Below the pieces are notes generated by a model. It made no database searches. It was not told the origin of the DNA and saw only the letters and a program-made list of their open reading frames with translations. A stretch of DNA of 64,000 bases from Phyllobates terribilis (taxonomy: Eukaryota): NCBI RefSeq assembly GCF_046119375.1, contig NW_027362765.1, forward strand, positions 418,128,001 through 418,192,000. The letters are read 5' to 3'. Below are positions 1-64,000 of this stretch, piece after piece. Position 1 is the stretch's first letter. Each line of letters opens with the position of its first letter. Both the position numbers and the translations under genes were made by a program.

Positions 1-18
1 GGGAGTGAAGAACAAAGG

Positions 19-633
19 GTGGGAATTGTCATCTCGCTCCTACAAGGGGACCCACAATCTTGGGCGTTCTCTCTTCCCCCGGGCTCCCCGGCTCTCCAGT
101 CAGTGGATAGGTTTTTCGCTGCTCTGGGACTCGTATATGATGACCCAGATCGGATCTCCCTTGCTGAGTCTAAGTTACGTAGGATCCAGCAGGGAGATCG
201 TCCGGCGGAGGAATTCTGTTCGGAGTTCCGTAGGTGGGCCACGGACACCCAGTGGAATGACCCGGCTCTTAGGAGCCAGTTTTGTCAAGGTTTATCCGAC
301 AAATTACAGGATGTGTTGGCACAGTATGACTCTCCCGCGTCACTGGAAGCCGCTATGGCCCTTGCTATTCACGTTGACAGACGGCTTCGGGAGAGGTGCG
401 GGATAACTCTACCCCCTGTGATGACTCCACCTCCTACAAGGTCCCCTCATATGGTGGTTCCCCTGGTCAGTCCAGAGGAGCCTATGCAATTAGGAGGGAC
501 ATCATTTCGGGGGAGGGGACCGGTGGTGCACCATAAGACAGGAAGGTGTTTCTTCTGCGGGAGAAAAGGACATTTTATTGGGGGGTGTCCATCCCGTCCC
601 TTGCAGGGTGAAGAGTCGTCGGAAAACTGTTGA
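19..633 (+). CDS. Gag C-terminal part (5' truncated by window edge)
   Basis: Retrotransposon gag-like FRRWATDTQWNDPALRSQFCQGL; zinc knuckle CFFCGRKGHFIGGC; stop TGA 631-633. Confidence 0.9.
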   Translation: MGIVISLLQGDPQSWAFSLPPGSPALQSVDRFFAALGLVYDDPDRISLAESKLRRIQQGDRPAEEFCSEFRRWATDTQWNDPALRSQFCQGLSDKLQDVLAQYDSPASLEAAMALAIHVDRRLRERCGITLPPVMTPPPTRSPHMVVPLVSPEEPMQLGGTSFRGRGPVVHHKTGRCFFCGRKGHFIGGCPSRPLQGEESSENC

Positions 634-680
634 TCCCAGGTTGTGTGGTGGACGGCAATCTGGGAGTAGGTATTTCGTCC
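621..680 (+). promoter_or_regulatory. Putative -1 ribosomal frameshift signal (slippery site plus H-type pseudoknot)
   Basis: G GAA AAC at 621-627 in the gag frame; 6-nt spacer; stem 634-643/656-665; loop bases 650-655 can pair with 675-680. Confidence 0.65.
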
Positions 681-3600
681 CTAGGTTCGTCTCAGTTTCT
701 CGTACCGGCGGAGGTGGTGGTGGGTACGAGAACTGAGAGGATATCTGTTCTTCTGGATAGTGGGGCCGGGGCTAATCTGGTTGATGCTCGGTTTGCCCGG
801 GTTCAGAGTATGCGATTGAGTGAGTTGGCTAAACCCATCCCCATATTCTCGATCGATGCCAGGCCTCTTGGTCAGGGAAGTTTTTTGCAAGCTGTGCATG
901 ATGTAAAACTTCAAGTGGGGGCGATACATAAAGAACTGTTGTCTTGCTACGTGTTGGAGGGTCTTCCCACTCCTATAGTGTTGGGCCTTCCTTGGTTAGC
1001 TAAGCATAACCCGGTTATTAATTGGCAAACCAGAGATATAAGCCAATGGAGTAAATTCTGTAATAAAAACTGCATGAACACGGTCATCGGTGCGGTTACT
1101 CCTTGGGTCTTACCTCTATTTCTGGCGGACTTTGAGGATGTATTCTCGGAGAAAGTGTGTCAGGAACTACCTCCTCATCGCGAGTATGACTGTTCTGTAA
1201 AACTGCTCCCTGAGGCCAAGTTACCTAAAGCTAGGTTGTATAACCTTTCTGGTCCTGAGAGGCAGGCCATGAAGGATTATATTTCAGAAAGTCTGGCTAA
1301 GGGGCATATTAGACCTTCATCTTCACCGGTGGCTGCAGGGTTCTTCTTTGTTAAGAAGAAAGATGGAGGCCTACGCCCTTGCCTGGATTTCCGTGAACTT
1401 AATCGGATTACGGTCCGAGATCCGTATCCGCTCCCACTTATTCCCGATCTCTTTAATCAGATCGTGGGCGCCAAATGGTTCTCTAAGTTGGATCTCAGGG
1501 GGGCGTACAATCTGATTAGGATGAAGGAGGGGGATGAGTGGAAGACGGCGTTTAACACTCCGGAGGGGCATTATGAGAACCTTGTCATGCCATTCGGTCT
1601 GACTAATGCCCCGGCGGTGTTCCAACACTTTGTTAATGACATTTTTCGCCGCCTGGTGGGACAGTTTGTTGTCATATATCTGGATGATATCTTAATTTAC
1701 TCGCCGGATCTGGTGTCTCATCAGGAGCACGTTAGGCAGGTGTTACAGATCTTGCGGGATAATAAACTGTATGCCAAATGGGAAAAGTGTGTGTTCGCCG
1801 TACAGGAACTCCAGTTTTTAGGCTTCCTGGTTTCAGCGTCCGGTTTTCGTATGGACCCTGGGAAAGTGCGGGCAGTTCTTGAGTGGGATCGGCCAGAGAA
1901 TCTTAAGGCACTTCAACGTTTCCTGGGGTTTGCTAATTATTACCGGAAGTTCATTCGTAATTTCTCGTCCATGGTTAAGCCTCTCACAGACATGACTAAA
2001 AAGGGGACGGATTTTTCTAGGTGGTCTGACAAGGCTTGTCAAGCATTCTCCTCCTTGAAAAAATGTTTTGCCTCGGCACCCATACTCATTCAACCGGATG
2101 CGTCACAGCCATTCATTGTAGAGGTAGACGCTTCCGAGGTAGGGGTGGGAGCAGTATTGTCACAAGGTTCGTCCCCTGGTAAGTGGCATCCGTGCGCCTT
2201 TTTCTCTAAAAAATTGTCGTCCGCTGAGAGGAATTACGATGTCGGCAATAGGGAACTCTTGGCCATTAAGTTAGCTTTTGAGGAGTGGCGCCATTTTTTG
2301 GAGGGGGCAGTCCATCCGGTCACCGTCATCACCGATCACAAGAACCTGCTATATCTGGAGTCCGCGAAACGTCTGAATCCCAGACAAGCTAGGTGGTCAT
2401 TGTTTTTTACCAGGTTTAATTTTGTCGTTACATATCGTCCTGGGTCAAAAAATGTAAAGGCGGATGCCTTATCTCGTAGTTTCCCTGGGGCCGGGAATAC
2501 GGACGACCCGATTCCTATCCTTCAGGAGGGGGTGGTGGTTTCGGCAGTATGCTCTGAGCTGGAGGAGGAGGTATTGGAGGCTCAGGGGGACGCCCCTGTT
2601 GGACCTCCGGGGAGACTGTTTGTTCCAGATCAGTTGCGACAAAAGGTGATCGAGGCACACCATAACTCAGTTTTTGCAGGACACCCGGGGAGTAGAGCAA
2701 CTGTGGATCTCCTCTCGCGTCGGTTTTGGTGGCCTAACTTACATAAGGAGGTGGTAACTTTTGTCGCGTCCTGTGGGGTTTGTGCGCGCTCTAAGACCTC
2801 ACATACCCGTCCGTCTGGGGCCCTCTTACCTTTGAAGATCCCGGAGCGTCCTTGGACTCATCTGTCTATGGACTTTATTACGGACCTCCCTCCGTCTTCG
2901 GGTAAAACGGTCATACTCGTTGTAGTGGACAGGTTCAGCAAGATGGCACATTTTATCGCTCTTCCGGCTCTCCCTAATGCCAAAACTCTTGCGCAGGTGT
3001 TCATTGGGGAGATTGTGAGGCTTCACGGGGTACCCTCCGAGGTGGTGTCTGATCGGGGGTCTCAGTTTGTATCCAAGTTCTGGAAGGCGTTTTGTGCACG
3101 GCGGGGTATGCATTTGTCGTTCTCATCGGCTTTTCATCCTCAGACCAATGGTCAGACGGAACGTATGAACCAGAGCTTGGAGACATATCTCCGGTGTTTT
3201 GTGTCAGAGAACCAGGAGGACTGGGCTTCTTTCTTACCTCTGGCAGAGTTTGCTCTTAATAATAGGCGGAGCGAGTCCACTGGTAAGTCCCCGTTTTTTG
3301 GGGCATATGGTTTTCACCCCCAGTTTTGTACTTTCAGTAGGGGGGGCTCTTCGGGGGTTCCTGAGGAGGAACGTTTTTCCTCATCACTCGCTTCAGTATG
3401 GAGAGGGGTGCTGAAGAATCTGAATACTATGGGGAACCGATACAAACGTATGGCTGATAGGAGGAGAGTGTCTGGTCCGGACCTAAGTGTGAACGATCGG
3501 GTATGGTTGTCTACCAGGAATATAAAACTTAAGGTTCCCTCCTGGAAACTGGGTCCCAGGTTCATCGGGCCGTACAGAATCAATTCTATTATTAATCCGG

Positions 3601-4004
3601 TGGCATTCCGTCTTGACCTCCCCCCTACGTTTAAAATTCACAACGTGTTCCACAGATCGTTGCTTAAGAGGTATGTGGCGCCGGTGGTACCGTCACCTTT
3701 ACCTCCCCCTCCAGTGGTGGTCAAGGGTAACTTGGAGTTCCAGGTATCGAGGGTCATCGATTCACGCTTTAATCGCCGGTCCCTTCAGTACCTGGTTCAT
3801 TGGAAAGGGTATGGTCCTGAGGAGAGGATGTGGGTTCCTGCGTCGGATATTAACGCAGACCGATTAGTTCGGGCCTTCCACACGACTCACCCGGATAAAC
3901 CTGGCCCTGAGGGTCCGGAGGCCCCTCGTAGAAGGGGGGGTACTGTCACGGGTGTGTCGCCACGAAGATCGTCACGATTACACAGCCTGACTTCTCGCAG
4001 CTGA
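630..4004 (+). CDS. Pol polyprotein (protease-RT-RNase H-integrase-chromodomain), in -1 frame relative to gag
   Basis: LLDSGA protease; YLDD RT; DAS/TDH RNase H; HHCC plus DDE integrase; GPY/F motif; chromodomain YLVHWKGYGPEERMW. No internal stops in 1124 codons. Confidence 0.95.
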   Translation: MIPGCVVDGNLGVGISSLGSSQFLVPAEVVVGTRTERISVLLDSGAGANLVDARFARVQSMRLSELAKPIPIFSIDARPLGQGSFLQAVHDVKLQVGAIHKELLSCYVLEGLPTPIVLGLPWLAKHNPVINWQTRDISQWSKFCNKNCMNTVIGAVTPWVLPLFLADFEDVFSEKVCQELPPHREYDCSVKLLPEAKLPKARLYNLSGPERQAMKDYISESLAKGHIRPSSSPVAAGFFFVKKKDGGLRPCLDFRELNRITVRDPYPLPLIPDLFNQIVGAKWFSKLDLRGAYNLIRMKEGDEWKTAFNTPEGHYENLVMPFGLTNAPAVFQHFVNDIFRRLVGQFVVIYLDDILIYSPDLVSHQEHVRQVLQILRDNKLYAKWEKCVFAVQELQFLGFLVSASGFRMDPGKVRAVLEWDRPENLKALQRFLGFANYYRKFIRNFSSMVKPLTDMTKKGTDFSRWSDKACQAFSSLKKCFASAPILIQPDASQPFIVEVDASEVGVGAVLSQGSSPGKWHPCAFFSKKLSSAERNYDVGNRELLAIKLAFEEWRHFLEGAVHPVTVITDHKNLLYLESAKRLNPRQARWSLFFTRFNFVVTYRPGSKNVKADALSRSFPGAGNTDDPIPILQEGVVVSAVCSELEEEVLEAQGDAPVGPPGRLFVPDQLRQKVIEAHHNSVFAGHPGSRATVDLLSRRFWWPNLHKEVVTFVASCGVCARSKTSHTRPSGALLPLKIPERPWTHLSMDFITDLPPSSGKTVILVVVDRFSKMAHFIALPALPNAKTLAQVFIGEIVRLHGVPSEVVSDRGSQFVSKFWKAFCARRGMHLSFSSAFHPQTNGQTERMNQSLETYLRCFVSENQEDWASFLPLAEFALNNRRSESTGKSPFFGAYGFHPQFCTFSRGGSSGVPEEERFSSSLASVWRGVLKNLNTMGNRYKRMADRRRVSGPDLSVNDRVWLSTRNIKLKVPSWKLGPRFIGPYRINSIINPVAFRLDLPPTFKIHNVFHRSLLKRYVAPVVPSPLPPPPVVVKGNLEFQVSRVIDSRFNRRSLQYLVHWKGYGPEERMWVPASDINADRLVRAFHTTHPDKPGPEGPEAPRRRGGTVTGVSPRRSSRLHSLTSRS

Positions 4005-4558
4005 CTTTTTGGTGCTTTGTGTTTTTCGGCAGTGAGGGAGTTAATTCTCTCTCTCTCTGTGCTAGACGAGGTCCAGCCTCGCCCAGCTGCAATCAATGCT
4101 GCTGTAGTGAGACTCCTTCAAATGCCTGCTGGTCTGTTAGGGAAGTGTCGGTGAAAGCATTTCATGCAGACTAACAGAGCGGATCGTGGTATTTGGAGTT
4201 TCAGAGATAAGTGTATTCGGAGAGTTTTTTCCCTTCCTCGCTTTATCATTTATCTCCTTTCCCGTTGGTGTTCCCTCTGTTGTAGTTGTGTAGTTTTTGT
4301 ATGCAAGGTGGTTTTGATTTTTCCCTTGTACTGTCTCGTTCGTCTAAGTACTGTGTGTGGGCACATTATTACTTGTCCCCTTTTGTTGTGATCGGGGTCC
4401 TTCTCAGGACTAGATTACTTAGGTGCAGGGATCCTCAGGAGGTAGGGGTTACGCTGGCGGCCTGGACCTCTGTACCTTTAACAGTACCTCCAGGTTGAGG
4501 GATTAGCCAGGGCCCCAGCTTAGGCCCCCTACCTCCAGTATACAGAGACAGCGTGACA
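3944..4558 (+). repeat. 3' LTR of the chromoviral Gypsy
   Basis: Follows the PPT; perfect 7-bp terminal inverted repeat TGTCACG/CGTGACA. Confidence 0.9.
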
Positions 4559-6124
<1,566 letters not shown>

Positions 6125-6259
6125 NNNNNNNNNNNNNNNNNNNNNNNNNNNNNNNNNNNNNNNNNNNNNNNNNNNNNNNNNNNNNNNNNNNNNNNNNNNN
6201 NNNNNNNNNNNNNNNNNNNNNNNNNNNNNNNNNNNNNNNNNNNNNNNNNNNNNNNNNNN
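6125..6259. other. Assembly gap (135 N)
   Basis: Run of N. Confidence 1.
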
Positions 6260-7180
6260 ATATATTAGTTTGGACACACCTTCTCATTTAAAGATTTTTC
6301 TGTATTTTCATGACTATGAAAATTGACCCCATACACACCTCCAGGCTGTGTAAGGGCTATTTGACCAAGTAGGAGAGTGATGGGGTGCTACGCCAGATGA
6401 CCTGGCCTCCACAGTCACCAGACCTGAACCCAATCGAGATGGTTTGGGGTGAGCTGGACCGCAGAGTGAAGGCAAAAGGGCCAACAAGTGCTAAGCATCT
6501 CTGGGAACTCCTCCAAGATTGTTGGAAGACCATTTCCGGTGACTACCTCTTGAAGCTCATCAAGAGAATGCCAAGAGTGTGCAAAGCAGTCATCAAAGCA
6601 AAAGGTGGCTATTTTGAAGAACCTAGAATATAAGGCTGTGTGCCCACGTAGCATTTTTCAAGCGTATATGCTGCGGAATTTCCGCAGCGTAAACGCTTGA
6701 AAAACGCATGTATATCCGCACCCCATGGTCCCCAATGGGATTCCGCAAGTTCTATGCACATGCTGCGGATTTTTCCGCAGCGTTTATGCCGCGTTCAAAA
6801 ATCCGCAGCATGTCATTTAATTTTGCGTTTCCGCAAGCGGAATTGCCTTTGTCCAATGCATAAAAAACGCAAGGCAATTCCGCATGTGGAAAACGCGTGA
6901 TAAACGCGCGAAAAATGCGCGATAAACGCGTGCGGAATTCCGCATGCGTTTTTCCGGGAGAGGACTTGCATTTATGCAGCAGAAATTTTCTGCTTCATAA
7001 ATGCAACGTGGGCACATAGCCTAAGACATATTTTCAGTTGTTTCACACTTTTTTGTTAAGTATATAATTCCACATGTGTTAATTCATAGTTTTGATGCCT
7101 TCAGTGTGAATGTACAATTTTCATAGTCATGAAAATACAGAAAAATCTTTAAATGAGAAGGTGCGTCCAAACTAATATAT
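6260..7180 (+). mobile_element. Internally deleted Tc1 element retaining the transposase C-terminus (about 6326-6633)
   Basis: TIR tagtttggacacaccttctcatttaaagatttttctgtattttcatgactatgaaaattg is mirrored at about 7114-7175; WPPQSPDLNPIEMVW motif. Confidence 0.85.
6634..7021. mobile_element. MITE (PIF/Harbinger-type) inserted at the Tc1 stop codon
   Basis: TIR GGCTGTGTGCCCACG / CGTGGGCACATAGCC; TAA duplicated (6631-6633, 7022-7024). Confidence 0.85.
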
Positions 7181-10100
7181 ATATATTTTGCCTAACAAGC
7201 AAAGGAAATGTGTCATCTTTAACTTTAGGCCTTTTAGAGATGATTTCATCTGTAACTTGCTTAACTGTTCACAATAACAGTTATTTTGCGCTTATTCTCT
7301 TTTCAGTTTCTCTTGCTCAATCTTGAAATGATTAAACTTCTATGAATGATCTTTGGAACTTCATGATGTTTTTGTGAATTTCAGGACATTATGTAACAAT
7401 TATGTACAGATCATTAGACACAGCTATAGACAGTGGGGAATGCGGCTCTCGTACACAGGCTTCCTTCTCATATGTCAGGCCTCATATACACCACACGCAG
7501 CTGCGCTCCATACACTAACACACATATGTGCTTTCTGCTTCTTGCACAGGTTCCTCCAGTAACAGACAGTCTGCAGCCATGACTGGATCACAGAGGAGTT
7601 TTGCCAAGGGTAAGTGTGAGATTGTAAAGGAAATGTTAGTAATCCGAATTTAAGAGGAATTTTATAGTGTTGCCAGATTTGATTGCCGGTTGTTGCTTAG
7701 ATCTCTTCTCCATGTATATATTTGCTGTGACCCTGCATTTTAATGGTGACAGTAAATAGTTAATTTCAAGGTTATTTCATATTTACTGACATTGCACAAC
7801 TCACAGGTCGAATAGTGATGATACCAAAATATTGCAATATAAACGGGGCTGAATGGATAGTCGACCTTGTATGTGCCAACGTGGATGTCACATTTGTTTT
7901 TTTACCTTGAGAATGGCGCCGATGTGGCTCTGCAACGCGTTGGTGTGAATAAAAAACCTTGCTTGTACTGTACTCTCCGGATCTCATACTTTCCGTGAGC
8001 TCAGCCCGCACATCATGATAATCTCAGTTTTGCCAAATATATCTATCACAACATGCTGCGGAAGATGGTAGTCAAAATGTGATCACATACAGTAATGGTG
8101 ACACGATCGCGTGTTATCTTACACCAGTAGCACTAAATGCAGTTTGGGCCCGGTTTAAATGGAGCGCTGGCTGTGTATGTGTAAAGCAGGTGGTTGGATG
8201 CAACACGCAGATGAACATGAGGTGGGAACAGTCAATGAACAACTTATTTCCTCTGATTGGCGGGAAATTGATTCAGCATTGAAAACAGCCAAACTGTACG
8301 AAACAGAATATACACAGGTAAATCCTTCAATACAGAATGTGTAACGAGCACTAGAGTTCACTATAAACGTTAGGGAAGACTCTCGGGTATTATACTCATA
8401 CCCCTCTAACAGGGGTGACACCTTCTTCTGCAATGGTCCTAATGGGGGTCTCTGGTTTTTCCTGCTAGGCTACAAGTCGTTCTGACAAAGTCTTTCAGCA
8501 CATGTTGGGCCTCCTTCACTAAGATTGGCCCCCACCCTGTTCTCTTTACTAACCCCGGCAGACCCCTGTACCGTGAGTCAGTGCTGGAAGTGACAGCCCA
8601 GCTACTGGCAGACAAAGACAGAAGATGGCCCCTGTGCAAGAACAGCATATGGGCCCTTTGCAGTCCTATATCTCTGCTATGATAGCAGCTCCTTGCTGCT
8701 TTGGAGGTTTAAGTGGGCCCCCTTAACTCTTGGGCCCCTGTGCGGCTGCACAGGCTGCACCAATGATATGTCACCCCTGGCCCAGCTCACTCTGGCCTTC
8801 TGTCCACTACTGCAGTAGTCTTCCCTCAGGCGAAGCCTCCTCGCGGGTTTTCCTTGCTTGATCGTCATCGAGAGTCTTCAAGGTCCAAAAGTATGAGTGC
8901 TGGGTTCTGGCTCCTGGCGGGTGTCATCTGGGGTCCAGACCTTGACCGGCGTGGGTCTGGACTTCAGGCCTTAACTGGCGTAGTTGGGACTCCAGGTCTT
9001 GACCAGAGTTGGTCGGGTCCTCAGGTCTTGACCGGCATAGTCTGTGCTCTGGGTCTGAACGGGTGCTGTGTGGGACCCTTCCGTGACCGTACCAGAGTCC
9101 TTCGGTGTGCACTACTTTCTCTGTCTCTGGCCTGTTACGATGGTTACCGCGTCTTCTCCTGTGCACGTCTGGTCCGCTCTTCTCCTTCGCGTCAAAACCC
9201 GCCTCCGTTTGGCGCGCAGACTTTTTACCCTCAGGAACTCCGTTATCAAGAGGATGTGACTAGATGTTGCATCCAAACTCGTCTCCCCTGCAGCTCTTCC
9301 TCTTCCGGTTAGTTCCCCATGGTCCTGCCTGAACGATAGAGTGCAGCCTTCCTGTCCCAACGACACACAACTCCAGGGTTCTTCAGGAGTATTGTTACCT
9401 CCTCTTACATATGCTCCATTTATTGGCTATTTACAGTGCCATAGACAAGTTTAATATCCAGCAATCCCATTAACAATGAGTGGAGAAATGGCGCGCATGT
9501 GTGGCCTTAACACCATTCTTACCATGCATTTCAGTAGCCCACTCTTGGGATCAGTTGGGTCCCAGTGGTTGGGCTTCCAGTTTTCAGCAAGTTATCGCCT
9601 ATCCTACAGATAGGTCATAACCTGCCAAGTTGGGAAGAACCCTTTCAAGATTACAACCAAAAAATCCTGTACTGGAGTGAATGGGAAGGACAAGCTTACT
9701 ACTACTTCGCACAATACCCTTAAAAATCCAGCCCCAGAAACAATCCTCATAAAAGACTCTGTGAACTAAGGTACCTCTAGACATTCTGGCATTTAAAATG
9801 TACGTCTGCTATCTATATATATGAATATAATTTATTTCAGGCAGTGTTCCCCCAGGACCAGTGCCAGAGGGAGTAGTTCGACTCTACGGCATGAGATTCT
9901 GCCCATATGTCCAAAGAGCATGGCTTGTCCAGGTTGCTAAAGGAATCAAGTAGGCAACATATTTTGTAAAGTTTCTTAACTGCATGTCTTTGTTAGTATT
10001 CCTATTGTTCTAAATTATTTGAACGCTTAAAGGAGTTGTACCAAGTATCTAATTTATCATCTATGAATAAGAGATAACGGTTTAATTTCTGGTGGTCCGA

Positions 10101-10976
10101 TCATTATACTCAGGAATTTTCCCTTACAAACATTCTCCTTTTCTCTGTTCAGACATGAAATTGTCAACATTAACCTAAGGAGCAAGCCGGATTGGTTTTT
10201 TGATAAAAGTCCTAAGGGATTGGTGCCGTCTATTGAAACCTCTGATGGTAAAATAGTCTATTTTTCCTGGAAAAAATAGACTGGAAAAAAACTGACCCCA
10301 GCCGATGCCTATGAAAAAGCCCAACAGAAGATTCTCCTGGAACATTTCTCTGAGGTAGAAACTTTGCAAATTTTGAGTGGGTATGAAGTACATGAGAGGT
10401 CTTTACCAATCAAACTGCAAGTAGGATGTACAATATGGCCATAGGCTACTAGGTCACCTATCGTATATATTTTAGCAACTTAGTTTCATCTAGGTTAGTG
10501 CTAGAATTTTCTAGTACGTACAACTTATGATGGTACCTTTGTGAGATCATAACCCAACATCCCTCTTTGGTAGATTATGTTGTCCTAACCCTACAAACCT
10601 TGAAAAAAAAATTGTTTTTGCTTTTCGTTACTCCAAACCTTTTAGGCCGCTTTCACTCATGGGGCTTTTATGGTCCAAGTACAGACCACAATGTCTGGAT
10701 CAGCCGTGGTTTTCCTTACCTGAACTTAACACCCTCCATTGAGTTTGGGTCAGGACACCTGCTGCTAGTCTAGACATTGCAGTCCATATTCGGACCATGG
10801 AAGATGGATGTGTAAAAGCCGCCTAATGGTGTATCCTATATAATTCAATTGATCAGGCTGAATAACATGGTGCCCAATTAACAACACTGATACAGCTGGA
10901 CTTTCCATATGTGCTATAACAGTATCATATCTGTGTATGTTCTGCTTCAGATTACATCTATATTGTTCAATGTTAT

Positions 10977-12179
10977 TGATGCGCCCCCTGGGCCAGTGCT
11001 GTTAGGAATACCCGGAGCTGGATCAGATGGGGGTTGTAGTCTCCGAGTGGCTGTGACCCGGTCCGTGCCCAGGGTGTCAAACTCAGTGTGTGGCAGTCCT
11101 TATAGATGTTACTAGATGTTCTTTTATGTCGACTACGCCACCCGTTGATTTGCGGTCACTACGGCCGCCGCTGCAGCAGGGTCCGCTGAGGCTGGTGGTG
11201 TGTGTGCAGCTTTGGGTAGTATAACCCCCAATGGGAGGGGTATAGCCTCAGGGGGTCAGCCGTGGAGGATGGTGGTTGTGAAGGTGCAGCAAAGAGACTC
11301 AGAGGCATAAAATGCAGTTCCAGGGTTTTACTTACTGGTGTTGCTCCGGTCACTGTGTACAGCAGTGACCACCCGAGCCGTGCTGCGTCCACCAGGTCCT
11401 GGACTCGGTCAACTCCCAGGCAACTCCGGAGTGTGGTCCTGAGCTCCTTTCTGACTCTCCCTTCTTCTGGCCGTTCCCACCAGGGATCCACCTAAGTCCG
11501 GCTCCCTCGGGCCTCTTGTTGGTAAACCCTTGTCTCTGGGTTCCCTGACCCTATTCTTGGTCTGCCTTCCGGGTGGATTTAGTGGGTGGTCGTGGCAGAT
11601 CCTGCCCACGACCTCCGGTCTCTGGCTGAGGATTAGTGCTGTAGCCTCCACCAGCTTGGGATCCGGTACCCTGTTGCCGACCCTTCACCCTATTAGCTCT
11701 CTTATGGGCTCTTGGGGTCCCCTCTTCCTGCGCCTCTGGGTCCCTCTTCCTTCTCCTCTGCTCTGCTTCTCAGGCTCTCAGACAGACTGTCTGACTGACA
11801 ACTGACTGACTGACCGACCACTGACTGACTGACTGACCCTCATCTAAGATGGTGCCCACCTTATATACTCCCTCTATGTGTGAGCTCAGGTGACCAGCAC
11901 CCAATGAGCTCCTAGCTTTACCCAGGCTGCTCCCCCTATCTGCCCCTACACTACTGGGATGTTCCACCCCCCTCCCACTCCAGCCAGGAACAGACACTGT
12001 CGTACCTGCACATTTATTAAGTGGGAGTACCGTCGGTCTGTCCCCCGGAAATGGGATGTGTGTAGTGCATGCAGCCTACTAGCTCAGTTCCACACTCCAT
12101 CCTTACCCGGGAGTGGAATACCACACCTCTGGGTTGAGGTGCAATACCCCTGTAGCAGCCGAATCCTCAGGGTGCTACA
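10977..12179 (-). mobile_element. Solo LTR of the cold-shock-domain element family, inserted in GSTO exon 4
   Basis: Reverse complement starts TGTAGCACCCTGAGGATTCGG and ends CAGGGGGCGCATCA, like the LTRs at 31555 onward; TSD TTAT (10973-10976, 12180-12183). Confidence 0.92.
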
Positions 12180-13673
12180 TTATGATGACCAAAAAGAAAA
12201 ATGAAGACACAACCGAGTTAAAGGCAAAGTTTTATGAAAAATTCAAAATATTTGAAGAGGTAACTCATTTTATCATTGTTAAAGGGGTATTCCCATCTTG
12301 GGAAATGATGATATATCCACAGGAAAAGTCTGGTGTATGTGGGTCCCAGAAGCAGGTTGAGAACTCCAAGTAAATGGAGAGATACTCTCATGTGTGACAC
12401 AGGTATGTTCTCCAGATAAATGCAGATCTCAGGTATAACTATTGTGCAAAGAATACATTTTCATAATTGTGAGTCCATATTCACTGCTACTTGCTAGTTA
12501 TGGTGCAGATGTTACTCCTCCTCCAGTGCCGCTCTGCCAGCCTGACATTCACAGGCAAGAAACCACTTATTCCATCAGGAATGCCACAAAAAAGAGCGAG
12601 GACACTGGCTGCACTGGTCCATGACCGAGTCATCATGCCTGCTACGCCATTGCATATTAACTTATTAAGGACAATGCAAAACCCCTTAACCTTACTGGTG
12701 GTACAAACAGACTGCCTGTGAGGTTCTGAGACTTTCTATCATGGTTTTTTCATGTTGTGCTTAGATCTTGTTTTTTCCCTGCAGCCATCTTGCTTTCTGT
12801 TTGTGCATCCATTTTGCCCTCAGTTGTAATGGAGTCTTCAGCCTCTATGTCTCCACCCTGTTTTTCTGCCATTTGCACTTAAGCAGCCTCAGCTGTTAGT
12901 TCAGTGCTTCTGAATCCTGTCTGCAGCCAGTCTGTAACATTGCTTCCTGAAGCCTCTGGACTAAGCCCTTCAAGTCAGCTTCACTCTCTGAGGAATCCTC
13001 ATTGTTTACCTGCCTGTCTGAAGTTCCCCTTTATGGATCTGAGTCTTCTTACCTGCTGGATCACTGGACTACTGCTTTACTCAAAGGACTTCTCAGCACC
13101 CATAAGAGAGACTTTGCTTATTGCTTAAAGACTGTCTTTTGTTGTTGTGCCTTTTGCAACTCCGGGGAATCCGGGGTTAATCCAGTTACACCAGGAGGTG
13201 TTCTCTTTTGCTCAGAGTCTTGTATATTACTGTGCATCTGCTTGTATGACGTAATACAAGAATATTACTTTATCAAGACCTGTGTTTCTTGTACTTCCTT
13301 GCACTTATGCCAAGACTCCATATACACTGAATTCTACACTTTACACTGCCATTCCCAATGACGCTTGCATAAGACATTTTTTGACCCACGGTTTACCCAC
13401 CATATTAACATCATCACTCATATCCAAGGCATATCAGTCATCAATATGACATTGCAAAGTAATAACACAACTTGGATAATCAGCTGGTACCTCCAGTGGG
13501 ACAGGGTAAATGATAACTCATAGTAATGTCCAGTGTCGGCAGTCCTCTTTCTGCAGTTGCATCACATTTGACAGCAAGAAGAGCGATCCTTTGAGAATCG
13601 TGGGATCCACAATGAAACAGATCCAGCATAGCACTGTTGCTTTCATTCTGAACATATGTGGATAAGGCCTTAA

Positions 13674-14074
13674 AGAGGCTGCCCACCACTTTTACATTGA
13701 TGCCCTATCCTTAGGATTGGTCATGAATGTCTGATCGGCCAGGGTCCGGCACCGCTGCCGATCAGCTGTTATCGGTGTCAGCGGCCGCCGGCTGGAAGTA
13801 CTCACTTGCGGAGCTGGCCGTCTGCTTGTAGTGGCCGGGGTTTGGTAGTGCACATCCGCTTTCTATTGATTTGAATTGTGGGCAGATGTGTAGTACCCTG
13901 CGGCAGCCACTAGAAGTAGACAGCCAGCTCCACAAGTGAGTACTTCCGGCCGGTGGCAGCAGTCACCGATAGCAGCTGATCAGCAGGGGTGCAAGGTGTC
14001 GGACCCCGGCCGATCAGACATTGATGACCTATCCTAAGGATAGGGCATCAGTGTAAAAGTAGTGGACAACCTCT
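13674..14074. mobile_element. Palindromic T2-type (TTAA, Kolobok-like) MITE
   Basis: TTAA on both sides; arms inverted over nearly the full length (ccacttttacattgatgccctatccttagga / tcctaaggatagggcatcagtgtaaaagtagtgg). Confidence 0.85.
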
Positions 14075-14719
14075 TTAATTTACAGATTTTCTAAAATTAT
14101 TATATTAGAAAATTATTGACCATTTTGTTATATATACAGTATACAGTTTTCTTTTCAACTCTTAAATTTTATTCACAGACACTTGTCAAGAGGAACAGCC
14201 CTTACATTGGTGGAGAATCTTTGTCTATGATTGATTACATGATCTGGCCCTGGATTGAACGGTTCCAAATGATGGGTGTTGATGTTACAGAGTAAGAGAA
14301 AATCTACCTTCTTTTTATATAAAGTGATCTTCTGATACTGAGCAATTAACAAAATTTAGAGATGTAAAGAAATGTATCTAGAAGGAATAGATTTGATAGA
14401 ATATTGCTAGGATATACTATCACTTAATGATCGGTTGGATTCAATCTATGGGACCCCTCGGATCCTGAAAAGCAAGGGGCCACAGCACTGCTTCACTTCT
14501 TTGTATCCTTCAGCGGTTTTCTTCTGTACAGAGGCATTCTCAGGCTACACGCTGAAGGCCAGCTTTATTCAGTGAATGTGATTTGCTAAAGTTCTCTGCA
14601 CAGTCAGTTTTGCAGGAAAAAACGGTTCTTGGGGCAAAACAATGACACATCGCTGTGACCCTCTTCATTTTCAGGGTCACAGGGATCCTACCGATCAGAT
14701 CCCTACCATACATTCTGTC

Positions 14720-15250
14720 CAGAGGTAATACAGTGATATAGTAATACTGATAATTGGTGACATTATACAAAGGAGCTCCGTAGATAGTATATAGTGTAAG
14801 TATACAGGTAATATAGTGGTCACTTGTGAGATTATACTTAGGAGCTTTGCAGATAATATAGATTATAATGTGTACAGGTAATATACAGTGATCAGTTGTG
14901 ACATCATACACAGGAGCTCTGTAGATAGTATATATTGTCAGTGTACAGGTAATATAGTTATCACTAGTGACATCATACACAAGAACTCTGTAAATAATAT
15001 ACAGTGTAAGTATACAGGTAATACAGCGATCACTGGTGACATTATACATAGGAGCTCTGTACATAATATAGAGTTTATAATGTAAGTGTACACGCAATGG
15101 TATGATCACCAGTGACATACACAGGAGCTCTTTATATATTATATAATATAAGTGTACAGGTAATAGTGATCATCAGGACATTATAGGCTGGAGCTATGTA
15201 GATAGTATATAATGTATAGTGTATGTATACTTGTAATTAATACAGTGATC
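14720..15250. repeat. Degenerate minisatellite, unit about 70 bp, about 7-8 copies
   Basis: Recurring caggtaata...gtgacat(t/c)ataca..ggagctctgtag.ta.tatata at roughly 70-bp spacing. Confidence 0.8.
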
Positions 15251-17099
15251 AGGAGTGAGCAGGAGCACTGTTTATTGTGTATACCGTGCAGGTAAATCCA
15301 GTGACTCAAAAGTGACATCTCCAATTGAAGATATTCAATTTCTTCTTCATCCACCGCAGACCGCTATGACTTTTTCCAGCCACAACTCACTTCTGCAAAA
15401 ACTAACAAATATACATCTATGGCTGATCGCTGTAGAGCATCCGTCTCACTTATTCCCACACTGCGCCCTTTTGTTGCCTTCTCAGTAACAGTATCCCCAA
15501 AAATAAAATATATTACTATAGTGATGTCCCCCTTTGTGACCCACTCACAGTAGAAATATCTTCCTCTCTAACCCCCATACAGTGTTAATGCACATGTCCA
15601 ATTTTATGGCCCCCATAATAGTAAAATTCTCATTTGTGCCCACATATAGTAATGTCTGTCTTTGTGCTCAAATACAGCAAGAATTGCCCCCCAGTGGCAC
15701 CACTCCAGTTATAGCGTCCACCTTTTATACTTCGATACAACTGGAATGTACCAAATTGTGACACTATAAATATGTGGAATATTATTAATACCCAAGATAG
15801 GGGAGTAATTGTGTCCCTTAAGTGACCCTATACAGTGATAGTGTCCCCCAATTGGCCCTATATAGTAACAATGTCCTCAAATTGGCCCCATACAGTATTA
15901 ATGTCCCCCAATTGGACACCTATGTCATCTTCTGGCCTTCGATAAGTTGCTTGTGAAGGTCTAAGGACTCACATCCAGCTGACAATAGCGCTTGCACCAG
16001 CGGGCCCCATTCCTCCATGGTCCCAATCATCCTCGCCGCCCCTGTGACCATGACCATTATACCACTGCATGTACCCCTCCATTCTCTGTAGGACTGCCAG
16101 AGATAACTGAAGAAGTTGCTTCAATTAAAACAACAGAAAAATGGATTTTTTAGCAAGTCTGGTATGTCAAGAGAGCTGACCGGTCCTCTCGCACCTGGTA
16201 GATTGGAGTCTAGGATATCTGACAACTTTTGGAAGATGTAATTCCAGCCATTTTAGTTGATAAACAATTTTGCCAATAACTAGAAAAACAAAGTTGAGTA
16301 GAGATGAAAATTTGAAAATAGTTGATTTTGGAGTTTATATTTTCAGTAGTTGAATATATGTTCATTATTTTTTGTTTCTCTAGGGTTTTGGAGAAGATGC
16401 CACATATCAATGCCTGGTACAAGCGTATGCTGAAGGACCCAGCTGTTAAAAAGACCTTTACTGAACCAGAAGTGTACATAGGTTTTTCGAAAATATATGA
16501 CAGTGTAGATGCCGCTGATTATGGGCTTGATTAAACTCATCAGTAGCTGTGTCATCTCGGTTTCAAACCCATATTTTGTGTTTGCCATTTTAAGGCCGGA
16601 TTCAAATGACTGTACTGGAACCTGGGCCAGTCATGTCTGCAAATTTAGCTATAACTCACATTTTTAAAATCAAATATAATCCTAAAAATGGAAAAAGGGA
16701 CAGATAAACTTGAAAGAGAAGCGAAAAAATGCAGGAAAAAAAAAACCCTGTAGTTTAGATTAATCCATTCCAGAGGCCCACACAGAATATGTTAATGATA
16801 ATAATATACTAGGCGTCCATCCAAACGCCATACTGCGCAAATATGTATACCCAAAAACTGATGAATTGGCCCAAAAAATAAAATCATACAGTTCATGGAG
16901 TATTCAAAATCCTCTTTACAGTTGTATAATACGATTTTAACATTCATCCATTATTATTACATTTCTCAAAAAAAAATAAATAAAAGTGTGTTCCTACTTT
17001 TTTGTTCTCAAAAACTATCTTGTAGGTTTAATTTCTGTTTCACTAATAAATAGACAATTTTTCTAACTATTTGTGCAAAATGGGGGTGATCAGGACGGT

Positions 17100-17630
17100 A
17101 TTATTTCTACATAAAGATGCTAGCTATATATCTTCAAACATTAAGATAGCTGGAGATGGACTTGTAACCTTGAGATTGTTGATATTTTTCAACAATTTTG
17201 GTTCTCAAATCCTTAGACAGTTCTCTTTTTCTCTTTCTGTTCTCCATGCTTAGTGTGGCACATACAGACACACAATGCAAAGATTGAATCAACTTCTCCC
17301 CTTTTTATCTGGTTTCAGATGTGATTTTCAGTTTGCCCACACCTGTTACTTTGCTCAGGTGAGTTTGAACGACCATCACATGCTTGAAGCAAAGTTCTTT
17401 ACCCACATTTTTGGAAAGGTGCAAACAATTTTGTCAGGCCCATTTTGGGGGTTTACTGTGAAATTATGTCCAATTTGCCTTTTTTTCTCAGTTTTTTTTA
17501 GGGGTTTCAACACACGCAAAGGAAATAAACATGTATATAACAAAACATGTGTAATTGCAATAATTTTCTGGGAGAAATACTTCATTTTCTGGAACAATTT
17601 CAAGGGAGCCAACACTTTCGGCCATGACTG
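17100..17630 (-). mobile_element. Truncated Tc1 remnant (one TIR plus 5' end of transposase)
   Basis: Ends ...ccaacactttcggccatgactg|ta (TA-CAGT terminus on the minus strand); 17170-17250 resembles the transposase start at 5690-5758. Left boundary is approximate. Confidence 0.7.
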
Positions 17631-18262
17631 TAAGGTGCCGAGGTGCTTGCAAATTTGCACTATGGGACCTTGCTTAAAATTCATATCTTTGTTTGTTCCA
17701 CAGCAGTTCAAGAACCAAAAAAGGTCCATACTCATATTTTGGCCCATAGTCTTTCCTTAACCAGCTTTTTACTAATGAGCATATAGAGTTCCCTAGTACC
17801 TGCTTCTGAAGCCACAGTACAAGGCGGTTGATTGCCACAGTATTAAATACTTTTGTAAATTCAAGATACAGTATATTAAATCAGCCACATGACCAACATC
17901 CACATTTATTTACCTCCCCATAGAAATCCAGCATGTTGGTTAGACACAACTTATTTTTCATGAATCCGTGCTTGTTATTCATTTATTAGTTTGTTCTCCA
18001 CTTTTACATTTGCAGGTCATCTAAAATGTTGTACACGACTAACGGTAAACCAGTAAGACAAAAGCCAACACTCCGTCATTTTTGAGAAAACTCCGTGTGT
18101 ATTGCAACTTTATTCTATACGTGCTAAAATCACTGAACACAGGTTGTCAAACATCTGACGCGTTTTGGAAGTAAACTTTCTTATTCATAGTTTTTCAGTC
18201 AGTGTTTGATGAGCTGTGTTCAGTGGTTTTAGCACGTATGGAATAAAGTTACAATAAACACC

Positions 18263-19027
18263 TGTTATGCGCTTCACAGAGGGACCCAGCAAGACTGGCA
18301 CTAATCCAGCAAAGGCGCAGCCACAGACGTACTTGGAACAAGTTGCCCAGCTAGGTGAGCCCTTGAGGGCCGGGAATACTCTTCATCCAGCTTCCAGTAT
18401 ATGGAAGGGGGACATTGACAGAGCCCTTCCCAGGCTCACTGTCACCGGACAGCTGGCATCTGGTGATGCGGCTGGTGCCCAGTCTAGGACCCGGTGAGTA
18501 CCTCTGCAGGAACACCTGGAAGTGTAACCAAAAGAGAAAATGAGAAAACCCTGCTCAGAAAGCAAAACCTCATGCTAGCACCGCACACCACCAAGCACAT
18601 AGGGAACTGCAATTAACAGCAAAGGACTGAGCATAGAGCAGGATTATATAACCTGCCTAATGATCAGGTGTTGATTACCTCCCAATCATCCCCAGACAGC
18701 CACTCCCTGCTAGCTTCAACAGCAGACTGGACAAAATCCCACGATTGCTTATTGCCAAACAAAGCAGCGTCCTGCTTTGCATGGCAACCGGGGAAGACAG
18801 CATCCCATCTTCCCTGGGCAGAGAAATCAGTGAGAGAAACAGCGTCCCGTGTCCTCATACATCCCACAACACCAGAACTCAACACTCCACAAGATTGGGA
18901 CACTTTCCCTGCATGCGTGGTAACGCTGCCTCCAGAGTCAGGACAATGGTGGCACTTGCAACCAAAGTAGCGTAGTACCCGACCTGCTCCATCACCAGGT
19001 GGGAGGACGTAGCCACGATTCGTAACA
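18263..19027 (-). mobile_element. Probable solo LTR inserted in a small inverted-repeat element
   Basis: TGTTATG...CGTAACA termini; it interrupts the right arm of an inverted repeat whose left arm is at about 18080-18145. The TSD (acacc) is only partly resolved. Confidence 0.6.
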
Positions 19028-21007
19028 CCGAGATTTCTCAAGAAGGACAGAGTGCTGGCTTTTCTCTTATTGGATTATATTGGTAAGATCTGCTCAAACT
19101 ACCGAGCACCCTGGATGAACTCATTACAGGTGTGATGAACTGTTGGTTTTCTTATATTCGACTCATGGCAACTTCACTGGATGGTAGATCCACCTTCATA
19201 CCCTTCCTGAATATCGGTACCACCTCATTCCTCCTCCTTTCTGGTACCACTGACCCTATTAGAAGAAAGTCTAAGTTTAGATACAACGGTGTATGAATTA
19301 CAGAGCTGGTGAAGATCGATGTAAAGTGCTCTTTTAATATTTATGCCTTCTCTTTCTCCTCTACAATTATATTACTTTGGTCATCTTTTAGGAAAGTGAT
19401 GTTCCAGGGAAATAGTGGTCTCAAGAAGATGGCCATTATGGAGCCATTCATATATACGGCTCCTGAGAGCAGTAATATGACCATGTTTAAAAGTGAAAAG
19501 ATAAAATTACAATATTGTTTAGCCAACAAAAGAGGAGCCCCCTATGCCTGAGCTGCTTGGAGATCCCTTTCTAGATATCTGCTGCTGTGTTTTTCTTCCG
19601 ATTCGTCAACTTGGTCTCACACCAGATTTATGGTAAGTGTCTCATATGCCAACTTGTCCTGTTGTAAGAATTCAAACATATGATTGAGTGCAGTGGTCAG
19701 GTGACTTTTGCAGTGCCTCATAGGGTGCTTTATGATGACGTGCTGCTCAATGTCACCTGACCGCTGTAGGTAATCACAGTCTGCAGCAGTTTGACAGGTA
19801 GTTCTTCCTGTCTCTGCAAACAATATGGAGCGGCCAAGGCTGGATCCAGTTCCATGCCAATAGGTCTGTATAACTGAGTTTGTTATGTTTTATGTGGCGC
19901 CCTGCTGCGCATTAGTGCCACAGATCTCAGAGGGGTACATGGATGGACTTCTCCACAAGAGGCCCTCATAGCATTCATACACCTCCACCCTACCACCTCA
20001 GACCACCAGAGGGAGCCAGGATAGGGATATATATACTGGAGGGTGAAGTTAGGCAGTCAGTCTGTTGAGAGGAGCTCCTGCAGAAGCTAGCCTGCAGTGG
20101 AGCTCAGTCAGTCCAGTCCAGACTCAGAGAGCTCAGATTAGTGAGCCAGAGGTGTGCTGACACCAAAAGAGCGGTGAAGAGAAGCAAGGCCTACTGCCCG
20201 TGTGAAACCTAGTGAGGGCCCCGAGCGTGGCCGAAGGCGAGTGGAGTAAAGAGAGCAACAAAAGGGGGCAGAGGAGCTTTACACGCTCACTCCAAGAACA
20301 TATACCGGACACCGGGTCCGCTTCTGCAGGGATTCCTTATACCCAGCAGAAATAACGAGAACCCCTGGAGAACTATATGTCCCAGGAACACCAAAAGCTG
20401 ATTACGTACCAGGGTCAGGAGTCACAGAGGTCCCAGAGACCAGGGAGTGTGAACTCCAATAGAAGGCCCCACCACCAAGTCAGCAGGTGCAAGACAGAGA
20501 CCAAGTTAGGCCTAGCTCCAGGCAGGTCAGAAACTTATCAAGGAAAGGCAAGGAACAGGAGGCCCCACACCCGCTCACTGGGGAGAGTCCTGATATGCAC
20601 CCTTCACCCTGAAGTACCCTGGACCGTGCGTGAAACACCACCAGTAAAGGTACTGAAGTGAACTGTTGTGTGTGTGCCTATACTTCCTCTGACCCCGCTG
20701 GGTCCCCTCTGTCCTGCATCCCTACTCTTACGCTGCCCTGATGCGCCGCTCCACCTGTGGGGAGTCGTACCAACTAAGCTGCCTAAACACCGGCCTCAGA
20801 GGACTATCGCAGCGCTGGTGATCCTCACCAAACACCATGGGTGGCGTCACGAACATTCCCTATCCCATATAACTTCCCCCCTTTCTTTTTAAGAGTGGCC
20901 CCAGGGTACGGGCCCGGGAGCCGACCACCGCGACATCCCCCAAGATCAGGCAAAAACAAGGCCCGGGCGCCGAGTCGTCCCCAAACCCTGGGTGCGTCAT
21001 CTCTTCC

Positions 21008-21026
21008 TGGCGTCACGAACAGGATT
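21008..21026 (+). promoter_or_regulatory. Primer binding site, complementary to tRNA-Ser(CGA) 3' end
   Basis: TGGCGTCACGAACAGGATT matches, from recall, the vertebrate tRNA-Ser(CGA) end AATCCTGTTCGTGACGCCA. Confidence 0.8.
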
Positions 21027-21344
21027 CCGTGCGCGCTGCAATGACGGAGTGTTGTGCCCGTTGCCACCGGGTACTGTGCGCCTTTAATCAGAACTGTGTA
21101 TTTAACTGTGGTGAAGATCGCCGCCATTGTTGTGCCGCAGAGCGGGAAGACGGGCGTAACCGCCGGAAACTGAGAGGCGTACCTGCTGAAACGCGCGAAG
21201 CCCCGGACACGCCCCACGCCTCGACGTCAAACCAGGAAGCGCCAGGTCCTGGAAGGAGCCCTGGTGAGCGCTCTGACGCGGAGCTGCGGCCTACCAGAGG
21301 AAAAGAAAAGAAGGTAGGCCGCAGTTCGCTAGCGGGGCACCGGA

Positions 21345-24300
21345 ATGTCCGAAGAACAGCACAACGCCGGAGTACCGGTTAACGGCCCTGATGATCAACC
21401 CGCGCCCGGCGCCGAGCAGGCCGAAGCAGCCGCTCCACCAGCAGGGCTTGTAACCCCTGTCATACCCATGGCCCTACCATACATCCCTGGAGCGAAGTGG
21501 CTCCCCCAGTACAGCGGCAAACCAGATACCCTGTCTGCATTCAAAAGGAAAATATGCGATATACTGGACATGTACTCTGACAGGCAAGCAAAGAACCGCT
21601 GTTGTATTGGGACAATTGACTGGTGCTGCGGAGCGAGAAGTAGAAACCTGGTCGGCCGCAGACCAGGAGGTAGTGTCCGCAATCTTTAAAAAGTTACAGA
21701 TTGTCTTTGAGGATCGTACTGAGACAGACCTCCGGATGAGGTTCTACAACTGCTCTCAGCAACCGGAGGACAGTGTTCGGGACTATGCCTGGCGTTTACA
21801 AGGGGCCCTGCAACCAGCATCAATAATGAAAATAGAATGCTGAAGGAACAGTTTATCCGGGGACTGAGGTCTCAGGAGGAGAGCAGGACTGTGCGTTGGT
21901 GGTCCCTGGATCATCCAGATGCCACCTTTGACACCCTTAAGGACATGGCTATAAAAGGACTGCAGCCCCTGGAAACAACTGCTATCCAATGTTACCAGGG
22001 TGGGGCCCCCCAGTGCCTGCAGCGTCCACCTTTTCCCCGGAGGCTGCTGAAACCAAGGTTCCAGCAACGTCCCCTAGTAAGCTGGACAGCCAGCTCTGAA
22101 GTGTGTCAGTTGAGCAAAACCCTGACCACTGTACTGAGTGCCCTGCAGCTGCGGACGGAGCCCGAGGCAGAAAGAAGGATCCTTCTAGCAGACAGCCCTG
22201 AGGATGTCCCCTGGATGAGAAGGAGGAGGACGATAACGCCACCCCCTGGGAGGACCAGCGACCAACGCCGCCCGCCGAAGGACCCTGTCTGCCACCGCTG
22301 CCACAAGACAGGTCACGCTGTCCAGAGCTGTCCTTTAAACGAGCAAACCCTGGGGCCGAGGGCCGACACCCAGGAGTAGACTCCTCAGGCCCATCAAGCT
22401 GGTAACGCAGGTTCGTGGGAGGAACACCTTTTCTGTCCATCGTGCTGGGTGGCATCGCGACACCCGCTCTGCTGGACACAGGATCTCAGGTAACCATCAT
22501 TCCTGATGTCCTCTACAAAAGGTTCTGGTCTATAGACGAACTTCACCCGCCAGATCCAAATCTTTCCGTGTATACCTCAAACGGCCTCCCCCTTAACCTA
22601 GTCGGGGTTAAGGAGGTGGCAGTGAAGGTAGGAAGAGTGGAACTGAAAGACCAGGGACTAATTGTAGTAGAAACTAATCCTGATGATACAAACTTGTATA
22701 TGGTACTTGGCACAAATATTGTTAGTAACTGTTTGGGAGAAGTGGTGTTCTTGCTCCAACAGATAGCTGACACTGCCTGACCAGGGCAGAGGAGGGTGCT
22801 CCAGAAAGATCGGAGCCCTTATGTACCAGCAACAGGTAAAGCTAACAGGCGGTGAAATTGGTAATGTATGGGTGACAGACCCGGTACCCATTGTGATCCC
22901 CCCGATGAATGAAATGCTGATTTGGTGTAGAGCAGCAATAGGTCTCAAAGGACGGAGCTACCAGGCGGTAGTAGAGACCCTTAGCTCGGAACATAGACCT
23001 ACACTCTTGACTGCCAGAGGGGTACTGGATGTACGCAATGGGAGGGTGCCCGTGCGCCTCCTGAACTATGGGGAGGAAGAGGTTAGATTACCAAGATACG
23101 CCACTGTTGCCAAACTGTACGCAGTAGATAACAACTCCATATACACGGCGGAGTTCTTAACCTCACCAGACGAAATGGAGGATAATGACCCGGGAACCCA
23201 GGTGGAGGATTGGTGTCAACAGCTCCATGTTGGGACAGACACCACTCCTGCCCTTCAGAAACAGGGTGTACACTGGGTGGTTCAGGAATACAAGCAGGTA
23301 TTCAGTAAACACCCACTTGACTTTGGGAGGATTAAAGGGGTACAACACCATATACCCACAGATGGCCATCCACCCATCAAAGAACGTTATAAGCCCATAC
23401 CACCAGCACACTACCAGAAGGCAAATGAGATGTTGCACAACATGAAGAAGGCTGGGGTAGTAAGGGATAGTTGTAGTCCCTGGGCAGCTCCCCTAGTTCT
23501 AGTCAGGAAAAAGGACGGAAGCATGAGAATGTGTGTAGATTACAGACAAGTAAATCGCATTACACATAAAGATGCATACCCTTTACCACGTATAGAGGAA
23601 TCCTTGGCTGCCTTAAGTCTGCAAATTACTTCTCCACCCTTGACCTCACTTGTGGGTACTGGCAAGTAGCTGTTGCTGAGGAGGATCGGGAGAAGACGGC
23701 CTTTACTACCCCGATGGGACTCTGCGAGTTCAACAGTATGCCTTTTGGACTCTGCAACGCCCCCGGAATGTTCCAGAGATTGATGGAGTGCTGCCTGGGA
23801 CACCGCAACTTCGAGACCGTACTGCTATACCTGGATGATGTGATAGTGTACTCCAAAACGTACGAGGACCATTTGAAGCACCTGGCAGAGGTATTTGAGT
23901 CGCTGTCCCGGTATGGGATGAAGCTGAAGCCCTCCAAGTGTCACCTGCTCAAGCGAAAGGTACAGTACCTGGGGCACATCGTCAGTCCAGAAGGAGTAGC
24001 ACTGGACCCGGAGAAGGTCACTGCCATCCAGAAATGGCCGGAGCCGAAGAGCCTCAAGGAGGTACGTCAGTTCCTGGGACTAGTCTGGTATTACCGGAGG
24101 TTTGTGAAGGACTATACCAAGAAAGCGGCGCCTTTGCAAGATCTCCTAGTAGGACAGTCCGTCCGGGAGAGGCAGAAAACCCCCGTTCCAGTGGGGTAAG
24201 GAGCAAGCTGAATCCTTTAAAGTGGTGAAGGAGATCCTGACCGGCGAAGAGATCCTAGCCTACCCTGACTACAGCCAACCGTTCCTGCTGTACACTGATG

Positions 24301-26461
24301 CCAGCAACGAGGGATTAGGAGCTGTGTTAAGTCAGAAGCAGAATGGCTGAGAGAAGGTGATCGCCTATGCAAGAAGGAAGCTCCGCCTGACTGAGAGGAA
24401 CCCAGAGAACTATAGCAGCTTCAAGTTGGAGTTCCTGGCCCTGGTCTGGGCCATCACCGAGCGGTTCAAGCACTACCTAGACTCCAGTAAGTTCACTGCC
24501 TTTATTGATAATAACCCCTTGACTCATCTGGAAACAGCCAAGCTAGGAGCCATGGAACAACGATGGATGGCTCGGCTGTCAAACTACAAATTCACTATTA
24601 AGTACCGGGTGGGCCGCAAGAACGCCAACGCCGATGCCCTGTCCAGGATGCCTCACCAGTCGGACACTGAAGAAGAAGTGGATGACCTGGAGGAGATTGA
24701 ACTACCTGCCTTTCATCGGAATGGGATGGTCCACGAGCAACGAGCCTCCAGGAGGCATCGCGGTAAGACGTTAAACCCCCTGCCTCACCACAGCTGGAAG
24801 GAGACCCAGGATAGCGACCCGGTTGTCAGCCGTATCAAAGAGCTGATAACCCAGGAAGGTTCCTCCCTGGAGAATGACGCTTCTCTACAAGCCAAGCAAC
24901 TGTGGAATGAGAGAAGCTGGCTATTCATCTATAGAGAGAAGCTGTGTCGGAGGTACGTCAGCCCCAAAACCCATGAGATGGTATGGCAGATCGTAGTGCC
25001 CAGGACGGACATCCAGATGGTGTTGGAGGCCTACCACGATCAAGCAGGGCACTTTGGCTGGAAGAAGCTAGAAACCCTGCTGAAGTGTCAGTTTTATTGG
25101 GTAGGAATGCGCAGTTCCATTGAGAGGTGGTGCTGGAATTGTGGACCCTGTAGCCTCAGAAGAAAAGACTACAGCAGCCAGAAGGCACCCCTGCAACCCA
25201 TCAAGACAACTCGACCTTTGGAGATCATGGCCCTGGATCATGTCAAGCTGTCACCCAGCAGGTCAGGATATTCTTATGCCCTGACCATGGTGGATCACTA
25301 CTCCCAGTTCCTGGTGGTCGACCCCGTCAAGGATCTGACGGCAGAAACTGCGGCGAAGATGTTTCAGGCGTACTTCTGCAGGCCCCATGGACACCCAGAG
25401 CAGGTGCTGACAGATCAAGGTTCAGCCTTTGAAGCCGAATTGTTCAAGGAGTTCTGCCATTTGTACGGGTGTAAAAAGATCCGGACTACACCGTACCACC
25501 CCCAAACCAACGGTCTCTGTGAAAAGATGAATAACATCGTCATCGACCTGCTAAAGACCTTACCACTAGAGGAGAGAAATCAGTGGCCAGACCTACTACC
25601 TGACCTGGTAGATCTGTACAACCACATACCTGTGAGTTCCACCAATTGCACTCCAGCATATCTCATGCGAGCAAGACCTGGGAAGTTGCCCATGGACCTG
25701 GAGCTTGGTGTAGTAGAACCAAAAGCAGATATGTCCACTGAGGACTGGGACATGACCAGACAGGAGCAGTACAGAAGAGTACAGACCTGTGTCGAAGACA
25801 GTCTCACTCGGGTAAGGGACAAGCAGGAAGCCCACTACAATAACAGTGAGCCCGCAGAACCCTTCACACCAGGAGAAGTGGTGTTAAAGAGGAAAAGGAG
25901 AAACCACAAACTTGATGACCAGTGGGAGAGAGAACCCTACACTGTGTTAAATTCAAGATTTGATAACAAGAAGACCTGTTTGATTAGCAAAGATGGAGGA
26001 ATAAAGACTGCAACGGTATCTAGAGACCATCTGAAGTTTGTCCAGACCTGCTAAAGCCCCAAGAAGGAGTGCCTCTCACCGTACCGGAGGAGCCTCAAGA
26101 AGCAGTACTCCATACTCACTTAGATGATTTCCTGGCAGATTGGCCTCAACTAGGAGGAGCAGTAATAATACCTGTGATCCACTTCTATCAACAGCCAGAA
26201 GACCCTCCACAGCAAGTAGAACCTGTAAGTGCTTCAGAAGAGCCTGCTCAAGAAGAATCCCCGGAAGAAGGATCCCCGGTTGGAGCAGAGCAAGAAGGCC
26301 TTGCCAGTCCTGTAGAGAGGTTAAGGCAACCCTGCAGTCCCCCAACGCTTAGAACTGACAGAATGGGAGGTAGTACAAACACGAGTACCACACGCTTCCC
26401 AGTACCACGTAGGTCGACACATAGCACACGAGGTCAGACCCCTGTCAGATACAGAGAATAG
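21345..26461 (+). pseudogene. Frameshifted gag-pol of the Gypsy element
   Basis: CHRCHKTGHAVQSC knuckle (21837-22379), LLDTGSQ protease (22415-22780), RT with YLDD (22821-24199), RNase H plus integrase (24357-26054), RRSTHSTRGQTPVRY tail (26069-26461). Broken into at least 8 ORFs. Confidence 0.93.
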
Positions 26462-28034
26462 AGAAGGAAACTCTGACAGTATAAATAGTTGCCCCTGGGG
26501 TATGTTAATTCGGTGCAATTTTCATGTATTTAATGTGTTTTTGCCTTGGTAATGGACAATTTAAGTGATATGGACACTTCCCTTGTTATCTCTAGTTACC
26601 CGTGAGGGTACATAAAGAACTTTGTGGCTGAGGACTGTGTGCAGCCCAAAAATTATTTGCTGTAAATAATTGCACTCCCTGGAGTGCCCCTTTAGGTGAC
26701 CTCAGAACAAAAACCTGTCTGGCGTGGCAGAAGTGGAGTTCCAACTCAGGATCGCCATGCCCTGCAGCCACCCCAGGGCCTACGTTGAGGGTTTGCTTTG
26801 GACAGGTTCAAGCAAAGTGCCTCCCATAAAGGGAAGAGTTATTGTTGTTACCTGTTATAAAAATTACTTCAGTCCGGGAGTACTGAGCTTTGTTAGGGGG
26901 GAATGTGGTGCCCTGCTGCGCATTGGTGCCACAGATCTCAGAGGGGTGCATGGATGGACTTCTCCACAAGAGGCCCTCATAGCATTCACACACCTCCACC
27001 CTACCACCTCAGACCACAAGAGGGAGCCGGGATATATACTGGAGGGTGAAGTTAGGCAGTCTGTTGAGAGGAGCTCCTGCAGAAGCTAGCCTGCAGTGGA
27101 GCTGAGTCAGTCCAGTCCAGACTCAGAGAGCTCACATTAGTGAGCCAGAGGTGTGCTGACACCAAAAGAGCGGTGAAGAGAAGCAAGGCCTACTGCCCGT
27201 GTGAAACCTAATGAGGGCCCCGAGCGTGGCCGAAGGCGAGTGGAGTAAAGAGAGCAACAAAAGGGGGCAGAGGAGCTTTACCCGCTCACCCCAAGAACAT
27301 ATACCAGACACCGGGTCTGCGTCTGCAGGGATTCCTTATACCCAGCAGAAATAACCAGAACCCCTGGAGAACTATATGTACCAGGAACACCAAAAGCTGA
27401 TTACGTACCAGGGTCAGGAGTCACAGAGGTCCCAGAGACCAGGGAGTGTGAACTCCAATAGAAGGCCCCACCACCAAGTCAGCAGGTGCAAGACAGAGAC
27501 CAAGTTAGGCCTAGCTCCAGGCAGGTCAGAAACTTATCAAGGAAAGGCAAGGAACAGGAGGCCCCCACACCTGCTCACTGGGGAGAGTCCTGATATGCAC
27601 CCTTCACCCTGAAGTACCCTGGACCGTGCCTGAAACACCACCAGTAAAGGTACTGAAGTGAACTGTTGTGTGAGTGCCTATCCTTCCTCTGACCCGGCTG
27701 GGTCCCCTCTGTCCTGCATCCCCCACTCCACCTGTGGGGAGTCGTACTAACTAAGCTGCCTAAACACCGGCCTCAGAGGAATGTCGCAGCGCTGGTGATC
27801 CGCACCAGACACCACGGGTGGCGTCACGAACATTCCCCTATCCCATCTATAACTTCCCCCCTTTCTTTTAAGAGTGGCCCCAGGGTACGGGTCCGGGAGC
27901 CGACCACCGCAACATCCCCCAAGGTCAGGCAACAACAAGGCCCGGGCGCCGAGTCGTCCCCATCCCCTGGGCGCGTCATTTACATATGCCGATTCCTGAG
28001 CAAAGTTTTGTTTTTTTTTGGCCAACCCCTTTAA

Positions 28035-28289
28035 AGAGGTTGTCCACAACTATTAACATTGCCCCCATGGATTTAAATTGTGGCAACAAGTCTTTTTGTA
28101 AATAACTTGCGTGTTCTTTATTGCCGGTGAGCGACGCTATCGCTGGCCGCTCATCAGGCATCATGTGGCCCCGGCTGCAGCCGGCTCCGACATCCGCTAA
28201 TCACGTCAAGTTGCGGCTGCAGCCAGGCGTGACTCAGTGACGCACTCCCCCCTGACTGATGGCAATGTTAATAGTTGTGGACAACCTCT
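28035..28289. mobile_element. T2-type TTAA MITE
   Basis: ttaa-AGAGGTTGTCCACAACTATTAACATTGCC ... GGCAATGTTAATAGTTGTGGACAACCTCT-ttaa, a perfect 29-bp TIR. Confidence 0.88.
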
Positions 28290-30239
28290 TTAAAGATATT
28301 GCCATGTATTGTTCTTGCAATCAAGTCGCCTAGAGGGACTAATACAAAAAAAAAAGTTTAAACCATTAAAAAAAAATGTTTTATTGATTTGATTTATTGG
28401 CATTTCTAAAAAAAAAAGTCTGAATTTTAAAAAATATAACAATTCTTGTCCTGGAAGCTCTGAATTTAACTACAGCCACTGAGGTCTGAATCTTCCAATC
28501 TGTTGATATTATATGTAGATTTAAATGTAGGGAACAGAGCGCACAATGTTTTGGTTTTTTTACCTGAAAAAGACGCCAGTACGGCTTTGAAACGCGTTGT
28601 TAATAAAAAGCCTTTTCATCATCATCTCTGAAGAATTGATTCACTTCAGCAGCGCAGCCCACCTACGTGTTTATCCAACTGGATCCAATCCGATGATATT
28701 AGAGCAGGATAAGAAAATCACAAACAAAATTTTAGGCAATGTTAATAAGGAATAATTATTGATTAGAGATCATTCTTTGAGATCAACAGTGGTGTCGCTA
28801 TATGGGTGTAAAAGTCGCAGTTTACCTTGAGCCATGGTATACGATTGAGCCCAAAGGCCAGATGTGTTACATTATAAAATATGATGGTTGGGGGGGCGCC
28901 CTGGATTGTGTTTCTTATTGAGCCCTGGAACTTTATTCTACCTCCAGTTACATGGTTTAGATTTTTTTTTTCCGTCTAACCAGTACCATAAAATGATAAA
29001 GTAATGAAATGTGCTTGGATGACTACCCACAAATTCCTTTCAAATACCACTCAGTATGGTTAGTTTGCACAGAGCCGAGGACGTCAAACCGGTCTACAAT
29101 GTAAGAAGCGCAAGTCTAGTAATAGGATACGACATCAAAGCAGCATCAACAGCGACAGGTTTGATTTTTCTTCTTAGTGTCATATAAATACATTTTACCT
29201 TCCTCAGGTTTGTAGGAAGAGTATTCTGCTGCCTTGCCATGAATTTAACGGATGCACAAGTGTTCCCAAACTGATAATCATACATACTTATACAACTGAT
29301 CACAGTGCCACAACGTGATGCTTCACAGGGCTTGCTCACACGAGCGTATACATCGGACAAATGCAACCAAATGTTTTATTGGATAGCACTTGGACCAATG
29401 TTACTCAATGGGGCAATGTAGATACACGATTTTTTTCACTCACTGAAATCGCGTGCCACTTACCCATTTAAGTCTATGGGTGCATCGAAGACACACATTT
29501 CGCACACAGAGACAATGGAGAAGATGGAGAAATTAATTTCTCCATCTTCACATCTGTGCTGCGATTCTCTGATGTGAATCAGTACTTTATTCACACTTTT
29601 CTACTCTTATGATGGTGCAGAAAACAGAATTCTTAATGTAGTAGTAGAGCCAGCTATTTACTATTAGAAAATTATTTTATACTTTATTTGCATTTCTGCA
29701 TTTTTCTGTTACATTATAGGAACAGACAAACAAAAATATCCGCAGTGTCAAAACCAGCACATGAGGAAAATCTGTGGTGCCCAAGAGACTCCATTTCGTG
29801 TTGGGTGTCCAACAAATGTGATTAGAGCCTGAATCAAGTATATTAACAAACCTTTTTTTAATGGTGGTTTTAAATTTATTTATTTTTATGAGATTAATCA
29901 TATAGAACATCTCAAGTTTAGCAAAATAATATTTCCACCCTCGTTATGTGTCTGCATCAATAAAGAGATTGACCAGAAATGTGAGCCTGGCTCCTGCATT
30001 CAGGATGGATTGGAGAGGGGAGAGCTTAATATCTGCCATATTCCACGAGTCCTTGACCCACTGATGCATTAAAAAAAGGGGAACCGTAATCTGAATTATA
30101 AGTCAGTTTTTTTACCCCAGAAAACAAAAAAATTAACTAATTTTTATTAGGCCTCCTTCACGTGTCTGTGTTTCCAGAACATGTGGAATCTGTTTTTTTC
30201 AGGGATACCGCACACATCCCTTATAACTTATAGTGCACA

Positions 30240-31024
30240 AGCGACCAGATGATCGCAGCTTCAAGTCTACCAAGGGGACTATTGAAAACAGTAAAAAGTG
30301 TAAAAAAAAGTTTTACTTTTTTTTTTCTTTACAAAAAATATAAAAGTTAAAATCACCCCACCTTTTTGTCTCATTCAAAATAAAACAATAAAAAAAAAAT
30401 TACACGTTTGGTATCGCTGCATTCAGAAACGCCTGATCTATCAAAATATAAACTAAATTAATCTGATCGGTAAACGGTGTAATGAGAAAAAATATCAAAA
30501 CACCAGAATTGCGTTTTTTGGTCGCCACAACGTTACAGCAAAATGCAATAACAGGCGATCAAAACATTGTATCTTCCCCAAAATGGTGTTTAAAAAAATG
30601 TCGGCTTGGTGAGCAAAAAAATAAGCTTTCACCCAGCCCCAGATCCCGAAAAAGGCAGTCGATACCGGTCTCTGAAAATGGCGCCATTTTTTTTTTTTTT
30701 TTTTACAAACTTTGGAATTTTTGTTCACTAATTAAATAAAAAAATACCTATACATGTTTGGTATCAATGAACTCGGAATGACCTGGAGAATCATAATGGC
30801 AGGTCAGTTTTAGCATTTAGATTTTACCATATCATGTACTGAAAAACAGGAAAAAAAAATTCCAAGTGCGGTGAAATTGCAAAAAAAGTGCAATTCCACA
30901 TTTTTTCTAAAAAAATTTTTCAGTACATGATATGGTAAAATCAATGGTGTCATTCAAGAGTATAACTCGTCCCACAAAAAACAAGACCTCACAAGGAAAA
31001 TCCCAAGGTCCGTAAAGGGGTTAA
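30240..31024. mobile_element. Probable one-ended remnant of a large non-autonomous TTAA DNA transposon (a similar-looking remnant lies at about 57200-57832)
   Basis: AT-rich repeat-like block ending in ggggttaa; the other end was not found. Confidence 0.4.
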
Positions 31025-31228
31025 CATTGCAAAGTATTGGAGAAGCTTTGTAATTTATTTCTTTATCCATATCCATACCAGAAAAACACTGATGACCACA
31101 GTGATGTTAAAAACGGACACGCTGATGACACGCTGATGGTAAGGCTGTCAAGTTCAAGTCAGGAGGCCCAAAACCAGTCTGTGTTTCACGGTCCGAGTAC
31201 GGACCATGAAACATGGATGTGTGAACCC

Positions 31229-31357
31229 GCTGAAGGTGACCACTATGGCCGCTAAGCTGAAGGTGACCACTATGGCCGCTAAGCTGAAGGTGACCACTAT
31301 GGCCGCTAAGCTGAAGGTGACCACTATGGCCGCTAAGCTGAAGGTGACCACTATGGC
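31229..31357. repeat. Perfect 27-bp tandem repeat, 4.8 copies
   Basis: Unit gctgaaggtgaccactatggccgctaa starts at 31229, 31256, 31283, 31310 and 31337 (partial). Confidence 0.97.
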
Positions 31358-32793
31358 TGTAGGTGGATAGCGTTTTTGCTTTCTTTTTGCTTTTTTTTTG
31401 CTGTCAGGTTCCCTTTAACTATATTTTAGCTGTAAATCATTAGTCACGGTGACGGCCTGAGGTGGAGCCAGGAAACCATTACTTAATCTGTATGTACAGT
31501 GAATGCGCTGAGTCACACTATACAGTAGGCGAAAACTGAAAGGACATATGGATGTGTAGCACCCTGAGGATTCGGCTGCTACAGGAGTATTGCACCTCAA
31601 CCCAGAGGTGTGATATTCCACTCCCGGGTAAGGATGGAGTGTGGAACTGAGCTCGGTAGGCTGCATGCACTACACACATCCCATTTCCGGGGAACAGGCC
31701 GACGGTACTCCCACTTAGAAATGTGCAGGTACGACCGAGTCTGTTCCTGGCTGGAGTGGGAGGGGGGGTGGTACATCCCATGTAGTGTAGGGGCAGATAG
31801 GGGGAGCAGCCTGGGTAAAGATAGGAGCTCATTGGGTGCTGGTCACCTGAGCTCACACATAGAGGGTGTATATAAGGTGGGCACCAACTAAGATCAGGGT
31901 CAGATGCAGAGGATCAGATGCAGAGAGTCAGTCAGCTGCAGAGAACAAGTCAGGAGCAGAGGAGAGAAGAAAGACAAAGACCCAGAGTGAGAGAGGAGAA
32001 AAGAGAGAGACCCAGAGCACAGAAGAGAAGGACTCTGAGATCCCAACTCAAAGCACCGGGTGAAGAGTCGGCATCAGGGTACCGGAACCCAAGCTGGTGG
32101 GGGTAAAAACATTCCCCAGCCAGAGACCGGAGACCGTGGGCAGCGTCTGCCACGGTCACCCATCACATCCACCCCGAAGGCACACCACATGAAGGGTCAG
32201 GGAACCCAGGGCCAAGGGTGTCCCAACAGAAGGCCCGAGGGAGCTGGACCTAGGTGGATTACTGGTGGGGACGGCCAGAGAACGGGACAGAAAGAGAGCT
32301 CAGGGCCACGCTCCGGACTTGTTTGGGGGTTGGCTGGATCCAGGACCTGGTGGACGCAGCACGGCTCGGGTGGTCACTAGCAGCTGGAGTGACCAGTACA
32401 ACATCTGCAGTAAGTAAACACCCTTAACTGCACAACCCGACTCTGTCTTCACTGCCGTCTGCACTACACCACCACAACCCCCATCCGCTGCGCCTGTCCC
32501 CTCTGAGGCTATACCCCTCCCGTTGGGGGTTATCCCACCAAGCTGCGCACCCACCATCAGCCTCAGCGGACCCTGCTGCAGCGGCGGCCACAGTGACCGC
32601 ATCACAACGGGTGGCGTAGTCGACACAAAAGAACTCTTAATAACATCTGTAGGACTGCCACATAACACTGAGCTTGACGCCCTGGGCACGGGCCGGGTCA
32701 CAGCCGCTCGGAGACTACAAACCCCCCCCCCATCTGATCCGGTGCCGGGTATTCCCCTCAAAAAGGAATATGTCCCAGGGGGCGCGTCAACTT

Positions 32794-32812
32794 TGGCGTA
32801 GTCGGCAGGATT
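32794..32812 (+). promoter_or_regulatory. Primer binding site, complementary to tRNA-Ser(AGA/TGA) 3' end (second copy at 36557-36575)
   Basis: TGGCGTAGTCGGCAGGATT begins 4 nt after the LTR end; matches, from recall, AATCCTGCCGACTACGCCA. Confidence 0.85.
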
Positions 32813-33048
32813 ACGTGCCCGCAACACCCGGGTACTGCGTGCCTGAAGAAAAGTGCAAGTTTACCTCAGAAAGAAGTCTCCCGCCGGTTCCGGAGGGTCC
32901 ACGCCATCGGACTCCATCACCAGTCGTTTCCCGCCGATTGTCCGCCATTTCCAACTTGTTCCCGCCATCTGCAGAGTTTCCCGCCACTGGGCGACGCTTC
33001 CCGCCAAAACCGCAGATTTCCCGCCTTGGAAGAGCAGCGGACGCCATT

Positions 33049-34842
33049 ATGGGCGTGCCAAAGGAGGGCGAGAGGCCGCCTCCCATCGTGGGCCGGGACA
33101 GAAAATGGCGCCAAAAGTGGAAACCGCCCCCACCAACGGAGACTGTGATGCTGGAGGTGTCTGTCAGCGTGAAAGAACTACCCCTGGAGCTGACAGTCAC
33201 CGAGTTGCCCCGGGACCGCCCTCGAAGTGGGAGGAGACGAAAGGAGAGAACAAAGATGGGTGCCGCCTGGAGGAGTCTGGAGCGAGCGCACCCGGAGACA
33301 AGAAGTCTGGAGAGGAGTAGCAGAGAAGCTCACCCGGAGATGTCCAGAGAGCAGAGCAGCACCGGCCCGCTGGCCAGGAGCCTGCTGGAAGAAGAGCAGA
33401 GCAGCACCGACCCGTTGGTCAGGAGCCTGCTGGACACCACGACCCCACTAGGCCTAGTGGAGGTCCTTGCACAGCTCCCCCGAGACCGGGAGTGTGCGCA
33501 GACTGCCCTGGAGGGCCTCGCACGGAGGATGGCCCGGGTACAGCGCGAGATATTGGCGGAATGGAGCCGGGAGATGGCCCAGCAAGCTGAAACCAAGACG
33601 CAAGCTGAAACCAAGACCCGGAGCACGCCAGCCGAGATGAGGAAGGAGACCGCCTCTGAGGATGGCGCGGGAGGACCCAAGGCCGGAGACGGCGCCGAGG
33701 AGGGAGCCGAACGCATGGAGGCAGGTAAAGGGGACGTCTATACCCCAAACCAGGACACCGCTTACCTGCCCCAGCTCCCCGTCGCAGAGCCCGAAAGTCC
33801 CCCTGCTGTGCCCGAAAACGCCATGTCACCGACGCAGACTAGGCCCCAACCGGAAGCCGCCGCCGCGACCCCTGTGACGTCACACGCCTCGACCCCGAGC
33901 GTGACCAAGCAGGAAGTACCACCAGCCTGGTCGCAAGGCCTAGTACCCCCGGGCGTCGCATCACCAACAGCGCCCCCTACCTCCGCGGAGCCTCCGGCCT
34001 GGCCGCAAGGCCAGGTAGCCCAGGGCGCCGCCGTCCTAACGGTGCCCTTCACCTTCCAGGTGCCCCAGGCCTGGCCGCAAGGCCTGGGCAACCCGGGCGC
34101 CACCACCACCGCGCCCGCACCCGTAAAACCAAGGGTGCCGCGTCTGGGAGAGGACTTGTTTGCCCAGCACACGTGGCCGGACGGGCAGCCTTTCATCTGG
34201 CCCCAGAAGTATTACGAACTGGAGCACCAGAGGAGGGTTGGGGCCATGTGTGCACCCCTGATTCCGGCTCCGAAGCCCGTAATAAGGATCTCGCCCCCGC
34301 TAGCGGAAGCACAGTTTGAGTGGGACCCCACCGGAGAAGATCTAATGGGGTTCACTCAGGAAACTAGGGCAGCTGCAGCAGAGCGTGCGGAGTGCTGCCG
34401 CCAACAGCTCGAGGAGTTTGCGAGGGAGCGGAGAGAGAGGCGGGTCCGGGAACAACAGGCCCAAATAAGGAGCGCCGAGCAAAAGAGCCGGACCAGGAGG
34501 GACCCCCGTGCAGCGCACAGTCCCCGTACCACCGGGACTGTAATCAAGTTCAACCAGCAGCATGGGTGGGGCTTCATTCGAGACAACAACACCCCCGGCG
34601 ACGTCTTTGTCACGCGCAGAGACGTGGAGTCCCATCTGCCGGAGGGGCACAGAGGTCGTGACCTCTACATCGGAGATGAGGTCACCTTTACCCGGCACAA
34701 GTGTGCCAAGGGACCTTATGCCCTCCACGTACACCGCCTGACGGAGGAGGAGTTGCGGTGCGAGGAGGAGGAGCAAGAAGACCCGGACGGGTCTGAAGTA
34801 ACAACCAGCTGTAAGCAAAGAGCAGGAGGAAGACGCCGTTGA
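33049..34842 (+). CDS. About 597-aa protein: low-complexity/Pro-rich N-terminus, coiled coil, C-terminal cold-shock (Y-box-like OB fold) domain at 34531-34740
   Basis: The frame is open from 32674. ATG 33049 has a good Kozak context, and an alternative ATG at 32770 lies in the LTR. GTVIKFN..HGWGFI..DVFV..GDEVTF..KGPYALHV aligns with the CSD consensus. Confidence 0.8.
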   Translation: MGVPKEGERPPPIVGRDRKWRQKWKPPPPTETVMLEVSVSVKELPLELTVTELPRDRPRSGRRRKERTKMGAAWRSLERAHPETRSLERSSREAHPEMSREQSSTGPLARSLLEEEQSSTDPLVRSLLDTTTPLGLVEVLAQLPRDRECAQTALEGLARRMARVQREILAEWSREMAQQAETKTQAETKTRSTPAEMRKETASEDGAGGPKAGDGAEEGAERMEAGKGDVYTPNQDTAYLPQLPVAEPESPPAVPENAMSPTQTRPQPEAAAATPVTSHASTPSVTKQEVPPAWSQGLVPPGVASPTAPPTSAEPPAWPQGQVAQGAAVLTVPFTFQVPQAWPQGLGNPGATTTAPAPVKPRVPRLGEDLFAQHTWPDGQPFIWPQKYYELEHQRRVGAMCAPLIPAPKPVIRISPPLAEAQFEWDPTGEDLMGFTQETRAAAAERAECCRQQLEEFARERRERRVREQQAQIRSAEQKSRTRRDPRAAHSPRTTGTVIKFNQQHGWGFIRDNNTPGDVFVTRRDVESHLPEGHRGRDLYIGDEVTFTRHKCAKGPYALHVHRLTEEELRCEEEEQEDPDGSEVTTSCKQRAGGRRR

Positions 34843-36811
34843 GTGCGGCAGAGAAGTGATGTAAATAGTTACCCGACCGGGTACCAAAGAAACTGTTGAT
34901 ATATATATATATAGTCCCCGTTGGGACCAGCTGAGTGAACTGCTTACCCGTTAACCCCTTAATCCCACAGGCTGAGGACTGTGAGCAGCCATTCCCTTCC
35001 CTCTACTGGCCGAGGACTGAGAGCGGCCACCTTCCCTTTTGTATATAGTTGCGCGTCCTAAAGCGCCCCCTACCGGTTTTATAGGAAAACCATTTTTCAA
35101 GAAAAGACTGTCGCACTTTTCCCGGACACACGTTGCACAGTGTCCGGAGGAGGAACCTGAAACAAGAGACGACGAGAATGTTTATATGAAAAGTTTTATA
35201 TATATAATGTTTTATATGTTTTATTATGTTTATATGAAAAAAAAAAAAATTTTTGTATGTTTTGGTGTTATTTATGTCTTACAGCCCGAGGACGTGCTGT
35301 GATTTACCAGGGGGGAATGTAGCACCCTGAGGATTCGGCTGCTACAGGAGTATTGCACCTCAACCCAGAGGTGTGATATTCCACTCCCGGGTAAGGATGG
35401 AGTGTGGAACTGAGCTCGGTAGGCTGCATGCACTACACACATCCCATTTCCGGGGAACAGGCCGACGGTACTCCCACTTAGAAATGTGCAGGTACGACCG
35501 AGTCTGTTCCTGGCTGGAGTGGGAGGGGGGGTGGTACATCCCATGTAGTGTAGGGGCAGATAGGGGGAGCAGCCTGGGTAAAGATAGGAGCTCATTGGGT
35601 GCTGGTCACCTGAGCTCACACATAGAGGGTGTATATAAGGTGGGCACCAACTAAGATCAGGGTCAGATGCAGAGGATCAGATGCAGAGAGTCAGTCAGCT
35701 GCAGAGAACAAGTCAGGAGCAGAGGAGAGAAGAAAGACAAAGACCCAGAGTGAGAGAGGAGAAAAGAGAGAGACCCAGAGCACAGAAGAGAAGGACTCTG
35801 AGATCCCAACTCAAAGCACCGGGTGAAGAGTCGGCATCAGGGTACCGGAACCCAAGCTGGTGGGGGTAAAAACATTCCCCAGCCAGAGACCGGAGACCGT
35901 GGGCAGCGTCTGCCACGGTCACCCATCACATCCACCCCGAAGGCACACCACATGAAGGGTCAGGGAACCCAGGGCCAAGGGTGTCCCAACAGAAGGCCCG
36001 AGGGAGCTGGACCTAGGTGGATTACTGGTGGGGACGGCCAGAGAACGGGACAGAAAGAGAGCTCAGGGCCACGCTCCGGACTTGTTTGGGGGTTGGCTGG
36101 ATCCAGGACCTGGTGGACGCAGCACGGCTCGGGTGGTCACTAGCAGCTGGAGTGACCAGTACAACATCTGCAGTAAGTAAACACCCTTAACTGCACAACC
36201 CGACTCTGTCTTCACTGCCGTCTGCACTACACCACCACAACCCCCATCCGCTGCGCCTGTCCCCTCTGAGGCTATACCCCTCCCGTTGGGGGTTATCCCA
36301 CCAAGCTGCGCACCCACCATCAGCCTCAGCGGACCCTGCTGCAGCGGCGGCCACAGTGACCGCATCACAACGGGTGGCGTAGTCGACACAAAAGAACTCT
36401 TAATAACATCTGTAGGACTGCCACATAACACTGAGCTTGACGCCCTGGGCACGGGCCGGGTCACAGCCGCTCGGAGACTACAAACCCCCCCCCCATCTGA
36501 TCCGGTGCCGGGTATTCCCCTCAAAAAGGAATATGTCCCAGGGGGCGCGTCAACTTTGGCGTAGTCGGCAGGATTACGTGCCCGCAACACCCGGGTACTG
36601 CGTGCCTGAAGAAAAGTGCAAGTTTACCTCAGAAAGAAGTCTCCCGCCGGTTCCGGAGGGTCCACGCCATCGGACTCCATCACCAGTCGTTTCCCGCCGA
36701 TTGTCCGCCATTTCCAACTTGTTCCCGCCATCTGCAGAGTTTCCCGCCACTGGGCGACGCTTCCCGCCAAAACCGCAGATTTCCCGCCTTGGAAGAGCAG
36801 CGGACGCCATT

Positions 36812-38605
36812 ATGGGCGTGCCAAAGGAGGGCGAGAGGCCGCCTCCCATCGTGGGCCGGGACAGAAAATGGCGCCAAAAGTGGAAACCGCCCCCACCAAC
36901 GGAGACTGTGATGCTGGAGGTGTCTGTCAGCGTGAAAGAACTACCCCTGGAGCTGACAGTCACCGAGTTGCCCCGGGACCGCCCTCGAAGTGGGAGGAGA
37001 CGAAAGGAGAGAACAAAGATGGGTGCCGCCTGGAGGAGTCTGGAGCGAGCGCACCCGGAGACAAGAAGTCTGGAGAGGAGTAGCAGAGAAGCTCACCCGG
37101 AGATGTCCAGAGAGCAGAGCAGCACCGGCCCGCTGGCCAGGAGCCTGCTGGAAGAAGAGCAGAGCAGCACCGACCCGTTGGTCAGGAGCCTGCTGGACAC
37201 CACGACCCCACTAGGCCTAGTGGAGGTCCTTGCACAGCTCCCCCGAGACCGGGAGTGTGCGCAGACTGCCCTGGAGGGCCTCGCACGGAGGATGGCCCGG
37301 GTACAGCGCGAGATATTGGCGGAATGGAGCCGGGAGATGGCCCAGCAAGCTGAAACCAAGACGCAAGCTGAAACCAAGACCCGGAGCACGCCAGCCGAGA
37401 TGAGGAAGGAGACCGCCTCTGAGGATGGCGCGGGAGGACCCAAGGCCGGAGACGGCGCCGAGGAGGGAGCCGAACGCATGGAGGCAGGTAAAGGGGACGT
37501 CTATACCCCAAACCAGGACACCGCTTACCTGCCCCAGCTCCCCGTCGCAGAGCCCGAAAGTCCCCCTGCTGTGCCCGAAAACGCCATGTCACCGACGCAG
37601 ACTAGGCCCCAACCGGAAGCCGCCGCCGCGACCCCTGTGACGTCACACGCCTCGACCCCGAGCGTGACCAAGCAGGAAGTACCACCAGCCTGGTCGCAAG
37701 GCCTAGTACCCCCGGGCGTCGCATCACCAACAGCGCCCCCTACCTCCGCGGAGCCTCCGGCCTGGCCGCAAGGCCAGGTAGCCCAGGGCGCCGCCGTCCT
37801 AACGGTGCCCTTCACCTTCCAGGTGCCCCAGGCCTGGCCGCAAGGCCTGGGCAACCCGGGCGCCACCACCACCGCGCCCGCACCCGTAAAACCAAGGGTG
37901 CCGCGTCTGGGAGAGGACTTGTTTGCCCAGCACACGTGGCCGGACGGGCAGCCTATCATCTGGCCCCAGAAGTATTACGAACTGGAGCACCAGAGGAGGG
38001 TTGGGGCCATGTGTGCACCCCTGATTCCGGCTCCGAAGCCCGTAATAAGGATCTCGCCCCCGCTAGCGGAAGCACAGTTTGAGTGGGACCCCACCGGAGA
38101 AGATCTAATGGGGTTCACTCAGGAAACTAGGGCAGCTGCAGCAGAGCGTGCGGAGTGCTGCCGCCAACAGCTCGAGGAGTTTGCGAGGGAGCGGAGAGAG
38201 AGGCGGGTCCGGGAACAACAGGCCCAAATAAGGAGCGCCGAGCAAAAGAGCCGGACCAGGAGGGACCCCCGTGCAGCGCACAGTCCCCGTACCACCGGGA
38301 CTGTAATCAAGTTCAACCAGCAGCATGGGTGGGGCTTCATTCGAGACAACAACACCCCCGGCGACGTCTTTGTCACGCGCAGAGACGTGGAGTCCCATCT
38401 GCCGGAGGGGCACAGAGGTCGTGACCTCTACATCGGAGATGAGGTCACCTTTACCCGGCACAAGTGTGCCAAGGGACCTTATGCCCTCCACGTACACCGC
38501 CTGACGGAGGAGGAGTTGCGGTGCGAGGAGGAGGAGCAAGAGGACCCGGACGGGTCTGAAGTAACAACCAACTGTAAGCAAAGAGCAGGAGGAAGACGCC
38601 GTTGA
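36812..38605 (+). CDS. Second copy of the cold-shock-domain ORF
   Basis: Offset of 3763 bp from copy 1; only two amino-acid differences seen (F>I in GQPFIW, S>N in TTSCK). Confidence 0.8.
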   Translation: MGVPKEGERPPPIVGRDRKWRQKWKPPPPTETVMLEVSVSVKELPLELTVTELPRDRPRSGRRRKERTKMGAAWRSLERAHPETRSLERSSREAHPEMSREQSSTGPLARSLLEEEQSSTDPLVRSLLDTTTPLGLVEVLAQLPRDRECAQTALEGLARRMARVQREILAEWSREMAQQAETKTQAETKTRSTPAEMRKETASEDGAGGPKAGDGAEEGAERMEAGKGDVYTPNQDTAYLPQLPVAEPESPPAVPENAMSPTQTRPQPEAAAATPVTSHASTPSVTKQEVPPAWSQGLVPPGVASPTAPPTSAEPPAWPQGQVAQGAAVLTVPFTFQVPQAWPQGLGNPGATTTAPAPVKPRVPRLGEDLFAQHTWPDGQPIIWPQKYYELEHQRRVGAMCAPLIPAPKPVIRISPPLAEAQFEWDPTGEDLMGFTQETRAAAAERAECCRQQLEEFARERRERRVREQQAQIRSAEQKSRTRRDPRAAHSPRTTGTVIKFNQQHGWGFIRDNNTPGDVFVTRRDVESHLPEGHRGRDLYIGDEVTFTRHKCAKGPYALHVHRLTEEELRCEEEEQEDPDGSEVTTNCKQRAGGRRR

Positions 38606-40805
38606 GTGCGGCAGAGAAGTGATGTAAATAGTTACCCGACCGGGTACCAAAGAAACTGTTGATATATATATATATAGTCACCGTTGGGACCAGCTGAGTG
38701 AACTGCTTACCCGTTAACCCCTTAATCCCACAGGCTGAGGACTGTGAGCAGCCATTCCCTTCCCTCTACTGGCCGAGGACTGAGAGCGGCCACCTTCCCT
38801 TTTGTATATAGTTGCGCGTCCTAAAGCGCCCCCTACCGGTTTTATAGGAAAACCATTTTTCAAGAAAAGACTGTCGCACTTTTCCCGGACACACGTTGCA
38901 CAGTGTCCGGAGGAGGAACCTGAAACAAGAGACGACGAGAATGTTTATATGAAAAGTTTTATATATATAATGTTTTATATGTTTTATTATGTTTATATGA
39001 AAAAAAAAAAATTTTTGTATGTTTTGGTGTTATTTATGTCTTACAGCCCGAGGACGTGCTGTGATTTACCAGGGGGGAATGTAGCACCCTGAGGATTCGG
39101 CTGCTACAGGAGTATTGCACCTCAACCCAGAGGTGTGATATTCCACTCCCGGGTAAGGATGGAGTGTGGAACTGAGCTCGGTAGGCTGCATGCACTACAC
39201 ACATCCCATTTCCAGGGAACAGGCCGACGGTACTCCCACTTAGAAATGTGCAGGTACGACCGAGTCTGTTCCTGGCTGGAGTGGGAGGGGGGGTGGTACA
39301 TCCCATGTAGTGTAGGGGCAGATAGGGGGAGCAGCCTGGGTAAAGATAGGAGCTCATTGGGTGCTGGTCACCTGAGCTCACACATAGAGGGTGTATATAA
39401 GGTGGGCACCAACTAAGATCAGGGTCAGATGCAGAGGATCAGATGCAGAGAGTCAGTCAGCTGCAGAGAACAAGTCAGGAGCAGAGGAGAGAAGAAAGAC
39501 AAAGACCCAGAGTGAGAGAGGAGAAAAGAGAGAGACCCAGAGCACAGAAGAGAAGGACTCTGAGATCCCAACTCAAAGCACCGGGTGAAGAGTCGGCATC
39601 AGGGTACCGGAACCCAAGCTGGTGGGGGTAAAAACATTCCCCAGCCAGAGACCGGAGACCGTGGGCAGCGTCTGCCACGGTCACCCATCACATCCACCCC
39701 GAAGGCACACCACATGAAGGGTCAGGGAACCCAGGGCCAAGGGTGTCCCAACAGAAGGCCCGAGGGAGCTGGACCTAGGTGGATTACTGGTGGGGACGGC
39801 CAGAGAACGGGACAGAAAGAGAGCTCAGGGCCACGCTCCGGACTTGTTTGGGGGTTGGCTGGATCCAGGACCTGGTGGACGCAGCACGGCTCGGGTGGTC
39901 ACTAGCAGCTGGAGTGACCAGTACAACATCTGCAGTAAGTAAACACCCTTAACTGCACAACCCGACTCTGTCTTCACTGCCGTCTGCACTACACCACCAC
40001 AACCCCCATCCGCTGCGCCTGTCCCCTCTGAGGCTATACCCCTCCCGTTGGGGGTTATCCCACCAAGCTGCGCACCCACCATCAGCCTCAGCGGACCCTG
40101 CTGCAGCGGCGGCCACAGTGACCGCATCACAACGGGTGGCGTAGTCGACACAAAAGAACTCTTAATAACATCTGTAGGACTGCCACATAACACTGAGCTT
40201 GACGCCCTGGGCACGGGCCGGGTCACAGCCGCTCGGAGACTACAAACCCCCCCCCCCATCTGATCCGGTGCCGGGTATTCCCCTCAAAAAGGAATATGTC
40301 CCAGGGGGCGCGTCAGATGCAACAAGTTCATCAGGTGCAAAACGTTAATATATCCTTCACTTTATAAGGATTATTTCATCTGGAACTGCCAACATGTTAA
40401 GATTAATGGACAGAAAATAATAATTGTCTAAATAAAATAGCTAGGTAATAATTTTTATTAAATTAATTAAATTAAATTTTATTTATATTGCGCCAACGTA
40501 TTCTGCAGCACTTTACAATTGAGGGGGACATATACAGAGGAGTGGGGGTCCTGCTTGTAAGTTTACAATCTATAAGGATGTTATACAGTCACATGAAACA
40601 GTGGGCCTCAAAACAGTCTTTGTTGCCCCTAGCAACCAATCACAATAGAGCTTTTATTTTCTTAAACTGTGCTGGTAAAATGAAAGCTGTGCTGTGATTG
40701 GTTGATAGGGGCAATAGAGTTTTTTTTTTTTTTTTTTTTTATATATGAGGCCCTGTTTAGTTTATCTGAAACACTAATAGTTACCAATTAAAAGGAAAAG
40801 GCTGA

Positions 40806-41908
40806 GGTCACGGCTCCACTATCAGTATTTGGTCAGTATTTTTTCTCAGGAGTGGGAGCCAAAACCAGGAGTGGGTGATAAATGCAGAATTGGTGACTTG
40901 TTTCTATTATACCTTTTGGCTATGTGGCCACGATGCAGAAATGCTCCAGATTTTTCCTGAACGTTTCTGCATCTCCCTGGCAGAAAAAATGCATGTGGAT
41001 TGTACATGCGGATTGTACATGTGTTTTTCCTGCCAGGGACATGCGGAAGTGAAGCGTTCTTCACTTGCATTTCCGCATGCGGGTTGACAAGCGCTTTCCA
41101 AACGATTTTAGCATCACTTGGAAAAGTGCTTGACAACTTGGTCACACTATATAAATCCATGCAACCGGCATGGATTTATATAGTGTAACCCGAGAGAATG
41201 TCAAAAAATAAAAAAATAAATATATACTTACCTTCTGATGGCCCCCAGAGTCTTGCTTCACCGTCCTGGCTGACAGCAGATCGAGGTACACTGAAGGACC
41301 TGCCGACGTCAGCGTCGCGTGACCCGTCACATGACTATGACGTCAGCACAGGTCCTTCAATACATCGCGTATGCCGGCAAGTGAAGAGAAGGAGAGCGGG
41401 GGCCCCCAGAAGGTAAGTATATATTTAATTTTTATTTTCTTCTTTTTTTTTTTTTTTTTTAACAGTTTCAATGGTACCCAGGTCCGGAGGAGAGTCTTCT
41501 CACCTCTAGACCCGGGTACCATCTGCACATTGAACTCGTGCATTCCACATGTGCTTATCTAGTGCTGCGTAATCCATGCGGTCTAATGCAAGTCAATGGC
41601 GGCGAAAACGCAGCACTTCCGCAAAATAATTGATAGTGCTGCGTTTTTTTCCGCAATGATAATCCGCAGCGGAAATTTCTGCAGCATGTGCACAGCACAT
41701 GCGGATTATCATTGGGGAACATGGCAGGCCTATCACCAAGCGTTTTTTAAGCGTTTCTGCAGCGTTTTTGCCGCTGTGGAAACACTTAAAAAAACGCATC
41801 GTGGGCACACAGCCTTTCTCTGATTATTCTTCATCTGGTTTTGGCTTCCACTCCTGAGAAAAAATACTGACCGAATACTGACCAAATACTGATAGTGGGG
41901 CCGTGGCC
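40806..41908. mobile_element. Nested MITEs: outer element (TSD TGA) containing an inner MITE at 40918-41814 (TSD TTT)
   Basis: Outer TIR ggtcacggctccactatcagtatttggtcagtatt; inner TIR GGCTATGTGGCCACG/CGTGGGCACACAGCC. An empty-site relative of the outer element lies at 58805-58972. Confidence 0.8.
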
Positions 41909-42984
41909 TGAAGGTGAATATTGGAGGGTGTGTGCAAAACTTAAAGGGGTTATCCAGGACTATATATTTTTTAACAATCTGCCTAACCACTAACAGGCAG
42001 GTAGTTGCCATCTACCTGCCTGTTGTGCCCGACGCTGATATCTGCCAGCACAGAACAGTCACAGACCGCTCCTGTCGGCAATTCAGCGGCTTCCACTGAC
42101 GTCACGTCGGCAGAGCAGCGGCCTTCTCTTCTGCTCTGTTGACTGCTGATGTCATGCTGATTGACAGCCGGCTCCCCGCTGCCTAACTGCATGCTAAGGT
42201 CTCATTCACACGTACATGTTGTGTCTTTTTTTTCACGGATAAACACGTACCCATTATAATCGATGGTGCTTTTCACATTTCCATGCAGAGGACACTTAGG
42301 ACAGGTGAGTATATGGATTTTTTTTATTTTATTCTTATTTTTACAGGTGGAGAAACCGGGAGCAGACACTACAACTCTCATCATTATCCCCTGCTGGTGC
42401 TGATCCCTGTGCCGGCAGGTGACTATGTTGAGGGCAGCGTTCAGCACCCGGCGCTTGGGAACAGCGCTAACTGTACTGCTGATTCCCAGGCGCCGGTACT
42501 TGTCACACTGATGGCATCAGTGTGTGGTACATGTTTACAGAGACCCATTGACGTGAATGGTTCTGTGTGATCCGTGCTGCCGGCCAAAGCCAGACATGTC
42601 TACGTGTGGATCACATGGACACACGGTCCGTGGAAACACACTGACATGTGCGCAGACCCACACGGTCCATGGGAACTGTAACCACACGTACAGAAGGGGG
42701 CTGGAGGCATGGGAACCTAGAAGGAAGCCCCACATGACCGGGATTGGCCAGGAGGGTGCAATTTTTAAATCCCAATGGTCGGGATTGGGTATAGGTTTGG
42801 AGGGGCTGGCATTTGGATGGGGGTGGGGTAAAGGGGGGGAAGAGGTATAATAGGGAAAAGTGCGGGAAAACGGGCAGTCCAGGGAAGAAGCCATTGAGAG
42901 AAGTTCTGGAGCACTGATAAAAAAAAAAAAAAAAAAAAAAAATTATTTTACCTTTTTAATTGCTGGGACACTCTTCTCGCTATT

Positions 42985-45157
42985 ATGGAGTCTGTGGAGT
43001 CCCTTATCGCCAGGCTGAGGGAGACTGCCAGATCCAGGCAAGGAGGGTGGCTTGAGGCCCAGCTGGCCGGACTTCTGGGGAATGCCGGGGAGGAAGAATC
43101 CCCGTCGGGTTTGGGAAGAAGTGCCAGGAGGACGCGGCCCCCCGAGAGGCTTTCCCCGGAGATGGTTGGTACGGGCAGCAGGCGCAGGCTGCGGAGCCCC
43201 TCAGGGGACCCTGTGTCCGGGGAGCATGCCGGCGGAATCCCCTGCCGGCGTGCCCGCCGCGGCAGGAATCCGCCCAGCCGGTCTGCGGGCTCCCCCTGCA
43301 ACGGGTCGCGGTCCGCGACTGAAGTTCCCCGGTCCGTCGTGGTGCAGCCTCCCCCGTCGGCGCGCCGCAGTACTAGAGCCCAGGCCACGCCGGAAGCAAG
43401 GCCCGGGCCGCAGACGCGTCATCCGGGGGGCGGGGCCTCACCGGAAATGGGGACTACGTCACTTCCGGCCCCGGAGACAGACGAGAGGGACGCACAGCCA
43501 ATGAGCGGCGGGCGCAGTGACACGCCCCCCGCTCCAAGATCTAGCGGCGATTCAAGACGCCGGTTATTTAAAAGAAAAAAGGGCGGCAATCCTGCAGCGG
43601 GGAACGGAGGGAACACCAGCGCGGCAGGCACACCTGGTGACGTTCCTGTCGGGGTGCCTGCCAGACAGACCAGAGGGCGCAGACAGCAGCGGAGCTACAC
43701 GGGCAGGCAGCAACAATTCCAGGACCTGCTGCCTGGCTCAAGTTTCTCCAGGCAGAGGGATGGAGCGGCGGGCAGCAGCACGGATTTGCCTGGCAGTTAT
43801 CCACGGACCAACACGGATCGGGCTGGTGAGTCCGGGTCTAAAAATCGCGGATGTGCACGGTCGGCAGTGAGGAGTGGAGGACGAACGGCGGGGAGGTCGG
43901 CACGGGCTCGGGTCCCCCCTGGTGACGAGGAGGCCAGGGGCGCGGGCCTTGAGCAGCAGGGGTCGGTCGGACTGGATTATGGAGAAGAACAAGACGAACC
44001 AAGGACTCATCAGGACTCGGGGAGTACGGCTGGCGGGGACACAGCACCTGCGCAGCTTCGTGAGTATGCGTCTATGTATGGTTTGTCGCCCGCGGGGTCT
44101 GTAGCGGATGGGGTAGGCGATAGGCAGGTGTCTGGGCCCAGCGGGGAAAATGTTAGGGGAGGTAGTGGGTCAGATGTAAGCGGGTTTAGGGATTTGTTGG
44201 TTAGCATGTCGCGCATTTTGGCGAGAATAGACGGCGGGGGGGCCATTCAAAGGGGGTTGTCACCGGCGGGGGCTTGGCTACCTAGTCAACCGGCGTTGTT
44301 GCAGGTGGGGAGCGAGTCGGCCAGGTCGGCGGGGTGTACAGCTGGGACACCTTCTGGGGTGTCGGTGTGTGTGCAGACAGAAAAGGATAATGCGGATAGT
44401 ATAAAACTGGATGATAGGGCGAAAGGGGAGGTATACGTGTGCTTTGAGGGGCCATTGGGGGCGCATTTAAAAAAAAGAGGTTAAAGAAAAAATTTGGCGG
44501 GACGAGTATGTCGAAATTTTTTCCCTTCTTCCGTTGGAAAAGTTTAACCTGGATAAGGGAAAAAAGGAAGACAGTAAAAAAGAGGAAGAAGAGAAGCGTA
44601 GGTGGAGGTTGATTCCACAGACGTTTGTCAATTGGTTGCAAGCTTTTGCAATAATGGCTAGCGTTATTGGAGAAAAAGCTCCTGATAATTGTTCGGGTTT
44701 GTTTTGCTACCTTGATGCTATTGGGGAGGCTCATAGGACTTACGGGGGTCAGACATGGTTACGTTATGACGAGCAATTTCGTCAGAGGAAGGCAGTCCGC
44801 CCTGAGATCAGATGGGATCAAAAGGACATTGGGTTGTGGCTGAAGGTTATGGCCCCAGTGAGGTATGGGCAGTCCTTTCACGGGAGCAGCAGTAGTGGTA
44901 ACCAACCAGCAGGACAAGGGGGAGGTAACCAAGGGGCACAAAGCACTAAGAAGGAAGTGGGAACTTGCTGGCAATTTAATGACGGCCAATGCAAGTACGG
45001 GACCTCCTGTAAATTCAAACACGTGTGCTCCCATTGTAATGGAAGCTCACACGGAGCATCAAAATGCTTTAAGAAGGGTAAGGGAAAGCCGACAGTGGGT
45101 ACCGGTCAAAGGGGTGACTCCGGTGAGGGTTCACGCGATGGCCCCCTTTCTAAGTAG
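42985..45157 (+). CDS. Ngaro ORF1 (Gag-like) with CCCH plus CCHC fingers; 1-bp frameshift in the A8 run at 44469-44476
   Basis: Removing one A joins 42985-44484 to the 44534-45157 frame (HLKKEVKEKIWRDEYVEIFSLLP); CWQFNDGQCKYGTSCKFKH then CSHCNGSSHGASKC. Confidence 0.85.
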
Positions 45158-46713
45158 GTATCCTGATCAGTCGAAGGCTAAGGTCATTTCGGATGGGTTT
45201 TTGGAAGGTTTTAGAATCCCTCCTCCTGAGCACGAGGTCCCCTTTTCACTAAAAAATTTGACGTCGGCTTCCCTTCATCCGGATGTGGTTAGCGTGAAGT
45301 TGGCTAAGGAGGTGGAATTGGGCAGGATGGCGGGACCGTTTCGGGTATTACCTAGCAGCAGGGTGATTATCTCGCCACTGGGGGTTGTGCCCAAAAAAAG
45401 AGCTGAATAAGTTTCGTTTGATTCAGCATTTGTCGTACCCGAAGGGGCTCTCGGTGAATGATGGCATTGCACAGGAATTATGTTCAGTTGAATATACATC
45501 ATTTGATGCGGCGGTGCGATGGGTACAGCGTTATGGGTCAGGATCGTTGCTAGCCAAGACGGATATCGAGTCGGCTTTTCGGTTGCTGCCAGTTCACGCG
45601 GATAGCATCCCGTTGTTAGGTTGTTTTTGGAATGGGGCATATTACATGGATAGAGGTTTGCCAATGGGTTGTGCAATTTCGTGTTCTTTGTTTGAAACGT
45701 TTAGTACCTTTTTGGAATGGGTGGTGATGGACCTGGCATCAGTTAATTCAGTCATTCATTATTTGGATGATTTTTTGTTTATAGGCCCTCCGCAATCGTT
45801 ATTGTGTAGGAATTTGTTAGGTACTATGGTGTGGGTAGCGGAGCATTTTGGTGTACCATTGGCAAAAGAAAAGACAGAAGGCCCTTGCACAATCCTAAGT
45901 TTTTTGGGCATTGTAATTGATACAGAAAGGATGGAGTGCCGGTTACCTGAAGATAAATTGTGTCTGCTCAAGCAGGAGGTCGATAGAGTCAGGAGGTTGC
46001 GCAAGGTGACCCTGAGGGAGCTACAATCGCTGTTGGGGCGCTTAAATTTTGCATGCAGGATTATGCCAATGGGCAGAATATTTTGTCGCAGGTTGTCAGG
46101 CGCCACAGCAGGAGTGCGTGGGGCTCATCATTTTATCCGCCTAAATAAGGAACACAAGGAGGATCTGAGGGTTTGGAAGTTGTTTTTGGAAAGCTATAAT
46201 GGCAGGTCATTAATCCAGCAGGAGTTTGTAAGCAGTTTTGATTGTGAGATTTTTACAGATGCTGCGGGAGGTGCTGGATACGGGGCCTACTGGAAAGGGC
46301 GGTGGAGTGTTGGGGCATGGCCGATTGGGTGGACGGAGAGGGGACTTACGAGGAACCTGGCGTTTTTGGAATTGTTCCCTATTGTTGTTGCGGTTACTAT
46401 TTGGGGGGAGTGTTTTGCCAACAGGAGAATTCGGTTTCATTGCGATAACATGGGAGTGGTGTCTGTCATCAACAGCTTGTCGGCCTCATCCCCGCCTGTG
46501 ATTAGGTTACTGAGGGAACTAGTACTTTGTTGTCTTAAGCTGAACGCTTGGATTACAGCGGTCCATGTTCCAGGTGTACAAAATTCTATAGCAGATGCCT
46601 TATCTCGTTTTCAGTGGGACCGTTTTCGGGCGCTAGCACCAGAGGCAGGGGACGTGGGTCAAGAATGCCCTTCGCATTTGTGGCAACTGGTTATGGAGGA
46701 GCCGGACGGTTAA
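44865..46713 (+). CDS. Ngaro reverse transcriptase-RNase H; 1-bp frameshift in the A7 run at 45393-45399; true start uncertain
   Basis: SPLGVVPKK/ELNKFRLI, GLPMG, HYLDDF, FTDAAG, HCDN, HVPGVQNSIADALSR; overlaps ORF1 and YR as is typical of DIRS-order elements. Confidence 0.92.
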
Positions 46714-47576
46714 TAAGGGAGTCCATTACGAGGCAGACCTGGGCATCATACGAGGCATCGTGGCGAGTATGGCAAAGTTGGATTCTGGAGTGGGGTGTGG
46801 TGGAAGGTGAAGGAGATAGAGAGATGGCGGTGTTGTTTCTTGTGGGAAGGGCAGCAGAGATTGGATGGTCTGTGTCAAAAGTTAGTAAATTTGTAGCAGG
46901 ATTGGCATTCGCTTTTAAATTGCAGGGGTTAAAAGATGTTACAAAATCGTTTTTAGTGAAGCAAGCACTTAGGGGCTTTAGGAGAGGCGGTAAGGTGTTA
47001 GATAAACGAAGACCGGTGACTTTTAGTATTTTAGAGCGGTTGGGTTTAGTGTTGGATAAGATTTGTTGTTCAGTTTTTGAAGCCACTCTGTTTAGGTTGG
47101 CTTTTTCATTGGCGTTCTTTGGCGCACTAAGATTAGGTGAGTTGGTGGCACCAAGTAGGAATAAGGTTGGGGGTTTGTTTGCCGAGGATGTGAGTGGTCG
47201 GAAAGGGGGCATCGAATTTTGGATTAGGAGGGCGAAGATGGATCAATTGGGCAGAGGCAAGCTAGTGGTATTGGGGGAAGTTGATGGATCGTTTATGTGT
47301 CCTAGGAGATGTTTAATGGCTTACTGGCAGGTTTGGTCGGGACGTAAGGGCCCATTATTGTGTCATAAAAACGGAGAGTTTCTGTCACGTTTTCAATTTA
47401 TTGCAGTATTTAAAAAAGGGATCCGGGAGTTGGGCCTTAGTCCTGAGGTGTACGGGTCGCATTCTTTCAGAATCGGTGCGGCGTCAGAAGCGGACGGTTT
47501 GGGTTTAGGAAAGGATGTGATAAAACGCATCGGGAGGTGGAGTTCAGATCGTTATCTGTCCTATGTACGGCATTAG
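46548..47576 (+). CDS. Tyrosine recombinase (true start probably nearer 46700)
   Basis: Catalytic set: R (ALRLGEL), K (RAKMDQ), HSFR, W (GRW), Y (YLSY). Confidence 0.93.
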   Translation: MDYSGPCSRCTKFYSRCLISFSVGPFSGASTRGRGRGSRMPFAFVATGYGGAGRLIRESITRQTWASYEASWRVWQSWILEWGVVEGEGDREMAVLFLVGRAAEIGWSVSKVSKFVAGLAFAFKLQGLKDVTKSFLVKQALRGFRRGGKVLDKRRPVTFSILERLGLVLDKICCSVFEATLFRLAFSLAFFGALRLGELVAPSRNKVGGLFAEDVSGRKGGIEFWIRRAKMDQLGRGKLVVLGEVDGSFMCPRRCLMAYWQVWSGRKGPLLCHKNGEFLSRFQFIAVFKKGIRELGLSPEVYGSHSFRIGAASEADGLGLGKDVIKRIGRWSSDRYLSYVRH

Positions 47577-47639
47577 GTGTGCAGGCTTATGTTTTATCTG
47601 GTCAGAAGTGAATACAATTCTTTGGTTGTCTTATTGCAG

Positions 47640-48238
47640 GTGACGTCCCGTTATTAGTCTGGATTCTTGGACACTCTTTCGTTCATTGGGGGGCGCTGCG
47701 GGCGGATGTGAGGCCAAACGGTAGGCAATTGGGTTTTAGCAGAGAGCAAGTGGTGGTCCGGTGGCTGGGTTTTAGAGGGATGGTATGGAGAAGGGTGCTT
47801 CCTGAATTCCATAAGGCGGCTCGTTTGGACCGGGCGCCGGACATTTTGGTGGTGCATATGGGGGGGAATGATTTGGGGGTTCGGCCAGTTAGGGAATTGA
47901 TGAGGGATATTCGAATTGATTTTTTTTTAAGGTTATGGACATCTTTTCCTGGGGTGTTGACGGTTTGGTCTGACATTGTGCCGAGAAAAAATTGGAGGGA
48001 GGCCAGATCAGTGAAGGGCATTAATAGGGCACGAGTAAAGTTGAATAGAGCCATAGCAGCTTTTGTTGGTAGAAATGGGGGTGTAAGTGTTCGGCATCTT
48101 GATCTCGAGGCAGGGGTTGGTGATTTTTGGGCAAAAGATGGGGTGCACCTGAACGATATTGGGATTGATTTATGGGCATTATCTATACAGGAGGGGATTG
48201 AGAGGGCTTTGGCAGTGTTGGGGCGCTCACGAGCCTGA
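47640..48238 (+). CDS. SGNH/GDSL hydrolase coding segment, apparently a spliced exon
   Basis: Blocks WILGHSF (Ser 47675-47677), GFRG, GGND, DGVH. Preceded by the acceptor tcttattgcag; in-frame stop at 47609 and no ATG before the Ser. Confidence 0.85.
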
Positions 48239-49875
48239 GGTGGTCAGGGCTGTTCGTTTGTGGCGGGGGGTGGGGTTCTTGGAGTTGGCACAGAAGTGTC
48301 GGTGGGAAAGTTATTGGAAATTTACAGGCAGTGGCTTGATTAAGCGGGGTGATCTGGCATTTGGTTTTTGGGGCTCTGGACGGGGTTTTACCCTGGGAGC
48401 TTTTGGTGCCCTCGAGCTGGTGATGGACGGCTGAGGGTAATACGGTGGTTCGATTTCGGTTTAGTTATGCCAGATCTAATTTTTAACTCCAAGAACCCTC
48501 CCTTCTTATTTATTTATTTGAATAATAATGTTTATATGTTAATGTTGTTTGTTAATAAAATGGCCGCTGTGGCCAAATTTATCCAAAGAAATTACAGGTG
48601 CAGTGTTTTTATTTGTTAAGCTACTTGAGGTCGGTAAGATGGGGGGGGGTATTACGGAACTATGGAACCCGGGTTGGCCGTACACGGTCAAGAAGGGGGC
48701 TGGAGGCATGGGAACCTAGAAGGAAGCCCCACATGACCGGGATTGGCCAGGAGGGTGCAATTTTTAAATCCCAATGGTCGGGATTGGGTATAGGTTTGGA
48801 GGGGCTGGCATTTGGATGGGGGTGGGGTAAAGGGGGGGAAGAGGTATAATAGGGAAAAGTGCGGGAAAACGGGCAGTCCAGGGAAGAAGCCATTGAGAGA
48901 AGTTCCCACCCACCCACCCTCTCTTTTTTGTTTTCCTTTGGTATATTTTGTGATTAATGGTAAAAGGGTGGTTGTTTATCGTGAAAGAATTAAAGGGGCA
49001 TTTGATGTTATGCATTATAATGGGTTATATTAAAAGTGTTATGTAAAGTTGTGTAAGAAGGTATGTCGCAGTGGCTTGGCGGGGGGTGGGGTTCTTGGAG
49101 TTGGCACAGAAGTGTCGGTGGGAAAGTTATTGGAAATTTACAGGCAGTGGCTTGATTAAGCGGGGTGATCTGGCATTTGGTTTTTGGGGCTCTGGACGGG
49201 GTTTTACCCTGGGAGCTTTTGGTGCCCTCGAGCTGGTGATGGACGGCTGAGGGTAATACGGTGGTTCGATTTCGGTTTAGTTATGCCAGATCTAATTTTT
49301 AACTCCAAGAACCCTCCCTTCTTATTTATTTATTTGAATAATAATGTTTATATGTTAATGTTGTTTGTTAATAAAATGGCCGCTGTGGCCAAATTTATCC
49401 AAAGAAATTACAGGTGCAGTGTTTTTATTTGTTAAGCTACTTGAGGTCGGTAAGATGGGGGGGGGTATTACGGAACTATGGAACCCGGGTTGGCCGTACA
49501 CGGTCATGGACACACTGACGAGTGAAAGAGCCCTAACACGGTATATGATCAGTTTTTGCAGGAGAATGAAAGCACATATAACCTTCCATGGGTTAATATT
49601 ACTATATAATACACATGAGAACGCATTATCACAATACAGTGCAATAACGATTGTATGTTTTATCTCCACGATGCCCAGATCTTGGATAAAAATTAAGCTA
49701 AGAGGACTATGGCTTCTCCATTTAGCTAACTATTCTAATGATTTCAGAGTAAGGCCTGGGCTACACTGCGACTTTTTGTAATGCTAATGATTGATTTAAA
49801 GTTTTTAGCTACAGCTGCAGTCCAAAGCAATGCATTGAGTAGCTTGCTATTGGGTGGACTGGAGCTGCCACTTAA

Positions 49876-51612
49876 GGCCACATTTACATGTTGGGTTTTC
49901 GCAGCGGTTTTTATGCAAATTTTCAGCTGCTTCTTAGGCCATTTTCAGACACGTGTTTTTTTTCTGTTGCCCACTTTTCTCTGGCAGGAAAACAGCTGCG
50001 TTAAAAACGCAGGTTTTGGCGAGTTTTTTGTTGCGTTTTTTTAACCACCCATTACTTCCAATGGGTGAAAAAACGCTGCAAATACGCAGGTGCGTATTCT
50101 GATGCAAAAACGCTGAAAGAAGTCACATGCTTCACAAAATACGCAGCAAAAAAAAAAAAAAGAAGGATGTGTGATCAGAGAATACTGGTTTCTCATACAC
50201 TTTGCTGGTTCTGCAAGACGCAGCTGAAAATTTGCATGAAAATCTGCAGCAAAATACGCTGCAAAACACAACGCGTGTGAACATAGCCTTAGGCTATGTT
50301 CACACACGTTGGGTTTTGCTGAAAATTTTCAGCTGAAAATTTGCATAAAAATCTGCTATGTTCAAAATTTATGAGAAACCAGAATTCTCTGTTCACACAT
50401 GTTGCTTTTTGTTTGCTGTGTATTTTCTGCCTTGCTTGCGTATTTGGAAAATAGAGCATGTCACTTCTTTCAGCGTTTCTGCAGCAGACATACGCACCTG
50501 CGTTTTTGCTGCGTTTTTTCACCCATAGGAAGTAATGGGTAGTCAAAAATGCACAGCAAATACGCAGCAAAAAACGCAACAAATACGCAGCAAATACGTG
50601 CGTTTTTTAAGCAGCTGTTTTCCTGCCAGAGAAAAGTTAGCAGCAGAAAAAAACACAATGTGTGTGAACATAGCCTTGGGGTATGTTCACATACGTTGGG
50701 TTTTGCTGCGTATTTTGCAGCAGATTTTTATGCAAATTTTGCAGTAACAGCAAAGTGTATGAGAAACTAGAATTTTCTGTTCACACATGTTGCTTTTTGT
50801 TTGCTGTGTATTTTCTGCCTTGCTTGCGTTTTTGGAAAATAGAGCATGTCGCTTCTTTCAGAGTTTTTTCACCCATAGGAATTAATGGGTGATGAAAAAA
50901 ATGCTGAAAAATGCAACTAAATTTTTTTTCTGCGTTTTTGATGGCAAAATATGGGTTCTATTTTGCGATTAACCATCTTGTCTTGGTCACTGAGATGGTT
51001 GTTTGTATTGAGAGAGTTTAAATAAATTAGTGATGTGTACACACTGGCTGACCTACCTGTGAGATTGAACAATACTTGTGGCCCAGTGAGGTGTGAAATT
51101 GAACAATGCCCAAGCAACTGAATGGCAGACCCCATAGTGTGAAAGCAAATAGTGTCATACAAAATCAATGCATTTCCAGTGTCTAAACTGTTCCTGAACA
51201 ATTCACCTCCCCCACTATGCCAAAAACAGAATGAGATTTTTTTTTTCCCACAGAACTTTATGTACATGCATGAATAGAGACAGAAGGACAGTGAGAAAAA
51301 CGCTGAAAAAATGCAGGAAAACCTGCATTTTTGACGCAGCTGTTTTCCCGCCAGAGAAAAGTTGTCAGCAGATTTAGCTGCAGAAAAAAACACGTGTGTG
51401 AACATAGCCTTACATTACCAGCAAAGTCCATGAAATCTCATGCACACACCTTAGTCTTTATCAGCATGCACAAGAGACAAATGTACCCAGACAAAAACGC
51501 AGCAAAAACTCATCAAAACCTGCTTTTTTTGAGGTTGCTTTTTTAATACCGAGAGAGCAGGCTTTTACTGCCCAAAAAAAACGCAGCAAAAACGCAATGT
51601 GTGAACATAGCC
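49876..51612. mobile_element. Stack of adjacent TWA-type MITEs (49876-50288, 50292-50675, 50679-51409, plus a partial one ending at 51612)
   Basis: Repeated termini GGCTATGTTCACA / TGTGAACATAGCC joined by 3-bp tta or ttg. Confidence 0.8.
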
Positions 51613-51725
51613 TAATAGTTTAAACCAAACAGTAGTGCTACAAAAAGTCACAGTATAGCCCAGGCTCAATCCTCATTGTGTGTGCACATTAACTATTCAC
51701 ATTGCTTTACATTTGAGCCGAAGTT

Positions 51726-51736
51726 TGCAAAGTCAT
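51726..51736 (-). promoter_or_regulatory. Candidate antioxidant response element (Nrf2/sMaf)
   Basis: tgcaaagtcat reads ATGACTTTGCA on the minus strand and fits RTGACnnnGCA; about 255 bp upstream of the ATG-containing GSTO exon. Confidence 0.35.
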
Positions 51737-52013
51737 TGCCTAGTGATATTGAATAGGAGTGTAATTACACACACATGGCTCTTATGGAATAACCAGTATA
51801 CAGATGGAGGCGCGGTGTACGGTTTGGGCTGATCATTAGCTACGAGGGAAGGGGTGGGGGTTGGTAGAGGCGCAGCTATAGACAGCAAGGAGGGGCAGCT
51901 CTTGTATCCAAGCCTCCTTCTGGAATGTCAGGCCTTATATACAGCTGCACCCCATATAACACACATATGTGCTCTCTGCTTGTTATACAGGTCCCTCCAC
52001 TAAGGCTGCAGCC

Positions 52014-55000
52014 ATGAGCGGATCACAGAGGAGTTTGGCTAAGGGTAAGTAAAGGAACACATTGAGACCGTCCGCTTTCACCTTGTATTAGAGAAACAGG
52101 TTATACAAATATATGTGCGTTCTAATAAAAACATACTGTATTTACTTCTGAATACGGACATATACACTGTAATGGCTGAGATGAAAAGTTTTTAAATGGA
52201 TTTTCGCAATAGTTGAAATGTTACGTATACTTTCATAAAGCGGACAGTACCAGAACGGATGCACAAGAACCAGATGTAGCAGAGCTGGTGTTGTATGCTA
52301 GCATTGTACCTTGTTATATGGATTTGCAGCTGTCTTTCATCCAAGTTATGCCTGCTACTTAAAGAAGCACTCCACCACAGAACATTGCAATTATTAGATC
52401 ATATAGTACTGTGTAAATACAACTGCTCATTTTGCTTTTCCACCCAGCTGTGGCCACTTTCAGTATTTGTAAGGGTGCTTTCACATTGCATTTATGCATC
52501 TGTTCAGTGGCCCCGTTGGGGTCGAGCTCTGAACCCCCCTCAAAACTGGGTTCAGACGTAAGTGCTGAAAGGGCCATAGACTATAATGGTGCTGTCCGGG
52601 TGAATTTCGCTCTGTCGTGCATCGTTTTTGGGAGTGTACTCCTACTGGAGGCGGACTACGTCTGGGTGTCCACCTCCACTAGGCATGTATCGCCCTCTGA
52701 CGGCACCATTATACTCTATGGCCTCGTTTGCTCATGCGTCCGAATCCCCATTTTGCAGGGAGGGAGGTTTGGATGTTTGGCCTGATGGGGCCCACCGAGC
52801 ATGTACGGAAAAGCATAATAGAAACACGTCACCACGCTAGCGGTTTTCTCCAACTCCTGGTTTCCACTTACAAATACTGAAAGTGTGAATGTGGCCTAGT
52901 TCTTAGAAGCAGGAAGTTTCTTGTCAATGCAGAAATCCTAACAGAGTGCGCATTGTCCAGTGTCAATTGCATGTGTCCAGCCACATCCCGACTAGACTAT
53001 CCGGCCACACTCAATACACTTACATCAAGTGAGGCTGTGCATGTCTAGTCAGCATGTGACTGCATATATGGAATTTGCATACTTATGGTCACTGTGCCGG
53101 CGTCAGAGAATCCTCACAGTGCGTGCGATGTGAGCATTCACAAGTCTGTAGTCAGTGACTGCAGGCTGGACAACTCCTTTAAGGCTTTTTCAGACCAATG
53201 GGCTGTCCATGTTAAAAATCAGAAAACAGACAGCATAGCCAGAACAATAAAACAGAATTTTTTTAAATTCCAAAGTCAAATTAGAAAATTGCAAAAGGCA
53301 ATGGTACTCGCCAGCCAAGGTTTCAAGAAAAATGCACACCAGGATGCAGCCAGCCCCCTTTTGTTAGAAGGAGGTAACACAGGTGCAGAATGCTGATGAA
53401 CAGTCGCTCTCACTCTCTCACTGGAGGAGTGACTGCCTAGCGCTAAAGCTGCACACAGATGAAACTTGCAATAGGGTGCAGTTCACACACTCACGGCATG
53501 GTGCCTAGCCAGCATCCTATTACACGCCCCTACTATTCGATTAGGCGGGATGCCTGGCACCCTATCTGTGCATTTCAGAGGTGCAAAGCTCCAACTCACA
53601 AGGTCACCATTAATGGGCTTAGAGACATCTGACTGCTTAAAAACCACTAACGCAAAAGTCACAATCTTGAAAAAGTGATATACCGTAGACTTTTCTGTCT
53701 GGAAAATCCATAGCAAACTTGCTCTGTGTGACTATATCCTTTGTGCTAAGAAACAATATTCTGCAGTGAGTTTTTACAGCTTCCAAATGGAGTAGAAGCA
53801 AAGCTTAGATGACCAAGTTGGCGCTGTTACATTTCGGAAGTGTAACCTTGTTCATAAGTGAAGAATTTAGATTATCACTGAGATGTGGATCTAGGTTAAT
53901 TGGCGTAATAAACAAGGGAAAGTCTCTAGGGATTGAGATGTCAGGTCAGCGGCTTCTTTGAGACCAGAGGTAAGTTTCCTTGACACTTGCTGCTTGTAAG
54001 CAGTTGCAACCTAAAAATCCCACCTGCAACTTGGCGAAATGCGTGGGAAGAAGTTAAAAGGACTGTATAGTGAGGAAGGGTCTACGAAAGCCTTAACCCC
54101 TTGTTGTCTTAACAAGTGACGGGTAGTCTGGGGCTCCTTTCCTGCCATATGTAAGAATATATTCGCACGGTACAGTCAAAATTGACAATGGAACCAATGA
54201 CCCATGGTGTGACCACAGCGTGTGCATCCTTAATTTTTGCCCGACCTGCTCACAAGTGTGCACATTAGTGAGCCAGCAGGGGAAGTGAAATGTGGTGCAT
54301 GCACCCAGATATTATAACTTTACTATATTGACCATATTTTGGAATATGTACTTCATATGACCTCGTCCCAAACTGTATCACTAACATCCTGTAGCTCTCG
54401 TCTTGTGCTACACCTTTTTTTTTTTTTTTTTTTTTTTTTTATCATATAAATGCGAACTAATGTTAGGGTTATGTCGGAGTAATTTCAGCCATTTTTTTAC
54501 AAAACTGATGGCGTTTTTGTAAAATCACAACAGTAGCTGCAAAAAAAAAAAAATTAAAAAAAATTAGTGCGGTGGAGAGGCTATGACCATGACGTGGCAC
54601 AAATCTATATCTATGGGTCACTAGTTTAACCTCTTCTCCACAGCTGGCCAAGTTTTCATTAACCTCATCTGCACCTTTTTTTGCCTTACAGACATCTGTA
54701 CACTAAATGAAAATATCCATTATCTTTTTTTTTTTTTTTTTTTTCAGGCAGCGCCACCCCAGGACCGGTACCAGAAGGGATAATTCGACTTTACAGCATG
54801 AGATTCTGTCCTTTTGCCCAGAGAGCACGTCTTGTCTTGATCGCCAAAGGAATTAAGTAGGAACCAGATTTGTATACCATTTCTGGAGATTTGACCTGTT
54901 CACATTTTTCTTCTTTCTAAAGTTTTTGTAAGTTAGTGTTTCCCCCCCCCAAAAAAAAAAAGTTATGGATAGGGGATTGTTCTTTTTACCACTGAGATTG

Positions 55001-58000
55001 GTTGCAGCTCTTGGCTTCTTCATAGACAATGAGTGAGCAGGGGCCAAGCATGCCATACTTCAGCTCCATTCAGACCAGAGCTACAGAGCGACATTCTAAG
55101 TGTATCAAAACCCAGACCTTGGAATCAATATGGGGGGAATCCCAACCGTTAGACTCCCCCAGCAATTGGCAAGTTATCCAATTCATAGAACTATCCAAAA
55201 CATGTCTTTTATGTGGCAATAGCACTATAATGTAACTTTTAAGATATTGATTAGTGATGAGCAAGCACTAAAATGCTCGGATCAAGCACATTGGAATACT
55301 CGGGTGCTCAACCCGAGCAACGAGCCCAATGTAAGTCTATGGGAAACTCGAGCATTTTTCTGCCCCCCCCCCCCCCCCGGCTCTATTCTTTCTATTCTAA
55401 ATTGTCGGGTACCGGTATATGCCGCTGCTGAATTGCCGGCTTTTCATGTTTCACTGTGAGCACTGTTCCCATTGATTTGGGCAATCACTGTAATGCCACA
55501 ACCCCACCATGGCTGCGGCATTACAGGGAGTGGCAGACAATCCCTGCATGATTGGTGCTCTAAATAGCGCCAAACATGCAGGACGGGGACCAGAGCTCCT
55601 GCCCGAGCATCGCGCAAGTACTTGACGAGCTCCGAGCATCTTGAGTACTGAGATGCTCGGGCGAGTGGCGAGCATGCTCGCTCATCAGTAATATTGATAT
55701 ATCATGTTTTTGTAGGCCATAATCATAGGGGCTGCAGTCAGAATTGGACAGTGGATCATCTGCCCCATTAGTGAGAACCTGATTACAGATTTTCAATTGG
55801 GTCTCAGGAGCTTTAAAGGGGTTATCCAGGCCTTTCACTGTAGTTACTCCATTGACCGGCATGACCAAGTATACTTCTCTCCACATTCAGGCTAGACGTG
55901 CGAATTGTATGTCACCGGTTGTAAGGGGTTAAGTTGCGTGTCTAGGTTCTCAGTATACTATTTTGTTTAGTTGTAACAGTCACTTTGTAGACACAAGTCA
56001 CGTTTCGCCTGAACTGACTGGATTTCTTCTATTCAGACACGAAGTTGTCAACATTAACCTAAAGAACAAGCCGGATTGGTTTTTCGAGAAAAGTCCTACA
56101 GGACTGGTGCCATCGCTTGAAACCTCTGATGGTAAAATAATCTACGAATCTCCAATTGTTTGTGATTACCTGGATGACGCCTTTCCTGAGAATAAGCTGA
56201 CCCCAGCCGATCCCTATGAAAAAGCCCAACAGAAGATTCTCCTGGAACAATTCTCTGCGGTAGGAACTCTTTGTTGGGAATGTAAAATCAATTTAATGTT
56301 CTCTTGAGTCATTGTTTGGAAGAGAACCCTCCCTTTTTTTTTTTTTTTCATCTGTTTGCCTTACACTGAAGGGTTCCCTCTAAATCGCTGAAAAATGGAT
56401 CTGCATCCACAATTCCTTTGGGTATCCTATCTGATTTCCTGAAAAATGGGATTCAGATGAAAACTCAAAGGTCAAGGATGTTGTGCAAAATTAAGTGAGG
56501 GTGAAGATAGGCATTTCCTAAATAAAAAGTTAACGAGACAAGTAACGTGGTTTTGTGCTTGACTTTAGGTTACCACTGCACTGTACAAGATTTTGTTTGC
56601 CAAGAAGGACAATCAAGACACAAGTGAATTAAAGACTCAATTTTTTGAGAAATATAAAAAACTTGAAGAGGTAAGAAGTTTGTGCAAATTAAGATCTAGA
56701 ATGTGTGTGTGTGGGTTTTTTTTTTTTTTTTTTGGGACAGCTGTCAATCATATATTAAAAAAACCCCGATATGGATCTGGTATTGCTGTAATCGCACCAA
56801 CCTGAAGAATAAAGTCATCTAATCACTTATACCGCACGAGGAACAGCGTAACAAATAAACGATAGTGCTAGGGTTGTGCTATTTTCAAAAATAAAAAAAA
56901 CCTGTATGGCAACTAGTGTTGAGCATAAGTGCTCGCTACTTGAGTTTGCATAGGGGGCTCGTGTATGCATGGAGTATTGTGGGTGCTCGAGTCTCCGCCC
57001 ATATGTTTCATGTCTGTTATACAGCCAAAAAAAACCTAGTGGGGGTTGCCTGCCTTGCTCGACCGTGAAACATGCGGGGCAGGGACTTGGGCATCTGCGA
57101 TACATGGTGCGTACCCGATGCAAACTCAAATACAGAGCACTTGCGCTCAAGAATAATGACCACTTATTCAATATGATGATCTAATGTTATCAATTTCTGT
57201 GTCATACCGCTGGGTTCACTATACCCCTAATTAGAATCCTTGAGGGGGTTTAGTTTCTAAAATGGGGTCACTTGTGGGTGGAGTTTCCAGTGTTTAGGCA
57301 CATCAGGGGCTCTCTAAACACGACATGGCATCCGCTCTCAATTCCATGCAATTTTGGGTTCAAAAAGTCAGTGCTCCTTCCCTTCCGAACTCTGCCGTGC
57401 GCCCAAACACTGTATTTTTATCCCCACATATGGGGTATCGGCGTACTCGGGAGGAATTGCACAAGTTTTTGGGGTTCATTTCCTCCTCTTACCCTTGTGA
57501 AAATAAAACTTGGGGCTAAAATCATTTTTGTTGAAAAAGTTAGTTCCCTCCCCCTCCATGTTACCCTTGCGAAAACAACAACAAACATTGGGTCTGAAGT
57601 AACATTTTTGTGGAAGTTTAACTTTTGTTTATTTATGGAGGGGGGGAAAAAAAAAATAAATAAATAAAGCAATCGAAGAAATTTGACCATTATCATGAAG
57701 TACAATATGTCACAAAAACTATCTCAGAATCAGTGAAATCCATTGAAGTGTTCAAGAGCTATTACCTCATAAATTGACAGAATTGTAAAAATTTCACCTG
57801 GTCATTAATGTGCAAACCTGCTTCGGGGTTAAAGGGAACCAGTCAGATAATTCCTGCTTAAACTGCGGGCAGAATGAATCGAAGCTTCGCTGCACAAATG
57901 CAGAAAGGTATAATATTCTCTGGAAATGCTTTGGCGTTTCAGACTTTACCGTGACGTTCTGGAGGCAGAAACAGACTAGTCTGATCTCCAGTTATGTTCC

Positions 58001-61000
58001 CCCACCGCCAGCTCTGCTCTAGGTGATCATCTAGTCCTTTCCGATGTACTTGCAAGGGAGAGACTAGTCAATCATGTAGAGCAGGGGTGGGGAATTTTTT
58101 TTTTTTCTGCCAAGGGCCATTTGGATATTTATACCTTCCTTCGGGGGCTGCACAAATTGCGCGCTAACGCTGCCCACAAAGTAAGTTCTGGCACTGGTGT
58201 CAGGATGTAATTTTTCATTGCATGCACCTCGGCATTCAGTGGTGCAAATACCTATGTTTGCTCACAGAGCAAGAAGAAATTAATGGGCCGGCGGTCATCA
58301 AAATACAGCTGCCGGCCCAAACACTGCAGTTCCTGGCAATCAGCTCTGGGCTATATAAAAGGTCACCAAGGGCCGTAAATGGCTCGCAGGCCTCAAGTTC
58401 CCCACCCCCTAGCCTGGAGCATTCTGGACTAGTATCTCTCCTGGCTCTTTTCACTGAACAATATACTTGACTTCATTCGTGCAGCCAAGCTGCGATTCAT
58501 GCTGCCCGTGGTGTGGACAGGTTCTCTGGGGAATTAAATGGCCTGAATTTGGGAAATAAATTCTATGTGCACACGTTGTGTATTTGGTGCAGATTTTGCA
58601 CATCGAGTTCTGAACTGAAATCCACAACATTTCTGCATTTTATGAATACGGTGGAGATGCAGAGCATTTCTGATGATTAACAGTTTGGACCAAGGGAACA
58701 GTTACACCACTTGCCCAAACTGCTCTCTTCAATGCTCCAAGTGCAGACAGCTTTGCCTCTTCTGCTCAGCTGAGAGGGACTCAAGTTGGCCAGATCCAGC
58801 TTTAGGCCATGACCCCAGTATCAGTATTTGGTCTCAGGAGTATGAGCCAAAACCACTAGTGGGTGATACATGCAGAATTGGTGACTTGTTTCTATTATAC
58901 CTTTTCTCTGATTGTTCCTTGCCTGGTTTTTGGCTCCCACTCCTGAGAAATACTGTTAGTTGGGCCGTGGCCTTAGAATAGCACTTGCAAGCTTTATAGC
59001 AAAGATCTCTCAAGTACTGCACTCCTCACCTAGGACACCATCCAGAGAGCAACTGTAACCTAGGTAATAAGCAGTAAATTATAAAAATTTAAAAAAGCCT
59101 TGTTAAAAGGGACTGCTATTGGGCCAAATAAGAATTTGTATTATCACTCGTGTTAATCATTTATCCCATGAACATGGGAAACAATTAGTGGACAGACTAA
59201 CAAGCAAATGCATTTTTATGTGGGCTCAAATTAACATGGTCTGCAACATATTCTGTCATATAAAAGGAGGATATGCTGCAACAAAATGCAATCCATATGG
59301 GGATTTGCACGTTTGTATTGATCATGCAGGTTGCATCAGTCCGAACAAAATTTTAAAATGAGCAACCATAGACTTTCTGAGTTATTGATGGTGTGTTCCA
59401 GGTATTAAATCTGCCTTAAAGGGGTATTCCCACCTCAAGATCCTATCCCAATATGTAGTAGGTGTAATAATATTAGCAAATGACTCCCATTAGAAATGTA
59501 TAGTTCTTTAGACTTGCTTTGTCAATTACCCCATGTACAGGGCATTGCAGTAGCTTGGGTATCCATGGTGACTACCACTAACTGTCACTGAGTGGTTGTA
59601 TCCATGGATACTTGAGCTTCTGCAATGCCCTGCACGTGTGGTGAGCGACATAACGAATCAGAAGAACTATACTAAGTTTCTGATTGGAGGTATTTGCTAA
59701 TATTATTATTGCACCTACTGCATATTGGGATAGGATCTTGGAGATGGGAATACCCTTTTTAAGACTTAATGCACATTGTCATATATAGCACACATCAGAA
59801 ACGGACATGCCACCTGTGCAGCTCCACAGGGGCCAAATGGGCTAGGGCTCCAATTGCCAATTTCATGGAGGCCTGAGAAGTGGATAAATAAAGAAATGGG
59901 GGTGTAGAGCTGAGGGGTATTGTACAGAAGAGAATCTGCTGTCTGTATCCACGCCTGGCACCCATGACCTACTCTGGGCCCACCCCGTACCCCCATCATT
60001 CCTACATTTGCATGTACTTCAGTGAAGTTTTTGGGCTCCTCCATACAATCTTATCTTGGATTTGTCCCTAATATGGGAACTCTCGAATGTGGTTGATGGT
60101 GATGAGTGGAGGGTTCTTAATGTGGCTATGAATTGCTGTACCTTCTCCAGGCTACAAAACTTGAGTCCATCACTTATGTGGATGCCTATCTTCTCGTTGT
60201 TCTGGGGAGATGGATTTTTGTATTTAATCTCAACTTTATTTTTCAGGCCCTTACCAAGAGGAACAGCCCTTACTTTGGTGGGGAATCTGTGTCTATGATT
60301 GATTATATGATCTGGCCTTGGTTTGAACGGTTCATTATTTTTGATGTTCTGGAGTAAGTAAGACAAATATATTGTGTTTAGCCCTAATCTACTTTCTTTT
60401 CATTTCTCATCATCCATAAAACCTACTGATAAGTAACTTGTATCTTGAGAGATGACAATGTGAAGCACTGTAGAATGTTGGCATGATATAAGGAGTCAAA
60501 TTAATTTTAAAGATCTGAAGTGAGAATTGTTTCCCATTCATAGAGGTAGGTTGATGAGGTGTTGCTTATAACTTCTCAAGAACCTACTTTCAGTACTACA
60601 GCAGGTTTCTATGAGGTGGGCGCTCCTAGGAGAATAAACCTAATCTGGAGAAAGTAGTAGGTCATCTGATATGGTCTGGATAATAGCTACGATCTGAAAT
60701 GCGTTGATGCACTGTGTAGCTTTGTCCGGATTACATTTATGGATATCTGATTGGGTTTAATCAAGGTGCTGGAGATTTAATTTTTGCTTGTTGGATCCAT
60801 TGCCTCTTGTTCCATGCACCCTTGGGTTGGTGAATGAGCTGGACTTTGGCTTTCTACTCCTAGGAGAATGTGCCAATATTGGAGACTATGCTCGATGATG
60901 AACAACACTTTACATTTCACCTAAGGCTAGGCTCAACAGTGTTTTTAATAAACTAATTACTGGTTTATTCTCCTGAGCAGCATTAATTCTGTTGCCTGCA

Positions 61001-62073
61001 ATTAAAAACCTCAAACGGCACTGATGTGCATGAATGCACTGTCTCGCAAAAAAAAAAATGCTAATCCCCAGATAAAGCTCTGGACAGACATGTCAGCAAT
61101 GAGCATCCAGCTCTGAAGCTTGCAGAATTGTGATTGCAGCACTGGAATGCAATACAGGATGTAACTGCAACATATTTACAAAGTGACATCAATTTGCATA
61201 CATTTTTGGTAAGTTTGTGTCATTTTGCCAAAGGAAACACTATCTTTATTCTTTTGTGGCTAAATAAAAATGCAATGGCTACAATATTGGTAAAGTTAGT
61301 TAAAATGGATGCATAAATTGAGCCATCCCGATTCTAATTGAATAGGGATGTATGGTTAAATCTCTGGGGAGGCTGAAGCTGGTTGACAAAACATGTGGGG
61401 GGTGATGTGGCATTCATTGTATTTCATTGCACTTTTTAAAGGTGGTTTCTGGGCTTAATATATTAATGGCTTATCCCTGGAATGGTCATGAATACTGGCT
61501 CAGTATGGGTCAGGCACCCGGTGCCTCCACCAATCATTTGTGATTGGCTCTGGAAAAGCAGTGTAGTAGCAGTCCTCAAGTACTGCAGCTACTATTAAAG
61601 TGCATGTAAGTATAGCTGCAGTACCTATGACTGTCCACTACATAGAGCATGGCGCTGTGGGGTTCAGCTGTTAACGTTTTTAATATCGGACTGCTGCCAG
61701 GGCTGCTAATAGCTGATTGGTGTGGGTACCAGGTGTCAGACCCCCACTGATCTAGAAAATCCCCTCCCCCTTTCCCCTTCAGCAAAAGTCCACTTCTAGC
61801 AAATATTTGGAGATATGGGGTTTAATACTACAGTATCAATTACAATATATATACAACTATGCTAGTGCAGGGTCTATATTAGGAATTTTGTTATGTAAAT
61901 TATTTCTTTTTTTTAGGTTTTTGGAGAAGACCCCACTTGTTAATGCCTGGTACGAGCTGATGCTGCAGGACCCAGCTGTTAAAGAGACGTACACCGAACC
62001 AGACGTTCTCGTCGGCTTTGTCAAACTATATTCTCAGGACAGCTTGGATGCGGGTGATTATGGCCTTGACTAA
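52014..62073 (+). CDS. GSTO1: Glutathione S-transferase omega-1-like, intact, 242 aa; exons 52014-52044, 54748-54856, 56037-56259, 56569-56670, 60247-60353, 61917-62073
   Basis: Exons total 729 nt with all introns [40 protein letters not shown]...GLVPSLE...[11 protein letters not shown]...[13 protein letters not shown]...DYGLD; catalytic CPFA. Orthology to GSTO1 versus a lineage-specific paralog was not tested. Confidence 0.93.
55251..55690. mobile_element. Inverted-repeat interspersed element (GATGAGC-type; a relative lies at about 56915-57150)
   Basis: ttagtgatgagcaagca...tgctcgg mirrored by ...gcatgctcgctcatcagtaa. Confidence 0.6.
59420..59758. mobile_element. Palindromic T2-type TTAA MITE
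   Basis: ttaa-AGGGGTATTCCCACCTCAAGATCCTATCCCAATATG ... CATATTGGGATAGGATCTTGGAGATGGGAATACCCTTT-ttaa. Confidence 0.85.
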
Positions 62074-64000
62074 AGTCACTGACAGCTGTGCAATCCAAGT
62101 ATCTAGTGCCTTTAATATATTAAATCACAGTTTCTAAGTTCTCTACCTCCAAAGCTGTGAATAAATACATTCAAGGATTGATTCGTCATTGTGTGTTCAA
62201 TATACAACCTGAGGACAGATCATTAATGTTACGTATGCCATTCGTGGACCCACTGTGCCACGTGGCCAGACTTGGCTTTGCCCCTGCTAGACAACTGGCT
62301 ATCTGGTGCTTTTTAATGGTGGAGTTTGGCTTGAGCTGCAGGTTGCTGCCAGGTACGGCTCCTAGGAAGTCCCCAGTACTGCAGCTGCTGACACTGATAG
62401 GGCTGTGTTCAGACTACTAGGTTCAGGATCCTTGGGCAGAATGGTTACTGCAACACACGGCTGATTCGGAGACTGGTTTTTGGCAGTCCAGATAACATGG
62501 AATATTCAGTGTCAGACACACTGGTCTCTGATATAGGTTCAGGTACCACCGTATTGTCTTCAGCATTCAGAACTTTCCACACAAGGACCAGGGCACAAAA
62601 CAAATTCACACAAGATGGCCAAAAAGGTGAGTATAAATTATATTTAAGTAAATCGAAATGTAGAAAGGTATAATGAGCAACACTAATGCGTCAGTACAGC
62701 AGGAGGCGACTGGTGTACCGCATAGCAAGTAGGAACTAAACGTATAGCAAAAACCTAAGGAAGGTGTGGGTTTGTTTTTTGTGCATTAAACTTTACCAGT
62801 AGAGACCATAAAAACTCAGAGAAACCTGCTTCTTTACTGTTAAGAGCAGGTTTTGCCTGCGGGAAAAAGCGCAGCAAAAAACACAACGTGTGAACATAGC
62901 CTTAATGTCCGTTAGAATTGTTCTACCAAATTTTTAGGCTATTGTCCCTCCTTGACATAATTTGTTGGTATTTCTCCTGTGGTGCTGTCGTGGAGGGTGA
63001 TTAGAGAAAATAGAACTGAACTTGCTGGTTATTAGGTTTCTAAGAACCCTCCACAACAGCACGGGTAATTCCCATCATTCAGTTTTTTTATTTGATCTGG
63101 TGTTGATCAAAGAAAAGGGAAAGGGGGGGTGACCTTCATGGTCTTCTTACACACCCCCCCCCCCCCCCTCCTCCTCAACCCGCTTCTCTGGTTATGATAC
63201 TTCATACTTCCTAGCCAGTTTGTGATCTTGCAATTGACCTCATAAAACAAAAGCTAATTTATAAGGGAAACAAACGTGCGTACAGAATATCCTTTAAAAT
63301 GATCACTTTATTAGAATTGACCTCTTAGTGTCTTAGTGTTTAGCTACATGACTGCTGCAGCTAATCACCTCTGCCAAACCAGAGAATTTATTAGTGTACA
63401 GCTCTTAAAATGAAGTGGTCAGATGTTGGCTTATGGGTACAGTACATCTGGAGTTATGGCTACTTGATCTCCATTCATCTGTTATATGCCCTTAAGCCAT
63501 TGCTCTAGTATTGAATCAGCCTCTGCAACATTGCTCTCATTGAAGATATAACGTAGTGGGTCAACTCCTTTTTTTTTTTTTTTTTTTTGAACAGTCCCCA
63601 AAGCAGGACACCTAAGAGGCCTTTATTCTACAGGAGCACTGTATAAACTAGGGGTTGGCACGTGAGTCAAATTGGCCTGGTGTTCTCGAAAGATGTAAGT
63701 CTCTGTGTTCTAGAGCCCTCAATGTGGAGAACTGCTGAACTTGGTTGCACCCCTTTTAATAGGTAGATGATAGCCAGAGCCAGGACTTGAACCACACTGC
63801 TATTATTGGGGAGGAGCTGGAGGGATGCACCCTTCGAGCAGTGCTACTGGAAGGGGAGGCGCTGGAGCAATGCTGCAGAAAGGGGAGCACTGCCCACCAA
63901 GGGGAGGTTCAGACTGAAAGCAAGAAAGCTTGAGTTCTGCAGGGCACAGGGGCAGAGTCCGTATGATCAGTGGGGCCATCTCCTCTTTTCCTTTGGCTGT

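Follow-up and report, generated by a model that had tools for sequence, protein, structure and literature searches.

A high-copy frog LTR retrotransposon family with no gag or pol and a single ORF that ends in a Y-box-like cold-shock domain

Most non-autonomous LTR elements either have no coding sequence or retain Gag; the MaLR of mammals reach very high copy number, lack pol and carry a single ORF regarded as Gag-related. MaLR are mobilised by ERV-L, according to PMC5131818, whereas the likely helper of the element described here is a Gypsy with a PNMA-type Gag. The TR-GAG elements of plants, as presented in PMC4350172, resemble our element in being small (<4-5 kb) and mobile, with LTRs, a PBS, a PPT, one ORF and no enzymes. 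Their ORF is a Gag, whereas ours shows no similarity to Gag and terminates in a cold-shock domain (CSD) of host type; neither the Gag homology nor the capsid fold by which TR-GAGs are recognised was found in it. Repeated capture of the CSD (PF00313) by LTR elements is reported in birds (46 ERVs), and its authors regard it as possibly adaptive (PMC12287698). Those ERVs are RT-bearing retroviruses in which the position of the CSD varies, whereas our family codes for nothing beyond the CSD protein and apparently depends on Gypsy for its mobility; the available text of that report mentions neither a family without pol nor a copy number or a test of selection.

LTR-mediated retrocopies, in which a piece of host mRNA lies between LTRs and is re-mobilised in trans (PMC5131818), offer a further parallel, and by analogy their formation is the likely route of origin for the element. 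As described there, such retrocopies are young, low-copy chimeras close to their parent gene. The present element, in contrast, has a CSD only ~35% identical to YB-1, a new protein of 597 aa and subfamilies with thousands of copies. A pol-less, CSD-only LTR architecture was not found in searches of published papers, a scope distinct from the repeat catalogues Repbase and Dfam.

The window analysed is a stretch of 64,000 nucleotides from Phyllobates terribilis; stranded features are on its forward (+) strand. The element forms a tandem with three LTRs (31555-40315), flanked by a single GATG target duplication (31551-31554 and 40316-40319). LTR1 (31555-32789; 1235 bp, TGTAGCACCC...GGGCGCGTCA) contains a TATA-like box (31869-31876) and an AGTAAA (32413-32418), both of presumed function. 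The PBS (32794-32812; 19 nt, TGGCGTAGTCGGCAGGATT) is complementary to a tRNA 3' end that includes CCA, and a further partial PBS copy, TGGCGTAGTCG, lies within U5 (32612-32622). The first interior ends in the PPT CAGGGGGGAA (35308-35317) and is followed by LTR2 (35318-36552), common to both units. A second interior (36553-39079; PBS 36557-36575, ORF 36812-38605, PPT 39070-39079) has 5 differences from the first and leads into LTR3 (39080-40315; 1236 bp, 2 differences from LTR2). The first-pass annotation had described paired 1235-bp TG..CA LTRs, a PBS and a PPT, all of which are present, with 0 differences between LTR1 and LTR2. It had also ended the element at 36552; the bases that follow are the PBS of the second interior, so this is not the end, and the interior and third LTR continue to 40315. 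The 4-bp duplication that it reported does exist, but flanks the whole tandem and not 31555-36552.

The first unit holds a single long open frame (32653-34842), as annotated at first. Translation likely starts at a conserved ATG, giving an ORF of 597 aa (33049-34842), and the start context D-A-I-M is kept across subfamilies. The only Pfam match above cut-off in the frame was the CSD, PF00313 (E 6.9e-09; 35.9 bits, cut-off 27), at residues 627-694, or 34531-34734, which agrees with the C-terminal CSD proposed earlier (34531-34740). Protease, RT, integrase and CCHC, which the first reading had noted as missing, gave no match in the Pfam search, and an Rfam scan of the element gave none near any gathering score. 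Among the listed sequencing runs, none of them recorded as RNA, three of guessed or unknown type cover the element. The locus has the TG..CA LTRs, PBS, PPT and TSD of a non-autonomous LTR retrotransposon, and lacks the gag and PR-RT-RH-IN of an autonomous Ty3/Gypsy element. In order, the protein comprises a basic N-terminus, a short helical block, a Pro/Ala low-complexity middle, a conserved core, the CSD and an acidic tail. A conserved W-D-x-T-G-E-x-L-M-G-F motif precedes a predicted 45-residue helix (34366-34500; pLDDT 83-95) directly before the CSD.

The predicted structure of the CSD has five strands (pLDDT 77-94). The best-ranked Foldseek matches were all CSDs (best E 1.0e-03, weaker of two models), and the nearest clusters to the protein in the ESM Atlas, which are below 0.9 and serve as leads only, were also of CSD type. 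Among solved CSDs, the family profile placed YBX1/2 first, at 56-59 bits and by a margin of 12-15 bits, ahead of the best bacterial Csp (43.7) and LIN28B (24.3). These scores, which partly reflect loop length, favour the Y-box-like assignment made at first and suggest a Y-box origin. YBX1 and YBX2 also share with the element the long loop after RNP2. YBX proteins end in a long tail in which basic and acidic blocks alternate; no such tail is present in the element protein, in which only ~35 residues follow the CSD and a long helix stands ahead of it. The sequence reads DVFVT at RNP2, not DVFVH as had been stated, and in the alignment to YB-1, Lys takes the place of the Trp that the K-W-F strand usually has. 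These changes extend to the family: among 14 aligned CSDs the aromatics of GWGF and DVFV are kept, whereas the conserved Trp is found in 1/14 and the RNP2 His in 1/14. Both are conserved residues that stack on RNA, and a canonical RNA-binding CSD has the strand-1 Trp beside its (Y/F)GF and (F/Y)xH surface residues.

Purifying selection acts on the helix before the CSD and, strongly, on the CSD itself. In 12 copies hand-picked for open frames, the dN/dS of the CSD was 0.06-0.16 at a dS of 0.48-1.73 (6 non-overlapping pairs), and the neutral decay considered as an alternative in the first-pass annotation was not seen. The pooled value was 0.18 for the CSD versus 1.44-1.84 in four shifted frames. 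The N-terminus gave 0.62, similar to shifted frames, and so shows no clear selection.

Exact LTR-PBS junctions of the element's subfamily number 11,207 in the 10.6-Gb genome, which puts it at more than 11,000 copies. Perfect 4-bp TSDs, distinct between copies, flank 18/20 copies. These junctions and TSDs, with the selection on the CSD, uphold the original proposal of a mobile family with a captured CSD. Internal pol was found in 0/20 copies selected by CSD and 0/20 selected by position, and by these 0/40 we reject an origin of the family through simple deletion from an element that had pol beside the same ORF. In the position-selected copies, the CSD is kept in 17/20 and missing in 3/20, and the frame is open through it in 14/20. 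One CSD-less junction was found 78 times, with its own TSDs; deletion derivatives without the CSD have therefore also transposed, which speaks against any strict requirement for the protein in cis.

Complete gag-pol Gypsy elements in the genome share the element's PBS, leader, PPT, LTR 3' end and 4-bp TSD. Of the first 20 other elements that carry this PBS, 16 were gag-pol Gypsy by Pfam. A U5-PBS-leader block (32503-33045) is common to both kinds of element and likely carries priming and packaging signals. Its identity to gag-pol Gypsy is 70-73% (blastn, 32503-32985), and the similarity can be aligned as far as about the element's ATG, where it stops. From these shared cis signals, a tRNA-Ser-primed gag-pol Gypsy lineage is the likely helper, which would act by mobilisation in trans. 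A PPT-LTR pattern aimed at helpers whose LTRs begin like those of the element had 1 match genome-wide, and an integrase search matched only the family of the window's own Gypsy (about 19892-27980). The different PBS of this Gypsy rules it out as the direct helper and makes it a relative of that helper. Its PBS, a second type, is found on CSD elements too (L183, L193), as would be the case for elements that follow helper lineages. Altogether, we are confident that the element is a high-copy, helper-dependent LTR retrotransposon with neither gag nor pol and with an ORF that is not a Gag.

The primer is presumably tRNA-Ser, an assignment drawn partly from genomic tRNA pieces and partly from the known sequence of vertebrate tRNA-Ser. 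The genome holds reverse-transcribed tRNA pieces ending in the corresponding sequence plus CCA, with a TGA anticodon loop and a long variable arm. A clean tRNA-Ser gene was found at 0/4 loci looked at; on these ARAGORN called one tRNA-Ala and Rfam none.

Our preferred reading, with a probability of about 0.55, is that the captured Y-box-like domain binds the element's RNA and improves its survival or packaging; the protein is predicted to bind RNA and to aid the spread of the element. The LTR would drive a germline transcript, which the protein would coat with a degree of preference in cis, in the way that Y-box proteins coat mRNA. The coated RNA could then compete better for helper Gag, which would recognise the common leader, after which helper RT would prime on tRNA-Ser and helper integrase would make the 4-bp duplication. 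Since other RNAs could be served as well, by the protein or by host YBX, CSD-less derivatives would be copied too and stay a minority. A review credits YBX1 with stabilising HIV-1 genomic RNA and supporting its replication (PMC10487795).

The loss of the Trp and of the RNP2 His, like the amplified CSD-less derivatives, speaks against this reading and fits another, in which the protein would act in trans as a decoy or antagonist of the host's control of RNA (Y-box masking or small-RNA silencing). It would then be a pseudo-RNA-binding domain that works through protein contacts, to the benefit of every related element in the cell. CSDs without canonical motifs can be non-binding scaffolds, as those of Unr are described in PMC7383231; the conserved 45-residue helix could be an interaction surface, and the transposition of CSD-less derivatives is compatible with such a role. 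Yet a purely common benefit should erode through shorter cheaters, while the ORF has been selected to dS >1 in several lineages, the CSD is kept in 17/20 copies and its GWGF and DVFV aromatics are conserved. We regard this reading as unlikely, though it fares best among the alternatives.

A second clade (B) has the same layout with unrelated LTRs and a CSD 39% identical to that of the first clade (A). A helper for clade B was not found among the first 20 of 538 junctions, searched with one YLDD pattern. The LTR U3 is wholly different between the clades while the CSD is kept in both, which speaks against the protein binding single-stranded or promoter DNA and so raising LTR transcription or assisting reverse transcription or integration. 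YBX1 is reported to activate retroviral LTRs and to interact with integrase (PMC10487795), and the N-terminus is basic, but that region is the one with no clear selection; we hold such a function to be improbable.

The single ORF begins just after the leader and has a nucleic-acid-binding domain at its C-terminus, as would a highly diverged Gag with the CSD replacing the nucleocapsid, in an element that builds its own particle and borrows Pol only, like TR-GAG. This was the reading of the first-pass annotation, which placed the CSD where Gag has its knuckle. The likely helper Gag, of PNMA type, keeps its own CCHC knuckle. Against it, the ORF gave a best BLASTP E of 2.4 and a profile-profile probability of 0.2%, and its N-terminal alignment had 0 Pfam and 0 PDB matches. 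A hidden capsid fold, for which the first-pass annotation had suggested a test in the N-terminal half, was not seen, nor any capsid-like bundle in the ORF, in a low-confidence model, and selection on that half is weak. By this absence of sequence, profile and fold similarity we reject a Gag or capsid origin, and a diverged Gag is very improbable. That the CSD is a neutral passenger acquired by template switching, or is kept only because some copies help the host, is less credible still: animal genomes commonly hold LTR-mediated retrocopies (PMC5131818) and CSD-less derivatives move, but mobile subfamilies that are nearly saturated at synonymous sites show purifying selection between them, with a frame-specific dN/dS, and the layout recurs in a clade whose CSD is 39% identical.

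More broadly, and tentatively, since we put the odds slightly below even, these elements may form an old and hitherto undescribed class of satellite retrotransposons, with several deeply split lineages lacking Gag and Pol. One Y-box-derived protein would hijack or compete for Gypsy helper particles, co-diversifying with helper primer types, and the remodelled CSD would be among the most numerous protein-coding domains in giant frog genomes, on whose growth the element may bear. An element with no retroelement genes left and a strongly selected, captured host RNA-binding domain points to a selectable RNA step between transcription and packaging that a passenger's own protein can improve. Together with the captures in bird ERVs, it suggests that LTR elements are repeatedly limited by Y-box function. 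A single genome here offers young copies by the thousand, helpers that match them and naturally occurring derivatives without the CSD, which opens cis or trans action and cheating to direct measurement.

Word-based protein searches for relatives returned 4, 1 and 4 proteins, and HMMER 222, mostly with multiple CSDs, of which eight were looked up along with P0002; host YBX genes were not recovered. Among the annotated proteins looked up, from annotation that masks repeats, the named relatives belong to dendrobatoid frogs only. Gene models labelled 'CSD domain-containing' in these frog genomes should be read with caution, as they are element copies.

Re-examination of the window bore out the complete cis parts and the single ORF described in the first-pass annotation. 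The element's extent, placed there at 31555..36552, had to be corrected to a tandem LTR-interior-LTR-interior-LTR arrangement occupying 31555-40315. A single GATG duplication brackets the entire tandem; LTR1 and LTR2 show no differences, LTR3 carries 2 and the two interiors differ at 5 places. The ORF (33049-34842, 597 amino acids) likely starts at a conserved ATG at 33049, marked by a D-A-I-M motif across subfamilies; among older copies, several have a frame that opens just ahead of this ATG. The cold-shock domain (CSD, 34531-34734) recognised earlier from the sequence was confirmed by Pfam (35.9 bits versus a cut-off of 27), as the sole match in the ORF above cut-off.

The 10.57-Gb genome containing the window was searched for further copies. 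With the CSD region, 150 of 150 scored matches were 100% identical, and there were 38,074 first-look candidates, a figure that is not a copy number. Exact matches to the 36-nt LTR-end/PBS junction number 11,207 (reversed control, 0). All 20 copies selected by their CSD consist of an LTR, a ∼2.5-kb interior and an LTR, with TSDs that are perfect 4-bp duplications in 18, mismatched in 1 and unreadable in 1. In a less biased sample, the first 20 junctions by position, the frame is open through the CSD in 14 copies, broken in 3 and without CSD in 3, and LTR pairs are 98.6-100% identical in the 19 correctly paired copies. In both samples of the window element's relatives (clade A), internal pol was found in 0/20 copies. 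By a Pfam CSD search, 14 of 20 loci examined sit in CSD LTR elements, 2 of them with a second PBS type, that of the Gypsy element in the window (∼19892-27980). As their LTR pairs reach down to 79%, the CSD family has old as well as young layers. The window copy and the copy at locus L143 show a dS of 1.1 in the ORF core despite an identical LTR-PBS junction, which suggests module swapping between subfamilies. A solo LTR of a related subfamily (10976-12179, minus strand) is 81% identical and has its own 4-bp duplication.

The window element's PBS followed by a different next base occurs 30,361 times in the genome, and the first 20 occurrences comprised 16 gag-pol elements, 3 CSD elements and 1 unclear case. 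Interiors of the gag-pol elements measure 5.3-6.0 kb (those with both LTRs found); both Gags examined are PNMA/Retrotrans_gag-like and include a CCHC knuckle. In the single Pol scanned, the domains follow the order seen in Gypsy: protease (a weak match), RT, RNase H and integrase. Common to these elements and the CSD element are the LTR 3′ end, the PPT, the 4-bp TSD and a U5-PBS-leader block (70-73%), the alignment ending approximately at the CSD-element ATG, ∼200 nt ahead of the helper gag start. Shared cis features of this kind are the usual helper-passenger signature, and we infer that the CSD elements would be mobilised by the gag-pol elements. The window's Gypsy (∼19892-27980, plus strand) is a degenerate gag-pol element that carries the other PBS type and belongs to the wider lineage of the helper.

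The leader (32925-33030) is composed of repeated TTTCCCGCC(A) units, which we take to resemble E2F and YY1 sites; the same units occur in the helper leader. A second, partial PBS (TGGCGTAGTCG, 32612-32622) lies in U5, with the real PBS ∼180 nt downstream of it. Such a copy, possibly a second tRNA contact, is also present in loci L164 and L173 and in U5 of the window Gypsy (TGGCGTCACGAAC, ∼20880-20895), and its sequence changes along with the PBS type. Loci L283-L286 (4 of 36 matches) are genomic tRNA 3′-end pieces with encoded CCA, one adjoining an LTR end, and likely represent primer tRNA copied beyond the usual stop.

Each of the three CSD-less copies has a different junction; one of these junctions occurs 78 times and another 31 times, many of the 31 on small contigs. 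Ten copies of the 78-fold type, with LTR variants in common, occupy ten different sites with their own TSDs (7 perfect, 3 with one mismatch); therefore, an RNA that lacks the CSD gene can go through repeated rounds of copying. These lineages are small beside the 11,207 junctions, in keeping with a CSD gene that is advantageous in cis but not required there.

The proposal that the CSD stands where Gag has its nucleocapsid knuckle was not supported. The ORF was rejected as a Gag by BLASTP against helper Gag (best E 2.4) and by profile-profile comparison (0.2%, with shallow alignments), its N-terminal alignment had no match in Pfam (0/7 members) or among PDB sequences, and the helper Gag has its own CCHC knuckle. 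A single-sequence model (mean pLDDT 52) contains helices, a long disordered middle and a barrel; its top Foldseek rows were CSDs, none with E < 0.001, and the hidden capsid considered earlier was not among the matches listed. An alignment-based model of the C-terminal 239 residues predicted a helix of 45 residues followed by a barrel of five strands (pLDDT 77-95).

Nei-Gojobori dN/dS was computed across 12 open-frame copies, hand-chosen from different subfamilies. The pooled CSD value was 0.18, versus 1.44-1.84 in four shifted frames and 0.33 in the antisense shadow frame. Values were higher elsewhere: 0.25 for the 130 residues ahead of the CSD and 0.43-0.56 in the helical block and the low-complexity middle. 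The N-terminus, at 0.62, was indistinguishable from shifted frames. Six CSD pairs with no sequence in common between pairs gave 0.06-0.16 (dS 0.48-1.73). Judged from these substitution patterns, selection during mobilisation acted on the protein product, chiefly its C-terminal third.

Ranked by profile score, the CSD is most similar to Y-box proteins: with a profile of 14 family CSDs, YBX1/2 score 56-59 bits, ahead of the best bacterial Csp (43.7), LIN28B (24.3) and CARHSP1 (22.5). Across the 14 CSDs, RNP1 always has its glycines and almost always its Phe, whereas the strand-1 Trp is kept in 1/14 and the RNP2 His likewise in 1/14; in Y-box proteins these two residues make stacking contacts with RNA bases. 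Because both residues are mostly lost, and Unr CSDs without FGF and FFH are described as not binding RNA (PMC7383231), RNA binding by the family CSD is likely altered and may be absent. An RNA-level function of the putative Y-box-like protein is our best guess, at slightly better than even odds (roughly 0.55). Three divergent CSD frames that keep the RNP2 His (L202-L204, G000:C4:791.48-791.52 Mb) lie 17-19 kb apart, with no LTR pair seen, and may represent a relative that is ancient or has been domesticated. Loci L051-L058 presumably comprise CSDE1-like exons of the host together with multi-CSD copies that lack introns; L071 is a decayed Y-box-like frame.

Searching from a divergent CSD revealed a second clade (clade B), with 1030-bp LTRs unrelated to the window's, the same PBS, 4-bp TSDs and ∼2.6-kb interiors with one long ORF, whose CSD is 36-39% identical to the window CSD. 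An LTR pair was present in 15/20 loci fetched, none with pol inside. Its junction occurs 538 times; 11 of the first 20 show a 3.5-3.6-kb period, and these 20 yielded neither a sense-strand YLDD motif inside the elements nor a clade B helper. Tandem arrays of 2-4 units spaced ∼3.6-3.8 kb are common in both clades (for example, G000:C7:99320138-99331830).

We regard the LTR lineage as real, very successful and probably dependent on a helper; its gene is Y-box-like, not a Gag, and under selection. No description of the CSD-only, pol-less architecture was found in full-text searches of the open literature; an earlier entry in Repbase, Dfam or a subscription journal is possible. The closest published cases are the CSDs captured by 46 bird ERVs (PMC12287698, whose supplements may list pol-poor cases), TR-GAG (PMC4350172), LTR-mediated retrocopies (PMC5131818), YBX1 in L1 particles (PMC3753637) and YBX1 as a retroviral cofactor (PMC10487795). 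Gypsy RNA is reported to be abundant in the ova of a poison frog (PMC6278860). Named protein relatives come from Ranitomeya variabilis, R. imitator, Anomaloglossus baeobatrachus and Phyllobates terribilis, those of P. terribilis (P0001, P0002) perhaps deriving from the same assembly and not being counted as independent. In gene models P0002 and P0153 a CSD of the family is joined with R3HCC1 and with an astacin/CUB protein; these fusions are either annotation artefacts or exonisation.

Elsewhere in the window, 42898-48235 is another retroelement, possibly DIRS-like. It has several long ORFs, in which RT-like motifs occur among others, and a strong GC skew, and there are repeats at 42692/48691. 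Gag-pol-like frames at 1-4001, including a 1130-codon frame (612-4001), belong to another Gypsy-type element, and a 27-bp minisatellite (4.8 copies, 31229-31357) lies 200 bp left of the CSD element's insertion.
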